Part shown: positions 1-64,000 of the stretch, one piece after another | Position numbering within the stretch: the first letter of the stretch is position 1 | Layout of the letters: each line of letters opens with the position of its first letter | Assembly: GCA_965644315.1 (NCBI GenBank) | Contig: CBFFRQ010000061.1 | Span: 1 to 64,000 of the forward strand | Direction: 5' to 3' | Length of the DNA: 64,000 nt | Source of the DNA: Caecitellus pseudoparvulus | Lineage: Eukaryota > Protista > Bigyra: Bicosoecida | The notes under the pieces: model-generated | Seen by the model: only the letters and a program-made list of their open reading frames with translations | The model's database searches: none | Told to the model about the DNA's origin: nothing | Program-made: the position numbers and the translations under genes

Positions 1-1342
1 AACCCCTAACCCTAACCCTAACCCTAACCCTAACCCTAACCCTAACCCTAACCCTAACCCTAACCCTAACCCTAACCCTAACCCTAACCCTAACCCTAAC
101 CCTAACCCTAACCCTAACCCTAACCCTAACCCTAACCCTAACCCTAACCCTAACCCTAACCCTAACCCTAACCCTAACCCTAACCCTAACCCTAACCCTA
201 ACCCTAACCCTAACCCTAACCCTAACCCTAACCCTAACCCTAACCCTAACCCTAACCCTAACCCTAACCCTAACCCTAACCCTAACCCTAACCCTAACCC
301 TAACCCTAACCCTAACCCTAACCCTAACCCTAACCCTAACCCTAACCCTAACCCTAACCCTAACCCTAACCCTAACCCTAACCCTAACCCTAACCCTAAC
401 CCTAACCCTAACCCTAACCCTAACCCTAACCCTAACCCTAACCCTAACCCTAACCCTAACCCTAACCCTAACCCTAACCCTAACCCTAACCCTAACCCTA
501 ACCCTAACCCTAACCCTAACCCTAACCCTAACCCTAACCCTAACCCTAACCCTAACCCTAACCCTAACCCTAACCCTAACCCTAACCCTAACCCTAACCC
601 TAACCCTAACCCTAACCCTAACCCTAACCCTAACCCTAACCCTAACCCTAACCCTAACCCTAACCCTAACCCTAACCCTAACCCTAACCCTAACCCTAAC
701 CCTAACCCTAACCCTAACCCTAACCCTAACCCTAACCCTAACCCTAACCCTAACCCTAACCCTAACCCTAACCCTAACCCTAACCCTAACCCTAACCCTA
801 ACCCTAACCCTAACCCTAACCCTAACCCTAACCCTAACCCTAACCCTAACCCTAACCCTAACCCTAACCCTAACCCTAACCCTAACCCTAACCCTAACCC
901 TAACCCTAACCCTAACCCTAACCCTAACCCTAACCCTAACCCTAACCCTAACCCTAACCCTAACCCTAACCCTAACCCTAACCCTAACCCTAACCCTAAC
1001 CCTAACCCTAACCCTAACCCTAACCCTAACCCTAACCCTAACCCTAACCCTAACCCTAACCCTAACCCTAACCCTAACCCTAACCCTAACCCTAACCCTA
1101 ACCCTAACCCTAACCCTAACCCTAACCCTAACCCTAACCCTAACCCTAACCCTAACCCTAACCCTAACCCTAACCCTAACCCTAACCCTAACCCTAACCC
1201 TAACCCTAACCCTAACCCTAACCCTAACCCTAACCCTAACCCTAACCCTAACCCTAACCCTAACCCTAACCCTAACCCTAACCCTAACCCTAACCCTAAC
1301 CCTAACCCTAACCCTAACCCTAACCCTAACCCTAACCCTAAC
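1..1342. repeat. Telomeric repeat array (CCCTAA)n, i.e. TTAGGG on the minus strand; chromosome end
   Basis: Uninterrupted CCCTAA hexamers from base 1 to ...ccctaac at 1342, C-rich strand 5'->3' at the window start as expected for a left chromosome end. Confidence 0.99.
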
Positions 1343-1523
1343 TTTCCAAATGTCAAGCTAATCACAAGTTGTGAAGTGCTAACATTGCCTAATCCAGGCG
1401 CTCGTGCACCCAAGTGTGGTGTTGCACAGTGCTTGCTGGTTGGGTGGTGCGCACCGGGGCGGGGTAGTGCGAATTCCGCACACCATCGCACCGTGGCTCC
1501 CAGTTTGCGCCCTCGGTCGGGGC

Positions 1524-3650
1524 ATGCACCTGGGATCGACATCAAAAGCATCATTGACAAGCATCATGAACGCCCAAGTGGATCAAGTCCTGGGGGTCCT
1601 CTTCGTGGAGGGGTGCCTGAAGCGCAAGCAAGTGCTCGGCCCCAGAACAGGTGTCTTCACTGACATGCCACGTCGGGGTGCCGCACGCACCTTCGAGCTT
1701 GGAGGACCCCTGCCCAAGACTGATCATGATAGTTCATCTTCGGCACGGGACATGTGGCTCGAGGTCTATGGGGAAGCCGCCGAACGGCTGATCCCAGGGC
1801 TGAGTGCGGAATTCGGCAACGCCAATGCGGCCCTGCGCCAGGGACCCACCGGATCGCCAACCATCCTCGTCACGCTCGGAAGTGAGGGTGATTCACCAAC
1901 AGTGGCACGTCAACTTCGCATTCTTGCTGCTCAAGAGGACGACTTCGCCATTCGAGTCGGCCAAGGTGGGTTCGTCGCCGTGGCCTACACCAACACCAAG
2001 CAGTTCGCATCGGCGAAGGCGAAAGTGAAGGTGAAGGCCCACCCCACCGCCATCCAAGTGGCCCACCAAGTGACCAAGGAAGCAACCGAAATCGCCTGCC
2101 AGTCAGGTGATGTTGCCAAGGTCATGTGCCTCGTTAGGTCCCACTTCGACCATGGCCCCGTGCCAGCCCAAGCCGTCCGTCCCAGTGTCAGACAATCCGT
2201 CCCCTCCGAGGGTGATGCACCTGTCGACACCAAGACACCATCGACCTGGACTGACACTCAGCTCGACAAGGCACCGAAGAAGAAGAAGACCCGTCGAGGC
2301 AAGCGAGGAAAGGGCAAGTCAGCCGGACGATCCCTCACCTTCGAGGACGTCTTCATCAAGAACGTCCGGCCACCTGCACCTCGACCAACCTCACCACCTG
2401 CCACCCAAGGCTCACCCAAAGATACCGTCACCACCCCTGTGGTGCATGCCATGTTGCCTTCATCAAGGGTGCAGCGGGGCGTCGACCGCAAGTGGCCGTC
2501 CCCCACCCCGTCGGGCGAGGCAAGCCCCGAGGTGCACCGGTATCGGCCGTCTGCAGCAGCAGCATGGGAGGTGATCACAAGGGTGGTGCCTCTTCATGAC
2601 AGTGTGCGGACACCCGAGCACCTGGCCGAGTACCCCATCAAGCCTGGCCCTCTGGCCGACCTGCTGTCATCGACCCACGTGTACTCTAACGTGGGGGGGC
2701 GGGCCTGTGTCCAGGCCTGTCTCGAGACGGCAGCAGGGGAGAGGGTCTTCGAGGCTGGGGACCTCCTCCTACTCCAGCATGCAGCCACCATCAACGCTGC
2801 CCAGCTTGCCTTCAAGCACATGGTCAGGCAGCTGGAGGGGGTGGTCAGTGACTCGTCCAGCTCGGACATCATGGACGTCGGCCAGAAGCCACCCTCCCCC
2901 TTCCGCTCAGACGGGCAACGGGTGGCCGTCTTCCGCAACATGCTGCACCAGCACTCGCCGGATGACACCTTCCTGGCCCCAGGTACACCACCAGTCCTGC
3001 TTCCCGGCCTGCACCTGCTCATCGACCGCATCAACCAAGGGTACCGTGCCCCAGCCGGGCATGATGACCTTGGCCAGGCCGGCGTCGACCCCAGCCAGGT
3101 TGATGAAGAGGGTGACCAAGAGGGGCACCTCGACGGAGTGCTGTATGCCTTCGCACTTCGAGAGGTGTGGACCGACAACACGGCCCATCTGCAGCTCATC
3201 CTCGTCGACCATGATCGAGGCAAGCTGGTGCTGTGGAACCCCGACATCCCTGACCTCCATGACGAGCTGCCCCTGCACAAGTGCATGACCCGGCTGGCAG
3301 CCGAAGGCATCAACGTCTTGTACCGGATCTGGACCACACCCGAGGCGGGCAGTCCAGCACCCTTCCGGGACAGGCTTCGAGGGGCACTCCAGTCTCTCCG
3401 AGATGACTTCCCCCCCCTGCCTCACAAGGCCACCGACGGCACCGTGCACCCCCAGACCCTCATCGCTGGCAAGGGCACAAGGGTGGCCATGCCTCATGGG
3501 CGGATGACCCGACAGCAGGCCGCCACCCTGGAGGCTGAGGTCAAGGACCCCCTCAAGCGGCTGGTGCCTGAAGACGGCGAGGGTCGCCTGCCCAAGGTCA
3601 AGGATGTGCCCCACATCTCGATCGGGCAGATGGGTGGACGCCTGATGTAA
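1524..3650 (+). CDS. Retroelement A ORF (gag/ORF1-like or N-terminal part of a polyprotein; possible OTU-like protease remnant); no RT motifs seen
   Basis: Intronless ~700-aa ORF (in-frame ATGs at 1524 and 1566); basic KKKKTRRGKRGKGK tract; SNVGGRACVQACL and GHLDGV motifs loosely resemble OTU Cys and His boxes; function inferred from context. Confidence 0.55.
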   Translation: MHLGSTSKASLTSIMNAQVDQVLGVLFVEGCLKRKQVLGPRTGVFTDMPRRGAARTFELGGPLPKTDHDSSSSARDMWLEVYGEAAERLIPGLSAEFGNANAALRQGPTGSPTILVTLGSEGDSPTVARQLRILAAQEDDFAIRVGQGGFVAVAYTNTKQFASAKAKVKVKAHPTAIQVAHQVTKEATEIACQSGDVAKVMCLVRSHFDHGPVPAQAVRPSVRQSVPSEGDAPVDTKTPSTWTDTQLDKAPKKKKTRRGKRGKGKSAGRSLTFEDVFIKNVRPPAPRPTSPPATQGSPKDTVTTPVVHAMLPSSRVQRGVDRKWPSPTPSGEASPEVHRYRPSAAAAWEVITRVVPLHDSVRTPEHLAEYPIKPGPLADLLSSTHVYSNVGGRACVQACLETAAGERVFEAGDLLLLQHAATINAAQLAFKHMVRQLEGVVSDSSSSDIMDVGQKPPSPFRSDGQRVAVFRNMLHQHSPDDTFLAPGTPPVLLPGLHLLIDRINQGYRAPAGHDDLGQAGVDPSQVDEEGDQEGHLDGVLYAFALREVWTDNTAHLQLILVDHDRGKLVLWNPDIPDLHDELPLHKCMTRLAAEGINVLYRIWTTPEAGSPAPFRDRLRGALQSLRDDFPPLPHKATDGTVHPQTLIAGKGTRVAMPHGRMTRQQAATLEAEVKDPLKRLVPEDGEGRLPKVKDVPHISIGQMGGRLM

Positions 3651-3763
3651 GTCACCTGTGGGGGCATACTCCCTGTGCCACACATGACTGAAGCTTTGTG
3701 TCGCGACCGACGCACATAGCTGACATCGGACATTGGAAAGTCCAACCCAACCTCACCATCACC

Positions 3764-4771
3764 AACCCAACATCGATACCAACACATCAGGACTCGGCTC
3801 AGTGGAAGGGGAAGGCACTTGCAGCAAGATCTGTGAGGCCGCCCCCAAACCTGAGCCGAAGGGACAGCCGGGCTGGGTCGTGTGCTTGCATCTCAGCAAC
3901 ACCCAGTCCGTGTCGAGTCCATATCCTCCAGCCCACACCGCCACCCAAGCCAAGCAAGTCGGGTCTCCACCCCTGGACATCGGACCGAGACGGACGAGAC
4001 TGGACTGGACGGACAAGACAAGAGTGGACCGAGACCTGGACCTACACCTCAAGACCATCCCACCGGGGCGGGCGCTGAAGCGCCAAGACAGACGGCGACT
4101 TATACAACGGACACGAGTCTGTGCTAGTCGCAAAGCCGTGCAAGCGGTGCCGTCGTGGTGTCTGTGTCACTGCATTCTGTTGTGGCGCAGGTGGCACCAC
4201 ATGTCCAAGCCCAAGCTGTACCATGATGTAGCCTGCATGGAGGCAATCTGCAATGCATTGAGTAGCTAACCCAACATCGATACCAACACATCAGGACTCG
4301 GCTCAGTGGAAGGGGAAGGCACTTGCAGCAAGATCTGTGAGGCCGCCCCCAAACCTGAGCCGAAGGGACAGCCGGGCTGGGTCGTGTGCTTGCATCTCAG
4401 CAACACCCAGTCCGTGTCGAGTCCATATCCTCCAGCCCACACCGCCACCCAAGCCAAGCAAGTCGGGTCTCCACCCCTGGACATCGGACCGAGACGGACG
4501 AGACTGGACTGGACGGACAAGACAAGAGTGGACCGAGACCTGGACCTACACCTCAAGACCATCCCACCGGGGCGGGCGCTGAAGCGCCAAGACAGACGGC
4601 GACTTATACAACGGACACGAGTCTGTGCTAGTCGCAAAGCCGTGCAAGCGGTGCCGTCGTGGTGTCTGTGTCACTGCATTCTGTTGTGGCGCAGGTGGCA
4701 CCACATGTCCAAGCCCAAGCTGTACCATGATGTAGCCTGCATGGAGGCAATCTGCAATGCATTGAGTAGCT
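3764..4771 (+). repeat. Direct tandem duplication, 2 x 504 bp (3764-4267, 4268-4771), of the element A 3' region
   Basis: Both copies start AACCCAACATCGATACC and end CATTGAGTAGCT; identical ORF translations recur at a 504-bp offset in the ORF track. Confidence 0.97.
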
Positions 4772-4794
4772 AACCCTAACCCTAACCCTAACCC
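4771..4794. repeat. Interstitial telomeric tract (TAACCC)4
   Basis: taaccctaaccctaaccctaaccc between the element A 3' end and the element B 3' fragment. Confidence 0.97.
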
Positions 4795-5042
4795 AACACA
4801 CCAAGGCCGAAACCCGCACCCAACTCGCCCAACAGGCGCCGAACGCCTGAACAACGACGACTAACATTGAACTACCATGTTCTGAAAAGAACAAGCTTAC
4901 TTCACATGGTGACTCACCATGCTTTGTGCAAGATATGTGTACGGAGCAAGCGAGCGCTGTGGCCCGCTTCTTTCGAGGAGCAAGTGTGAGGTGAGTGTGG
5001 TGAAAAAAAAACAAGAGGCGACAATGCATTGAACTTCCTAAA
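4792..5042 (+). mobile_element. Severely 5'-truncated copy of element B (3' UTR only)
   Basis: Near-identical to 8837-9083 (three substitutions and an A-run length difference by eye), ending at the same ...CAATGCATTGAACTTCCTAAA. Confidence 0.9.
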
Positions 5043-5301
5043 TATCCTCATTAAGTTTTTGAATTGTTGGTGCTACGGCAGAGTTCAATTGGGGGGATGC
5101 GTTGCGTATTTCATTCTGAATTTCTTGTTTAATTTCAGTTCTAATTTGGTTTTCTATGTCGTCAACTTGCGCTAATACACGGTTAGAGCAGGTGCTATTA
5201 TATGAAAAATTACTATTCTTAAATAGTTTATATAATCCAGCGATTACTAAAATAAAGCCAGTAGATATACCAGCGGTTTCAATTGATTCTATGGTATTCA
5301 T
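5038..5301 (-). CDS. Small hypothetical protein (87 aa) with N-terminal TM helix and coiled-coil; possibly C-terminally truncated
   Basis: AGISTGFILVIAGLYKLF hydrophobic stretch; AT-rich codons; TCTA 12 nt upstream of ATG; TAG stop coincides with the CTA at the element B 3' end. Confidence 0.6.
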   Translation of the reverse strand: MNTIESIETAGISTGFILVIAGLYKLFKNSNFSYNSTCSNRVLAQVDDIENQIRTEIKQEIQNEIRNASPQLNSAVAPTIQKLNEDI

Positions 5302-5354
5302 TTATAATATAGAGAGATTAAATAAATGTTTTTTTTTATTATGGTATATTAAGA

Positions 5355-5681
5355 ATGAACGATTTATACTATGAAGTAACAAAGAACGAATACATAGAGC
5401 AGATAACAAACTATATGAATGAAGACATAGAAGTGATTGATATTGGTTATGAACCAGTAAAAGTGTTAAAAACTCAATTGGAAAGAATTATACACACTTA
5501 TGGTATTGAACAGGATTTTACAGCACAGTTATTTACGAACAGTTTGGTTAAATTCTTGCGTAAGCACCATCATCGTTATTTAATATGGGAAGATGGGGAA
5601 CCATACCATTTGGAAAAGTATTTAGATGATTATTTTTTAACTGTTAAAAATACCCGCAGAGAGCACATTAAAAGCACATAA
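5355..5681 (+). CDS. Small hypothetical protein (108 aa), virus-like
   Basis: Open 108-codon frame in AT-rich DNA, divergent from 5038-5301 across a 53-bp AT-rich spacer, followed by hairpins; no family recognised. Confidence 0.65.
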   Translation: MNDLYYEVTKNEYIEQITNYMNEDIEVIDIGYEPVKVLKTQLERIIHTYGIEQDFTAQLFTNSLVKFLRKHHHRYLIWEDGEPYHLEKYLDDYFLTVKNTRREHIKST

Positions 5682-5710
5682 ATTAAGCACGTTAATTGGT
5701 GGAGTGTATA

Positions 5711-5761
5711 GTTCGGTGGTGCTGAACCGCGAGCGCGGACGACGCTTTTTTCAAAAAGCGT
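5711..5761 (+). terminator. Three adjacent short hairpins downstream of the 108-aa ORF (possible 3'-end signal)
   Basis: gttcggt-ggt-gctgaac, ccgcg-ag-cgcgg, acgcttttt-tc-aaaaagcgt. Confidence 0.35.
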
Positions 5762-5825
5762 AAGCAAAAAGGAATGACGCTTTAAGTAAGCCCCTCAATA
5801 TGAGAGAGATGTGGGATAGGGTGAG

Positions 5826-6165
5826 GGTTACGAAAAGGTTACGAAAGTTACGAAAGGTTACGAAAATAAAAAATTATCGTAACCGTGAGAGTTATACCAG
5901 TTATGGTAACAAAGTGATAGAGTAGTGTTATAATTATAGTAAGAGGTTACGAAGTTACGATAATTTAGGAGAACCCCTTCATCTTTTTTTAAGTTGTAGT
6001 GTTTGTGTTACAACTTGATTTTTTACGAGGAGGTAGTCAAGAATTATCGTAACTTCGTAACCGTATGGAAATGTTGAAGAATAAGACCATAGAAGGTGTC
6101 ATATAGGTGGAAAAATGAGTGAAATATTAAGAGCGTAGGGAAGGGTTACGATAATTATTGTAACC
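5826..6165. repeat. Cluster of direct and inverted GTTACGA heptamers (iteron-like putative replication origin)
   Basis: GTTACGA at 5827, 5838, 5847, 5857, 5946, 5954, 6145; TCGTAAC at 5877, 6047, 6055; perfect 21-bp inverted repeat 5945-5965 / 6042-6062. Confidence 0.8.
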
Positions 6166-6259
6166 TGTTGAGGGTGTTGTTTAAGTTGTGTGCTCACTCG
6201 CTGTCGCTCGTTGCGCGGTGCGACCTTTGGGAGCGCCGTGTGAAAAAGTGGTTTTTGTT

Positions 6260-6427
6260 ACTGGTGAGACTGTAAGTGAATGAGTTGATTGAGTGGATTG
6301 AGAGCGTGGATGGTGTTGAAAATAATTGATTGAAGAAGTTGTGACTGGTGAGACTGTAAGTGAATGATTTGATTGAGTGGATTGAGAGCGTTGATGGTGT
6401 TGAAAATAATTGATTGAAGAAGTTGTG
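6260..6427. repeat. 2 x 84-bp tandem repeat in a C-poor, strand-biased non-coding tract
   Basis: Units 6260-6343 and 6344-6427 both start ACTGGTGAGACTGTAAGTGAATGA and differ at about two positions; degenerate continuation to ~6600. Confidence 0.9.
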
Positions 6428-6617
6428 ACTGAGAGAGAAAATGATTGAATTGAGTGGATTGAATTGAGAGCGTGATGGTGGTGAAATTGAGTGAATGAAA
6501 TGCGTGAATTGATTGAGACTGAACATCCGCCAGAAATGAATTAAGGACAGAAATGACACGGTGATGGTCACAGAATTGAGCCATTGAATGGTTGAAAATG
6601 ACACCATGAAAGCCCCC

Positions 6618-6719
6618 TGTCACCCGCCAAAATCAATGAATTCAATTACTTATTAGGAGGGGCCCTATATAGTGCCCCTCCTAATAAGTAATTGAATTCA
6701 TTGATTTTGGCGGGTGACA
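6618..6719. repeat. 102-bp near-perfect palindrome (hairpin/cruciform)
   Basis: 46-bp perfect arms 6618-6663 and 6674-6719, one mismatched pair (C6664/T6673), self-complementary core CTATATAG. Confidence 0.97.
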
Positions 6720-8710
6720 TAACCGTCGACGGAAAGCGGATCCCTCTCATGGACGAGTACGAGTACTTAGGAACACCGCTACAAGCCAAGCTGTTCATAC
6801 AACATAAAACAGCTCGTCGACATGCCGCAACCACCTTGAGCATGGCTGGCCATTCTTCTGTGGCGATTTCTGCGGCCGAATGGCTCGCCCCGTCGGCAGC
6901 GCACCGCCTTTTGAGGACCTCAGTGGTCGCTGCAGCGGACTACACACTGGCAATCACCGGCAAACACTCGCTCATGCCCAACCGCATGTGCGACAATGCC
7001 ATTGGCAGTGTTCTGGACAAATCCGTGTTCGGATTTCAGCTTCATCCGATGCGCGTCCAACACGGCGCGGTCCTTGCAGCGGCTGGTATTCCTCTGACGC
7101 ACATGCGCACGATGCGAAGTCGCATTGGTTTCATAGTACGGACACTTAAGCAGGCTGTGGTGGATTCGCCTGCTTTCAAGGTCCTGATGGTGAGCGTGTG
7201 GCAGGGACGAATGATGGTCGCGAACGTCCCGGACGAGAGGGTCCCGTCGGCCCTCCTTTTGGAAGACGTAGCGGCCTCTAAACACACCTTCTATGGCACA
7301 GGCACCCCGTGGGCCGTCAGACCTCTCCTGGAGTTGCGCCTGTTGGGGTACCACGAGGGTGTGTTCGGCGTTCTGGCCATGGCCGCGAGATGGCACGATT
7401 TGAGCGGAAATCGGGACACCACGGCCCTAAACGAAGAGATGCGATCTCTCCAAATGGCCTTAAAGCTGCCCAAGAACACGGCCCAGAACGGCCCGAAGTT
7501 GTTCGTCGCAACGAGTGTTCCTGTGGCCTCTGCGAGGTTCGATAGGTCGGTTGACTTCCCGGCCACTTTCACGTTGAGGCAGCGTTTGGACCTCCTGGAG
7601 TCGTACATGTTCATTGCAAGAACGCAACGAACAGACATGTATCGGGAGACCATGTTCCTACCTGCTGAGTACCCGGGCCACTCGCCTCGAGGAGAAATAG
7701 GCGACAAAAGAGTGAATCCGACGCTCTCGCCGAGGCCTCACCATTTGGACATCCGAGCGCGAACACACGCGGAACTGCATCCGATTCCAAGTGTTCCCTG
7801 TAGTGCTTGGACTGCCTGTCATCCTGACAGAAGCCCGTTGCCGAAGGTGTTCATGCTGCAGACACAGCAGCTCCTGCATCCGGGTGCACTCCTGACGCCG
7901 TATATCGCATGTCCTCTATGTTTGGACCCCGAAATACGCGATGCGGAGTTCATTTTAGACCACATTCTGCTGGACTGCCCTTCAGTGTCTCTAGAACGTC
8001 TGGCGTTCTTCCGAGAGGCTGCGCAGAACATGCTGGACTGTGACAAGGCGGCAAAGTCAACCGCTGTGCCGAGGCGGCCGGCGGCCGAGGCCCTTCGGCA
8101 CCCACCACTGAGATACGTCACCATTCCAGAAAGCCTGCACGCAGCGGTGCAGGCTGGCTGTCAACTGGACACTGGAACACGTATCTCATGCCAGAACACC
8201 CGGGCGTTGCTGAAGCGGCTCGCCCTGTGTGGTCAGTGGCCCACGGGAGCACCAGAGTGTGCGGACTGGGATCACGCAACTTGTGCTGCCCTCACGGCAC
8301 CACACATGGAACGGTTGCGTGTTCCAGTCCGAAACTCGACCCATCTATTGGACAAAGGCCCAGTAAAAGCCGCTGAAGCATTGGAGGCATTTGCTGGGCC
8401 CTTGCGGCAAAAGTTGCTCCCGAATTCTGGGGGAGCCGCTGACGGCAAAAGTTTCTACTGGCCCCACGAGGTGGTCGCCGCACCTCCCGGATGGACGAAA
8501 GTCCTGAAAACCTGCATCCGGTACTGTGGGGCCGTGTTTAATCACGTGGTAGAAGCTCAACTTCAGGGCGCAGGCGTGGAACGCGGGCAGCCCGCCGCGG
8601 ACCTCGCGCGGCGAGCCCGCTACACGGCCGCCACGCCTGCCGCCTGGACCATGCCGAGCCACCTCACTCCCGGGCGAGGTGGCGCAGCAGAGGAGCAAGA
8701 AAGTGAGTGA
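6720..8710 (+). pseudogene. C-terminal part of non-LTR ORF2 (end of RT/thumb plus CCHC zinc knuckle); catalytic RT core and endonuclease missing
   Basis: ITVDGKRIPLMDEYEYLG matches the LINE RT 'i...g..i.....y.YLG' segment; CPLC-x13-H-x4-C (CPLCLDPEIRDAEFILDHILLDCP) matches the LINE C-terminal knuckle; frame still open. Confidence 0.75.
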
Positions 8711-9083
8711 TAAAAGCTTGCTTTGGGTTGATAGTGCATTCTAAGATGTGATTCCGAAATTCCCAGTGTCGTAACGCGCGGCGGGGCTGTTTTGGGTCGC
8801 GGGGCGGCGAGGTGTGCGCGGGGTCGCCGCGGCGCCCCCAACACGCCAAGGCCGAAACCCGCACCCAACTCGCCCAACAGGCGCCGAACGCCTGAACAAC
8901 GACGACAAACATTGAACTACCATGTTCTGAAAAGAACAAGCTTACTTCACATGGTGACTCACCATGCTTTGTGCAAGATATGTGTACGGAGCAAGCGAGC
9001 GCTGTGGCCCGCTTCTTTCAAGGAGCAAGTGTGAGGTGAGTGTGGTGAAAAACAAGAGGCGACAATGCATTGAACTTCCTAAA
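6720..9083 (+). mobile_element. 5'-truncated non-LTR retrotransposon 'B'
   Basis: Begins inside ORF2 just before the RT YLG motif; contains a CCHC knuckle and a ~370-bp 3' UTR whose end is re-used at 4792-5042. Confidence 0.8.
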
Positions 9084-9113
9084 GAAGGAGGTGACAAAAT
9101 GCATTCTGAATTG

Positions 9114-10559
9114 CTACTCTTCTTCCGCCGTTCTCTCTTGCAGGGCGGCAACTGACACATCCAAATCATAGGACACTGCTGCTGGTGTCGCCCGCTCACC
9201 ATCATGGCTGAGAGGAGAAGCGACATCACTTTCTATTGTTTGTAGAACAGTGTTTGGGTCGAGCTTGCTGGCGTCCAGTTTGCCAACGACAACCCCCTTT
9301 TTCTGCTTCCAGTGATCGTCTTCTTTCACACCAGACACGAATGTGTCACGATGTACATCCTCGCGTAATATGGAAGAATCGACTAGTCCATGAGCCCACC
9401 TCTTACCACCTGCAAGATCCAACGCGCTCTTCCAAGCATCTTCGAATGCTGCTCTCGTCTCCCCCCTGCTCTCCTTACCGGATCCGTATACTTTCTCTTC
9501 GTTGACCAAAGGATCATACACTTTGTTGTCCTTGAGAAAACTACGTCTAAGATTTGTGATTCGACTTGGGGTGATATCAATGCACCCCACCACATACCTT
9601 GCAGGTACCTCCCCAAACCACACCACCTCGTCGTCTCCCCTTTTTCCCAAGTTTCCATTGGGAAAGATCTGCTTATTCTTTGCCAGCGCATTACGACTCA
9701 CAGCAGCAGCAATTGGAACTTCACAAGGCGCTGGTGAAGAATCCGCAGCAGCCGCAGCAGCCGCAGCAGTCGCACAAGTTCCAACTTCAGTGGATGCAGC
9801 TTCCTGTACCAAGGGTCCCAGATGGCCTCGACGAAGAATATCAGCTAGCTCAGCTAACGGAACACGGATGACGTACACACGGCCTACGACAGTGTCGGTC
9901 TTGAAGGTACCTCCTCCTGCAACAGCACCACGGTGCTCCACCCCAGCTGGATTGAAGCCACCTGTAGCTGCCAAGAAGGCGTGGCGAAGGCTTGTTGAAG
10001 TCGCCACAAAGGGCGAGGCAGGCCCATGGGTCACACCCATTGGCTCTGCCATGCCCTTCATGCCCCCTTTGAGCTTTTCATGGAGTCTTTCGATTGCGGG
10101 GAATGATTCTGTCCGCATGCTACCACACCTCGGTTTGGGGTGAGGAAGTTTGCCTTCGGCGAGCACTTCCATCCACTGGTCATAGCCTTGTTCAAAGTAT
10201 GTGTGAAACACAGCGCCGAAGTAGCTGTATGTGTTCCCCCGCCATATAAGCCTATCGACTTCCCCACGAACAGCATCCACTGCTGTGTGCACAGCACGCA
10301 CCAAGCACTTTCGAGCAGCATCTTCAGGTGTCAGCTGCAGAAATGGAAGAGCTTCTTCTGCCTCAGCCAAGAGCATTTCCTTCAAGCTGGCTGGGGGAAA
10401 CACAAAGCGGGAAAACAAACCCGCACTAAGGCTCTGGCAGGCAAACAGGCGTGACGGGACGTCTGCCTCCGCAAAGTCGGTCCGGTTGATGTGCAGACCC
10501 CGGAAGAGGTATACATACTCCACATCCTCTGCTTTCACTTTCGCACCTTTGGCTGCCAT
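9114..10559 (-). CDS. Putative mono-ADP-ribosyltransferase, R-S-E (enterotoxin/pertussis/scabin-like) clade
   Basis: YLFRG (strand-1 Arg), SPFVATSTS (STS motif), GRVYVI and DDEVVWFGEVP..YV (catalytic Glu) in the canonical order; likely start MAAKGAK at 10559; apparently intronless. Confidence 0.7.
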   Translation of the reverse strand: MAAKGAKVKAEDVEYVYLFRGLHINRTDFAEADVPSRLFACQSLSAGLFSRFVFPPASLKEMLLAEAEEALPFLQLTPEDAARKCLVRAVHTAVDAVRGEVDRLIWRGNTYSYFGAVFHTYFEQGYDQWMEVLAEGKLPHPKPRCGSMRTESFPAIERLHEKLKGGMKGMAEPMGVTHGPASPFVATSTSLRHAFLAATGGFNPAGVEHRGAVAGGGTFKTDTVVGRVYVIRVPLAELADILRRGHLGPLVQEAASTEVGTCATAAAAAAAADSSPAPCEVPIAAAVSRNALAKNKQIFPNGNLGKRGDDEVVWFGEVPARYVVGCIDITPSRITNLRRSFLKDNKVYDPLVNEEKVYGSGKESRGETRAAFEDAWKSALDLAGGKRWAHGLVDSSILREDVHRDTFVSGVKEDDHWKQKKGVVVGKLDASKLDPNTVLQTIESDVASPLSHDGERATPAAVSYDLDVSVAALQERTAEEE

Positions 10560-11777
10560 GTCTGCGCTGTGGACAAAGGAAAGTGCAATGAAAAAAGTGC
10601 AACAACGCCACCACGCCAACCTTATACCGCGCTCGCCACTGACCGGAAAGGGTTGGAAGTAAGTGATTAGGCCAACAGAAAAGGTCTTGATGAGTGTTGC
10701 ATGCATGGTAGAAGTTTGATGTTTGGGTTGGTGTGGTGGGTTGTGGCCAGCAAGCGCAGCTGGTGAGCACCTACCGCAACACTCGCCCCCCCTTGCACAA
10801 CGCACAGGCTATACGGTGCACATGCCGGACCCAAGCAGACCGACTGTGTGGCACGCCTATCACATCCACGTGGATTGGCGCTCCCAAACGAATGCCACAC
10901 GAAGGAAGTGGAATCCAGCGGGCCGAGAAGCAGAGCGGAATTTCCGCTCTTGCCACGGTTGCGAGCGTGTGCAGGTCGCTGCACACGCGCGACGAAGAAA
11001 TGGGGCGCAACAAGAACCGGACTGTGCTGACTTTTCGAGATTGAACACAGGCATGACTCTCAGGTGCGCTGGAAGGAGGGTCGGATGCTCAAAAGTCTCA
11101 GCCTGGTTCGTCGAGGTTGTGACGCAGGTTGCTGGTGTGGCGCGCGAAGCAACGACAGCACATTGGCACAGTCACGCCAGGCGGTGGGTGTGAAGGAAAG
11201 GTCGGACACACAAGTGAGCGCTGTTTCAGACTATCGTCCCTTTCCAAGCGATGTCCCACTGTGGCATGCGGCAACAGTGCGACATTGCATCGAATACCTG
11301 GTCTGGTCGAGGCCGTCCAACAGGTGGCACGCTCAGAGAGACACGACCTTGTCCCGCACCGGGAGTCAAAGGGGCACACATGTCACAGTAGGATCTCATC
11401 ACTGATCGCACTGCCCCGCGCGTGTCTGGGGTGTCACGCATGCCCCGCAGACCCTCGTCACGTGGCGGCTGGCACAGCCGCAGTCGGAAGTGTGCCCGAA
11501 AGCACCGTGTAGGGGTGTTTGGACGAAAGTCTGGCAAAAATGCAACGTTGGTGAGTAGGATAAAGCAGCACATCTATCCCACAGCACCGCACTGCGTCTG
11601 GGCTCCACCTGAGACCGCCAGCGAGAGCACTCCACTCCGACTGCGCACACAAGCGTGGAGCTGCGCTGCAAGAGCTGTAGAAGCCACCAACACATTGGCA
11701 TGACAGATGTTGGACTCTTCAAGGCTCCACTGTGCTCTCCATCTCACAGCGGCCTCAGCAAGTCCTCTTCCACGTCA

Positions 11778-14369
11778 TCACCTATCTGCGTGGTCTACCG
11801 AAGCAGGAGGGCGCACAACAACATCAATAACTTGCGGGGGTTCAGATCTCTGCCTCGGTTGCGCCCCAGCGGGCTTCTGTGCTGAGCCGGTGAGGCGCTG
11901 CCGGGTTGCCGCGTGCCTCGCATTTCGCTTCGCTGCAGCGGCACGCTTGGCTTCGGCTGCTGCAGCTCTTCTTGCTGCGGCAGCTGCGTGGCGTTGTTGC
12001 GCATTGAGGGCTGCTGCTGGCCCTTTCGAGCGCCTTGGCTCGTGGCCAGCGTACTTCCTTCGGACCGTTTGCTTAGTCGAACCACTTGCAGGTGATTCTG
12101 TCGGTTGGCTTGAGGCAGCTGGTCTCGGCAGTTTGGACTTCGGGGGATCGTGTGCGTTGTGAACTGGAGGGGTTGATGGAGGGGCACCGTCTACCTTGGA
12201 TGATGTCAAGTAGGACTCCAGCTTCGCGAGATGCGCAAGCAGGGCTTTCTTTTCTTGCTTCATGGCGGCCGCGACTGCCCCCATGGCTGCTAGTGTCGCC
12301 TGCGTCTTGCTTTCAGCTACTCTGCAGCTCTGCAGCTCTTGCGTGGCCATGCCAAGCTGGCGTGTGAGCTCTTTTGCAGCCCCCCTTGCCTCATCCCGTT
12401 CTGTACGAGCTTTCCTTAGCTCAGCCAATTCGCCGTCTAATAGCCCAGAGTCTGACGATCCCGAGGCACCAGCACTTCGCAAAACATCGGGAGAGCCCAG
12501 GCTGCACTGCACCCCAGTTGCACACAGGCGCATGGAGTCCGAACTGCTCGGCTTGGCACTCAGTGCAGCGTGGTCTTCACCTCCTTCAGGCTTGGACGAG
12601 CAATGCAGCGGGGTCCAGAATGGTAAGTGTCGCATCTGACTCAAGCTATCCAAGACTTGCACGCTATCCACATGACTCTTTGGGCGCTCAGGAAGGAGAC
12701 CGATCACAGACACGGGCCCCGAGGTTGGGCACAGGGCAGCCAACACACTCTGCAGCAACGTCCCCTGTCCGATCACTGGGACTGGTCGTTGTCTTGGCCA
12801 TGAAAGCGCAGAGAACAGTGCACCCAGAACTCGGTCGTTAAAGGTAAACCCCTCACACAACCTCTGGCTTTTTCGTCCAGGAGTGATGTCCCGATTTGTG
12901 GCACTTCCCAAGTCCAAGTGCATGAAGAGAAGCCTCGTCGATGGAGCACACTGGGCGCTTGAGGAAGACGTGCCAGAACTGCCACAAGCCTGTTCTTTCC
13001 AGGTCCGGCGAACCTCAACGTGGATGAACGTGTGCCGAGGAGCACCGATTCCAGCTTGAGACGGCCCGCTGGCGCCAAAGCTTTGCTCAAGCGCGCGGCG
13101 AAGCAGCCCAGTTGCCTGTGCTGGGGAATCAACTTCACAAGCGACAAGCTTGGGGTAGACTCTTGAGTGTCGTAGTTTAGGGTGGCCACCTGCAATGCTT
13201 GCCGAAAGTCGTCCAAGCACATCTTTCACCTCCCCACCACAAGCCTGCACAGCAGACACGCTCACTTGCACATTGGCTGGGCCTTGTGGCATCCCGCTCA
13301 TACTATCAGCTTGTCCATGGTCACCATCCACCACAGCTCCATGTGCAGCCTGCGACGTCTTCATCAGATCTAGCAGCGAATGCAGAGCTTGAGGGAGAAG
13401 ACCAGAGTCTCCCTCCTCGCTGCCAAGCAGCATCCGCAACCCATCGCACTCCTTGGTTGAGCACACAGCGACAGTTGCTGGAGTGCCTCGTTGCACCTCT
13501 TGGATGAGAGGCTCTACGGCCGAGAATAGTTCAACTTGTGACGCTCTCGGCTGAAAAACCTTGTCAAACGCGAAACTGCGCACTTCGCCCTCTGCCCCAG
13601 AGACGCTCACACGCCCATCACCATCTTCTGAAACTAACGCTGATCCGTCAGCCCCACCAACTCCAGAACTAGGAAAAATCTTGCAGAATACCCCTAGCGC
13701 CCTGCTGCTGAAATTCGTTGATTCGCAGCCCAGCTGAGAAGAGCGCTGCAGGAACTCAGGGATCTGCCACTCGGCGCCAGCGACTCCAAGCGCACCATCC
13801 CCATCAGACTGCTCTTCAGAGCAGTCTCTCTCCTTGCCGTGCGATTCAGTCGGTCGCTCAGGCAGGGTAGTGGGCGGCGGATGTCCTGTAGCCTCCTCCA
13901 CGGGCAACCTTGGACCACATGCCTGCGTGCCGCCTTTTCCCTGACACTGTTCTGCGTCGATACGAGAGCACGTCTCGCGCACGCGATCACGCATGAGACG
14001 TGCTGACTCTCTTGCTTCATTTGCAGCCGCCAGCACCTTGCCGAGCTCTGCCTGATGCTGCTCCTTTAGCAACTGGAGCTGAGCAGCAACATCGTCCTCG
14101 GCAGCCGTCGCCCTTTCCAGCGCTGAGTGCAAGTCTAGCTTTGCCAATGACAGCTCCTCGGAAAGAGCCTCTTCAATTTCATTGCTGAGCTGCTGGAACT
14201 CTGCAAGCTCCTCCTGCAGTCGAGGAAGGCGGGCAATATGTGCAGCGCACCAAGTGCAGTGCACCAGCGCCATCCTCCCAACCTAGACACCCACCTGCAG
14301 CGATGCCACCTGTGCTTCAGCCGACAGTGCTCGTGACTGCCATGATATATCACCTTCCTCACCTTCCAT
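11778..14369 (-). CDS. NudE/NDEL1-like N-terminal coiled coil fused to a degenerate kinesin-14-like motor domain
   Basis: Exon 14295-14369 plus GT-AG intron 14214-14294 gives W..RA....LQEELAEFQQLSNEIEEAL (NudE signature); FAFDKVF...SQ.ELF..VEPLI kinesin segment; no GxxGSGKT. Confidence 0.7.
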
Positions 14370-14774
14370 GCCAGGTTCCGGCGGGCGTGCACGAGGGGCA
14401 GCTGGCTCTTCACTCCCACCCCTGGCTCACTGGCCACGTCCAACGGCAGCGCGTGCCGTCAAGACTGCTGCCTTGACGCCCAAGAGACGCGCCCCAAACA
14501 CAATCCCCGCATTTCAAAACATTTGCACTCAATGCCACACTTTGTATTCTTACTGCAAAGTCAGAGTGGATGTCCGTCCCAGGAGCGGGCCAGTCTCGCA
14601 CATGCTGCTCAATCACATTGCCACCCACCAATCTCTCGCTTGCATTCAACCCAACAACCAACACCAAACACAGAACCCCTTCCACAAATCTACCTCTCTG
14701 CTCGACCCAAGCGCGCCCCTGGCTTCTCCGCCAAGTCCTGAACTCTGCAGCAGCACAAGCCACCATAGTGCACC

Positions 14775-15996
14775 TCACCCTGCCGAAGCCATCAGGAACG
14801 CGAGCAGGCGGGTGTGCAGCCCCGCATTTAAACATGACAAGATGAGCTCTGCTGCAACGAGGCCCACGATGAGGCGCTCCAAGTACAGGGACGTCTGCCC
14901 CTTTTTCGTTTCCAAGGCGTACTTGATGCTCTCCGCAACATACTCCAGCTTGCGCGTGAGCTCCTGGTACCGCTGACTGAGGTCTAGTTCCTCCGCCAGC
15001 TCGTCGTGCAAGGTGGCATATTGCTCCTCTTTCCAGGCTGTGCTGCCTGGGCGTACCGTGGAGCGCAGGCCGGACAGCATGATTTGGTTCGAAATGGCGC
15101 TGACGTCGCCCAGGCGGCGGTACAGCCCCGCCGAGGACACCTTCAAGCTGCCCATCACGTGCTGTTGGGTGCCGAAAAGGACGCCTCGGAGCCATCCTCC
15201 AGACGCCAGGTCCACTTCTTTGTCCAGGGCGGCGTTCACTTCACCCACCACTTCGTGCAGCGAGTCCACCTGCGCCTCGAAGAAGGCAAGGTTCACCGTC
15301 TGCGCCATGCAGCTGCTGATGATGCGCAGCGCGTCCGTGTCCAGAGTGTGCACGTGCAGTGCACCACGGTGTATGAAGCATGGCGAGGCCTTCTCAGGGT
15401 CCACCACCAGGCGCAGCTCTGCGGGCAAAATGCTCGAGCGCTTGCATCGCCGCCCTCACGCAAAGCAGCACGAAGGCCTCACCTTCTGACACCCTCCTTT
15501 GGCCAGAGGGCAGTGGCACTGTCGTGGCATGCCACAGGGCCGCTTCAAGATCATGGTCCACGCTGTTTCCATCCGCATTCACGCGCACGACGCTGCCTCG
15601 GCGCGACACGCCGAGCATGGCGGGCATGCCGGGCAGCGCCTCGACGCGGGTGTGGTGGGAGTAGTACGAATCATGGTCAATGTCGAAGAACACCCAGTCT
15701 CGATCCATGCGGTGTGAGTACGTGCCGTGCTTCCTGTGCAAAAGGCGGGGGCGCGAGCGCGTGCCGCCCATGGTCCACGCCAGTCCAAACCGGCAGCACG
15801 CTCACCATTTGCTTCGGACGTGCTGCACGAGATCGGGGAGGCTCACGGCCCGAGCTGCATAAGTCGCCTGCACAAACATGTCACCGCTCTCTACGTTCCA
15901 TGCTTGCTGCGAGCAGTCACGTCTGCAGCTGGCAATAGGCCAGCCGAAGCGAAGCTGCCTGCTGCTGCGAAACGCTTGCGAAACGAGCGCCGCCAT
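14775..15996 (-). CDS. DUF155 / RMD1-RMND1 family protein (spliced)
   Basis: IISSCMAQTVNLAFFE, W...Y..L...L...LDL.QR...L.RKL and LERLIVGLVAAE motifs; upstream exons in 15394-15771 and 15802-15996; exon boundaries approximate. Confidence 0.8.
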
Positions 15997-16184
15997 TCTC
16001 GCATCTGCGACAGCACACCAGGCTTCCATAGAGCACACACCAGGCGAAGCTTCATGAATCCCCTTGTTCAATACAATTATGGCCACACTTGGCAGACTTT
16101 CAGGTGCTCTCCAGTAGCCCCCTTCGAATCTCGCTTGCATTGGTGAAACAGCCCACCTCACATCACACACCACACGCCCACGCA

Positions 16185-19100
16185 CTACTCCTCCGACGCC
16201 TCTGCCGCCTGCAGCGCTTCGTCGAAGCTCCCATACGCCTCTTCAAACTGGTAGTTCCACAGGGTCTCCTCCGTGACTGGGTTGTACCAGTACGTCTCGT
16301 CCTCGTCGCCGGGATCTGACGCGAAGCGCTGCCAGTCGCCCCACTCCGCCAGCACTTCCTGCCCCTCCTCCTCTGCAAGTTCCTCATCTTCCCCATCAAA
16401 GAACGATGGGACACCGTCTTGCTCGCCTCCGGACGCATCGGCAGGGTACCACTCGCCGTCTTCCCCCCAGTACCCCTCCGCCGCCTCTTCACCCCCCTGC
16501 CACTCTCCGCCCGCTTCCTCAGCCCCGTGCCACTCCCCGCCCCCAATGTCCACTGCAACACAATGCTCTGGACTACCCCCGCCATCACGCTCTGCCTCAC
16601 TGGGGTCTTCCACCGCAGCCTCCGTCGCCTGGTGCGACATGCGTTTGCCTCGTGTCGTTGAAGCACGTTTGTTCTTGTACGCTGCCAGCGGGTTGTGGGC
16701 TGACACCTTGCCGCCTGTCCCCCCTCGATCCACAGGCTTGCGACTGCTGCAGCAGGCACAGCAGCTGCCCAGGGCCGCCGATATCCTCGCCCACACACCT
16801 TCGTCCTTGGCTGCGTCCTCCTCCCCTTGTTCACCTGTTTTGTCGCCGGCTGCCCCTTGGCTCCCAGAGCTGGCTGCCGCGCCACCCGCACTGTGCAGCG
16901 GGTTGCTGTACTGGCTCAGGGCACGGGGCCTGCCGGCATCGTCCTCCGTCGCCATGCCACTGCTGAAGAAGCCCTCCCCATCACCATCGCTGTCACTGTC
17001 TGCCTCCTCCGCCCCGTCACTCACATACTGCCGCATGAGAGCTTGCTGGGCGCGAGTGGGCACGAAGCCGTCAGGCTGCGTCCAGGCCGCCTCGCCGGTG
17101 CTCTTGTTCAGGAAGTAGGGCAGTTCGTAGGACGGGTGGATGTGCACGTCCCACAGCTCGCCCGGCAAGGGGTCGATGCCGCGGGGGCGGTTGGGGCGGC
17201 GCTCCCCTGTGATCTTGTTCACGTACACGCGCCAGCCCTTCTGGGGGTGCGCCGAGATGCTCCACGCTCGGTCGATTTCCTCCTGGCGAGCCTCCACTTC
17301 GTCCAGAATGGAGGGACGCGTGTACTCCACTGCCCGCGTGGACGTGTTGAACCAGTACGTCTGCCCAGTGTCTGGGTGCTGCTTGGTCTCCCAGGCGCTG
17401 GCTTGTTTCTGCAGCTTTGACAGCGCTCGCATGGCTGCAGCATCGCCAGAGGCAGCACCCGCACCTCCGTCCGCTGCCGTCGCTGTGCTGCCCTGGGCAG
17501 GCGCTTTGGCAGCCCCACCCCCCCCTGACACGCTGTTCGCCCACCCCATGACCATGTCCACGAACCCCGTAAAGCCGCTGCTACTGGGGGCATCTCTCGC
17601 TCGCTTGGCCGCCTCAGACAGCTCCGACGTGCTGTGACTCCGCCGGGTGCGGGGCTTCTGGCTGCCCTCTCCCTCAGCAGACCGCCCACCTCCCCCCTTC
17701 CCGCTGCCGCCTGACTGCACACCTTTGAAGGACGAGGACCGCCGCCTTGGGCCCGTGGAGCGCTGAGCTTCCTTGCTATCCCTCTGTCCTGCAGCGCTGT
17801 CACTGCTCTTGCTGCTCGCCTGGGCCTGCCTCGCCTTCCAATCCGCCAACGCTCGTTCAGGCACCCCCATGCTCTGCAGCTTCACGACACTCGCCCTTGG
17901 AGCACGCTTACCACCATGGGCCCTCCCTGGTGCTGTCATGCGCCCTGGTGACTTGGCAGGCGTCGGTCCCCGAGCACCACGGGGGGCGCTCTGCTGCAGT
18001 GCCAAGTTCCGGGTGCTGGCCATGCGCAAGGTGAGGCGCTGCCCCAGCTTGGAAATGCCCGACAGGCGGATGTTGCTCTTGGAGAAGTTCTTCTTCAGGC
18101 GCTCGGCGATCTCCAGGTCCTTGGCTGCCTTGTACACGTCCACTGCCACCAGCACGACAGCCAGCAACAGGAACACCGCCGCGCCAGTGACGGCGAGGGC
18201 TGCGAGGGTTATGCCGATGCCTGCCCGGCCCTCCACGCCTTGTCCTGCAAACAGCAAGCCCACGAGAAGCATGAAAGTTGTGACGATGAGACTGAGACTT
18301 TCCAGCTGCTGCTGGCGCAAGTCGACAAAGGGCTGCAGCGAGAAGTGCAGCACAAGCGCTGCGCCCATGATGAGCAGGCCCACAAACACTCGAATGGCGG
18401 CCATGTCAGTGCCGACAATGAGGGAGCCCACCGACACGAGCAGAGCCTTCTTCAACATCTGCACGCTTTCATACCACGCCACCTCTGTGCGGTAGCCGCT
18501 GTACAGGAACTCGTACTTGCGCCGCACAGAGTCCTTGTCCAGGCGATGCCTGAGGCTGTGCAGCAGGTAAGCAGAGCCAGCTGGAAAGCCGACTGAGATG
18601 AAGATGATTTGAAAGATGGCGAGTCCAAGGCTCGCATTGTGCTCGGGTGTACCGCAGCGCAGGGAGTAGTCTGTGGCCAAGTACTCCGTCCCGCCCACGG
18701 TAGTGCAGGCAATGCTGCCCATGGCTTGCTGGGAGATGCTGGGGTACATCAGGAACAACAAGAGCAGTGATACGGTGCTGAAAGCGGCCATGGGAGACGT
18801 GCCGGCCACTTGCAGTGGCGCGGGGGGCGGCAGCTCCTCCACGGTCGCTCCCGCCTCGATCTGCCCCTGCCATGCCTGCACCTTGGCCCTGTGCTGCCAC
18901 ATGACCACCCCGATGGCGACAGCGGGAATGGACAGCATGATGATGGGCATCAGGAAGAAGAAGAGCTGCAGTTGGAAGGCGTCCCACTGCAGGGCACAGT
19001 CCATGAAGCTGGCCCGGGTGCTGAGACTGCCTGCCGTGCCGGCGAAGTTGAAGAACCCGCGGATGGACGCAGGCCAACGCAGGTCAAATCCAAGCAGCAC

Positions 19101-19882
19101 GGCCGATGCTTGGAGGAAGTTGAATATGATCTGCAGCCAGACGGGCCGTGGACGTGAGCGTCGAGCGTCGCAGCGACGCAGGACACCTCGCCGCCGCTGC
19201 TCCTTCAACTCACCTTGGTCGTGACCAGCACATCTCGCTGGTGGCTGCCTGCCAAGCTGGGCTTCTGGCGCTGCATGAGGATGCGGTAAATGCCGAAACC
19301 CACCAGTGTCAACACCAGCAGCATGGTAAACACGAGAGCAGTCCAGTCCTCCGCCGGCCCAGTGCACTCGGTGCACACGAAGCTGCCGACGCTGCCATAG
19401 TCAGGCGCACAAACCGCGCACAGCGGGCCAGTGTAGCCTGTGAGTGGTGGAGTGGCGAAGTGTGCGTGCGCGCTGTGCAGAGTGCCCTGTGAAAGTGCCA
19501 GCCCGCTCAGCGCTTGCGCCGAGAGCCCAACTTGCTCCCTTTCCCTTCGGCTTGCCCGAGGCGCCAGAAGCCAGCGGAGTGCGAAGGCACAGCAAGAAGC
19601 GCCGCTCCGCTCACCTGCTGCACACGAAAAAGACAGGGTGCTCCTGCTCAGGCTGCAGGCGTCGGGGTTCTGTGCCGGGCCAGCAGGGAGGGGAGGGTGG
19701 CAAAATGCGCAAGATGCGTGTGCCTCTGCACGCCAACGTGCCTTGCAAGGATACTGCTTGAACTCGTCCACTGTGCGCAGGCCCAGCTGCACCTCCCTGA
19801 CCTGTTCTTCGTCCCACCAGTGCCCTTCCTCCAGTTGCTGTGCCAGGGACACTTGCTCACAGCCGCCGCTCCCCTGGGCCAT
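16185..19882 (-). CDS. Multi-pass membrane protein with Cys-rich ectodomain and four cytoplasmic WW domains (spliced)
   Basis: GYTGPLCAVC, IIFNFLQ, FLMYP and YLATDYS..C motifs of a widespread protist multi-TM family; W-x9-10-Y[WVF]xNxxTxxxx[WY]xxP-type WW repeats. Confidence 0.8.
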
Positions 19883-20140
19883 GGCTCAGGGGAGGGCGTT
19901 TCAGCTGCCCTTCCCCCAAGCTTGGCAGTGAGCGTGGAGCACAGTAGCACCTTTGCAAGGCATCCAAGTGGCGGACCAGCAATCAAATACATGTACATGG
20001 CCTGCTCCATCAGCTTCAGTCTCGGCGGCCTTGGTTTTTGCGGCCCGCGGGCAATGCGTGCAACGCTGGTAACAGCGACCCGCAGCTGGCGCCGCAAAAG
20101 CACTCGCATGGGTGCAAGCGCAGGCGCAAAGTAGGTACAT

Positions 20141-21681
20141 TCAGCTGTGTGCATCATCCGCGTGTGGAGCCAAGCCAGGCAACGACGTGACGCTGGCGTC
20201 CCCCACCATGGTGCCGGAGGGGTTCAGCACCAGCGCTGCCTCGTCCCGGCTGTGCCCGTGAGCTGCCGAGTCCACAGGCACGCCCAGCGCAGAGGCAGAG
20301 GCAGAGGCGGCAAGGCTGGCCTCGTCCAGCACTGCCACTGCGTCTTCCTCGTCGCCCTCTGCGCTGTCCTCCTGCCGGGGCACCGGCGAGGGCGTGCTGG
20401 CAGCACTGGGCGGACCCTGCACCCCGCTGCCCCGTCCACTGCCCTCTTCGTCCGACGTGTCACCCTGCGACGCGCCTGCCGCTGCAGCGCTAGCAAATGC
20501 CCCAGCCAGCAAGTCCTCTGAGGCAGACTCAGCGGCTTCCACACCCCCGTCCCCGTCGTCCTGGTGCTTGGAGTCACCCTCCTCCACCGAGGGTTGGATT
20601 GGGGTCTGGGCACTCGCCAACACCGGGGCGTCCACTTGCACTGCCTGCATGGCATCGGCAATGTGGGGTGGCAGTGTGTCGGCTTCTAGGGGCGAGCGGT
20701 CCCGTGCCTGGCTAGGGCGCGTGTCCCCCACCAGGCCCCGCAACGCCGCCTCCTCCTCCCGCAGGTACTGCAGGAAGGAGTCCAGACCCTTGCGCCCAGC
20801 AGAGCGCGGGGAGCGCCCAGACACCGCCACACGGGGCGATGCAGTGGGTGAGGAGGGGGGTGTCAGCATGAGGGCTGACACGGGCACCAAGCGCACCAGT
20901 TCGTCCCACGTGCCGTCCAGGCCGATGCCGTCGAACGCGGAGCAGAACTTGACCGTGATGCCCAGCACTTCCGCCATGCGCAGCGCCCCCTGGCGCACCT
21001 TCATGATGGCGGGCGGGCTGGCAGACACGACGTCCATCTTGGTCACCAGCAGCACGACGGGGATGGGGCGCCCCCGCACCTCCCGCACGACGCTCACCGC
21101 CTCCACCAGCCGAGGCACGCTGTCCAGGCCGTGTTTGCTGGTCGCGTCTGCGGTGATGACAAACACGTCCGTGGCAGCGAAGGCCATGGTCGGGATGTCG
21201 TCGGGGGCGTCGCCTGGCACGTCCCACAACTGCACCTTGCGTGGATGCCGCCCCTCCTCATGCATCACCCGACTGCCCAGGCGCACTGCAAAGGCGCGAG
21301 GCGGTGTTGAAGTGTACAGGGTCAGAACTTGGCGCTGTTCCAATCCTGTGTTCACACGCACCTTTGAAGTCGGCCTCGTACACGCCTTCGTTCAGCTTGT
21401 CTGGGTTCAGGCCATCAATCAGCCGCCGGTACAGCCAGGTCTTGCCGGAGCGCCGGCGCCCCAGCATGACGACTTTCATGCTGCGGAGGGACCGGTGCTG
21501 CACTGGTTCCTCCTCTTCGCCCTCCCATGGCGGGCGCTTGCCTGTGGGGGGCGGCGAGCGCGGCTGTGGCGTGCGCCAGCATGAAACGTCGCTGTGCCCA
21601 CAGTGAAAACCGACTGCCCGCTGGGCGGCAGCAGGAGCCGCAGTTCGGACACAACGAACCTTTGCCTTGCCCTGCCCCCAT
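20141..21681 (-). CDS. Divergent Ras-superfamily small GTPase with probable N-myristoylation site and acidic low-complexity tail (spliced)
   Basis: MGAGQGK start; KVVMLGRRRSGKT (G1), LWDVPG (G3), VTKMD (G4), CSA (G5); two GT-AG introns inferred. Confidence 0.8.
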
Positions 21682-22068
21682 GCTTTCGGGAGCAGGGGTG
21701 CAGTGCAGTGCCGTGCCAGGCGTGGGGGGGCCCAGAGCGTGTCGGGGCTGCGCTGCCTGCTGTGCCCCAACTGAAGCACTGGCTGAGAGCAGCGCAGTCC
21801 ACTCCCCAACAAGTGTGCTCAGGGACGCGAAACGGGAGCTTCCGGGCACAGAAGGTGTGCCTGATCATGAGTGCCTGGACGGGGCAGATTTGCCGCTCGG
21901 GATTTTTCCCCGCAGTGTGCATGCTACGGCGTTGTGCCTGGGAAGGCCGGGTGCTCAGCCGCTCCAAGTTCCGCTCCACAACAAAACAATCCTTCCCGCA
22001 GTCGTACCCCGCCACGCTGGGCCGTTGATGTGGCGCATCGCCCTGCCCGCTCCCTCTCCCCAATCACC

Positions 22069-25000
22069 ATGTCGTCCTTCATCCTGGATGACCGCATGAC
22101 CCTTACGGTCACTGCGTCCGGTGCGCGAGTTGTCAGCCTCGCGCCAGGCGCAGGAGCTCTGCCTCCTCCACTCCCCACACAAGGCAAGGCGCCCAGCGCG
22201 GCTGCCACAGCGGGAGAAGATGGCAAGCCCCTGAGCAAGAACGCACAGAAGCGCCTGGCCAAGGGCAAGACCAAGAAGAAGGGCGGCGCTGGCAAGGCCA
22301 AGGACGGCAAGGCCGCCAAGAAGGTGAGGCAGTGCTGGCGCGGAATTTCCTGCTGGCACCAGACGCATGCTGCCGCCCTGCGTGCCCGCTGCAGAGCGCT
22401 GCCGCTGAGCCCAAGAAGAAGACCAAGAAGACCGCTGCGAAGAAGGTGTTCGTGAACAAGACCCCGCCCGGCGAGAAGAAGGGTGAGGCAGCGTGTTCTG
22501 AGGCAGCCACCCACCACGCCAGAGCCACGCTCTCCCCGCCCCCTCTTTACAGACATGACCGTGGAGATGGAGGCTGGCTACCATCCCCAGCAGGTCGAGG
22601 CTGCTTGGGACGCGTGGTGGGAGGCGTCTGGCTTCTACTCCGCCGACCCCGCCGCCGCTGCCGCTGCTGGCCCAGAGGGGCGCTTCGTGATGGTCATCCC
22701 ACCACCCAACGTCACCGGCACGCTGCACTTGGGCCACGGCCTGACAGACTCCATCGAGGACTGCCTGGCCAGGTGGCACCGCATGCAGGGCAAGCCCGTC
22801 ATGTGGCTGCCCGGCATGGACCACGCCGGCATCGCCACGCAGAGCGTCGTGGAGAAGCGCCTGGCCAAGGAGCGCGGCATCACCCGGCACGACCTGGGGC
22901 GCGAGGCGTTCCTGGAGGAGGTGTGGAAGTGGAAGGAGGCGTACGGGGGGAAGATCACGGAGCAAATCCGGCACCTGGGCGCCAGCGTGGACTGGTCCCG
23001 CATGCACTTCACCATGGACGACGCGCTGAGCACGGCGGTGAAGGAGGCCTTCGTCACCATGTACAACAAGGGCCTCATCTACCGCCAGACGCGCCTGGTG
23101 AACTGGTGCTGCCACCTGAACACGGCCATCAGCGACATCGAAGTGGACCGCATCGAGCTGCCCGGGCGCACGATGCTGCCTGTGCCTGGCCACTCTGGCG
23201 GCAAGTACGAGTTCGGCGTCATCACCTCCTTCGCATACAAAGTCAAGGACAGCGACGAGGAGCTCGTCGTCGCCACGACGCGCCTGGAGACCATGCTGGG
23301 CGACGTGGCCGTGGCGGTGCACCCTTCAGACCCCCGCTACACGCACCTGCACGGCAAGCTGCTGGTGCACCCCTTCGACCCCGAACGTGAGGTGAAGGTC
23401 ATCAAGGATGCCACCCTCGTGGACATGGAGTTCGGCACTGGTGCGGTGAAGATCACGCCTGCCCACGACCCAAACGACTTTGCCTGTGGCCGGCGCCACG
23501 ACTTGAAGGCCGTCGTCGTGTTCAATGATGACGGCACCGTGAACTCCAACGGCGGCGAGTTCGAGGGTCTCATGCGCTTCGACGCGCGAGTGGCAGTGGA
23601 GAAGGCGCTGGAAGCCAAGGGCCTCTTCCGTGGCAAGGCGGACAACCCCATGAGCCTGGGCATCTGCTCGCGGTCAGGGGACGTCATCGAGCCCCTGCCC
23701 AAGCCCCAGTGGTGGGTGAACTGCCAGGGCATGGCTGCGCGAGCGACGGCAGCTGTGCGCGAGGGCGAGCTCAAGCTCACGCCCTCCTTCCACGAGAAGA
23801 CCTGGTTCAGGTGGCTGGACAACATCCAGGACTGGTGTGTCTCCCGCCAGCTGTGGTGGGGGCACCGCATCCCCGCCTACTACGTGGACATCCAAGGCAT
23901 GCCAGAAGACCGCACAGACTCCAACCGTTGGGTGGTGGGGCGTGACGAGGCAGAGGCCACTGCCAACGCTGCAGCCCGGTTCGAGGTGGACCCCTCCGCC
24001 GTCACCCTGCACCAGGACCCAGACGTCCTGGACACCTGGTTCTCCTCCGCCCTCTTCCCCTTCTCCACCTTTGGCTGGCCCAACACCAAGGCAGAGGACT
24101 TCCCCGCCTTCTACCCCAACTCCCTCCTGGAGACGGGGCACGACATCCTCTTCTTCTGGGTGGCGCGCATGGTCATGATGGGGCTGGAGCTCACAGACAC
24201 CCTGCCCTTCAAGGAGGTGTACCTGCACGCCATGGTGCGGGACAAGTACGGCCGCAAGATGTCCAAGTCCCTCGGCAACGTCATCGACCCCATGGAGGTC
24301 ATCCACGGCGCCACTCTCGCCGAGCTGCACGCCAAGCTGGAGGCCGGCAACCTGCCCGCCAAGGAGGTGGCCAAGGCGCAGGCAGGGCAGACCAAGGAGT
24401 ACCCTGACGGCATCCCCGAGTGCGGCGCGGACGCCATGCGCATGGGTCTCCTGGCGTACACACAGCAGGGGCAGGACATCAACCTGGACATCAACCGTGT
24501 CGTGGCCTACCGCAACTTCTGCAACAAGCTGTGGAATGCCACCAAGTTCGCCCTGAGCCACCTGGGCCAGGACACCTACTCCGCTGACAAGAGCGTCATG
24601 GGCATGCAGGCCCACCTGGTGTCTGCCGTCAAGGCTGGTGCCCTGCCTGCTCGCGAGGCGTGGGTGCTGTCCCGCCTGCAGAGTGCCGTGCAGGCTGCCA
24701 ACGAAAACCTGGCGTCCTATGACTTCGGCGCAGCGGTCATGGCCATGCACAACTTCTGGCTGCACGACCTCTGTGACGTGTACTTGGAGGCCGTCAAGCC
24801 GGTCATGAAGGGCGCAGCGCCCACCCCCATCACTGGCTTCACCGGCGCTGCTGCCACGGTGGCGAGCAGCGAAGTAGCTGAGGGTGCCGCTACGGCCGCT
24901 GCCTCCGCTGGCACCTCCTCCGGTGCTGGGGATGACTTCTCCCCGGCTGCACTGGCCAGGTACACCCTGCACACGTGCTTGGACGCTGGCCTGCGCCTGC

Positions 25001-25611
25001 TGCACCCCGTCATGCCCTTCGTCACGGAGGAGCTGTGGCAGCGCCTGCCCGGCAGGGGCGGCGAGTGGGATGCGGGTGTGCCCGAGGCCCCCTCCATCAT
25101 GGTGGCGCCCTACCCCACCGTGGTGCCTGAGCTGCTGCAGCCAGGCTTGGAGAGCACCATGGAGGTGGTCAAGGCCATCAACACAGCCCTGCGCTCCAGC
25201 CGCAGCGCCGCCAAGCTGCCCTTCTCCAAGACCACCGAGAACTACGTCGCAGTGCTGGCCGACGCCGAGGCCCTCGCGCCCTTTGCGCAGTGCATTGCCA
25301 CCCTGACGTCTGCCAGCACCGTGCACTTTGTCGCGGACACGAACTTGCCTGCAGGCGTCACCAGCAACATCATCTCCGACACCATCACTGCCGGCGTGCA
25401 GCTGCGTGGCGCCATCGACGTGTCGGCTGAGATTGCGAAGTTGGAGAAGGACCTGGCGCAGAAGCAGAAGGCCCTGCCCAAGTACAAGGCCACCATCGCC
25501 AACGAGAAGGTGCCCCAGAAGATCAGGGACGACACGGCTGCCAAGCTGGAGGCTATCTCCAAGGAGATCGCTGAGATCGAGGCCAGCATCGCGTCCTACA
25601 AGGCCTGGTGA
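22069..25611 (+). CDS. VARS1: Valine--tRNA ligase, cytosolic type (two short 5' introns)
   Basis: PPPNVTGTLHLGH (HIGH), GMDHAGIATQ, DWCVSRQLWWGHRIP, DVLDTWFSS, KMSKS, RNFCNKLWN. Confidence 0.97.
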
Positions 25612-25767
25612 TGTGCCTGCTCCAGCCAATGCAACCCAGTTCCCATTCTCCAGGAAGTCAGTAGCACGCCGCAAACGACATTACTTTTGTTGAGCACCAG
25701 TGCTAGCCCCCTCGCGAGAAAGGCACTCCATCGGCACACCCTGCGCAGTCTGACCACACCAGCGGCC

Positions 25768-26376
25768 ATGCCTGCCGTGGACAGCGTGGATGCGTTCAAG
25801 GCCAAGGCAGATGAGCTGCTGGCTGGAGCACGCCAACATGATGTGCGGTTGGTGGTGAAGATCAGGCCCTGCGGCGGCAAAGCACAGGGGACGGTGTCTG
25901 ACAATGAAAAGGCACGTGCACGTGGCGTTTCGCCCAGCGCAGCGCCATGTTCATCTCCCTCCCCCTGCGCTGCTCAGACATACACCGTGCAGACAGACAC
26001 CAGCGCAGCTTTTGCGGCATTGCTGGGGGTCCAGGCACAGGTGTCCTCCACACTCGCACAGAACGCGGAAGCAGGTGAGGCGCGGCGCCGCTGCGCGTGC
26101 GCCGCTGGCGCTCCCTGCTGCACTGCACGCCTCCTTGCCTTTCCAGCTGCACCTGCATTGAGAGCTGACACCGCCAGCAAAGCTGCCACAAAGCAGAACA
26201 AGAGCGGTGCACAACGGCGCAAGGAGAGGGCGGCCGCTGGCAAGCTCAAAGACGCTGCTTCCGTCCGGCGAGGGCTGAAACGGGCGTACAAAGCAGAGGC
26301 TGCGGCGGCGGCAGCTGGGGGACAGGCAGGGCAGGCTCGTGCAGAAGGTGGCAGACGGCGTGCTGCAGCAGAGTAA
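25768..26376 (+). CDS. SRP9: Signal recognition particle 9 kDa subunit-like protein with basic C-terminal extension (spliced)
   Basis: F...A..L......VR.VVK.R...G.....VSDN...Y...TD pattern of SRP9 after removing the 66-bp intron 25912-25977; second intron from ~26075. Confidence 0.65.
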   Translation: MPAVDSVDAFKAKADELLAGARQHDVRLVVKIRPCGGKAQGTVSDNEKARARGVSPSAAPCSSPSPCAAQTYTVQTDTSAAFAALLGVQAQVSSTLAQNAEAGEARRRCACAAGAPCCTARLLAFPAAPALRADTASKAATKQNKSGAQRRKERAAAGKLKDAASVRRGLKRAYKAEAAAAAAGGQAGQARAEGGRRRAAAE

Positions 26377-26383
26377 GCCGTGC

Positions 26384-28705
26384 TCACAGCACCTGTGGGG
26401 CAGCCCAATTCACTCCTCGGAACGCCCACACAGGCCACCACGGCCCCCACTTGCCAAGCTCTGCGACGAGCCATGCAGCCTCAGCTGCCGCGCCATCCCA
26501 CCACCGGCGCACTTGACGCTTGGCGTCCTCCACCGCTGCAGGAGCGTCTGTTCCGTACTTCATGCGCAGCGTGGCCAGTGGTGACACGGGTGACTCCGCA
26601 CAGCGGGCCAGACACAGCCCTGGCGCTGCCTCGCCAGATCCCGCCAGGCCGCCCTGGCACCGCACATTCACTGTGCGGGAGGCCAGTGGCACTGCCTGTA
26701 GGGCGGGGCTGCCAGTGTCCACTGCCGCTGCCAGAGCAGCCAGGGCCAGCACGCCGCCTTCGTGGTCGGAGCTGGGCAGCACGACTCGAGGGTAGCCGCC
26801 TTCGTGAGGCGCACAGAGCGTGCCTCCAAGGAGAATGGCAGAGGTGGAGGGCGTGGCCAAGGTCACCATGGCGTCCCAGGGCGCCCAGCGATAGCCCCGT
26901 GCCGTGGCCCCTGTCATGCCGCCCCCCAGCCAGCGTGGAGGCAGCATGACGACCCGCGCCGCAGCTGGGACAGGGGCAGATACTCCCTTCCTCGGCTGCC
27001 CACCTTCAGCTGACGCGAGGGCTGATATCAGCGTGCGTAGTTGGGCGCTGTTGGAGTCCAGGTGCCCCGCCAGCACCCACAGCAAGCAGGGAAGGACGGG
27101 GACGGGTGCGCTGTTTGCGCCAAAGGCGCCCACATGCACGTGCCTCCGAATGAATGCGTGCTGCTGTCGCCCGATGCCCTGCAAGGCTGCGTTCACTGCG
27201 TCAGCCAGCTGCGGCGACGAAGCGTCGAAGACATGCAGCCCTGGGCCGTTCACGGCGAGCAAGTCCACTGGCCTGGGCACCACTGCGTGCGCTGCTGACG
27301 AGCGCAGAATGTCCACCGCCTGCCACAGCGCCGCCTGCACCGTTGAAGGAGATCCAGCTGGCAGGGTTGAAGAGGGGACGAGGGCCACAATGGTGCAGTG
27401 CTCCCACTCCCTCGGGCGAGGGCTGGCCGGGTACGTGAAGCCGCCGCGCACTCCTGCAGCCTGTGCGTGCACTTCTCCCCCAGGCAAGTCCAAGTGGTAC
27501 GCCAGAGCTGAGAGGAGGTCCAGGGTGTCGGGTGTGCCCGCTGTAAAGCGGTGTCCACCCCCCACACCTTGTGCCAGTTCTCCTGGCGTGTCCAGGGGAC
27601 TCACGGGGTGCCCCGGCACACTGCCCTGCACCCCGGCACTGCCCACCTCCACCCTGATGCCGCCCTGCGTCACGCCGTCGTCAGATGCGTCATCTTGGCG
27701 CACATTGGGGTGCAACGCTGCATGTCCGGGTGGAAGGGGCGGTAGCACCTCGACCAGTCCGGGCACGCTCACAGCTCGCCAAGCTGCCTGCACCCTCCCC
27801 CACGCAGCAGTCCGAGTGTCGGAGAGCAGCTCCCCACCATTCACGCCCTCAGCCCACACAAGTGGCTGCAAGCACACCACTTCGCCCGCCCCGGACGGCG
27901 GCGGGTGCTGTGCTTGCAATGGGACAAAGCTGGCGCGGCCACTGTCCAGCTGTACCAGCACTGGCGGAGCACTGCTTGGCACACTCCACGGCGCGAACGC
28001 AGCGTACCCCACGCCCAGCACCACCCACAGGAAGCAGGCACACCACAGGCAGTGCAAGCCTGCGAACATGGCACACTGGACGCTGCCTGGGCGCTGGCCT
28101 GCCGCAAGCCGCCCACCTGGAGCACCCCACCACGGGGCAGCGTCCCAGTACACGAGCACTGCATCGACCCAACCGGCTGTCGAGGGTTGCGAAGGAGCGC
28201 CCCTGCGCGCACCTGACGCGGGGGGCTCTGCCAGCAGGTCGCTGTCGGAGGCGAACCTGCGGCGGGGAGAGGATGCCCCCGAGCGGGGCCCCGGTATCGG
28301 TGGAGTCTCCTCGTCTGACATGCCCCGTTGTGGCTGTCGCTGCTGTTGGTCTGCTGCCGGCGAGACCGACGGCGTGATGGCTGTGGACCTCCACTTGCAC
28401 TGCCTTCGAGCGCACCATGAGAGCGTCGCCGTGCCCGTTATGACTGCCAACAAGCACAGTGGGACAAACGCTGCTGCGGCCGCGCGCGTGTTGCTGCAAA
28501 CTGTGCTAGCATGGGACAGCGTCAAATCCCGCTCGCCGCAAAGCAGCACCCCTGCTCGCCAGACGTCAACCACCCATGCCCAGAACACGCAAGGGGCTGA
28601 AACTAGACAGATCACAAGCACTAGCCTTCCCAGCACACCCGAGGCATGACCCTGCGCAGCTTGGTCTCCGTTCAAAGGCAGGGCTGGCATGAGAGTCGCG
28701 TGCAA
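26384..28705 (-). CDS. Hypothetical membrane protein (about three N-terminal TM segments, possible degenerate alpha/beta-hydrolase C-terminus)
   Basis: 773-aa ORF with hydrophobic segments; VTLATP is only a weak hydrolase hint. Confidence 0.5.
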   Translation of the reverse strand: MHATLMPALPLNGDQAAQGHASGVLGRLVLVICLVSAPCVFWAWVVDVWRAGVLLCGERDLTLSHASTVCSNTRAAAAAFVPLCLLAVITGTATLSWCARRQCKWRSTAITPSVSPAADQQQRQPQRGMSDEETPPIPGPRSGASSPRRRFASDSDLLAEPPASGARRGAPSQPSTAGWVDAVLVYWDAAPWWGAPGGRLAAGQRPGSVQCAMFAGLHCLWCACFLWVVLGVGYAAFAPWSVPSSAPPVLVQLDSGRASFVPLQAQHPPPSGAGEVVCLQPLVWAEGVNGGELLSDTRTAAWGRVQAAWRAVSVPGLVEVLPPLPPGHAALHPNVRQDDASDDGVTQGGIRVEVGSAGVQGSVPGHPVSPLDTPGELAQGVGGGHRFTAGTPDTLDLLSALAYHLDLPGGEVHAQAAGVRGGFTYPASPRPREWEHCTIVALVPSSTLPAGSPSTVQAALWQAVDILRSSAAHAVVPRPVDLLAVNGPGLHVFDASSPQLADAVNAALQGIGRQQHAFIRRHVHVGAFGANSAPVPVLPCLLWVLAGHLDSNSAQLRTLISALASAEGGQPRKGVSAPVPAAARVVMLPPRWLGGGMTGATARGYRWAPWDAMVTLATPSTSAILLGGTLCAPHEGGYPRVVLPSSDHEGGVLALAALAAAVDTGSPALQAVPLASRTVNVRCQGGLAGSGEAAPGLCLARCAESPVSPLATLRMKYGTDAPAAVEDAKRQVRRWWDGAAAEAAWLVAELGKWGPWWPVWAFRGVNWAAPQVL

Positions 28706-28999
28706 CGCCTGCCCGACCAGAGACGCCTCCGAATCTCAGCACCCAGGTCAACCACGCTCACCATCATGTTCAAGCAGACTTGACTTGTCGTCGTACACGC
28801 CGAGCTACAATTCTATTTTGAATTCTTGAAGGGTTCCGCGTGCAAGTCCAAGCAAAGCTATCTCTCCATGGCAGTCACTCAATCGTCAGGTCTTTGTTCG
28901 TAATCGGTTTCGGAGCGATTCCTCAGTGAGCCAATACCATCTTGAAGCTTTAGCTCGTTGCGAGACCAGTCCCACAGAGCTCCCATGCATTGACAAGCA

Positions 29000-31466
29000 T
29001 CACCGCCTGCGCCCATGGCCCATGTTCCGGCCACCCCCCTTGACGAGGCGAGACGGCCGCGCCTTGGTAGTCTTGCACCTGGGAATGTGCCGCTCAGCCG
29101 CTGTCTCGTTAAACGTGCGCCCACAGTGCGGACAGGGCACAAGGTCCTGCGACCCCACATCTGGCACCGTGGGCAGGTCCAGGGTGGCGATGTCTTGCCC
29201 GCGCGCCTTGGCTGCCGCCATCATGCGGTTGGCCTTCATCGCGGCACGCAGCTGCTCGCTCTTGGCCTTCCACGCGCCACCCTTCCCCGAGCCACCTGCA
29301 GGCTTGGCCGACCCCGCCCTCCCAGCCCCTACACTGCGCCCCACCCGGCGTGACCCGCCGCCACCGCGCCGCCTCCCACCGCCCTGCGCCAGCGCCTCCT
29401 CAGGCATGCGAGCTGAGGTCGCGTCGAACGCCTTGCGCTTGGACACAAAGACCTTCTTGCAGACCTTGACGTGCTTCGCAAGCGCAGTGGGGTTGAACTT
29501 CCGTCCGCAGCTCGGGCACGGCTCACGTGTGTCTGGCCCATCTGCAAACTCGGTCGGTGCGGGGTAGGAACCCTGGCCCGCCCCTAGGGGCTGCTCATCC
29601 ACAGGGAGAGGGACGCCACTGGGTGCCGGCGCTGGTGCCCAGCTCGCACTGTCTGCCTGGGGCGTGTAGCCCTGCCTGCTCCCACCACGGGCATGTGGCT
29701 CAGCCTGTGACGTGCCGTGGCCTTCACGTGAGCCGCCACGGGAGGCTTGCCGTGCCCGGGCTCGGGCACGGAACGAGGAAAACGAGTCGCCCCCGTCGGA
29801 AGGCTCAGTGTGGCTCGCGGCGGCCTGTCTGGCCGGCTCACCCCCCCGCCGCATTGGGGCCTGGCGGCGCGCGGGCTGCGACGGCGCTACATCAAAGTCA
29901 GGAATATCCTCACTGACCTCCGCATGCCTGGCGCCAGAAGGGGCCCCTTGCCCAGCCGGCGCCTCAAAAACCACCATGCCGCGGTAAGCTGGCCGGTCGA
30001 AGTCACTGGGGCGCCGCCGCCGACCCGACACAGTGCGTACCAGTCCTTTCTCCATCCCCCCCGCTGAGACACCCCCACCACCACCGCCACGCCCCACAGG
30101 CTGCTCGTCCCACCCACCACCGCCACCACCACCGCCACGCCCCACAGGCTGCTCATCCCATCCACCACCACCACCACCACCGCCGCCACGCCCCACAGGC
30201 TGCTCGTCCCACCCACCACCGCCACCACCACCGCCACGCTCCACAGGCTGCTCGTCCCACCCACCACCGCCACCACCGCCGCCACGCCCCACAGGCTGCT
30301 CATCCCACCCACCTCCACCACCTCCACCGCCGCCCCGCCCCACAGGCTGCTCATCCCATCCACCACCACCACCTCCACCGCCGCCACGCCCCACAGGCTG
30401 CTCATCCCACCCACCACCACCACCACCTCCACCGCCGCCACGCCCCACAGGCTGTCTCGAACGGTCGCCACTGGAGACATGGGAAGTGCCGCCCCCTCGT
30501 GTTGCCGCTGCAGCAGGCTGGCGCTGGCTGCGGCCTGTGCTCACTGCCTTCCGCACACGCTTCCCGGCAGCGTTGTAGGTCCAGATGAACTTGGTGCCTG
30601 GTGGGGGCGCGTCTTCCCCCCCCCCTGCCTCACGCGACGCACCGCCCAGCACATCGCCCAGGGACGCACCTCCAAAGCCGCCACCGCCACTGCGCTGGGG
30701 CCGTGCCATCTCTGCAGAGCTGTGGCTGGGTTGCAGGTGTTGGGCTGGCCTGGCGTGGGCGTGGGTCGGCTCCCTGCCCATGTCCACTGAGCTGCGGGTT
30801 TGGCGGTGCCCTGGGTCACCGGCCACGGAGCTGCTCTGCATGGGGGGTGGAGCGTGGCTGGGGGCAGCTGCGTAGTGGTCAGGGACGCCGCTGTCCCATG
30901 CTGGGCGGCCGCCACCTCCCCCTCCAGCGCCCCGCAAACCGCCAAAAAAGGCAGCATCCGCTTCTGCCTGAGCCCGAGCATGGGCGTCTGCAGCAGCACG
31001 CTGACGGGCGGCAATGGAATCGCCATGCTGCTTGGCGTAGCCTCCGGCCTGCTCTGCACCTTGCCGTGCGCTGCTCTCTCGGCTGCTGCCACGCTGTCGG
31101 CCAGAGCTGCGCTGGCCATATCCGCTGCTGCCTCGCACAGGAAGCCGGCCCTGCGCGGGGGCAGACGGCTCAAACGATGGGTTGAATCTTGGCTGGTCGT
31201 GGACTTCTCTAGAAGTCGGCCTTCGGTTGGGGTTCAGCCTGTGCACGCAGAGAGGCAAGTCGCCCAGGCGTGTCGGTTGCGCAACGGCATTGGCCGAGCA
31301 GCAGCTGGTCAGCGCTCTTGCCCACTCACTTGGGTTGGAACGTGTGCTGTTCGCCGACAATGCCAGCTTCGCGCTCTTGACGCATTCGCTTGGCCCGCTC
31401 CCGAGCCTCCCGCTGCTTGGCCGCCCACTCGGCTGCTGCAGCAGCGTTTCGATGGGAGACGCTCAT
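29000..31466 (-). CDS. ZC2HC1-like protein (two zf-C2HC_2 fingers) with Gly-rich repeats (spliced)
   Basis: CPSCGRKFNPTALAKHVKVC and CPHCGRTFNETAAERHIPRC; first exon MSVSHRN...HTFQPK followed by a GTGAGT donor. Confidence 0.85.
30072..30454 (-). repeat. Coding minisatellite, 7 units encoding G8-10-WDEQPV[GE]R
   Basis: Recurring ccacaggctgctc[ag]tcccac/t units about 48-54 bp apart. Confidence 0.92.
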
Positions 31467-31608
31467 TTTCCGCACCTGGCTGCAGCGAGAAAGCGCGTGA
31501 AAATGTCACACACTGCAGAAGAAGGGAGGGAATCGAAACCTTATCAGCCTAAACATGAATTTGATTTGTGTTTCGCTGACGAGGGCTCTGCTGCAGCATG
31601 CTTGGGCT

Positions 31609-34600
31609 TCAACGCTCAGCGTCGCTGGCTGAGCGCTCATCGCCCGAGAGTGCCCAGCCGCCGTTCACGCGCCTGGCGCCGGCCATGCTCACTCGCCTCG
31701 CCGACACCCCCTTCCTCAGTGCCCGTGCGGCCTTTGAAGGGCCATGGCCGAATGTGCCCCGAGCAGGCGTCTCCCCACTGGCCGGCAGGGTGCCCGGGCT
31801 CAGCACTGGTCTGCCGCTGGTCCCGCCAGCAGACGGCACCGAAGACACGGCACGCCGGGCAGGTGGTAGGTCTGTCGCCCCGTCACTTGGCAGGCTTCGG
31901 CGGGCACGAGTGGGCCGCAAACTGAGAGTTTGGTCGCCGCCTGCAGGTGACAGAGGCGGGGAGCTCTTCGCCCACGGCAGCGCCAGGGGTGTGCTGCCGA
32001 CGGAGTCGGAGTCAGGCAGGAAGGGGTGGCGTGTGTGGCCCACACTGCCCCGGCTACTGCGTGTGGCTGGTTCAGACGCCGCCAGGTCGATGGGGGAGTG
32101 CTGGCTGGTTATGGACAGGCGAGCCAGGAGTGTGCCCGGAGCCTGGCCTGAGCTGGGCGTGCCACCCGACGCTGTGGAACGGAAGCTGCTCACGCGTGCC
32201 GCAGGGGCGGCTGCACTGGTCTGCACTGGAGGGAGCTCCAAGTAGCCATCCACAGCGCTGCGTGAGGGTGCTGGGGCAGGGGATGGGGTTGGGGCTGGGG
32301 AGGGCGACACATCCACCTGAGCAGTCGACCTGCCGCCGGTTGGAGGTGTGTCTGCAGGCGATGTCCCCGTGTCAGGCAGCCTGGAGGCGCGTTTGCGAGC
32401 CAGGAGCGGGTTTTCGATGACTTGTGTCGCAGACGCGACGCTGGGCCGGGCAGAGGCGACGGAGGGGCGGGCGCCGAGTGCCCGCCGTTTGCGGTCGTGA
32501 GGCCCATCCTCAGGCACTGCGGGGAGGGCGCCGCCCCACGCGCCTCGGGGGCTGCCGCTGCCTGAGGGACTGCGACGCATGGCACCAGCCTGGGCCAGTG
32601 GGGATGCGATGGTCACACTGCCCTTCGAATTTGAGGGCGGGGCAGGGGGTGGCGTCCGTGCCGTGGGAGGGGGCGGCGGCGCCCTGCTGCTGTTGCTGGA
32701 GACAGAGCTGGAGCTGCGCACGGAGGAACGCCCCCCCCCGCCAGACTTGGCCTGCCCCCGTGCACGTTCATGCCCAGTGGTGGGCCGGTGTGCAGCTTGC
32801 GCCCCCCCTCCGCCGGCGGCGGCACCCCCCCTCCGGAACAGCAGCTGGGACATGCGCCGTGAAACGCGCCGCGCGACACGAGGCACGCCGCCCAGACAAC
32901 ACTCCTTGCACGATCTGCAGCACGACCTGCCGCGCGATGCGTCATCGGACTTCGACCTGCAGCAGCAGCAGCAGCTCGAGACGGCCACAAACAACACCCT
33001 GTAAATCGCCAGGAAGTGGATGTACGGCAGCATGAGCAGCAGGGCGGTCAGGGTGAGCGTCACGAGGAGGGCCCACCGCACGGCAGCAGCCCACACTACA
33101 CGACTACCGGGCGTGTCCAGCGTGCCTGTTCCGGCACTGCTGGTGAGGGAGGTGTTGGCGTCGCGCATGACGAGGTTCAGGTAAATGTTGCCCAGCACCA
33201 GGGACAGCACAGTGCTGGTGAGGCCCATCTCCATGCGAAAATTGGAGCTGGAGCGCCCCACGACGTTGTACGCGTCTCGGCAGGAACACCGCTGGTACCA
33301 AGGCTTGACGGAGTCCGCCAGCTGCCCCCGCATGCCAGCCGGCAGCTTCTTCATCCACCCTGGCGTGTCTGTCTCTGCGCTGCCCCCTGTCGCCGCGGTC
33401 AACCCGCTGGCGGCTGTCAACACCGACAGGGAAGTTGAAGCAGTGTCGGAGCGGTCCCGGGTGCTGGAGCCGGCCGCAGACAGCAGGCGGCGCACCGAGC
33501 GAGACGCAGAGCGAGTGCGGGAGCTGGGCGCCTCCCGCCGAGGGGCAGAGGAGGCATCCCCACCCCCCAGAGCAGCGTGAAGCTTGGTCTGCTGCACGGC
33601 AGCAAGCGCCCGGCGCCGAGCACGCTCGGTGCCACCCGTCGGCACTTCCACGAAGGGGCGCAGGTACGAGATGGCAGACACCATGATGGAGATGAGGAAC
33701 ACAAGTAGCAGCGACCGCAGGCCCACCAGCTGCAGCACGCCAGGCGTGGTGGAGGTGAACACGCCCCGCTCCACTGAGCGCAGGAGGTCGGCCGAGATGG
33801 TGTTGCCCACTAGCACCGTCTCGAAGTTCACTGTGGTCGCGACCACTGCGATGAGCGCCTTCCACAGCAGCGTGATGCCGCCCCAGTACCAGGCAGCCCC
33901 TGGCGTGTAGTGGCGGTAGAAGAAGCCCCACCGCACACGCACAGCGGTGACATCCTCCAGCTGCTGCATGACGCTCTCCCACGCGGCAAAGAGGAAATCC
34001 AACTCCACCTCGTCCATGGCAGTGCGCAGGGCTGCCTCCCCACTGCCGGCCCCATGCGAGGGGCTCCCAGGCGGCTGCCGCACTCCCCCCCCGGGCAGGT
34101 CTGAGGGCATGCGCCCCGCTGATTGCTCCACTTCCAGCACGTTGCGCCGTGGGGAGCCGCCTGCGTGGAGCCGCGGCGAGCTGGGGCCGCCTTGGCTTGG
34201 CATGCTATGCTGCGGCACCCCTGAGAAGGATGGGCGCCGCATATGCCCCGCCCGATCAGCCCGTGAGGCAATGGGCACAGCCTTGGACTCGGGTGCAGGC
34301 TCAGGCTGCGGTGGGGCACCCCGGGGGCTCAGGCGCAGGGCACGGGAGGACTCGGCTCGCAGCAGGCTCTGGCGCTTCATGCGAGCAAGAGCTGTGCCGC
34401 TTGAGCCAGTAGTGCCAGAGCCCGCTGCAGAGCCAGTGTCGGCCTTACCACCCGCGCTGCTCCCGCCGTCCAGTGCGAGACCTCGTACAGACGAGCCCAA
34501 CTCGCGGAGCATGTTGGTGCCTGCGGGGCCAGCCTTATCCAGCACCTGTAGCAGACTAGCACGCCGCTGCAGGCTGGCGCGTCGGGACTGCCGTCGGGTT

Positions 34601-37600
34601 TTTGCCGCTTCTGAGCTGCGGGCAGTGCTGACGGAGTCTGCCCACATGACACCCTTCAGGTCTGGCGTGCTGCTAACACGCCGAGTGCGGGGTGCAGACG
34701 TCGTCTGGCTCCTGCGCCGTGGTGCTGGAGCTTCATCCCGGCTCGTTGACGACCCTGATCGTCGTTTGCGCCGCCCGCTGGCACTGCCCCCGCGGCTGTC
34801 TGCTCGGCTCACAGACGTGGCCGATCGTCGCTTGCGGGGCCCGCCAAGGTCCACACTGCCCGCATCTGCATCTGAGCCGCCAGATGCCTCGTCCTGTGAC
34901 GGCATGCCGTCCCAGTGGCCGTCTGAGCGGGAGCGGATGCGACGGGCGGGGTCCGGCTGCGGCAGCCCAGCCTGAGCTGCGGGCAGCACCATGTCCGCGG
35001 TGGAGGGGGACAGGGAAGGCGTGTGCATGGGCCCCACATCAGCTGTGCCTTGGCCGGAGACGAGGGAAGTGCCACAGTCAGGTGGTGAGGCGGTCTCTTG
35101 CACACGCGGCGCCGGTGCTCCAGTCATTGAGGGGCGTGCGAACACAGAGTGCGAGCGGCCGGAGGGGCCTGAGCCCTCTACACCGCTTGACCGGGGGCCA
35201 GGGCCAGACACCGACACGCTGCGCACAGTGCTCCGTGCCTGGGCTAGGGGGTTTGGCACACTGTCCCCGCCATCCCGCTGGGTGTGGGAGGGCGGCTGCG
35301 TCTGCCCCGGCTGCAGCATGCCCAGCCCCTCAAGCAGCCTGCGAGTGTCTGCAGCGCTGGTGCTGCCGAGCAAGTCCGCCACCAGAGCGCCTTGCCCCAT
35401 TTTGGCTGCAAAGACATCGCTGTGAGAGGTCAGCATGCTGCTGCGGTGACGCCTGTGCCCCCTACGGTGTCGGGGACTGCCGCTGTCGGGGGTTCTCCCG
35501 CTCCCCACCCGCTTCATGCTTCGATGGCTGCTTGACATCATGCTGCGTGCGCTGCCCTTGCTGGAGGGGTGACCCCTGTGCCTGGGACTGCCGAGGGTGC
35601 TGGAATCCCCCGAGTCATCTGGGTCCGACTCAATCCAGGTGTCAACATCCCCCGCATCTAGCTCCCACGCCGTGGCGGAGCCCTCCATGTCCCCATCGGA
35701 TCCCGGGTGCGCGTGCTTAGAGGCAGCGCGGTTGCGCTGCACAAGGGTGCTGTGGCGGCGCCACTGCTGCTGAGCCTCGCGCACGATCTGCAGCGCATCC
35801 AGGCGCCGCTTCACGACCCGAGCAACGTACTCCACGCCATCCTGCAGCGCGTCTCGCTCAGAGCCAGGCAGGGCTTGCACCGCCGAAATGACGTCGTACA
35901 GCGTCACATCAAAGTACGCAAACCCATCAGCAGCCGCTTTGCCATCGCCTCGCGGCGACTTGCCGCTCCAACGAGTGTACGCATCGCCGAAGCCAGGCAC
36001 CCGGCCAGTGGGCAAGTTCCCCTGCCTGCTCCCGTCTCGCATGTACTCCAGCACGTCCAGGACATCGTCGATGAACGCTGCTGGAACTGCGCTGACGATG
36101 CAGGCAGCTCGAAGGGCGGCTCGGCTCAAGGCAGCGTCAGACATGCCGCCGCTTGCACTTGAGTGTGGCTGCTTCGCCTGCAGGACTCCGCTGGAGCCCA
36201 GAATCTTCGAGGCACGATGGAAGCCCTTTTGCTCCAGCATGGACCCCCGAGCGGGGCGGGAGGAGCTGAACTGGGTGCTGCCCAGCTGCCGCTTGGCTTT
36301 CAGGGGGCCTGACGTGTGCAGGTGGGGGCTGCTGGCGCTGATGGAGCCAGACATGCTGGCAGCCACCCACATGCTGCGACGCCGGATAGAGGGGCGGTTA
36401 GTTTGCTGCCCTGAGCCGAACTTGGCCTTCATGCGGGCTGCTGCTTCGTCCACTGCCGAGGCGGGCGGCTCGGGCTCCTCCTGAGCGGGGTCCTGGCTCA
36501 GGGGCACGTTCAGCATGACCTCCACCATGGCGTGGAACACCTCAGGCCGCAAGACATCCTCCCGGTTCAGCGACCCCGGCGCCACTGCCAGACGCTGCAT
36601 GACGGCGCGCAGCAGCGCCAGCACGCGCTCCAGCGGCACAGTGTTGGGCGTCAGGGACTCATCCACAGTTCCAGCGGCCAGCGGGTCCAGCATGTACAGC
36701 GACCGCCGCAGGCTGTACAGCAGCACCATGACGACCAGCGGGAAGCCGATGACGTATACGCCCAGTGCAGCCAGGCTCCAGACACTCAGGCGCTCGTACA
36801 GCTCCGAGTCGCACGAGACGGTGGCTGCAGCAGACAGCATAGGCAGCCCTCTGCCTGCGCCATCAGGCACCAACACACACACAAAGGAAGACAGTAACGT
36901 GACGACAACGGACGGGTACACGACGTACAGCCCAATGACTGTGATAAGCAGAGTGGCATCCACGGCCTGCGCCCACGGGGACCGAGGCCACAGCACAACC
37001 GTTGCCTGGGCACGTGGGTGGCTGGGCTGGCGAGGCACGCCAGCCACGGCCATGCGCTCGCCCTCCTGCACAGCCTCGCTCTGCCCCGCATACCGCGTCA
37101 GAGCTACGGAGGTGGAGCTGCGGCGGCTTGGCTGCGCCGCTGGCACGCGCCGGCTCCGTAGCCATGCCGCCCCGCCAGCCGCCTGCGGGGAGGGGGCAGG
37201 CACATTATCCCGAGCACAGCATGACAGCAACTCGCTGCTCCGGGCGAAGAAGCACGTGCAGCACACACCCAGGCGCCTGCAGCAGTACATGCACCGCAGG
37301 CCCAGGAGCTGACAGCGGCGGCGCACGTGAAAGGCACAGTCTCCAGCGACGACGCTGGGCCCACCCCGCACCACGACACAGGCTGCCGCCAGGCCCAAAC
37401 ACCCAGCCAGGATGGCCAGACCTGCGGGCAGCAGCGTCGTCAGTCGAATTATGGCTTCCCTAAGCCAAGACGGGCCAAAGCCCTGCTCCAACAGGCAGGA
37501 TGGTCCGATGCTCGTGACGAGGCCGGAGACGAGCGTCGCCAGCTCGCTCACGCCAGCCAGCTGCATGACATCGTTCTCCACCCGTAAATCGGCAGAGGAG

Positions 37601-40600
37601 CTGACAGAGGCAGAGCCGTCGTCCCCGCTCACGTCTACGTCTGCAGTGACATTCAGCAAGGCGGCGGGAATGAAGCCGACGTCAGTTGCAGGACTGGAGT
37701 CCATGTCGCCCAGTGCTGTCACCGAGTGGTGGGACGACTTGGCCTTTGTCATGCCAGACACGACCAGCACTGACAGGGCGAGGCCCTGCACTTGAAGCCA
37801 ATCTACAAAGAGTCGCCAAGCCACTTGCCGCCGCATGGCCTGTCGGGATGGAATGTCAATGGCAGTCAGCGTCAGCAGGAAGATGGACAGGAACAGAATC
37901 ACGACGGCCGCAACGGCGCCGAGGATTTGCAGAGGGAGCGGTGCACACTTCGTGCAGTTTCCTTGCCCGTCATCTGTGAAGCCGGGTGCGCACGAATCGC
38001 ACAGGGGCCCGTCGGCGTCATCGGCACACAGCGGCTGCACTTGCAGAGTCATGCGCAGCGGTGCACCAGCACTGGACAGAGCCCGCCTTGTGGTCGCAAG
38101 GCTGGTCACACTCGTCTTGACACGGGCGTTCACCCAGCGCACTCCGTTGAACTCCCACGTGGACACACCAGACAATGGTGCCTCCGAGCCTCGCGCCCGC
38201 AAAAACGTGCCACCGGCTTGCAGTGCCCCTGAGACGTTCAGAGCTACAGACGATGGCAGCAGACTGCTGGCTGGGAGCGCTCCGGGCACGGCCGCGTACA
38301 CGCGCAGCACTGCTCGGATCATCGCTGCCATGTCTGCTGTGTACTGAGTCGTTTCGTCACATACAGGCAGGCGTTCCGCGATGGCCGTGCCAGCTAAATC
38401 TGCAGTAGGCAGTCGGCACACGGGCACCGGCGCAGCAGCACCAGGGCAGCTGTCAATGTTCCGGCAGGCCACCACAGCACAGGCGCCTGCATGCATGCGG
38501 AAGAAGCCAGGCTCTGTGACCAAGCTGCTCACTGCCTGCCCTGCGATGGGTCTGTTCGCAGCTGCCGTGTTCAGTGGCTGTGCCCCAACGGGGAAAGGGA
38601 CACACCGCCCATTCACGTCCGCACTGCTGGCTGCCGTCTCAGGGCAAGTGTACACGCCGCCGTACTCGGCCTTGAGCACGGCTGCAGTGCGATCTGATGG
38701 CTCGGGTGGCAGCATGACCACCTGCAGAGCCGAGAACGAGCACGTGACACCGGGGGTCACGAAGCCAGCCGAGAGGCCACAATCTGCTGCCCCGCCGCCG
38801 ACAGGTGTGACGACCACATCAGTGCGGGAAGCAAGCTCGGGCGCACGCGACGTGCTGTTCCATACAGCCTGCGCTGACTCAAAGAACACTGCCGGGCACA
38901 GGCACTGGTCCAGGCTCGTGGCGCCGGTGAGCCCCACAGTGGTCAAACGTGCCCCGCTCAGCATGGAGGGGCACGGTGTGCAGGCCTCGCTGCCGAACGT
39001 CGGTTTATACGTATCCTCAGGGCATGCGGCGCAAATGCTCGCATCGCCTGCTGTCTCGGCACGCGAGGTGCCTGGCGGACACGCTGTGAGCTGCACCGCC
39101 CCAGCGTTGGCCGTGATGCCCACTGCCACGGACGTCGCCGACACTGGCGAGCCAGAAGCGTCCACACGAACGTTGAGTGTTGCAAAGGTGACAGCTGCGC
39201 GGGAGTGGTCCAGGGGGTCCACAGTCACGATGCCAGTCACACCGTCTGGGCCGGAAGGTGCCGTGACGCGGCGCATCAGTGCCGCCGAAGGCACTGGCAG
39301 CGCCTGGAAGTCGCGCAGGAGGCCCGCGACAACGGACGCGTGCAGCAGCACAGCGTCGTGCATGTACGAGTCGGTGGCAGACACTAGCCCCTCAGCCAGG
39401 GGGTCGGAGCTGCCCTCCAGCCGGCTGGCCAGGCTAGCACACGCGGTGGCCAGAACAGCTTGCAGGGAAGCGGGGGTCGGCCGTCCTGGCAGCTGCTCAA
39501 AGGCGAGCCCTGGCAGGGAGCCCCCGCTAGCTGCGCATGCCTTGGCTTCCGCGAGCATATCGGCCTGGAAGGTCGCCAGTCCCTCCAGCCCCTCAGCCGG
39601 GGAGCGCGACACGCCCAAGCTGCCGTCCAGCAGCTCAGCCGCGGCCGGCACTTGCTGCACTATGGCATCCACTCGCTGGGCCACAGAGTCGGTGGAAACC
39701 CACACGTAGCCCGCGTCAGCAGTCAGCCCTGCGATCTGCCCGGCTTCCAGCACCACCAGGGCGTCCGAGGAAGTTGTGCACAGCACGAGGACGCGCGCCC
39801 CTGACTGGGCGAGTGGGGACAGCAGCCGGTTCGCGACATCCGCCGCAGCGGCTGTAAAGGCCGCGCTTGGGTTGTTCGAAGTGAGGTAGTCCCGCACCAA
39901 GCTGGCGGGGATCATGGTTGGGTCGGCAGGGACGAGGGCTTGCCCTGCGCCGGCCATGCTGGCGGCGATGCTGGCCACCAGCTGCTCTGAGTATGCATCT
40001 CCAGTCACGCCAATGAGGGACGCATGTCGCCACCCAAGCTGCTCCAGTACCGCCGATAGTGATGCTGCCTGCTCAGTGTCTGCGGGCACGACGCGAGCAA
40101 AGTTGGGGAAAGCCGACGCGCCAGATACTACCTCGCTCAACTCCGGCGCAGAAGCTGAACCAGACAGCAGCACTGTGCCGGGTGCTGCTGCATCCCCTGC
40201 GATGCGCGCGCGCAACCACGGCTCCACTTCCAGAGCCACTGTGCTGTACCGGACACCAATTATTGCAGGGGTGGGAGCTGCCTGGCTCTGGCCTGCTCCC
40301 GGCCCATGCAGGTTCCACCAGCTGTCGAGCAGGCTTATAACGGCGGAGGGATCCTTGCCTGCAGCAGTGGCAGCGCCCCCGACGTCCAGGGCCTTCAGCG
40401 ACAGGCGTGTGTGGCCGGGCAAGCTGGCATTCAGGGACAGCACGTCGGGAAACTGTGCGACAGCGGTGCGCAGTCCGACAAACCCAGCCAGCAGCCTCGA
40501 AACTTCAGTGCTGATTTCAGACGCAGAGGAAATGCGCGTGAGGAACAAGGCACACACCTCAGGCGGGGTGACGTACGCCGCAGAGCCGTCCGGGGGAAGC

Positions 40601-43413
40601 ACCAGCGGCTGGCCTGGGAGCAGCGAGACACCAGAGTCAGTTGCAGTGCCCACCTGCACCAGCTGCCCAGACGGCACAAAGTTCAGCAGTGCTGCTTCAA
40701 AGACTTCCCGATCATTGCCATGGACAGGCATGGTGTCGCCTGCCGGTGGCAAGGCGGGGAACTGGATGACCCCCGAAATGCCATTGCTCACAGTGGAGTG
40801 CAGGCTCGCAGCAAAGTCCGCGGCATTCGTGAAGCCGTTAAAGTCGCCGCGGCCCATCATGTCCGTGGCAGTGAAGGCAACATGCAAGAGGGAGTCTGCC
40901 GTGAGTGCAACTTGGAGCTTCTCTTGTGCTGTTCTTGGTGTGGTGGCGTTCAAGACACTGGCAGCGAAAACTCCGGCAGCCGGGACAACAGACACCTGCA
41001 AAGCCAACGCGCCTTCGAACGCCTGGAGGAAGTCCAGCTGTACAGCGTTTAGGACGTCAGGTGCAGTGAACAGCAGGCGAAAGGGGGTACGCGCAGCATC
41101 GCCCCAGCCGCTGCCGCTGGCTGCTTGGCCGAACAAGCCCACGCACGAAGCAGGCACAAGAACGACAGCAGTGAAGGCGTTTGACACACGTGCAGCGTCC
41201 ATACCAGAGCGCAGTGCAGCCGTTGCGTTCTGCAGGAATGTGTCCGTGGAGCAGGGGAACGTGTGCAGCTTGGAGGGAATGCCCACCGCAGTGGTCGCTT
41301 CTGCCAGCGCGATCGCGGCAGCGGCCTGGTCGTCATCAAACGCGTCCACGAACACATGCACCTCACGCACGGGGGAGGACAGGGATAGGTCAGAACTGAT
41401 GCGGCGCTGCATGGCCAGAACCGCTGCAGCCACGGCCGGCGCGGCCTGCACTTGCGTTCTTGCCATGCGTGCTACATGCGGCATGCTGGACCTGTTGCTG
41501 AGCAGGCGCCCGGAAGACGTCCAGGGCAGCAAAGGCACAGTGGAGGGCAAGGACAGCAGTGCGCCAGCAACTGCCAGTGCCGCATCCCCCCCTGCAGGCC
41601 CCACCACAGCGCTGAACGGAGGCGTCCCAGTGTCCAGGCGCAGCGCCGAGCTGACGGCAGTCGCGATCTGCTGTGCAGAGCTGCCCACTGGCATGGTGAC
41701 CGTGGACACCGCCAGCGACGTGTATGGAAGCAGGGCTGGATCTGAGTTGATAGCAGCGGTGGCTGCAGCGAGTGCATCTGCAGTGATGTCGCCGCTCCCG
41801 CCCTCAACCACTGCGAGCAGGCGCAGGGTGGGCGGCACACGTTGGGGGCCAAAGTGGATGGGCGTCGAGGAGTCGTTGAACCACCTCACGGCGCGCAGTT
41901 CCAATGTTAGTCCGCCATTCCAGCGGGCGCCGTTGTCATTCGTGACCTCCACCGTCATGGGCCCTGGCGGCAGCTCCGGGGTCACGCAGGAGAGGTGGGT
42001 GCGGTTCAAGACGCTGGCGGGCACGACCACTTCGCCCGCAAAGCGACACCCGAGCCCAAGACTCGGGTCTGAAAGTGTGATAATCTGACCATCTTCCGCA
42101 CTTTCCTCAGACCCTGCAGTTTCCACAGTTGCCTGCGCCAGCGTGTCCCCAACCGCCGGAATGCCGCTCACGTACAGCGGCAGCGCGGCGCCGATTCGCA
42201 CAGAGAGCAGCTCGGGGTTCAAAGCGCCACTTGGCGGACTGGAAATGTACCTGAGGCGCGCTGGCTCAAAGGAAAATGCCGCTTGCGCGGTAAAGGGTGC
42301 TACCGTCCCCCCCAAGGAAATGGACACATCTGCCTGCTCAGCAACTCCTCCAGGGGCCTCGCACGACACCCACGTAAAGTTGCAGGGGCGAGCACCCAGC
42401 TCTGCCTCCAAACTCGCCTCCAGCACTGCGCTTGCTGTCGAGTGCACTGCAGCACCAGTGCAGGGCCGCCCACCAATGCGGATCTCAGGCTGGCCGGAGG
42501 TCAAGTCCAGGCCACCCAACGCCAGCCACGCCGGACTGCCTGCGCGAGCTGGGAGCTCCAAGGGCCACGTATACAGCAGCGAGACCAGCGAGAACTGTGA
42601 AGCCCACGTGCTTGCAAGCTGACGTGCATCGTGTGTCGCGCGATCCAGCACGTTGCACTGCGCTGCTTGAGCTGGCGGCATCGAAGCTTGGCCTGGCACC
42701 TGAAAAGTGCGCAGCCGACTGGACAAGAAGAAGGGCAACGCAGCCCTCCGGGCGGTTTGGGATGTCAGCACCTTCAGCACGTCTCCTTGAGCAGCGGGAT
42801 CCTGGAAGGCCTGCCCGCCTGGCTCCAGCAACAGCTGCCCAGATTCTGCCAAAGCAGCTGACACGTTTTGCCTGACACCCTGCCCGGGAAGGAAGGCAGC
42901 TGTGAGCACGCCGTCACTGCTCACGAGGTCCTGCGTCGCCGCCTGCGTGTCCCAACCAGGAATGAAACATACAGGAATGTAGTGGTCCGCGCTCGGCACC
43001 TCGCGTGCAGGGCACGGCGAGCAGGTGGAGTGGTTGTACCCTGCCGGTGCCAGCAGAAGGGGTCGCTGAGCGACGCCAGACCGAGACACTTGCAGCGCTT
43101 GGGCCAGCACACCTGCCGCGTACAGCAAGGAGGCATTGGTGGGAGCAGGGCCTACAAAGGAAGACCCGTTCGTGGCCCAGATGCTAGGTTCAGACCCCAC
43201 GCCCAGCGCGAGGGGCGGCGCGGCGGTGTGGCGTGCCCACAGCTCCACTGCTCCCGAAACGCATGATTGCGCAGAAGCGACGGTGAGCTGACAGAAGGAT
43301 GGCAGTGGTGCTACAGCCGGTGGCAAGGAGTGCATGCACGGCTGGACAACCCTGCATGTGCCCAACCACAGCACCAGCAGCAGCCACAGCGTTGGGGCGG
43401 GTGTCCGGAGCAT
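31609..43413 (-). CDS. Giant (~3900 aa) receptor-like membrane protein: signal peptide, IPT/TIG, two periplasmic-binding (Venus flytrap/ANF) domains, Cys-rich repeats, split multi-TM domain
   Basis: MLRTPAPTLWLLLVLWLG leader; VEVTNDNG..W IPT motif; PNFARVVPAD..QA..L..VL.QLGW VFT motif; CAACPEDTYK...GS.AC.PCP; GPLCDSC..G, YVVYP and WGFFYRHY...AWYW TM-family motifs. Confidence 0.8.
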   Translation of the reverse strand: MLRTPAPTLWLLLVLWLGTCRVVQPCMHSLPPAVAPLPSFCQLTVASAQSCVSGAVELWARHTAAPPLALGVGSEPSIWATNGSSFVGPAPTNASLLYAAGVLAQALQVSRSGVAQRPLLLAPAGYNHSTCSPCPAREVPSADHYIPVCFIPGWDTQAATQDLVSSDGVLTAAFLPGQGVRQNVSAALAESGQLLLEPGGQAFQDPAAQGDVLKVLTSQTARRAALPFFLSSRLRTFQVPGQASMPPAQAAQCNVLDRATHDARQLASTWASQFSLVSLLYTWPLELPARAGSPAWLALGGLDLTSGQPEIRIGGRPCTGAAVHSTASAVLEASLEAELGARPCNFTWVSCEAPGGVAEQADVSISLGGTVAPFTAQAAFSFEPARLRYISSPPSGALNPELLSVRIGAALPLYVSGIPAVGDTLAQATVETAGSEESAEDGQIITLSDPSLGLGCRFAGEVVVPASVLNRTHLSCVTPELPPGPMTVEVTNDNGARWNGGLTLELRAVRWFNDSSTPIHFGPQRVPPTLRLLAVVEGGSGDITADALAAATAAINSDPALLPYTSLAVSTVTMPVGSSAQQIATAVSSALRLDTGTPPFSAVVGPAGGDAALAVAGALLSLPSTVPLLPWTSSGRLLSNRSSMPHVARMARTQVQAAPAVAAAVLAMQRRISSDLSLSSPVREVHVFVDAFDDDQAAAAIALAEATTAVGIPSKLHTFPCSTDTFLQNATAALRSGMDAARVSNAFTAVVLVPASCVGLFGQAASGSGWGDAARTPFRLLFTAPDVLNAVQLDFLQAFEGALALQVSVVPAAGVFAASVLNATTPRTAQEKLQVALTADSLLHVAFTATDMMGRGDFNGFTNAADFAASLHSTVSNGISGVIQFPALPPAGDTMPVHGNDREVFEAALLNFVPSGQLVQVGTATDSGVSLLPGQPLVLPPDGSAAYVTPPEVCALFLTRISSASEISTEVSRLLAGFVGLRTAVAQFPDVLSLNASLPGHTRLSLKALDVGGAATAAGKDPSAVISLLDSWWNLHGPGAGQSQAAPTPAIIGVRYSTVALEVEPWLRARIAGDAAAPGTVLLSGSASAPELSEVVSGASAFPNFARVVPADTEQAASLSAVLEQLGWRHASLIGVTGDAYSEQLVASIAASMAGAGQALVPADPTMIPASLVRDYLTSNNPSAAFTAAAADVANRLLSPLAQSGARVLVLCTTSSDALVVLEAGQIAGLTADAGYVWVSTDSVAQRVDAIVQQVPAAAELLDGSLGVSRSPAEGLEGLATFQADMLAEAKACAASGGSLPGLAFEQLPGRPTPASLQAVLATACASLASRLEGSSDPLAEGLVSATDSYMHDAVLLHASVVAGLLRDFQALPVPSAALMRRVTAPSGPDGVTGIVTVDPLDHSRAAVTFATLNVRVDASGSPVSATSVAVGITANAGAVQLTACPPGTSRAETAGDASICAACPEDTYKPTFGSEACTPCPSMLSGARLTTVGLTGATSLDQCLCPAVFFESAQAVWNSTSRAPELASRTDVVVTPVGGGAADCGLSAGFVTPGVTCSFSALQVVMLPPEPSDRTAAVLKAEYGGVYTCPETAASSADVNGRCVPFPVGAQPLNTAAANRPIAGQAVSSLVTEPGFFRMHAGACAVVACRNIDSCPGAAAPVPVCRLPTADLAGTAIAERLPVCDETTQYTADMAAMIRAVLRVYAAVPGALPASSLLPSSVALNVSGALQAGGTFLRARGSEAPLSGVSTWEFNGVRWVNARVKTSVTSLATTRRALSSAGAPLRMTLQVQPLCADDADGPLCDSCAPGFTDDGQGNCTKCAPLPLQILGAVAAVVILFLSIFLLTLTAIDIPSRQAMRRQVAWRLFVDWLQVQGLALSVLVVSGMTKAKSSHHSVTALGDMDSSPATDVGFIPAALLNVTADVDVSGDDGSASVSSSADLRVENDVMQLAGVSELATLVSGLVTSIGPSCLLEQGFGPSWLREAIIRLTTLLPAGLAILAGCLGLAAACVVVRGGPSVVAGDCAFHVRRRCQLLGLRCMYCCRRLGVCCTCFFARSSELLSCCARDNVPAPSPQAAGGAAWLRSRRVPAAQPSRRSSTSVALTRYAGQSEAVQEGERMAVAGVPRQPSHPRAQATVVLWPRSPWAQAVDATLLITVIGLYVVYPSVVVTLLSSFVCVLVPDGAGRGLPMLSAAATVSCDSELYERLSVWSLAALGVYVIGFPLVVMVLLYSLRRSLYMLDPLAAGTVDESLTPNTVPLERVLALLRAVMQRLAVAPGSLNREDVLRPEVFHAMVEVMLNVPLSQDPAQEEPEPPASAVDEAAARMKAKFGSGQQTNRPSIRRRSMWVAASMSGSISASSPHLHTSGPLKAKRQLGSTQFSSSRPARGSMLEQKGFHRASKILGSSGVLQAKQPHSSASGGMSDAALSRAALRAACIVSAVPAAFIDDVLDVLEYMRDGSRQGNLPTGRVPGFGDAYTRWSGKSPRGDGKAAADGFAYFDVTLYDVISAVQALPGSERDALQDGVEYVARVVKRRLDALQIVREAQQQWRRHSTLVQRNRAASKHAHPGSDGDMEGSATAWELDAGDVDTWIESDPDDSGDSSTLGSPRHRGHPSSKGSARSMMSSSHRSMKRVGSGRTPDSGSPRHRRGHRRHRSSMLTSHSDVFAAKMGQGALVADLLGSTSAADTRRLLEGLGMLQPGQTQPPSHTQRDGGDSVPNPLAQARSTVRSVSVSGPGPRSSGVEGSGPSGRSHSVFARPSMTGAPAPRVQETASPPDCGTSLVSGQGTADVGPMHTPSLSPSTADMVLPAAQAGLPQPDPARRIRSRSDGHWDGMPSQDEASGGSDADAGSVDLGGPRKRRSATSVSRADSRGGSASGRRKRRSGSSTSRDEAPAPRRRSQTTSAPRTRRVSSTPDLKGVMWADSVSTARSSEAAKTRRQSRRASLQRRASLLQVLDKAGPAGTNMLRELGSSVRGLALDGGSSAGGKADTGSAAGSGTTGSSGTALARMKRQSLLRAESSRALRLSPRGAPPQPEPAPESKAVPIASRADRAGHMRRPSFSGVPQHSMPSQGGPSSPRLHAGGSPRRNVLEVEQSAGRMPSDLPGGGVRQPPGSPSHGAGSGEAALRTAMDEVELDFLFAAWESVMQQLEDVTAVRVRWGFFYRHYTPGAAWYWGGITLLWKALIAVVATTVNFETVLVGNTISADLLRSVERGVFTSTTPGVLQLVGLRSLLLVFLISIMVSAISYLRPFVEVPTGGTERARRRALAAVQQTKLHAALGGGDASSAPRREAPSSRTRSASRSVRRLLSAAGSSTRDRSDTASTSLSVLTAASGLTAATGGSAETDTPGWMKKLPAGMRGQLADSVKPWYQRCSCRDAYNVVGRSSSNFRMEMGLTSTVLSLVLGNIYLNLVMRDANTSLTSSAGTGTLDTPGSRVVWAAAVRWALLVTLTLTALLLMLPYIHFLAIYRVLFVAVSSCCCCCRSKSDDASRGRSCCRSCKECCLGGVPRVARRVSRRMSQLLFRRGGAAAGGGGAQAAHRPTTGHERARGQAKSGGGGRSSVRSSSSVSSNSSRAPPPPPTARTPPPAPPSNSKGSVTIASPLAQAGAMRRSPSGSGSPRGAWGGALPAVPEDGPHDRKRRALGARPSVASARPSVASATQVIENPLLARKRASRLPDTGTSPADTPPTGGRSTAQVDVSPSPAPTPSPAPAPSRSAVDGYLELPPVQTSAAAPAARVSSFRSTASGGTPSSGQAPGTLLARLSITSQHSPIDLAASEPATRSSRGSVGHTRHPFLPDSDSVGSTPLALPWAKSSPPLSPAGGDQTLSLRPTRARRSLPSDGATDLPPARRAVSSVPSAGGTSGRPVLSPGTLPASGETPARGTFGHGPSKAARALRKGVSARRVSMAGARRVNGGWALSGDERSASDAER

Positions 43414-43539
43414 GCTGGCGTTGGCTCTTGCACATCGACTCACACGCAAGCCCTCTCGACTTGCAGTGCACACCTGCAAGAGGGACCTGAGCAGGGCCCC
43501 GCTGGCGTGGACTGCGAGGGTGAATTGTGCGCGGCGTGC

Positions 43540-46178
43540 TCACTTGCCGCCCTTCTTCCCCTTCTTCTCCTTCTTGTCGCCACCGCCCGCGGCCAGGCGC
43601 TTGGCTGTCGCAGCAGCTCGCCTGGCCTCCACTGTGGCGTGGTCCGTGCGGGTCAGCGCGCTGGACAGCTTGGACATGGCCTTCTCCTTGCCGGAGGGGA
43701 TGTTGAAGAGCAGCGCAGGCGCGAAGCTGCCGTCGTGGAGCACCTTGGGGGGGGTGTCCACCCGGAAGTACCCCCTGCGCTCCAGCTGCAAGATATCCCC
43801 TGCCTTGACGCTGGACAGGGCGGGCTCGCCCACTGCCTGCGTGTCGGCAATGCTCGCCGTGTTGAAGACGGTGGAGATGTCCTGCCCCTCCTCCAGGCGC
43901 TCCGCCGTCAGCAGCACGTCGAACTCGCGCAGGGTCAGCGGCACAGTGGTGGGCACAGCCGGCACCCACGTCAGCTTCTTGCTGGTGCTGCGGACATCCC
44001 CAGACGGGTTCAGCGTGGCCTTGACTGCAGTGACGTTCCCTGCGGGGTCCTTCTCAATGGACTCGACGATGGCGTTGCACCACTTCATGAGGGTGACCTC
44101 CTCTGCGCTTGCCAGCATCTCAGCGTCGTCGCGCTCCAGCCACACAGTGCTGGTGAAGGGCACAGACTTGGTGCCGACGTCGGCGTTCTTGGGGTGCAGA
44201 GGCACAGTGCGGTACGCCGCGGCAGAGGGCACCCCCTCTCCCTGCAGCTGCAGCATGACCTTGCCCTCGTCCGACACGGCCGTGAACCTGGGGCACACCT
44301 TGTCGATGACCTTCTTGTTCGTGGCCCACAGCTTGTCCCACTCCATGTCCGTGATGCGCTTGGAGGCGCCCTGGCTCAGGATGAACGTGCGCAGGGCATC
44401 CAGGGACACGCCCCGGCGCATGACGGCACGCACAGTGGGGAAGCGCGGGTCATCCCACCCGCTCACCATCTCATCGTCCACCAGCTTGTTCAGCTGGCGC
44501 TTGGAGAGGGCGGTGAACTGGAAGTTCATGCGCGCAAACTCCACCACGTGCACCTCCCGCACGCCCAGCAGCCGCGCGATCCAGGCATACTGCTCGTCGC
44601 GGTCCTTGTACTCTGTCGTACGCATGGCATGTGTGACGCCCTCCACCGCATCCACGATGGGGCAGGCGAAGTCGTACGTCGGGTACGCCTTGTACGTGGT
44701 GCCGGTGCGGTTGTGCGGCTCCTCCACGTGGCGGAACATGACGGGGTCCATGCAGCACTTGTTCTTGCTCTGGTAGTCCAGCTTCGCGCGCATGCACCAG
44801 CCACGCCCCTCCTCCACCTTGTTCAGCATGTCCTCGAACCGAGCCAGGTTCTCGTGCACTGGCGTCTCGCGGCGGGGGGAAGGCTGGAAGGTCTTGCGCT
44901 GCTCGAACATGGCGTCTGACGTGCTGTCATCCATGTACGCATTGCCCTCGTGCAGCATCTTGCGGGCGTAGGTGATGATGAGGGGGAAGAAGTCCGACGT
45001 GTGGCTGACCATGTCCGGCACGATGCCCAGCGTGGACAGGTCCTCGATGATGGCCTCTTCGAACTCAGCACGCTCCTTGCGGGGGTTCGTGTCGTCGAAT
45101 CGCAGCAGCAGCTTGCCCTTGTAGTGCCGTGCATAGAAGTTGTTCAGCATGGCCGCCTTGATGTGCCCCACGTGCAGGTACCCACTGGGCTCGGGCGGGA
45201 ACCGTGTCACCACCTGCCCCTCCACTGCGTCGGGCAGAGCAGGCATGCTCACTTGCTTGCTCACGACGATGGGCGGCAGCTTCTTGGCCTTGCCGCCCTT
45301 GCCCCCCCCCTTCTTACCCCCGCCGCTGCCACCAGCAACAGCACCACCCTTGCCACCCTTGGTCTGGGTCTGCTTCCCACCCTTGCCGCCCTTCCCGCCT
45401 GCGGCCTCCTTCCCACCTGCAGCTTTCTTGCCACCCTTGCCACCCTTGCCACCCTTGCCACCCTTGGGGCCGGCGGCTGCAGCCGCCTCAGCACCAGGGG
45501 CAGCGGCAGGAGCAGGAGCAGCCTCGGCGACCTGCAGCGCCTCGCACGCCTTCACAGGCACGTGGCTGGCAATGAGGGCAGAGTAGCGGGCCAGCGCAGA
45601 CAGCCCCTGCCCTGCTCCCGCCGCCCCAGCCAGGGCCACGGCAGCTGCCACATCCGCCAGGGTGAGGGAGAAGCCTGCGAGGTACGTGCGGTGCAAGAGG
45701 GCGGCGTCCAGGGCCTGGGCGCCTGAGGAGACGTCCAGAGGAAAGACGGCCTGGAAGAAGTCAAGGAACTGGTCCACCTGGGCAGGAGGGGGGGGTGTCA
45801 CGGGGCGTGCAAGGCGGGCAGGCAGCAAGCCAGCACCCGGCACGCCGCACCTCGCTGCTCTGCATGGCGTCTGTCCCCAGCAGGGCGACCTTGCCGGATT
45901 TCCGGACCAGGTAGCGTGCGATGGCGAAATCCCCAGAAATAGTGAACCTGCGTGCACGCCAAGCGAAGCGGTGGCGTGGCGCCCCTGTTCGTGCCAGTCC
46001 GCGCATGAGCAAAGACCGCAGTGTGCACCGCGACGCACCCAACTTCGCTGTCAGTCAGCACAGGCGCCTTGTCGGTGCTCTTGCCAGGCTTGAAGCTGAC
46101 CACCAAACCAGTCAGGCTGGCTGTCACGCATGCGACGAGGGGGGGCTGACGCCCCGAGTACTGCACAGTCAGGGTCAT
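43540..46178 (-). CDS. Glutamate--tRNA ligase, cytosolic eukaryotic type with GST-like N-terminal domain (spliced)
   Basis: TRFPPEPSGYLHVGH, LLRFDDTNP, YPTYDFACP, LSKR, GWDDPR.PT, QLERRGYF. Confidence 0.95.
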
Positions 46179-46323
46179 GGTGCGCCGGCGGCGGAAATTG
46201 GCCCGTCCACAGGCGGTTGGCTGTCCAGCTCACACAGGACAGGCAGTCACGGGGAGCGGCTGCAGGAGTCCAGGGTATGGTAGTGGAAAGTGGCGCGCTC
46301 TGGTCTGCATTTCAGACTGGGCC

Positions 46324-49300
46324 TCACAGGTCTGTCGAGAAAGGGTCCACGAAGCTGTCGCCGTCGCCTGGTCCCGCGTGCAAGTGGAATGACGCTTCAC
46401 TGTGCGCCTGGCCGCCGTGGCCCCACGCACTGCCCGCCCCCAACGAGGAGGCACCACCTCCCACCGATCCACTGCCCCCCATTCCCTTCGGCGGCAAGCC
46501 CTTCTCCAGTCGCGCCTTCCGGATGCGCTTGCCCCCGATACGGTCCATGCCTGCCGCAGACCCGACGCTGCGCAGCGTGAGGCCTTTGCGCCTGCCCCGC
46601 CTGCTCCCAGCACGTCGCGGCTTGCGTGACGCAGACGCAGACCGGTGCTCACCCTCCCACGCAGCCTTTGGCGCCAGTCTGGCCTCGCCCCCCCCACGCA
46701 CCATGGGGGTGGTGCTGGGCAGTGCCGAGGCTGGGCGGCGGCGCTTGGATGCCGCCAGACGCAGGCGAGCGTGCGACCCCCCCTGTCCCTTGGACGCCTG
46801 GCGCGGCACCGCCGAGGCTGGTCGGGGCCGCCTCCTCGCCTTGGCGGCCTGTGAACCGGCCTTGTCCGTGTGCAGGGGCGAGGAGGGGCGCAGCAGGTGC
46901 GTGGCGGGGGAGAACGCGCCGTCATCCTCCCAGCCTTCCTGCCGGGCTCCCTGCGCAGCCAGCATGTCCTGCAGAGCACTGTGCATCCCCTCTTCACCAC
47001 GTAGCTGTTGTGGGCTGGGAACATAGCCTGGTGGCAGGGCTTTGGCTGACCCTACCGTTGCGCTAGCGAGCAGACCACTGGAATGCTGTGGGTCGCCAGC
47101 CCGACGCCGCCGCCTGCGGGGGCCTGGTGAGGGCGCCTTTGCCGCAGGCTTGGACCATGGTGTGGATGTTGCTCCTTTTCGAGCCGCGATTCGTACCTGG
47201 GCATGGACTGTTTCAGCTTTGGGCGGCGTGCGGGGACCGGGGGCCGCCGCCACATCCCATGCCCGCACGGGGGGTGAGGAGGGGGGCAGCAACTGGGGCT
47301 CCCGGTGAGGTGAGGCGAGAGATGGCTGGTACGTGCCCACTTCCGACGAACCTGAGTCGCTGTGCTGGGACAGGGCAGAACCGCCCCCCCAAACCAGCTC
47401 AGGTGCGGACAGGTGGGGCGTGGAACTTCGCGTATGGCGCACTTGGCTGATTACGCCGCCCTTGCCAAGGAAGACGACGCCTGGGTCACAGTGTAGGGGG
47501 AGCGACGCGCATGCGAAGGACACGGGCAGAGCTGCGGCCTGCCTGCTGGCGAGGTCCGCTGGCCGGGCAGGCGGCAGCCCCCATGGCGTGGCGGCGTCGG
47601 CTTCAGGTGTCTGTGTGTCCACCACCAGGGAAGCTCCCCGAGCAGGCGCAGTCATGCCTGGTGGAGCAAAGGGGGTCTGTGCACCACGCTGCAGCTGGTG
47701 TCCGCCCGGTGACGGCAGTAGCTTGCCAGTGACTGAGCTGACCGTCAGCGGTGACCCCAGCGCGACCTGCTGAGCTGCGACCACCGTGCCTTGCAGCTGC
47801 AGTTGCAGGTGCAGGCTGCAAGCACAGTACCGATCGGCAGCCATGACAGGCGCCTCCCGCCCAAGGCTGTCTGAGAAGCCCCACACGACAGCAGACAGCG
47901 GGTGGCCTCGAGCTGTCGCGAGGTGAAAGGCACACTCAGCCACCGCCATCCACTCCAGGTAGCTCAGCCGCCCCGCGGCACTCTCCACGTATGCCCCCAT
48001 AAGACCGTTCAGAGCGGCATCTTGCAGCAGCCACCGAGCCATGAACCTGCGTGTTTCGATGCCGCTGCACAGGGACCCAAGCAAGTCAGCACGGGTGCAG
48101 GGTTGCCGAGTTGCCAGCAGTTTGCGCGTTTCGGCCAAGTACAACTGCCCCTCCTGCAGGAGCGTCGCCCGGAGCTCCCCAATGTCCACGTCACCTGTGA
48201 CGTTCGAGTCTGCCAGGTGGAACAGCTGCCGGAACAGCACCTGCCGCCTCAGCTGGCGGTGGCGGCTGTCACGTAGCGCGAGCGCAGGTGAGTGTGCAGT
48301 GGGCACGTCAAAGGGAACGAACATCTGCACGCCAGCACGCCTCGACAGGGCTGCCAGGACAGTGTCAGGAACAACTTGAGCCGGGACGCTGGCACGCCCG
48401 TCCTCTGCCACGGCGATGACGATGGGCAGCTTGTGCAGCAGCGGCACATCAAGCTTGCCCTCTTGCTCGGCACTGGCAGCTGCATGGCGCAGATCAGACA
48501 CCTCACGCGCCTGCAACGCGGCGCACAGGTCTCCCCAAGTCAGCCTGCGGTCGGACGGTCCGCTGAGCGGCAGTCGTGAGGAATCACGCACCTCCATCCC
48601 CTTCCCACCATGTGCCGCAGGCTCGAGCGTGCCGGTGCTGTCAGCCAGGGGCGTGTCTGTCGACTCGGGCACAGGTGGGAAGCCTGCCTTGCCGCTGAAG
48701 GGGCTGGGCATGCTGCTTTCCGCCAGTGGCGTGCGGGCACTACCAGCCGTGCTGCCCAGCCGGGCGTCGGACGGGGCACGCCCGCCACGCCCCTTTCGCC
48801 TGTTCCTGTCATGCTTGCTGCTGTGCAGCCCGAGTGCCTGCATGGCAGCCTGCACGACGACAGCCTGGCGGTCCACCTGCTCTGGCGGGCGCCAGTTGGA
48901 CTCCAGCAGCGCCGCGAGAGACAGCCAGATGCTTGGTGTGAGGCGGGCCCGGCCACCTGGCTTGAACGTGCCTTCCCGCAAAGCCTGCCGCACAACTGTC
49001 CACTTGGAGTCGGGGTGCAGCTCTGGGCGAAAGCCGTGCCGAGTGCCATGGCCGTCCTGGGGACTGGGCAGGCTCAGTGCGGAAGTGCTGACCTCCAGCT
49101 CGGAGGGGGCGTCAGGTCCGTGCTGGCGCGGTGGCGTGTCCACGCTGGCGCTGGGCCCTGTGCGGGACCTCACACTCATGAGTGGCACAGAGGAGTCTTC
49201 CTGGACCACTGACGACGCCCGCCGGCCGTCGCGCTTGCTGGAGCCAGGCTCACCGCCTCGTCGCAAGGAGCTGAGGAAGGTGGTCGCATTGCTGCCGCGG

Positions 49301-52300
49301 TTGCGAAGTGCGTCCGCCTTCAACGCGGCACGCTCATGCAGCCAGGCGTACTGTACCAAGATTGAAGCTGGCACAGACTGGGAGCCGACGATCGGCGCAG
49401 GAGCCCGGAAGCAGGGATGCTCGGCAGCCTCAGCAGGCAGCTTCCCTTCTCCCATCAAGGGAAGCATGTCCCCGACTACATCGCCGGATAGGGCAGGCAC
49501 AGGCAGGAACAGCGTCCGCTGCAGCCGGGCAGACACCTCGCCGTCCGCATGGCCCACACCTCCCGCCCCTGGCGCTCCAAACTGTTGCGCGGCATGCAAG
49601 GCAAGTGCACTGGAGCCGATGGCACACCAACCCCGTCCTTCGCGCAGCATGGCGGGCTGCAGATTGGCGGAGGAAGGAGGGGTTGCAGGCAGCCTGGCAG
49701 TCTGAGCAACGAGCGCCGTGAGGCAGCGAGCAGGGCGCAAGCCTGCGTCTGGCGTCGCAGACTGCAGCGGCATGTTCCCAGCACTGCCCGTGCCACCCTT
49801 GCGCGCATCCCCAGAGCCCCAAGCAGGCAGGTACCACCCGTGAGCTCCAGGCACACCGGCTCCATTCCGGCGCACAGCTACACCTGCACAGTATGCCAGG
49901 TCATAGCCACCCGTGAACACTGTGAAGAGAGCCCGCAGTACATCTGCCGGGCTGTGGCCGGAGCCGAAGTCAGGCAGCGCAGCGGCACCGGGACATGAGG
50001 CGAACGCATCTTGCAGCAGCCGCTCTTGGAGCCACAGCCCCAGATGAGGCAAACTGCTCTCCAAGGTGTCTGAGTCAGGTGCAGGACTGGGCCCCGCCGA
50101 CGTCGGCGTGACGATGCGCTTGAGCAGTCCCGACAGCACGTTCAGCGGCAAGCCATTCGCAACGACAGACCAGCGTGCACCGCCCCACACCACTCCCAAC
50201 GGACGTCCCAGCAGCGAAGGAGAGGCCACTTCACCAAGGTCAGTGAGGGCGTGGGAAGGTGTCAGGGACTCGGTTTGCCTGGAGGTCACATCCTCCTCTG
50301 CCTCCGCAGGGGGGTGCTGCTCACCGCGCAGCTGCTCGTCGGCTGCCGCGGCGAACTTGCCCACTTCCAGCGTGCCCCGCTGCCTCTGCGACAGTGTGAA
50401 AGTGGAAGACACCTTAACCAACGCAGGACTAAGGGGGCCGCCGGAGGGTGGGCACACCCCTTGTGCAGTGCTGGCGCCCAGTGTGCCCAACCACTCACGC
50501 GGTAGGGGCCGGTAGTCGAAAAACCACTCCGGAGGCCACAGGACGCCGTTGCCCTTCGTGAAGTAATACCGGAAAGCTTGATTGGAACCTCCTCCAAAGG
50601 ACGGCTGACAAGCAGCTGCAGCTTGCACGTCACTGCCTCCCCCGGCCTGCCCCTCAACAGATGGCGGGGCGCTGCTCGGCGTGCCAGGCGGCTCGTCCCG
50701 CACGATGCCGACAGACACGGCAAGTTGCAGCGTGCCCAGGCGGTGAGACGAGACGGGAATGACAAAGTCATGTTTCTGCTTCGTGAGGCCCACCCCCGCA
50801 GCGACAAAGGGCAGGAAGTGCAGGGCGGCCTTGCCTTCAAAGCGTTCGTGGAAGACGCGCTTCTCGAAACGCACGACGTCGTGGGGCCGTGCCCATGACG
50901 CCAAGACCAGCCGCGCCTGGGGAATGGGCAGAGGGATGTCCCCTGCCTCCCCGCTGTCCCCTGCTCCAACCTGGTCGTACACACGCATGCCCAGTGGCGG
51001 CCCTGGGGCGGCGCCACCACGCCCCTCCCCCGCCCAATGCGAGCTGCCAGCAAAGGACATGGAGCCGAAGCCAGAGGAAGCGGCAGAGGCAATGCCTGTA
51101 GCGTCGCCCTGAACTGACGTGCCTCCTTGCATGGCCATGTGGTCCACGGCATCAAAACCTTCGCCGTCCTCCTCACCGTCCACCGTGCGCACGACGCCGA
51201 CCACCTTGCCCACCTTGTCGCACGCGACGTATCGCGTAAAGACAGCGATGAGGTCAAGAGTCACAGTTTGCGTGGACAGCATCTGGACAATAGTCGCAGG
51301 GGAGGCGACGATGTAGTGCACCTTCAGCGCGTTGATGCCCACGACACTGCCCAAGGCGCCTGAGCCGGTGCCCTGCACGGGCAGGCGGCACTTGAACGGC
51401 ACTCGGTGTTCGTCGTGCAGGACACTGTACCTCCATTCGAGGTGCCGCACTTGCTTTGCGACAGAGGGTGAGACGTGCCGCACAACACGCCCAATGTCTC
51501 CCGCAGAGCTTGAACCCACAGACGCCTGTGCAGCGGCGACATCAGCATCGGCAGCTGCGAGGAGCGCTTCGTCCTCTGTCACACTGGGCAGGCCTTGGAA
51601 GTGACGGAAGAAAAACACGACCCGGAACTGGTGCAGGCGCTCTGCAGGTAGCCCTGCGACTGCTGCTGCCGCATGCACATCCCCAATTGGCACCCGCGTG
51701 AGGCGGCCGATGTGGGGTAGATTGGCAGGCACATGTGCCAGGCGCCGAGCTGCAGAGGAGGCCCCGGACTTGTCTCGCGTCCGTGTGTTCACAGCCACGT
51801 TCAGCAGGCTGGCCACCACGACTCCACGCGTGACGGGCTTTAGCAGTGCCAAGTTCTTCAGTTCAATGGCTGTCCGCACGGCTGCCCGGCGCGCTTTCAC
51901 GCTGCCGTACTCCTGCAGCACGCCAGCTGCCCCTTGCCTGTGCACTTCTCGGGTGGCTATGGGGCCTGTGTCGTCCCACTCATGATCCTCAGAAAAGTCC
52001 ATGTCATCCCGCCCAGATGCGGCAGCGAAGGAGGCTGTATCAGCCATCGCCTCCAGCACAGCGTTCGGCTGCGTAATGGGCAACTTGGACAGCAGCGCAT
52101 CAACCCAGGTGGGGTTCTCCGACAGTGCGTCCACCACCGCCGAAACGAGGGCCCACGGCACATCCCCAGCCTTGACACGAGAAGGACTCACACCCCGGTG
52201 CAGAGAGCCTACACCTTGCGACACAGAGAATGCTGCCTGCACCGCGCGGGAAAAACGCTCATCAAATGTGAGTGGGTCGCCGCCAACCTTGCCCTTGCTC

Positions 52301-55300
52301 TCACTCGTCATGGCAGAGGGAAAAGGAGGGGAGGGACCGAAGCTGGGGGGGCTTCCCACCAGGGATGTCTCCCGCGCCGCCAAGTGCTGCTGGGCTGCCG
52401 AAGATGCCTCGTCGAAGGCTGCCCGTGCAGCCACAGTCATGAGCTCATACGCAGAGGACAGGGCGCCCGCTGTGCCCGGGCGGTCCCCTGACCCCGTTGT
52501 CTCGCCGCCTATTTGCTGCAGACCAGAGAGCCCTGTGACCACGCCGTCCTTGCGAGACTCGGGCAGCGGCCCCAGCGCCTGCACACCGATGGTGCCCACC
52601 AGCTCAGCGGACGCCGAGTAGCGCCCCTGCCCCTCCTCGAAGCCCGGCACGACACTCACGTCATCTGCGGGCATGCCCGCTTCAGCCCGCTGGGTCTGCC
52701 GCTTGCGAATGGCGTGGGAGATGTCTCCGCTGTCTCCGTCATCCGAGGCGCTCCACGCGTCGTCGCCCTCCTGCGGGCCGCCCCAGCCGCCCCGCGCTGG
52801 GGCCAGGCTCCCCACGCCACTGGCCGAGCTGTCCTCAGCGCCGGAAGATGTGCCCGACTGGCCACTAGTTGACACCAGGCGGCGTCTACGCCTGCGGTGG
52901 CTGGCACGCTCAGCGTCTTGCCGTCGTCTGCGCTGCTCCCCCTCTCGCGCCCAGTTCATCACCGCACCGCCGCCGTCGCCCGGGCCCTTCGTGGACTGAT
53001 CCGCCTCTCCACGCATCGCGCCGCTGCCGAGAACTGACGCAAGGGGGCGAATGGGCACCTTCGCATGCTCGGCGGCGACAGCCTGGCCCAAGGGCGAGTG
53101 CATGTTGCTGAGAGTCGGGTGCAGTCCGATTGCCGAGGCAAACTCCTTGGCCACAGTTTGCAGCTTTCGTTGCGCTTGGTACACTGCATAGCACAAATTG
53201 CACACAGACACCTTGTTATAAGCGGTGGCAGCCAGCAGGCTGTCCCCTGCTGAGCTCGCACTGGGGTTCAGGGCGCTAGCGACGCCCTCTGCCGCAGCTG
53301 GCAGTCCACCCCGCTGCCCTGACTGGGCTGATGAGGAGCCAATTTGTGCACTGGCTACTGCCTGACTCAGCCACCCAGCCGACCAGCCTCTGTGCTGCAG
53401 TGACTGTGCAACTGTAGACAACATGTGCTTCGAAAGTTGCACGGAAAGTGCGGGGCGCAGCGCGGCAGCTTCGGCACCCCCTAGGTGGGCATCGCTCTTT
53501 CGCGAAGCAGCAGCCAGTGCCTGGTCAGACATGCCGAAGAGGGTTCCAGTTTCACGCAGCTGCTTGTCGTGCTCTGCTTGTTGCCTGCGTGCCGCGCGCT
53601 GTGCTCTCGCTTTGGCCCTGCGCTCGTCCAAGCCTCGTTGCAAGCGGCTGGAGTGGTCTTGAGCTTGCTCGATCAGCGCAGCCGTCGTGGCTGCGCTGTT
53701 GCTGTGTCGATTGGCAGCCACCGCTGTTGCGTACTGCTCCGTGATGCCCAGCAGCCCTGCCGCTGCTGGCTCGCCAGCGTGCCGCGCATGAGTCAGGCGC
53801 TGACTGACGGTGCGCCGCAGTGCCGCAGTGGAAGACTGCAGGCTAGTACTTAGGCCGTGGAAGGCAACGGAGTCGGGCGACGCTGCTGCTCGCTGAGACA
53901 GCGTGCGCTGCAGCGCTGCCGAGCTGCCGAACGACTGCACGGAGGAGACAGACTGGGATTTCGTGGGGGACCAGCTAAATGGAGACTGCCCGGCTCCCTG
54001 CCCTGCCCCCGCCGCCCCTGCCTGTGCTCCAGCGTCACGCTGGGTGGGCCAGGGCTTCAGGGGATCTGCTGCTTGCATGGTGGCGTCCACCCCCGCCACC
54101 AGGTCATCCACTGACTGAATGTGTGCCAGCAGCTTGGCGGTGCCCTTCAGCGAGCGAGGCAGCAGTCCGCGACTGGAATACGTGGAGGAAGTCACGCCTG
54201 CCGTCGTCATGCCGTCAACAAACTCGGCCGCTTTCGAAAGAGGTGCGCGGTGCTGCCCAGACAGCACCAAGTCCTCGTCACCAGCTTCGGCTGCTGCGAC
54301 CTGCCGCTGCGCTGCCGTGGCAGCCAGGCGCGGCGCTGCAGCTGTGCCACTGTCGATTTTCGCAGCAACTTGGCCCATGCGAGAGCGGTGTGCGTCTTTG
54401 ATGTGTCCGTCTGCGCTGTCCCCCTTTCTCCACATCCCACCTGAAGCGTGGAAGGCTGCCAAGCTGTCCAAGTGCCCGCCCCACTCTTTCCCCGCTCGCA
54501 GGTGACCCATGGCATCCGTCAAGCCTGCCTGGCGTGCAGCCCCGCTCACGCCAGTCGGCTGCGTCGATGAGCCGCCCTGCTCGTGGGGCATACTTGCCCT
54601 CAAACTCATGCCAAGCCCCCCCACGCCTGCCCCTTCAGAGGTGCGCTCCGGCACCATGCCCCCCCGTGCCGCCACCGCCTCGCGGGCCATTGCAGCAGCT
54701 TCCTGAAGAAACACCGTGTGGGCAGGCATGAGCTCCTGCGGTGTGAAGCGCAGACGGCACAAGTGGCACATGCGACTGGCCACTGCCCTCGCCCGAACGT
54801 CGCTGGACACGCCACCCCCCCTGACACAGCTGCGCAGACCGCTAGCTTGCGCCAAGTGCAGCTGCCCGTCCAGGGGAATGTCATCAGCAGACGCAAACCC
54901 CAACTCGCGCACAAAGCCTTGCACCGCCTTGGCCATGCCAGCCACGTTGTCGGCAGGTGCGACCTGCAGCGCCGAGCCGCCGTGCATCAGTTGCTCGGCC
55001 AAAGATAAGGTCTCCTCGGCAGAGGAGGATGTTTGAGCGAGTGCCGACGACCCTGCTTCGCCCTGCTCCCCGCCTGTGTCCGCCTTACCTTCGTTGCCAG
55101 CTGCGCTGGGGCGTGTGGACCGCTGCCTGTGCAGCAAGGCAGCAGCTGACGATGCGAGAGCCTGGGACTGGTCTGCTTGCGAGCCGTCCCCACGCGCGCG
55201 CAGCTCCTCCAGCTCAGCTTGCGTGGGGAGAGCGGAGTCCGAATCGCTGCTGTCCAGATCTGGGCTGGCGGGCGGAGCGGCGAACGCTGACACGGGCCCC

Positions 55301-57216
55301 TCCCCGCTGCCCCGTCCGCTGCCGGGCCGCGGGGAGGAAGAGGGGGCTGTGTGAGCATGAGCCTGCAATGCACCCGGTGTGTGCCCGAGCCAGTGCAGCA
55401 CGCGCTTCAGGCGCACTGCGCGTTGCTCGGCGGCGGGCGTCAGCTTAAACGCTTTGACTTGCAGCATCCACCACAAGCCTGCATCATCCTTCACAAAGTC
55501 AGCCGTGAGCCACTGCATGCCGCACGTGGCAGGCCCATCTCCGTGGGCGCTGGAGGCCCAGCCCCAAGCGGAAGGCACCCCTGCACAAATGGCTTTCACC
55601 AGCTGCCGAGTGCGGCGGATGGGCTCTTGCACTGCCCGCCCCGCCATGCGTGTCGCAGAGAAGACGCCAGCCTGTGCCACTGCGAGGGAAGACAGGCTGA
55701 AGGACTGGCCGTCTGCGCGGTGCTGGTGGGTGTCCTCTCCGCCTTCCCCGCTCAGCAAGGCGGTGGACACGGTGAAGCGGCGCGTCAGATCCGCCTCCTC
55801 AGCGGCAGACACGCCCCCAACGCGGCTCACAGGGACGCCTGCTGCCCCTGTGCTGGCTCCAGCTGCATCATCCACGATGCCTGCATCTGGCGGGGGCGCG
55901 AGCAGGTGCTCGACTCGCCTGCTGGCCTGACGAGGCTGCCCAGCTTCGTCCCTTGGCGCGAGTGTGAACACGTACTCCCCGCCACAGTGCATGGCGAGGA
56001 CAGTGGGGGGGGACCCCGCCTTCCACGTGCAGCGGTACACCAAGGGGGAACGCCCCTTGCTCTTGACATACGCCTGCACCAGGAACTTGTCGCGGTCTGC
56101 CGTGTGCAGGCGGGGGGCTAGGGAGGGGCCAGGCAACACCGCCACCTCCGAGCGGCAAGCACCAGCCCACCGGGCAGCACTCTTCATGACGGCAAGGGGT
56201 GTGATGCGCAGGTCAGCGCCCAGCTCTGCCTGTCGATTAGCCAGGCGCTCGTGCCTCAACTGGGACGTGGCGCGTTTCGTCGCAGGTGCAGCTGCCGCGC
56301 TGGCGGGTCGCGCAGACTGGGTCAGACTGCCCCGTCCAGAGGCCAGCGTGCGTCCCAGAGACGCAGACTTGGGTCGCCATGATGTAGAACGGGACGTTGA
56401 CGCCTGGAGGGCTTCCTGGCTGAAGCCACTGACGTCCTGTTGGGGAGCTGGGCTGCCAAATGCAGGCGGTGAGGCGAGGGGTGAGGCGGCGGGAGATCGC
56501 CCAGTGGACTTGACTGGCGCCACGCTCAGCGGGGCAGAGCTAGGCTGGGGAAGGGGCCCTCTTGCAGACGGTGCCGCCGGGCTGGCGGCTCGAGCTCGCA
56601 GGCGACCCGCTGCCAGCTCGGCGGCCGTGCCGAGGTCGAAGCAGGAATGCGCCACACACGCCTTGCGGAAGGGGGCGATCCACTTGTCGTCCAGGCTGCC
56701 CCCCAGCTTCACAGTCAGAGTGGGCTCGGCCCCGTCGTCGTAGGCGTGTCGAGTGGACAGCCAGGCGGTGTCGGTGCCGTCGCTGATGAGGGTGTGGGGC
56801 AGGCGCAGTCCAGTCAGCGGGCGCCCAGAAGCCGCCTGCAGCGCCAGCCACAGCAGGGAGTCCACACCTGGTTGAAAGGGCAGGTGTGAATAGTACTCTG
56901 CTGACAGCTCAGGCCACGCATCGTGGGCGTTGGCTGCGGCAACGGCTTCCTCCGCTGCGCTGCGACGACGGGGCGGCTGTGGCTCGGGGTGCCGCTCCAC
57001 AACCTGACTGGCAACGGGTGCAGCGGAGGACACAAGGGGCGACGAGGGGGCGGTGTGCTCTTCATGGTCGGAAGTGGCTCCGCCGACAACCCCTTCAAGG
57101 CCGACGCTGGTGATGAAGGTGTCCGGGTCGTGCTGGGCCGTCTTTGCCTCATCGCTGAAAGCCACTCCCCGTTGCTCCACCGGTCTGGAGGACTCCATCA
57201 GTGCCTGCCTGATCAC
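46324..57216 (-). CDS. Very large hypothetical protein (~3600 aa) with an EF-hand-like loop and CxxC pairs; true start uncertain
   Basis: Single 3630-codon open frame; LFHLADSNVTGDVDIGEL (EF-hand-like); CHLC and VCNLCY; mostly low-complexity linkers. Confidence 0.7.
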   Translation of the reverse strand: MIRQALMESSRPVEQRGVAFSDEAKTAQHDPDTFITSVGLEGVVGGATSDHEEHTAPSSPLVSSAAPVASQVVERHPEPQPPRRRSAAEEAVAAANAHDAWPELSAEYYSHLPFQPGVDSLLWLALQAASGRPLTGLRLPHTLISDGTDTAWLSTRHAYDDGAEPTLTVKLGGSLDDKWIAPFRKACVAHSCFDLGTAAELAAGRLRARAASPAAPSARGPLPQPSSAPLSVAPVKSTGRSPAASPLASPPAFGSPAPQQDVSGFSQEALQASTSRSTSWRPKSASLGRTLASGRGSLTQSARPASAAAAPATKRATSQLRHERLANRQAELGADLRITPLAVMKSAARWAGACRSEVAVLPGPSLAPRLHTADRDKFLVQAYVKSKGRSPLVYRCTWKAGSPPTVLAMHCGGEYVFTLAPRDEAGQPRQASRRVEHLLAPPPDAGIVDDAAGASTGAAGVPVSRVGGVSAAEEADLTRRFTVSTALLSGEGGEDTHQHRADGQSFSLSSLAVAQAGVFSATRMAGRAVQEPIRRTRQLVKAICAGVPSAWGWASSAHGDGPATCGMQWLTADFVKDDAGLWWMLQVKAFKLTPAAEQRAVRLKRVLHWLGHTPGALQAHAHTAPSSSPRPGSGRGSGEGPVSAFAAPPASPDLDSSDSDSALPTQAELEELRARGDGSQADQSQALASSAAALLHRQRSTRPSAAGNEGKADTGGEQGEAGSSALAQTSSSAEETLSLAEQLMHGGSALQVAPADNVAGMAKAVQGFVRELGFASADDIPLDGQLHLAQASGLRSCVRGGGVSSDVRARAVASRMCHLCRLRFTPQELMPAHTVFLQEAAAMAREAVAARGGMVPERTSEGAGVGGLGMSLRASMPHEQGGSSTQPTGVSGAARQAGLTDAMGHLRAGKEWGGHLDSLAAFHASGGMWRKGDSADGHIKDAHRSRMGQVAAKIDSGTAAAPRLAATAAQRQVAAAEAGDEDLVLSGQHRAPLSKAAEFVDGMTTAGVTSSTYSSRGLLPRSLKGTAKLLAHIQSVDDLVAGVDATMQAADPLKPWPTQRDAGAQAGAAGAGQGAGQSPFSWSPTKSQSVSSVQSFGSSAALQRTLSQRAAASPDSVAFHGLSTSLQSSTAALRRTVSQRLTHARHAGEPAAAGLLGITEQYATAVAANRHSNSAATTAALIEQAQDHSSRLQRGLDERRAKARAQRAARRQQAEHDKQLRETGTLFGMSDQALAAASRKSDAHLGGAEAAALRPALSVQLSKHMLSTVAQSLQHRGWSAGWLSQAVASAQIGSSSAQSGQRGGLPAAAEGVASALNPSASSAGDSLLAATAYNKVSVCNLCYAVYQAQRKLQTVAKEFASAIGLHPTLSNMHSPLGQAVAAEHAKVPIRPLASVLGSGAMRGEADQSTKGPGDGGGAVMNWAREGEQRRRRQDAERASHRRRRRRLVSTSGQSGTSSGAEDSSASGVGSLAPARGGWGGPQEGDDAWSASDDGDSGDISHAIRKRQTQRAEAGMPADDVSVVPGFEEGQGRYSASAELVGTIGVQALGPLPESRKDGVVTGLSGLQQIGGETTGSGDRPGTAGALSSAYELMTVAARAAFDEASSAAQQHLAARETSLVGSPPSFGPSPPFPSAMTSESKGKVGGDPLTFDERFSRAVQAAFSVSQGVGSLHRGVSPSRVKAGDVPWALVSAVVDALSENPTWVDALLSKLPITQPNAVLEAMADTASFAAASGRDDMDFSEDHEWDDTGPIATREVHRQGAAGVLQEYGSVKARRAAVRTAIELKNLALLKPVTRGVVVASLLNVAVNTRTRDKSGASSAARRLAHVPANLPHIGRLTRVPIGDVHAAAAVAGLPAERLHQFRVVFFFRHFQGLPSVTEDEALLAAADADVAAAQASVGSSSAGDIGRVVRHVSPSVAKQVRHLEWRYSVLHDEHRVPFKCRLPVQGTGSGALGSVVGINALKVHYIVASPATIVQMLSTQTVTLDLIAVFTRYVACDKVGKVVGVVRTVDGEEDGEGFDAVDHMAMQGGTSVQGDATGIASAASSGFGSMSFAGSSHWAGEGRGGAAPGPPLGMRVYDQVGAGDSGEAGDIPLPIPQARLVLASWARPHDVVRFEKRVFHERFEGKAALHFLPFVAAGVGLTKQKHDFVIPVSSHRLGTLQLAVSVGIVRDEPPGTPSSAPPSVEGQAGGGSDVQAAAACQPSFGGGSNQAFRYYFTKGNGVLWPPEWFFDYRPLPREWLGTLGASTAQGVCPPSGGPLSPALVKVSSTFTLSQRQRGTLEVGKFAAAADEQLRGEQHPPAEAEEDVTSRQTESLTPSHALTDLGEVASPSLLGRPLGVVWGGARWSVVANGLPLNVLSGLLKRIVTPTSAGPSPAPDSDTLESSLPHLGLWLQERLLQDAFASCPGAAALPDFGSGHSPADVLRALFTVFTGGYDLAYCAGVAVRRNGAGVPGAHGWYLPAWGSGDARKGGTGSAGNMPLQSATPDAGLRPARCLTALVAQTARLPATPPSSANLQPAMLREGRGWCAIGSSALALHAAQQFGAPGAGGVGHADGEVSARLQRTLFLPVPALSGDVVGDMLPLMGEGKLPAEAAEHPCFRAPAPIVGSQSVPASILVQYAWLHERAALKADALRNRGSNATTFLSSLRRGGEPGSSKRDGRRASSVVQEDSSVPLMSVRSRTGPSASVDTPPRQHGPDAPSELEVSTSALSLPSPQDGHGTRHGFRPELHPDSKWTVVRQALREGTFKPGGRARLTPSIWLSLAALLESNWRPPEQVDRQAVVVQAAMQALGLHSSKHDRNRRKGRGGRAPSDARLGSTAGSARTPLAESSMPSPFSGKAGFPPVPESTDTPLADSTGTLEPAAHGGKGMEVRDSSRLPLSGPSDRRLTWGDLCAALQAREVSDLRHAAASAEQEGKLDVPLLHKLPIVIAVAEDGRASVPAQVVPDTVLAALSRRAGVQMFVPFDVPTAHSPALALRDSRHRQLRRQVLFRQLFHLADSNVTGDVDIGELRATLLQEGQLYLAETRKLLATRQPCTRADLLGSLCSGIETRRFMARWLLQDAALNGLMGAYVESAAGRLSYLEWMAVAECAFHLATARGHPLSAVVWGFSDSLGREAPVMAADRYCACSLHLQLQLQGTVVAAQQVALGSPLTVSSVTGKLLPSPGGHQLQRGAQTPFAPPGMTAPARGASLVVDTQTPEADAATPWGLPPARPADLASRQAAALPVSFACASLPLHCDPGVVFLGKGGVISQVRHTRSSTPHLSAPELVWGGGSALSQHSDSGSSEVGTYQPSLASPHREPQLLPPSSPPVRAWDVAAAPGPRTPPKAETVHAQVRIAARKGATSTPWSKPAAKAPSPGPRRRRRRAGDPQHSSGLLASATVGSAKALPPGYVPSPQQLRGEEGMHSALQDMLAAQGARQEGWEDDGAFSPATHLLRPSSPLHTDKAGSQAAKARRRPRPASAVPRQASKGQGGSHARLRLAASKRRRPASALPSTTPMVRGGGEARLAPKAAWEGEHRSASASRKPRRAGSRRGRRKGLTLRSVGSAAGMDRIGGKRIRKARLEKGLPPKGMGGSGSVGGGASSLGAGSAWGHGGQAHSEASFHLHAGPGDGDSFVDPFSTDL

Positions 57217-57815
57217 CCACGCAGATATTCAAGAGTGTATCTCTTGAGGCTGTTGGGCTTCAACCTTCCAAACGTCCCCAGTTCGCTTCAATTCTGAGGA
57301 AAAGAGGGGGCGTGCGTTGGACGAAACGCTGACATGAAACCCTGCCCCGCAACGGCAGCCCGTCGGCGGCGCGCCTTTCCACGCTCATGGCACAGATACA
57401 TTGCACACGTGTGTACTCACGATTTTTATTGCCGCTGATGCCGACGTCGCAGTCCTCGGGGCAACAGGGAGCTGGAGGCGCTCTGCGGCAAGAATCGCCT
57501 TTGGGCTAGGTCGCAACGACTCTTGGCTGTGTTTCTCTGGAGACGAGCTGGTTTGCAAAGTACGGCGGAAAGGGGCGCCAAAGCATGGATCCCTATCGCC
57601 TGTATAGTCTGCTTCTGGTTTTTTGCGTGGGTCTGTCCACTGCACGTGCCTTGGTCGTGCCATTCGCCTGCTGTAGGCTCAGTGGTGCCGGCATGGCCAC
57701 GTCCCAGTACCTCCGCACATCCACCACTCCTGCCAAAACACCCATGCCAACAAGGGAAGTACTCAGCCACCCCCCCCCTCATTGCCAGTACTTCACACTC
57801 ACACCCCCTCGCGTC

Positions 57816-60800
57816 ATGCGAGGGCTGTCAGCGCTGCTGCTGGCTGCGGCTGCCGCCACGGCAGTCTGCCAGCCCGCTGCACCGCACGTCTCGGTGGACC
57901 TGCCGCCACATGCCAAGCCTGGCTCTGCGGATGGGGGCGCGCAGTCCCTTTCAGTGCCGACGTCTGGCGAGCCGCGGGCCTTCAAGCACGGCCACGGCTG
58001 CGGGCACTCCCACCCTGCCACCAGCGCCGACTTGAACCGGCAGCGACGCCTGGCCTCCCGCGTCGTGCAGTTGTACGAAACGCCTGTTGGGCGTGTACCA
58101 ACTGATTTCATCCCAGCCCATGAGGCAGTTAGACTGGGCGTCGGCGGGCCTCTCCGAGTGCAGGTGCGTGAGCTGGAGCTGCGCCAAGAAACGCTGCGTG
58201 CTCTCTCGACCACCGGTGACGCGTTCCTCACCGCGCCGCCAAGCTTGCCGCGAGTGCCCCAGCCAACATGGTCCATGTATACGTTGTGCTCTGCACGCTG
58301 TCCCGGCACCTCTGCGGCTCAGAGGCCTGCTACGCCTCGCGCCAGCGTTGACGCCACCTGAGTGCCACTGGTTGTGTAACTGCTGGTTCTGCCGGGCGTT
58401 GTGATGGATTCGCGCTGCACCTGTCCCGCAGATTGTGTGGGAAGTCGTGGACGCTGGGGAAGTAGACTCCAGCAGCCGCGTGCGCCAGTGCCAAGGTAAG
58501 GCGCCGCCCGTGCCTCGCTCGCTCGCCTGCTGCGAGCCTCAGCTTCCCCTGCTCGATTTCCGCAGCTACCACCGGCACGGTGCAGGTGCTGGACGAGAGC
58601 AGCAACTTTGTGAACCATGCCTGTGAGCTGGAAGATCGTGTGCAGGGTGGCAGCGGCTCGACACCGGCTTCCCAGGGCCGGTACGATGTCATGAAGACCC
58701 GCACCGAGTTCGCTGTGGAGTACTGGGCGCAGGCTGCCTCAGTGCGGCGCACGGACTCGCCCATTGTCTTGGGCCCTTCTGTCACCAGCACCTTCCCCCA
58801 GATCTCCACGACATCCTACTCCGACGTGGACCTGGTCGTCATCATGACTGCGCGCCCCTCCCCCATCATCCCCATCGCCGGCTTCGCCCTCTGCATGCAG
58901 ATGGACCAGTGGGACCGCTGCACAGTGGGGCACTTCAACTGGGTGCCCTCCATCTTCGACGTCACCAACAGGGAGCGCCCAGACGTCATCGCAGGCGACC
59001 GCCACACGGCGCTGCACGAGCTGGCCCACGTACTGGGGGCTGTGCTCGTCCCCGAAACTGGCGGGGATCCCAACCCCTTCCGCATGCCCGACGGCACCCC
59101 CCGACCAGCCACGGACATCTTCGTCGTGGAGGACGAGTCTGCGCACTATGCCAAGGAGGTCATCAAGGTCAAGACGCCCTCCATCCTGAACCTGGCCCGG
59201 GAAGCCTATGCCTGTGAAGACATGACGGGCGTGCCACTGGAGGATGTGCCTCTGGGCAAGGGTGCCCACTGGGAGAGCCGGGTGCTGGGCCCTGAGCTCA
59301 TGTCCTACGGCAGCAGTGTGGGGGAGGCGTACGTGTCGGACTTCACCCTGGCCTTCCTGAACGACACCAACCAGTACGCTGTGAACTTCACCATGGGCGG
59401 GCGGCTGGTTGAGCCCGAGACACAGTCCTTCACCATCGGCTCCTTCGGCTTCCTGCAGTCTGTGCAGGAAGGTGACCAGGACAGGTATGATCCGCCAGAG
59501 CCCTTGTCGCCAGGGTACCCGCGGTGGGGGCGGGGGGAGGGCTGTGACTTTGTTCTGGGCAGTGCCAAGGACTGGTCTGAGCGGTACAGGTGCAGCGAGC
59601 ACCAGTCGTATGGCTGCAGCTTCGACAACCGCGAGTCTGCCGTGTGTGTGCTGAACGACGCCATCACGGCAGATGCGCCCTTCACCTGCCGTGGCAAGAG
59701 CGGCCCCTGTGCCAACCCACCCGCCGACCGCACCCTGCCCACCATGTACCAGTACTTCACGGACGACGAGGCAGCCGAGGCGTTCCCCTCCTTCACTGGC
59801 ACCTTCAATGGCGCGACGACTGGCGGGTACTCCTCCTCCATGGACTACGTCCCAGTGCGCCTGGGGTACTGGAACTGCGCTGACACGCAGGGCCAAGCCA
59901 GCAACGCCAGCCGCAACAGCGAGGAAGGCGTGGACTCCTCCCTCACTGGCAGCCTCTTCGGCTCGGACACACAAGATGAGATGGACCTCTTCGGGGGGCA
60001 GGCACACTGCCCGGAGTGCCGGTGCTTCCGCTCCTCCCTCATTGAGGTGTCCTCCGGCACTTTCGACCCCCGCTTCCCAGCGTACGGGCTGTGCTACCGC
60101 TCCAACTGCTACCGAGAGGACTACCTGCAGATCGCCATCAAGAACCAGATCGGAGGCGTGTCCTGGTACAAGTGCCCCACGAACGGTGGCAAGCTGTACA
60201 TTGCCGGGTTCACAGGCGCCTTCACGTGCCCTGATGCCGAGGACTTCTGCAGGCACGAGCAGCCAACCGGCATCAAGTACCCCGAAACTGACATCTTCTG
60301 GGAGTTCCTGTTCTGGGGCGTGTCGTTGTTCCTGGTGGTGTTCTTCACCTGCATCTGCTTCGTGCCGTGTTGCCGCGACAAGATGGTCGCCTGTGGCAAG
60401 TATCGCTGTGGTGTCCTCATCTTCGACCCAGTGGAGGTGAGAACAGCCACCCTCGCACAGCGCCCCACCTGGTCACACCGCTCCCGTTCCCCTCTTCTTC
60501 GCAGAAAACCTTCCTGGAACGTGGCCGCATGCCCTCGGACGAGTTGTATCAGCACGTCCCTGAGATGACAGCAGGCTTCGTTCTGCTGGGCACCAACACC
60601 ATCACCCTGGCCGCCGGCTTCATGGTGCTGGGCATCAGCATTTACGCACTGGCCCAGGGCTTCATCTCCACCGCTGCCACGCCCCTCATCGCGCTGGGTG
60701 TCTTCGTCACCATTGTGAGCTTGCTGGGCATGGTGGGCGGGCGCAAGATCGCCGCCGGTGTCAACTGCGCGGTGCTGCTGTTCTTCTACACCGCCATCTC

Positions 60801-61698
60801 CATCATCATGGGCATTCTGTGGCTGGTCGTGTACGTGAACGCCTTTGCCGACAACTGGGAGGTGTACGTGGACCGCAACTTTGACACCATTTCCGACGCC
60901 TTCCCTGGCACGTACGACCAGGACGCCAGCCGAGAAGTGCAGGTGCAGCAAGCTACTGATGTGCTGGTGGCCAACGCCTCCATTATCGTCGGTCTCCTGG
61001 CCGCCGTGGCGCTGCTGTATGGCGTGGGCGCGTATTACGCTGCGGTCGTGGCCGAGCGCTTCCGCATCGTCTCCACCACCTACACCGTGCTTGCCATCTC
61101 CACCTTCTGCTTCGGGCTCATGTTCGTGGGGGGCGCCATCTACCTGTTCCTGGCAGGGGACTCGGAACTGCAGTTCCAAAGCACCGGCGGCGCCAGCATG
61201 GCTGGCGGCATCTTCTTTTTCCTGGCGGGAGCACTGGCGTACATCGGCGCCTTCAAGCGGTCAGCCACCATGGTCATGACCGTTATCGTGGTGCTGCTGG
61301 GCACCATCGGCTCCTGCATCGCCGTGGCATACTTCTCCTTCACCCAGGCCAACGAAGTGCCCGACCGCATCAACGCCATGAGCGACGAAGAGGTGAACGA
61401 ACTGAACGCCGAGTATGGCTACTCCCTGTCTCGGGATGAGCTCATCGTGGAGCTGCAGGACAACCTGCGAGTTGCGGGGCTGGCTGCCTCCCTCATGGCT
61501 GTGTTCATGGTGGTGTTCATTGCCGTCTCCTACCTCATGTACGTGCAGATCGGGAGCTTCAAGGAGGACTCTGTCCGCCTCGAAAAGCTCCGCCAAAAGT
61601 CTCTGCGGGCCAAGAAGAAGGGCTTCGACCAAGAGGCCTCAGCCCAGCGCAAGGCACGGCATGCTGAGCGGCGCCAGCGGGCCCACATGCGTGCGTGA
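57816..61698 (+). CDS. Leishmanolysin/GP63 (peptidase M8) fused to a multi-TM C-terminus with two tetraspanin-like units (spliced)
   Basis: Signal peptide MRGLSALLLAAAA; HELAHVLG zinc motif; AHWESR...ELMS (third His and Met-turn); phase-0 intron 60437-60504 joins DPVE to KTFLE of ORF 60367-61698. Confidence 0.85.
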
Positions 61699-61767
61699 GG
61701 CTGCCATGCCTCCTCAGCTGCCGTGTTCTCACTCGCTGCCTGCCTCCCCAATGCAAGTGCTCGTGCC

Positions 61768-64000
61768 TCACCAGGCAGTGACGTTGTACACCAGCTTGTG
61801 CAAGACGTCATCCCGCCCCGACCCAGCCTTGCGCACGAAGCCAAGCATGCCAAGCTCGCGCACAGCCACGACAAACCGACTGTGCACTTCAGCAGCATCC
61901 ACCTCGCGCAGGGGGGGGGTCTCGCCGCACGGCGGCGTCTGGCGCCCCTCCCCTCGACTGGCCTTTGTGGGGGAAGCAGGGACCACGTGCTCCTCCCGGG
62001 GACCCACCCGGCTGCGCTTCACGCCCCTGCGTCGGCCGCCAGACTTGGAGGCACTGGGGGGCGCGTCGCCTGCAGGTGCTGCCCCAGCACCCTTCGCCTT
62101 GGCAGCACCATGGACAAAGCTGCCCACGTCAAGGATGGCGCCCTGGGGCAGTTCACACGCGTGGTGGAAGGCAGCCAGCCAATGTGTGAGAGAGATGCGC
62201 TTGCCAGCGCGCTGGTAGATGCGGAATGCCATGGAGATGTCCGGGATGGTGTGGTCCACCAACACTCCAGCAGCAGCCCCCCCGCCATCACTGGAGGCTG
62301 GGATGTCAATGAGGTACGCTGCAGGGTCAGCAAGCGCCCGCAGCACAGTTCCTCGCACATCAGGCGCTAGGGCCTTGCGCAGGCTGGAAGTGGTGCCTGG
62401 GAACAGCACACTGCCCAGCGGCAGCTGGGGAAGTGACTTGCACCAGCGCCGGGCAATGGCTGTGATCCAGGGCCACACGATGGCATGGGCCCGGGACGCT
62501 GGGCTTGCATGCTTGGCAGCTGCATGCTTCAGGGCTTCCGCCCGGCGCCGCGCTGACGAGGCGTACCGAGCTTTTTGTGTAGCGGCCGGCGCGTCTAGAG
62601 TTGGTGAGACTGCAGTTGACTCGGGCTGCTCCAGCGCACGCAGAACAGCCGCGCCACCACACAGCTCCCGCCAAAACACCACTGGCCACGGAATGCTTGC
62701 GTCCAGAGGCACTAAACCCTCCAGTGGGAGGTGGCCTTGGGCGGGGCTGCCTCCCTCCAGCAGCAGCTGCAGCACTTGGCGCACAAGGCGGCACTGTGCT
62801 GGAACGGCGAGGTCCCTCACCCCGGAGCTGAGCGTGCTGAACCATGCAGACTGGGTGATGCAGCCAGTCCCCGTCATGGTCTCCGCGAACGTGCGTCGCT
62901 CTGCCGTGCAGGCCAGCGGCGCACAAAGCACAGGCTCCCACTCCCCAGCGGCGCCCTGGACCGCGAAGCTGCTCCGCTGGGCCAGTAGCGTCAGGATGCG
63001 CAGCACACGGTGTCTTGCCATGCGGTGCAAGGCAATGCGAAACAAGTGCCGCGCCAGGAGCCTTCGTTTGCCCCGCGGGGCCCAGGTCGGAGCGCCTATG
63101 GCTGACGTGGGCGGGGCGTGCCACGCAGGGTCACTCGTGAGCACGGCACTGGCATCGTCCACGCCGAGGAGGAAGCCAGGTGGCCACAACGCGGGCGTCT
63201 GCAGGATGCTGACAGCAGATGCCTCGGGCGTGACCATGAAGTCGCCCAGCTGCTTGGTTGCGTAGGAACCCGCCTTGCGTCCCTTGACGCGGGGCGGGCC
63301 GCTGGGCTTGGCCTGGGGCAGGGGCCGGATGGGGTCGCCTGGGAGCAGACCAGGCACCGTCTCATCCTCCGCCAGACACTGGAAACAGGCAGCTTCAGGG
63401 GTGTCCTCGCCCTCACTGCCCTGGCTGGGCGCTTCGTCATCCCCAGGCAACACGGCAGCCAGCAGTGCGGGTGGGAGGGCAGAGGCCCGCTGAGCAGCAG
63501 ACCACCACAGACTGGAGCACGCCTCCAGAGGGGACACGTCCCCCTCACTACCTGTCTCGATACAGGCAGTCCATGCTTCGGGGGTGGCGGGCAGTGCCCC
63601 TGCACTAGCCCGCAGGAGACCCAGCAGTGCTGGTGGGCCGCTCGTGCCGGCAGCAACCCCCACCCAGGCCTGTGTGGCACCTCCAGGGGCACTGCTTTGC
63701 CCTTGCACCTGTTGACACAACTTGTCCAGCACAGCAACGTGTGGAGGGGGCACGAGGGGCTCAGGCAGGGGGGTGAGCAGCACTGACGTGGCGCGGTGCG
63801 TCGCTGCTGCGAGGGCGTTCGTGGCCATGCGGTGGGCCATGGCCGTGATGGAGAGGCCGTGAGCCAGGGCATGCCCCATGGCCCACTTCAAGGCGCTGGG
63901 CCCAGGGGCGCTGGGCAGGACCCCCCGCACGATGAGGACGTGCAGAAACACGTCCAGGCTGACAAGCGGATTGGGCAGGTGCACATTGAGCAAGCGCAGG
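61768..64000 (-). CDS. ORC3: Origin recognition complex subunit 3, C-terminal part (5' end outside the window)
   Basis: ALADPAAYL, PDISMAFRIY...GKRISL.HW..AF and RFVVAVRELGMLGFVR match the ORC3 winged-helix C-terminus. Confidence 0.8.
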   Translation of the reverse strand, partial: LRLLNVHLPNPLVSLDVFLHVLIVRGVLPSAPGPSALKWAMGHALAHGLSITAMAHRMATNALAAATHRATSVLLTPLPEPLVPPPHVAVLDKLCQQVQGQSSAPGGATQAWVGVAAGTSGPPALLGLLRASAGALPATPEAWTACIETGSEGDVSPLEACSSLWWSAAQRASALPPALLAAVLPGDDEAPSQGSEGEDTPEAACFQCLAEDETVPGLLPGDPIRPLPQAKPSGPPRVKGRKAGSYATKQLGDFMVTPEASAVSILQTPALWPPGFLLGVDDASAVLTSDPAWHAPPTSAIGAPTWAPRGKRRLLARHLFRIALHRMARHRVLRILTLLAQRSSFAVQGAAGEWEPVLCAPLACTAERRTFAETMTGTGCITQSAWFSTLSSGVRDLAVPAQCRLVRQVLQLLLEGGSPAQGHLPLEGLVPLDASIPWPVVFWRELCGGAAVLRALEQPESTAVSPTLDAPAATQKARYASSARRRAEALKHAAAKHASPASRAHAIVWPWITAIARRWCKSLPQLPLGSVLFPGTTSSLRKALAPDVRGTVLRALADPAAYLIDIPASSDGGGAAAGVLVDHTIPDISMAFRIYQRAGKRISLTHWLAAFHHACELPQGAILDVGSFVHGAAKAKGAGAAPAGDAPPSASKSGGRRRGVKRSRVGPREEHVVPASPTKASRGEGRQTPPCGETPPLREVDAAEVHSRFVVAVRELGMLGFVRKAGSGRDDVLHKLVYNVTAW

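Follow-up and report, generated by a model that had tools for sequence, protein, structure and literature searches.

The systems closest to the locus described here are the virophages of Halocafeteria seosinensis and its Polinton-like viruses (PLVs), which, according to the accessible part of a preprint, have 34-35% GC and TIRs that average 808 and 485 bp, are present, whole or in part, at 13 chromosome ends, nest in LINE-rich loci, and carry palindromes in their TIRs by the TSD in virophage subtypes 1, 2, 5 and 6 as well as PLV subtype 4 (bioRxiv 10.64898/2026.07.28.741278). The accessible text ties these palindromes to non-pPolB replication genes, and proposes hairpin priming (10.64898/2026.07.28.741278). 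The EMALEs of Cafeteria burkhardae are the second point of reference: in the available text on them, their TIRs measure 0.2-2.3 kb (median 0.9 kb) and their TSDs 3-5 bp, they show no target preference, and their mid-GC types lack pPolB (PMC8547959); in the available part of another paper, new versions of the EMALE primase/helicase always came with a changed TIR (PMC10945749). The string “palindrom” does not occur in the accessible text of these two EMALE papers, and three other sources, in the parts available, give TIR and TSD context and no palindromes (10.1101/068312; PMC12220804; 10.1101/2025.10.09.676808). In bacteria, the origins of SaPIs have an AT-rich core with 6-12 short iterons set in opposite orientation about it, as given in the accessible part of the source (PMC9371898). 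For virophages and PLVs without a protein-primed polymerase, hairpin priming as a start of replication was proposed only in 2026.

The window (the whole stretch of DNA that was analysed, 64,000 nucleotides long) contains near its telomeric end an AT-rich island (5043-6719) that is probably what survives of one end of an endogenous virophage or PLV, in a Cafeteria-related flagellate; membership in this class is putative, as this terminus has no capsid, integrase or helicase gene. The island has 36.3% GC against 64.8% in 9083-64000, and the only 200-bp windows below 43% GC in the whole window are those starting at 5001-6501; GC3 is 0.26 and 0.31 in the two island ORFs vs. 0.89-0.90 in two host tRNA synthetase genes. 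A GC content low relative to the host and intronless genes, as found here, are expected of a virophage or PLV. Reading inward, the order is telomere, element A, telomeric repeats, a 3′ piece of element B, the island, the body of B, and host genes. The island itself has two parts, a terminal repeat and an inner stretch that differs between contigs, and the window keeps one end only of the parent element. The features are as follows:

1-1342, + strand: telomere, (CCCTAA)n, 223 copies, found by repeat detection
1343-4769, + strand: element A, a long ORF followed by two identical units of ~509 bp that end at telomeric repeats
4770-4794, + strand: 4.2 units of telomeric repeat in an internal position, which cap the B fragment, found by repeat detection
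4792-5042, + strand: 3′ end of the LINE-like element B, joined at the ORF1 stop codon; 97% identical to 8837-9083
5038-5301, - strand: ORF1, complete, 87 aa; a hydrophobic helix at the N terminus is followed by a conserved Y...S-x-C motif and a charged helix
5355-5681, + strand: ORF2, 108 aa; its last 40 nt enter the terminal repeat
5642-6719, no strand: shared terminal repeat, about 1.08 kb, delimited by contig branching at 5642
5827-6164, no strand: iteron-like array of 12 units (10 GTTACGA and 2 GTTACA), which form opposed groups with AT-rich spacers between them
6255-6486, + strand: 84-bp tandem repeat, 2.8 copies, its + strand rich in G; the runs differ in the number of copies
6618-6719, no strand: 102-bp terminal palindrome with TG...CA ends; its 51-nt arms meet without a spacer and contain one mismatched pair (6664/6673)
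6720-9082, + strand: body of the LINE-like element B, cut inside its ORF and starting with TAACC; identified by motifs and other copies

Much of this anatomy had been recognized in the original prediction, and the ~1.7-kb AT-rich island in a GC-rich genome, its bracketing by two pieces of retroelement B, the at least 10 GTTACGA iterons, the 84-bp tandem repeat and the 102-bp palindrome at the right boundary were all confirmed. The two ORFs are divergent, as it stated, but only ORF2 is still without a homolog; ORF1 is not a complete orphan, having homologs at 86-93% and at 28-37% identity. Two points in the prediction need correction: the lack of evident TIRs does not speak against virophages or PLVs, since one end only of the element survives and 5642-6719 behaves like a terminal repeat, and the premise that virophages and PLVs lack palindromic ends is contradicted by the TIR palindromes reported in the accessible part of the Halocafeteria preprint (10.64898/2026.07.28.741278).

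We found part of the island in 20 of the 21 listed runs, and examined five of the 21, which come from three studies and are the only ones used as evidence. Of these, X1 and X3 represent organism A and X8 organism B, and X5 and X6 are marine metagenomes from a single study. The data from these five runs are contigs, not raw reads, and contig depth in them is a rough guide only, not a copy number. No RNA dataset is among the listed runs that hold island sequence. Contigs branch at 5642 in all four runs examined for branching, and this base has at least three different inner neighbours upstream: in the window it is ORF2, in X3, X5, and X8 a stretch with ATACGGTGG at its end, and in X8 yet another sequence. 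The branching and the several inner neighbours identify 5642-6719 as a shared, multi-variant terminal repeat, which is likely one TIR of the parent element; given this behaviour and the single surviving end, the missing TIR pair is no argument against virophages and PLVs. The terminal repeat also contains two short GC-rich patches (5713-5790 and 6185-6250) with small hairpins and CGCTCG-like words, and a loose end of an X5 contig suggests a variant without about 5742-5779.

Ten of the window's 11 matches to GTTACGA fall within 5827-6151, against an expectation of 0.21 (maximum 3) in 1000 dinucleotide shuffles of the island, and a second, imperfect inverted repeat with 54-nt arms (5945-5998/6009-6062) is made of the iterons. 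We predict that the array is an origin or a helicase-loading site. In layout only, it is similar to SaPI/PICI origins as described in the accessible source, with about a dozen short opposed repeats around an AT-rich spacer; unlike those bacterial origins, which follow the rep gene, the array lies in a eukaryotic terminal repeat with no helicase gene. We found no earlier description, in the open-access literature, of an iteron array in the terminal repeat of a virophage or PLV. A SaPI-style opposed array beside a terminal palindrome, both inside a terminal repeat, offers a concrete candidate binding site, and could explain why the TIR changes along with the primase/helicase in EMALEs. Further out in the repeat, contigs of X5 and X8 skip one 84-bp unit of the tandem repeat, and the two long ORFs across it (6194-6607 and 6258-6623) match no Pfam family.

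The palindrome at the tip of the terminal repeat is predicted to fold, as a DNA hairpin, with -55 to -58 kcal/mol; miRNA models of Rfam match the hairpin, below their gathering scores. Long fold-back palindromes with a mismatch near the tip, as here, are found at the ends of parvoviruses, poxviruses and protelomerase replicons; unlike at those ends, there is no HUH-Rep or resolvase gene here, and several host flanks adjoin one base. The position of the palindrome, at the tip of the repeat and beside host DNA, is the one seen in the Halocafeteria-type non-pPolB subtypes. Going by the available part of the preprint, the Halocafeteria elements are also similar in their bicosoecid-related host, a GC content of about 35%, a terminal repeat near 1 kb, and partial copies at chromosome ends in LINE-rich DNA. 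Their palindromes are called “52-nucleotide”, against 102 bp with 51-nt arms here, and would be nearly equal if theirs is an arm length; the accessible part of the preprint mentions neither an iteron array nor a telomere-like target, and the two systems are likened by description, not by sequence. The EMALEs and mavirus, in the available texts, are similar in being AT-rich integrated elements of a GC-rich host with TIRs in the range given above (PMC8547959; PMC10945749; bioRxiv 10.1101/068312), and differ in that no target-sequence preference is reported for them (PMC8547959; 10.1101/068312) and that the host here is a different species. The island's end and iteron motifs are absent from two supplementary files of PMC8547959. 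The TCTA found 12 nt upstream of the ORF1 ATG resembles type 4 promoters in the accessible descriptions, a weak likeness, being a single 4-mer.

ORF1 is intact. All six close metagenome homologs are 86-93% identical to it, have 87 aa and end in the same residues, with mostly conservative changes among them; a truncation of ORF1 by element B was therefore rejected. A profile search of 1.84 billion proteins, with ORF1 as its only query, revealed four distant homologs (28-37% identity, E-values from 4e-9 to 8e-6), which have the hydrophobic helix and the Y...S-x-C motif in common; a repetitive 510-aa protein from the same search was left out of the ORF1 alignments. Two of the distant homologs (P0133 and P0134) are encoded on contigs of 17,667 and 17,761 bp, about the size of a virophage or PLV genome, which we counted in favour of a virophage or PLV. 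The nearest Atlas cluster of ORF1 is viral (score 0.85), and its sole member with a phylum is assigned to Preplasmiviricota, a lead only. Matches to a PHROG holin (E-value 0.001) and to Pfam were weak or compositional, and the predicted structure has a pLDDT of 54.

ORF2 is a dispensable cassette: contigs of X5 and X8 join 5327 to 5642, omitting it. In these contigs 7-9 bases replace the cassette (5328-5641), and the joint reads CGGTGG followed by TGTTAA, similar to CGGTGGTGCTGAA near 5714-5726 and possibly a recombination word. Homology search gave no match for ORF2, nor did it fall into a Pfam or PHROG family; its single-sequence model has a pLDDT of 51, with a best VIA Z of 7.5 to generic helical bundles, and its sole Atlas link is a cluster at 0.90 in which 18% of the members have Pox_D5, a weak link. 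The island contains no gene for a D5 or PolA-S3H primase-helicase, of the sort that stands in for pPolB in the Halocafeteria-type subtypes. The fold comparison of both ORFs, to which the original prediction had looked, yielded no Foldseek match for either (for ORF2, none at E≤0.001). Neither ORF matches a protelomerase or HUH-Rep family in Pfam or PHROG, and neither is tied to virophages or PLVs by Pfam, PHROG or fold. This counts against a virophage or PLV, as does the lack of hallmark genes (capsid, integrase or helicase) in the island, and as does the lack of a second end, so that neither an inverted TIR nor a TSD is seen.

Searches of larger collections were also negative. The island sequence has no match in 50,697 phage and 72,556 plasmid records, and no arm 22-mer of the palindrome is present in GTDB genomes; at the sensitivity of these searches, there is thus no similarity to a bacterial phage, PICI or plasmid. 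IMG/VR, queried with ORF1, ORF2, two alignments, P0133, P0134 and two DNA patterns, returned two loci, both of them phage contigs with weak chance matches, which were dropped. JGI metagenomes gave nothing with ORF1, and with a 20-mer one locus, dropped as well, where 23 bp agree by chance in the gene of an unrelated membrane protein. The outcome of these IMG/VR and JGI scans, too, counts against a virophage or PLV.

Over residues 1-683, the ValRS of the host shares 70% identity with that of Cafeteria; the values are 58% for Bicosoecida sp. CB-2014 and, for three other stramenopiles compared at full length (an oomycete, a diatom and a brown alga), 53-54%. Judged by this protein, the host is a Cafeteria-related stramenopile, and such a host counts in favour of a virophage or PLV.

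Element A is likely a telomere-added retroelement. Its long ORF belongs to no Pfam or PHROG family, and no RT is present; its layout, with ~509-bp units each ending in a telomeric hexamer, is reminiscent of the pseudo-LTRs of telomeric Penelope-like elements; Rfam finds no hammerhead in A, nor any ribozyme in 1300-12000. The internal telomeric repeats are likely an earlier telomerase-healed end, in the order of events that we infer. Element B has an ORF with YEYLG near the cut and a CCHC knuckle further on, motifs by which we take it to be of the LINE class; it has no Pfam or PDB match. Both B pieces end in CCTAA (5030-5042 and 9070-9083), the inner copy being joined straight to host DNA, and B, with its CCHC knuckle, has the look of a non-LTR element that primes on telomeres. 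The 3′ end of B overlaps the ORF1 stop codon by 4-5 bases. Other copies of B pass from 5041 into CCCTAA (loose ends of contigs in X1 and X3), and because they run into CCCTAA past this overlap, B likely primes on TTAG(G)-like ends. At its other side, B is cut in the middle of its ORF at the tip of the island, since other B copies (in X1, X5, X6, and X8) continue upstream of 6720 with different sequence; the body of B is likely the insertion target of the foreign element.

Three different flanks adjoin base 6719: TAACC (the window and X3), CAATC (X1, X3, and X8), and TACTT (X8). A fixed terminal base with varied flanks is the pattern of integration, into varied sites; of the arm, the contigs with the CAATC flank keep no more than the outer ~35 nt (in X3 with 3 differences), a stub that runs into GC-rich sequence at loose ends in X1 and X8. 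In both organisms, A and B, one and the same pair of unrelated sequences encloses the stub. We read it as an old insertion remnant at one locus; it is possibly a separate small transposon or TIR element, a point against a virophage or PLV.

The island may instead derive from an integrating DNA element that has no capsid, for instance a transpoviron-like linear plasmid or a large transposon with TIRs, and be the end of such an element, with the same iteron-plus-hairpin origin and small cargo genes; we consider this unlikely. The absence of a capsid gene, the exchange of ORF2 in and out beside the terminal repeat, and the unrelated GC-rich sequence next to the outer arm all suit such an element, and the TG...CA ends with their precise junctions would suit any DDE enzyme; but the island agrees with the described bicosoecid virophages and PLVs in TIR length, GC content, terminal palindrome, nesting among subtelomeric LINEs and lineage of the host, and the ORF1 family is present on 17.7-kb contigs.

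A further reading, to which we give a small chance, concerns the target: a hairpin-primed, iteron-driven bicosoecid element (possibly capsid-less or partly a free linear molecule) would insert at telomere-like C|TAACC and persist mainly in telomeric repeats and telomere-targeting retroelements. TAACC occurs once on the + strand in the 2,363 bases of B, exactly at the right junction (a telomeric 5-mer of any kind occupies five positions there); in intact B it is preceded by a C that completes the telomeric hexamer, and element A is joined to the same TAACC 5-mer. Palindromes without visible flanks, which are most of the copies in X8, would be expected if telomeric flanks were removed by a human-DNA filter, or if they are free ends. 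Since this is a post hoc test, and neither of the remaining two flanks is telomeric, telomere targeting stays a minority reading.

The original prediction was of the terminus of an undescribed hairpin-ended linear virus, satellite or plasmid, joined to a chromosome end and then capped; on such a model, the tip of a free replicon would have been opened and joined by chance to a broken end. We regard capture of such a free replicon by end-joining as improbable, and less likely than an integrated virophage or PLV. The near-perfect palindrome with its single mismatch is of the kind seen in flip/flop hairpin ends, and the junction at telomere-like TAACC is where a healed end would be. The depths in X1 also point that way, and count against a virophage or PLV: inner repeat, arm and centre are at about 100:88:25, a misfit to an open palindrome, and the arm contig is unbroken over 6609-6663. 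In X8, by contrast, depths among the contigs listed are 458 for the inner repeat, 684+289 for the arms and 493 for the centre, about 1:2:1; this suits an open palindrome, in which each centre has a single inner repeat, and not a fold-back junction, where two would be expected. Flank-bearing contigs in X8 are at an estimated tenth of the centre depth, a point for a free form and against a virophage or PLV; this scarcity could be explained by filtering of TTAGGG-like contigs or graph simplification, or by free ends. The terminal repeat occurs together with the host LINE B in all five runs examined, at 0.2-2.2 times the summed contig depth of B (a rough guide), so there is no large excess to indicate a free form. 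Nor does a chance capture agree with the three flanks, since the same terminal base in each, with B cut mid-ORF there, fits enzyme-defined integration. What stands of the predicted terminus is the foreign AT-rich element end with a helicase-origin-like array, not the free hairpin-ended replicon.

Both junctions, which the original prediction wished to see confirmed, are crossed by contigs with 0 differences (5013-5671 on the left in X1, and 6690-6765 on the right in X3), each contig having 30 letters on its short side, one below the tool's bridging rule. That the island is a chimera of the assembly, a contaminant from bacteria or organelles, or ordinary satellite DNA of the host is very improbable: the right junction was seen in only one of the four runs examined for it, and organism A may be the source of the assembly itself, but the crossings are exact, there is no match among phage, plasmid or GTDB sequences (a bacterial match being among the outcomes that the original prediction had named as telling against it), ORF1 keeps its length with mostly conservative changes in six homologs, and the variants co-occur with the host LINE B in three studies.

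The preferred reading remains the end of an endogenous virophage or PLV, and we find it quite likely that the element entered LINE B, was cut after ORF1, and had its end rebuilt by B, telomerase, and A. The parent would encode a primase-helicase, which would attach to the opposed GTTACGA repeats and open the AT-rich spacer. Its terminal palindrome would, by folding back, take over the priming of synthesis from a protein primer, and the ...CA end would be linked to the DNA of the host by an integrase. The present copy would have integrated into the subtelomeric LINE B at C|TAACC, and then lost everything past the ORF1 stop, where a 4-5-nt match to the telomere-like 3′ tail of B may have primed a new, 5′-truncated B copy. 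This copy would have been healed with four telomeric repeats, after which element A would have been added and the present telomere would have formed the cap; the original prediction had likewise proposed that retroelements and telomerase rebuilt the chromosome end, and that part agrees with our reading. The copy in the window, without capsid, integrase or replication genes, is likely inert. It is a gene-poor fragment, and elements of this kind have already been described in a related protist; its one locus records an element that was cut down and then buried by telomere-side retroelements.

On the host side, the first ORF inward of B (9114-10805, reverse strand) has no Pfam, PHROG or PDB sequence match; it contains the segments YLFRG, SPFVATSTS, and DDEVVWFG, which we take to resemble the R-S-E ADP-ribosyltransferase fold. 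Two host proteins (22555-25611 and 60529-61698) cluster with near-identical NCBI entries labelled Symbiodinium sp. KB8, although among the named matches it is bicosoecids to which the host ValRS is closest; we infer that the assembly of that name may contain DNA of this flagellate, co-cultured with it. There are also two very long single-frame host ORFs, both on the reverse strand: 46324-57198 (3,624 aa), and 31609-43413 (3,934 aa), which looks like a multi-domain membrane receptor.
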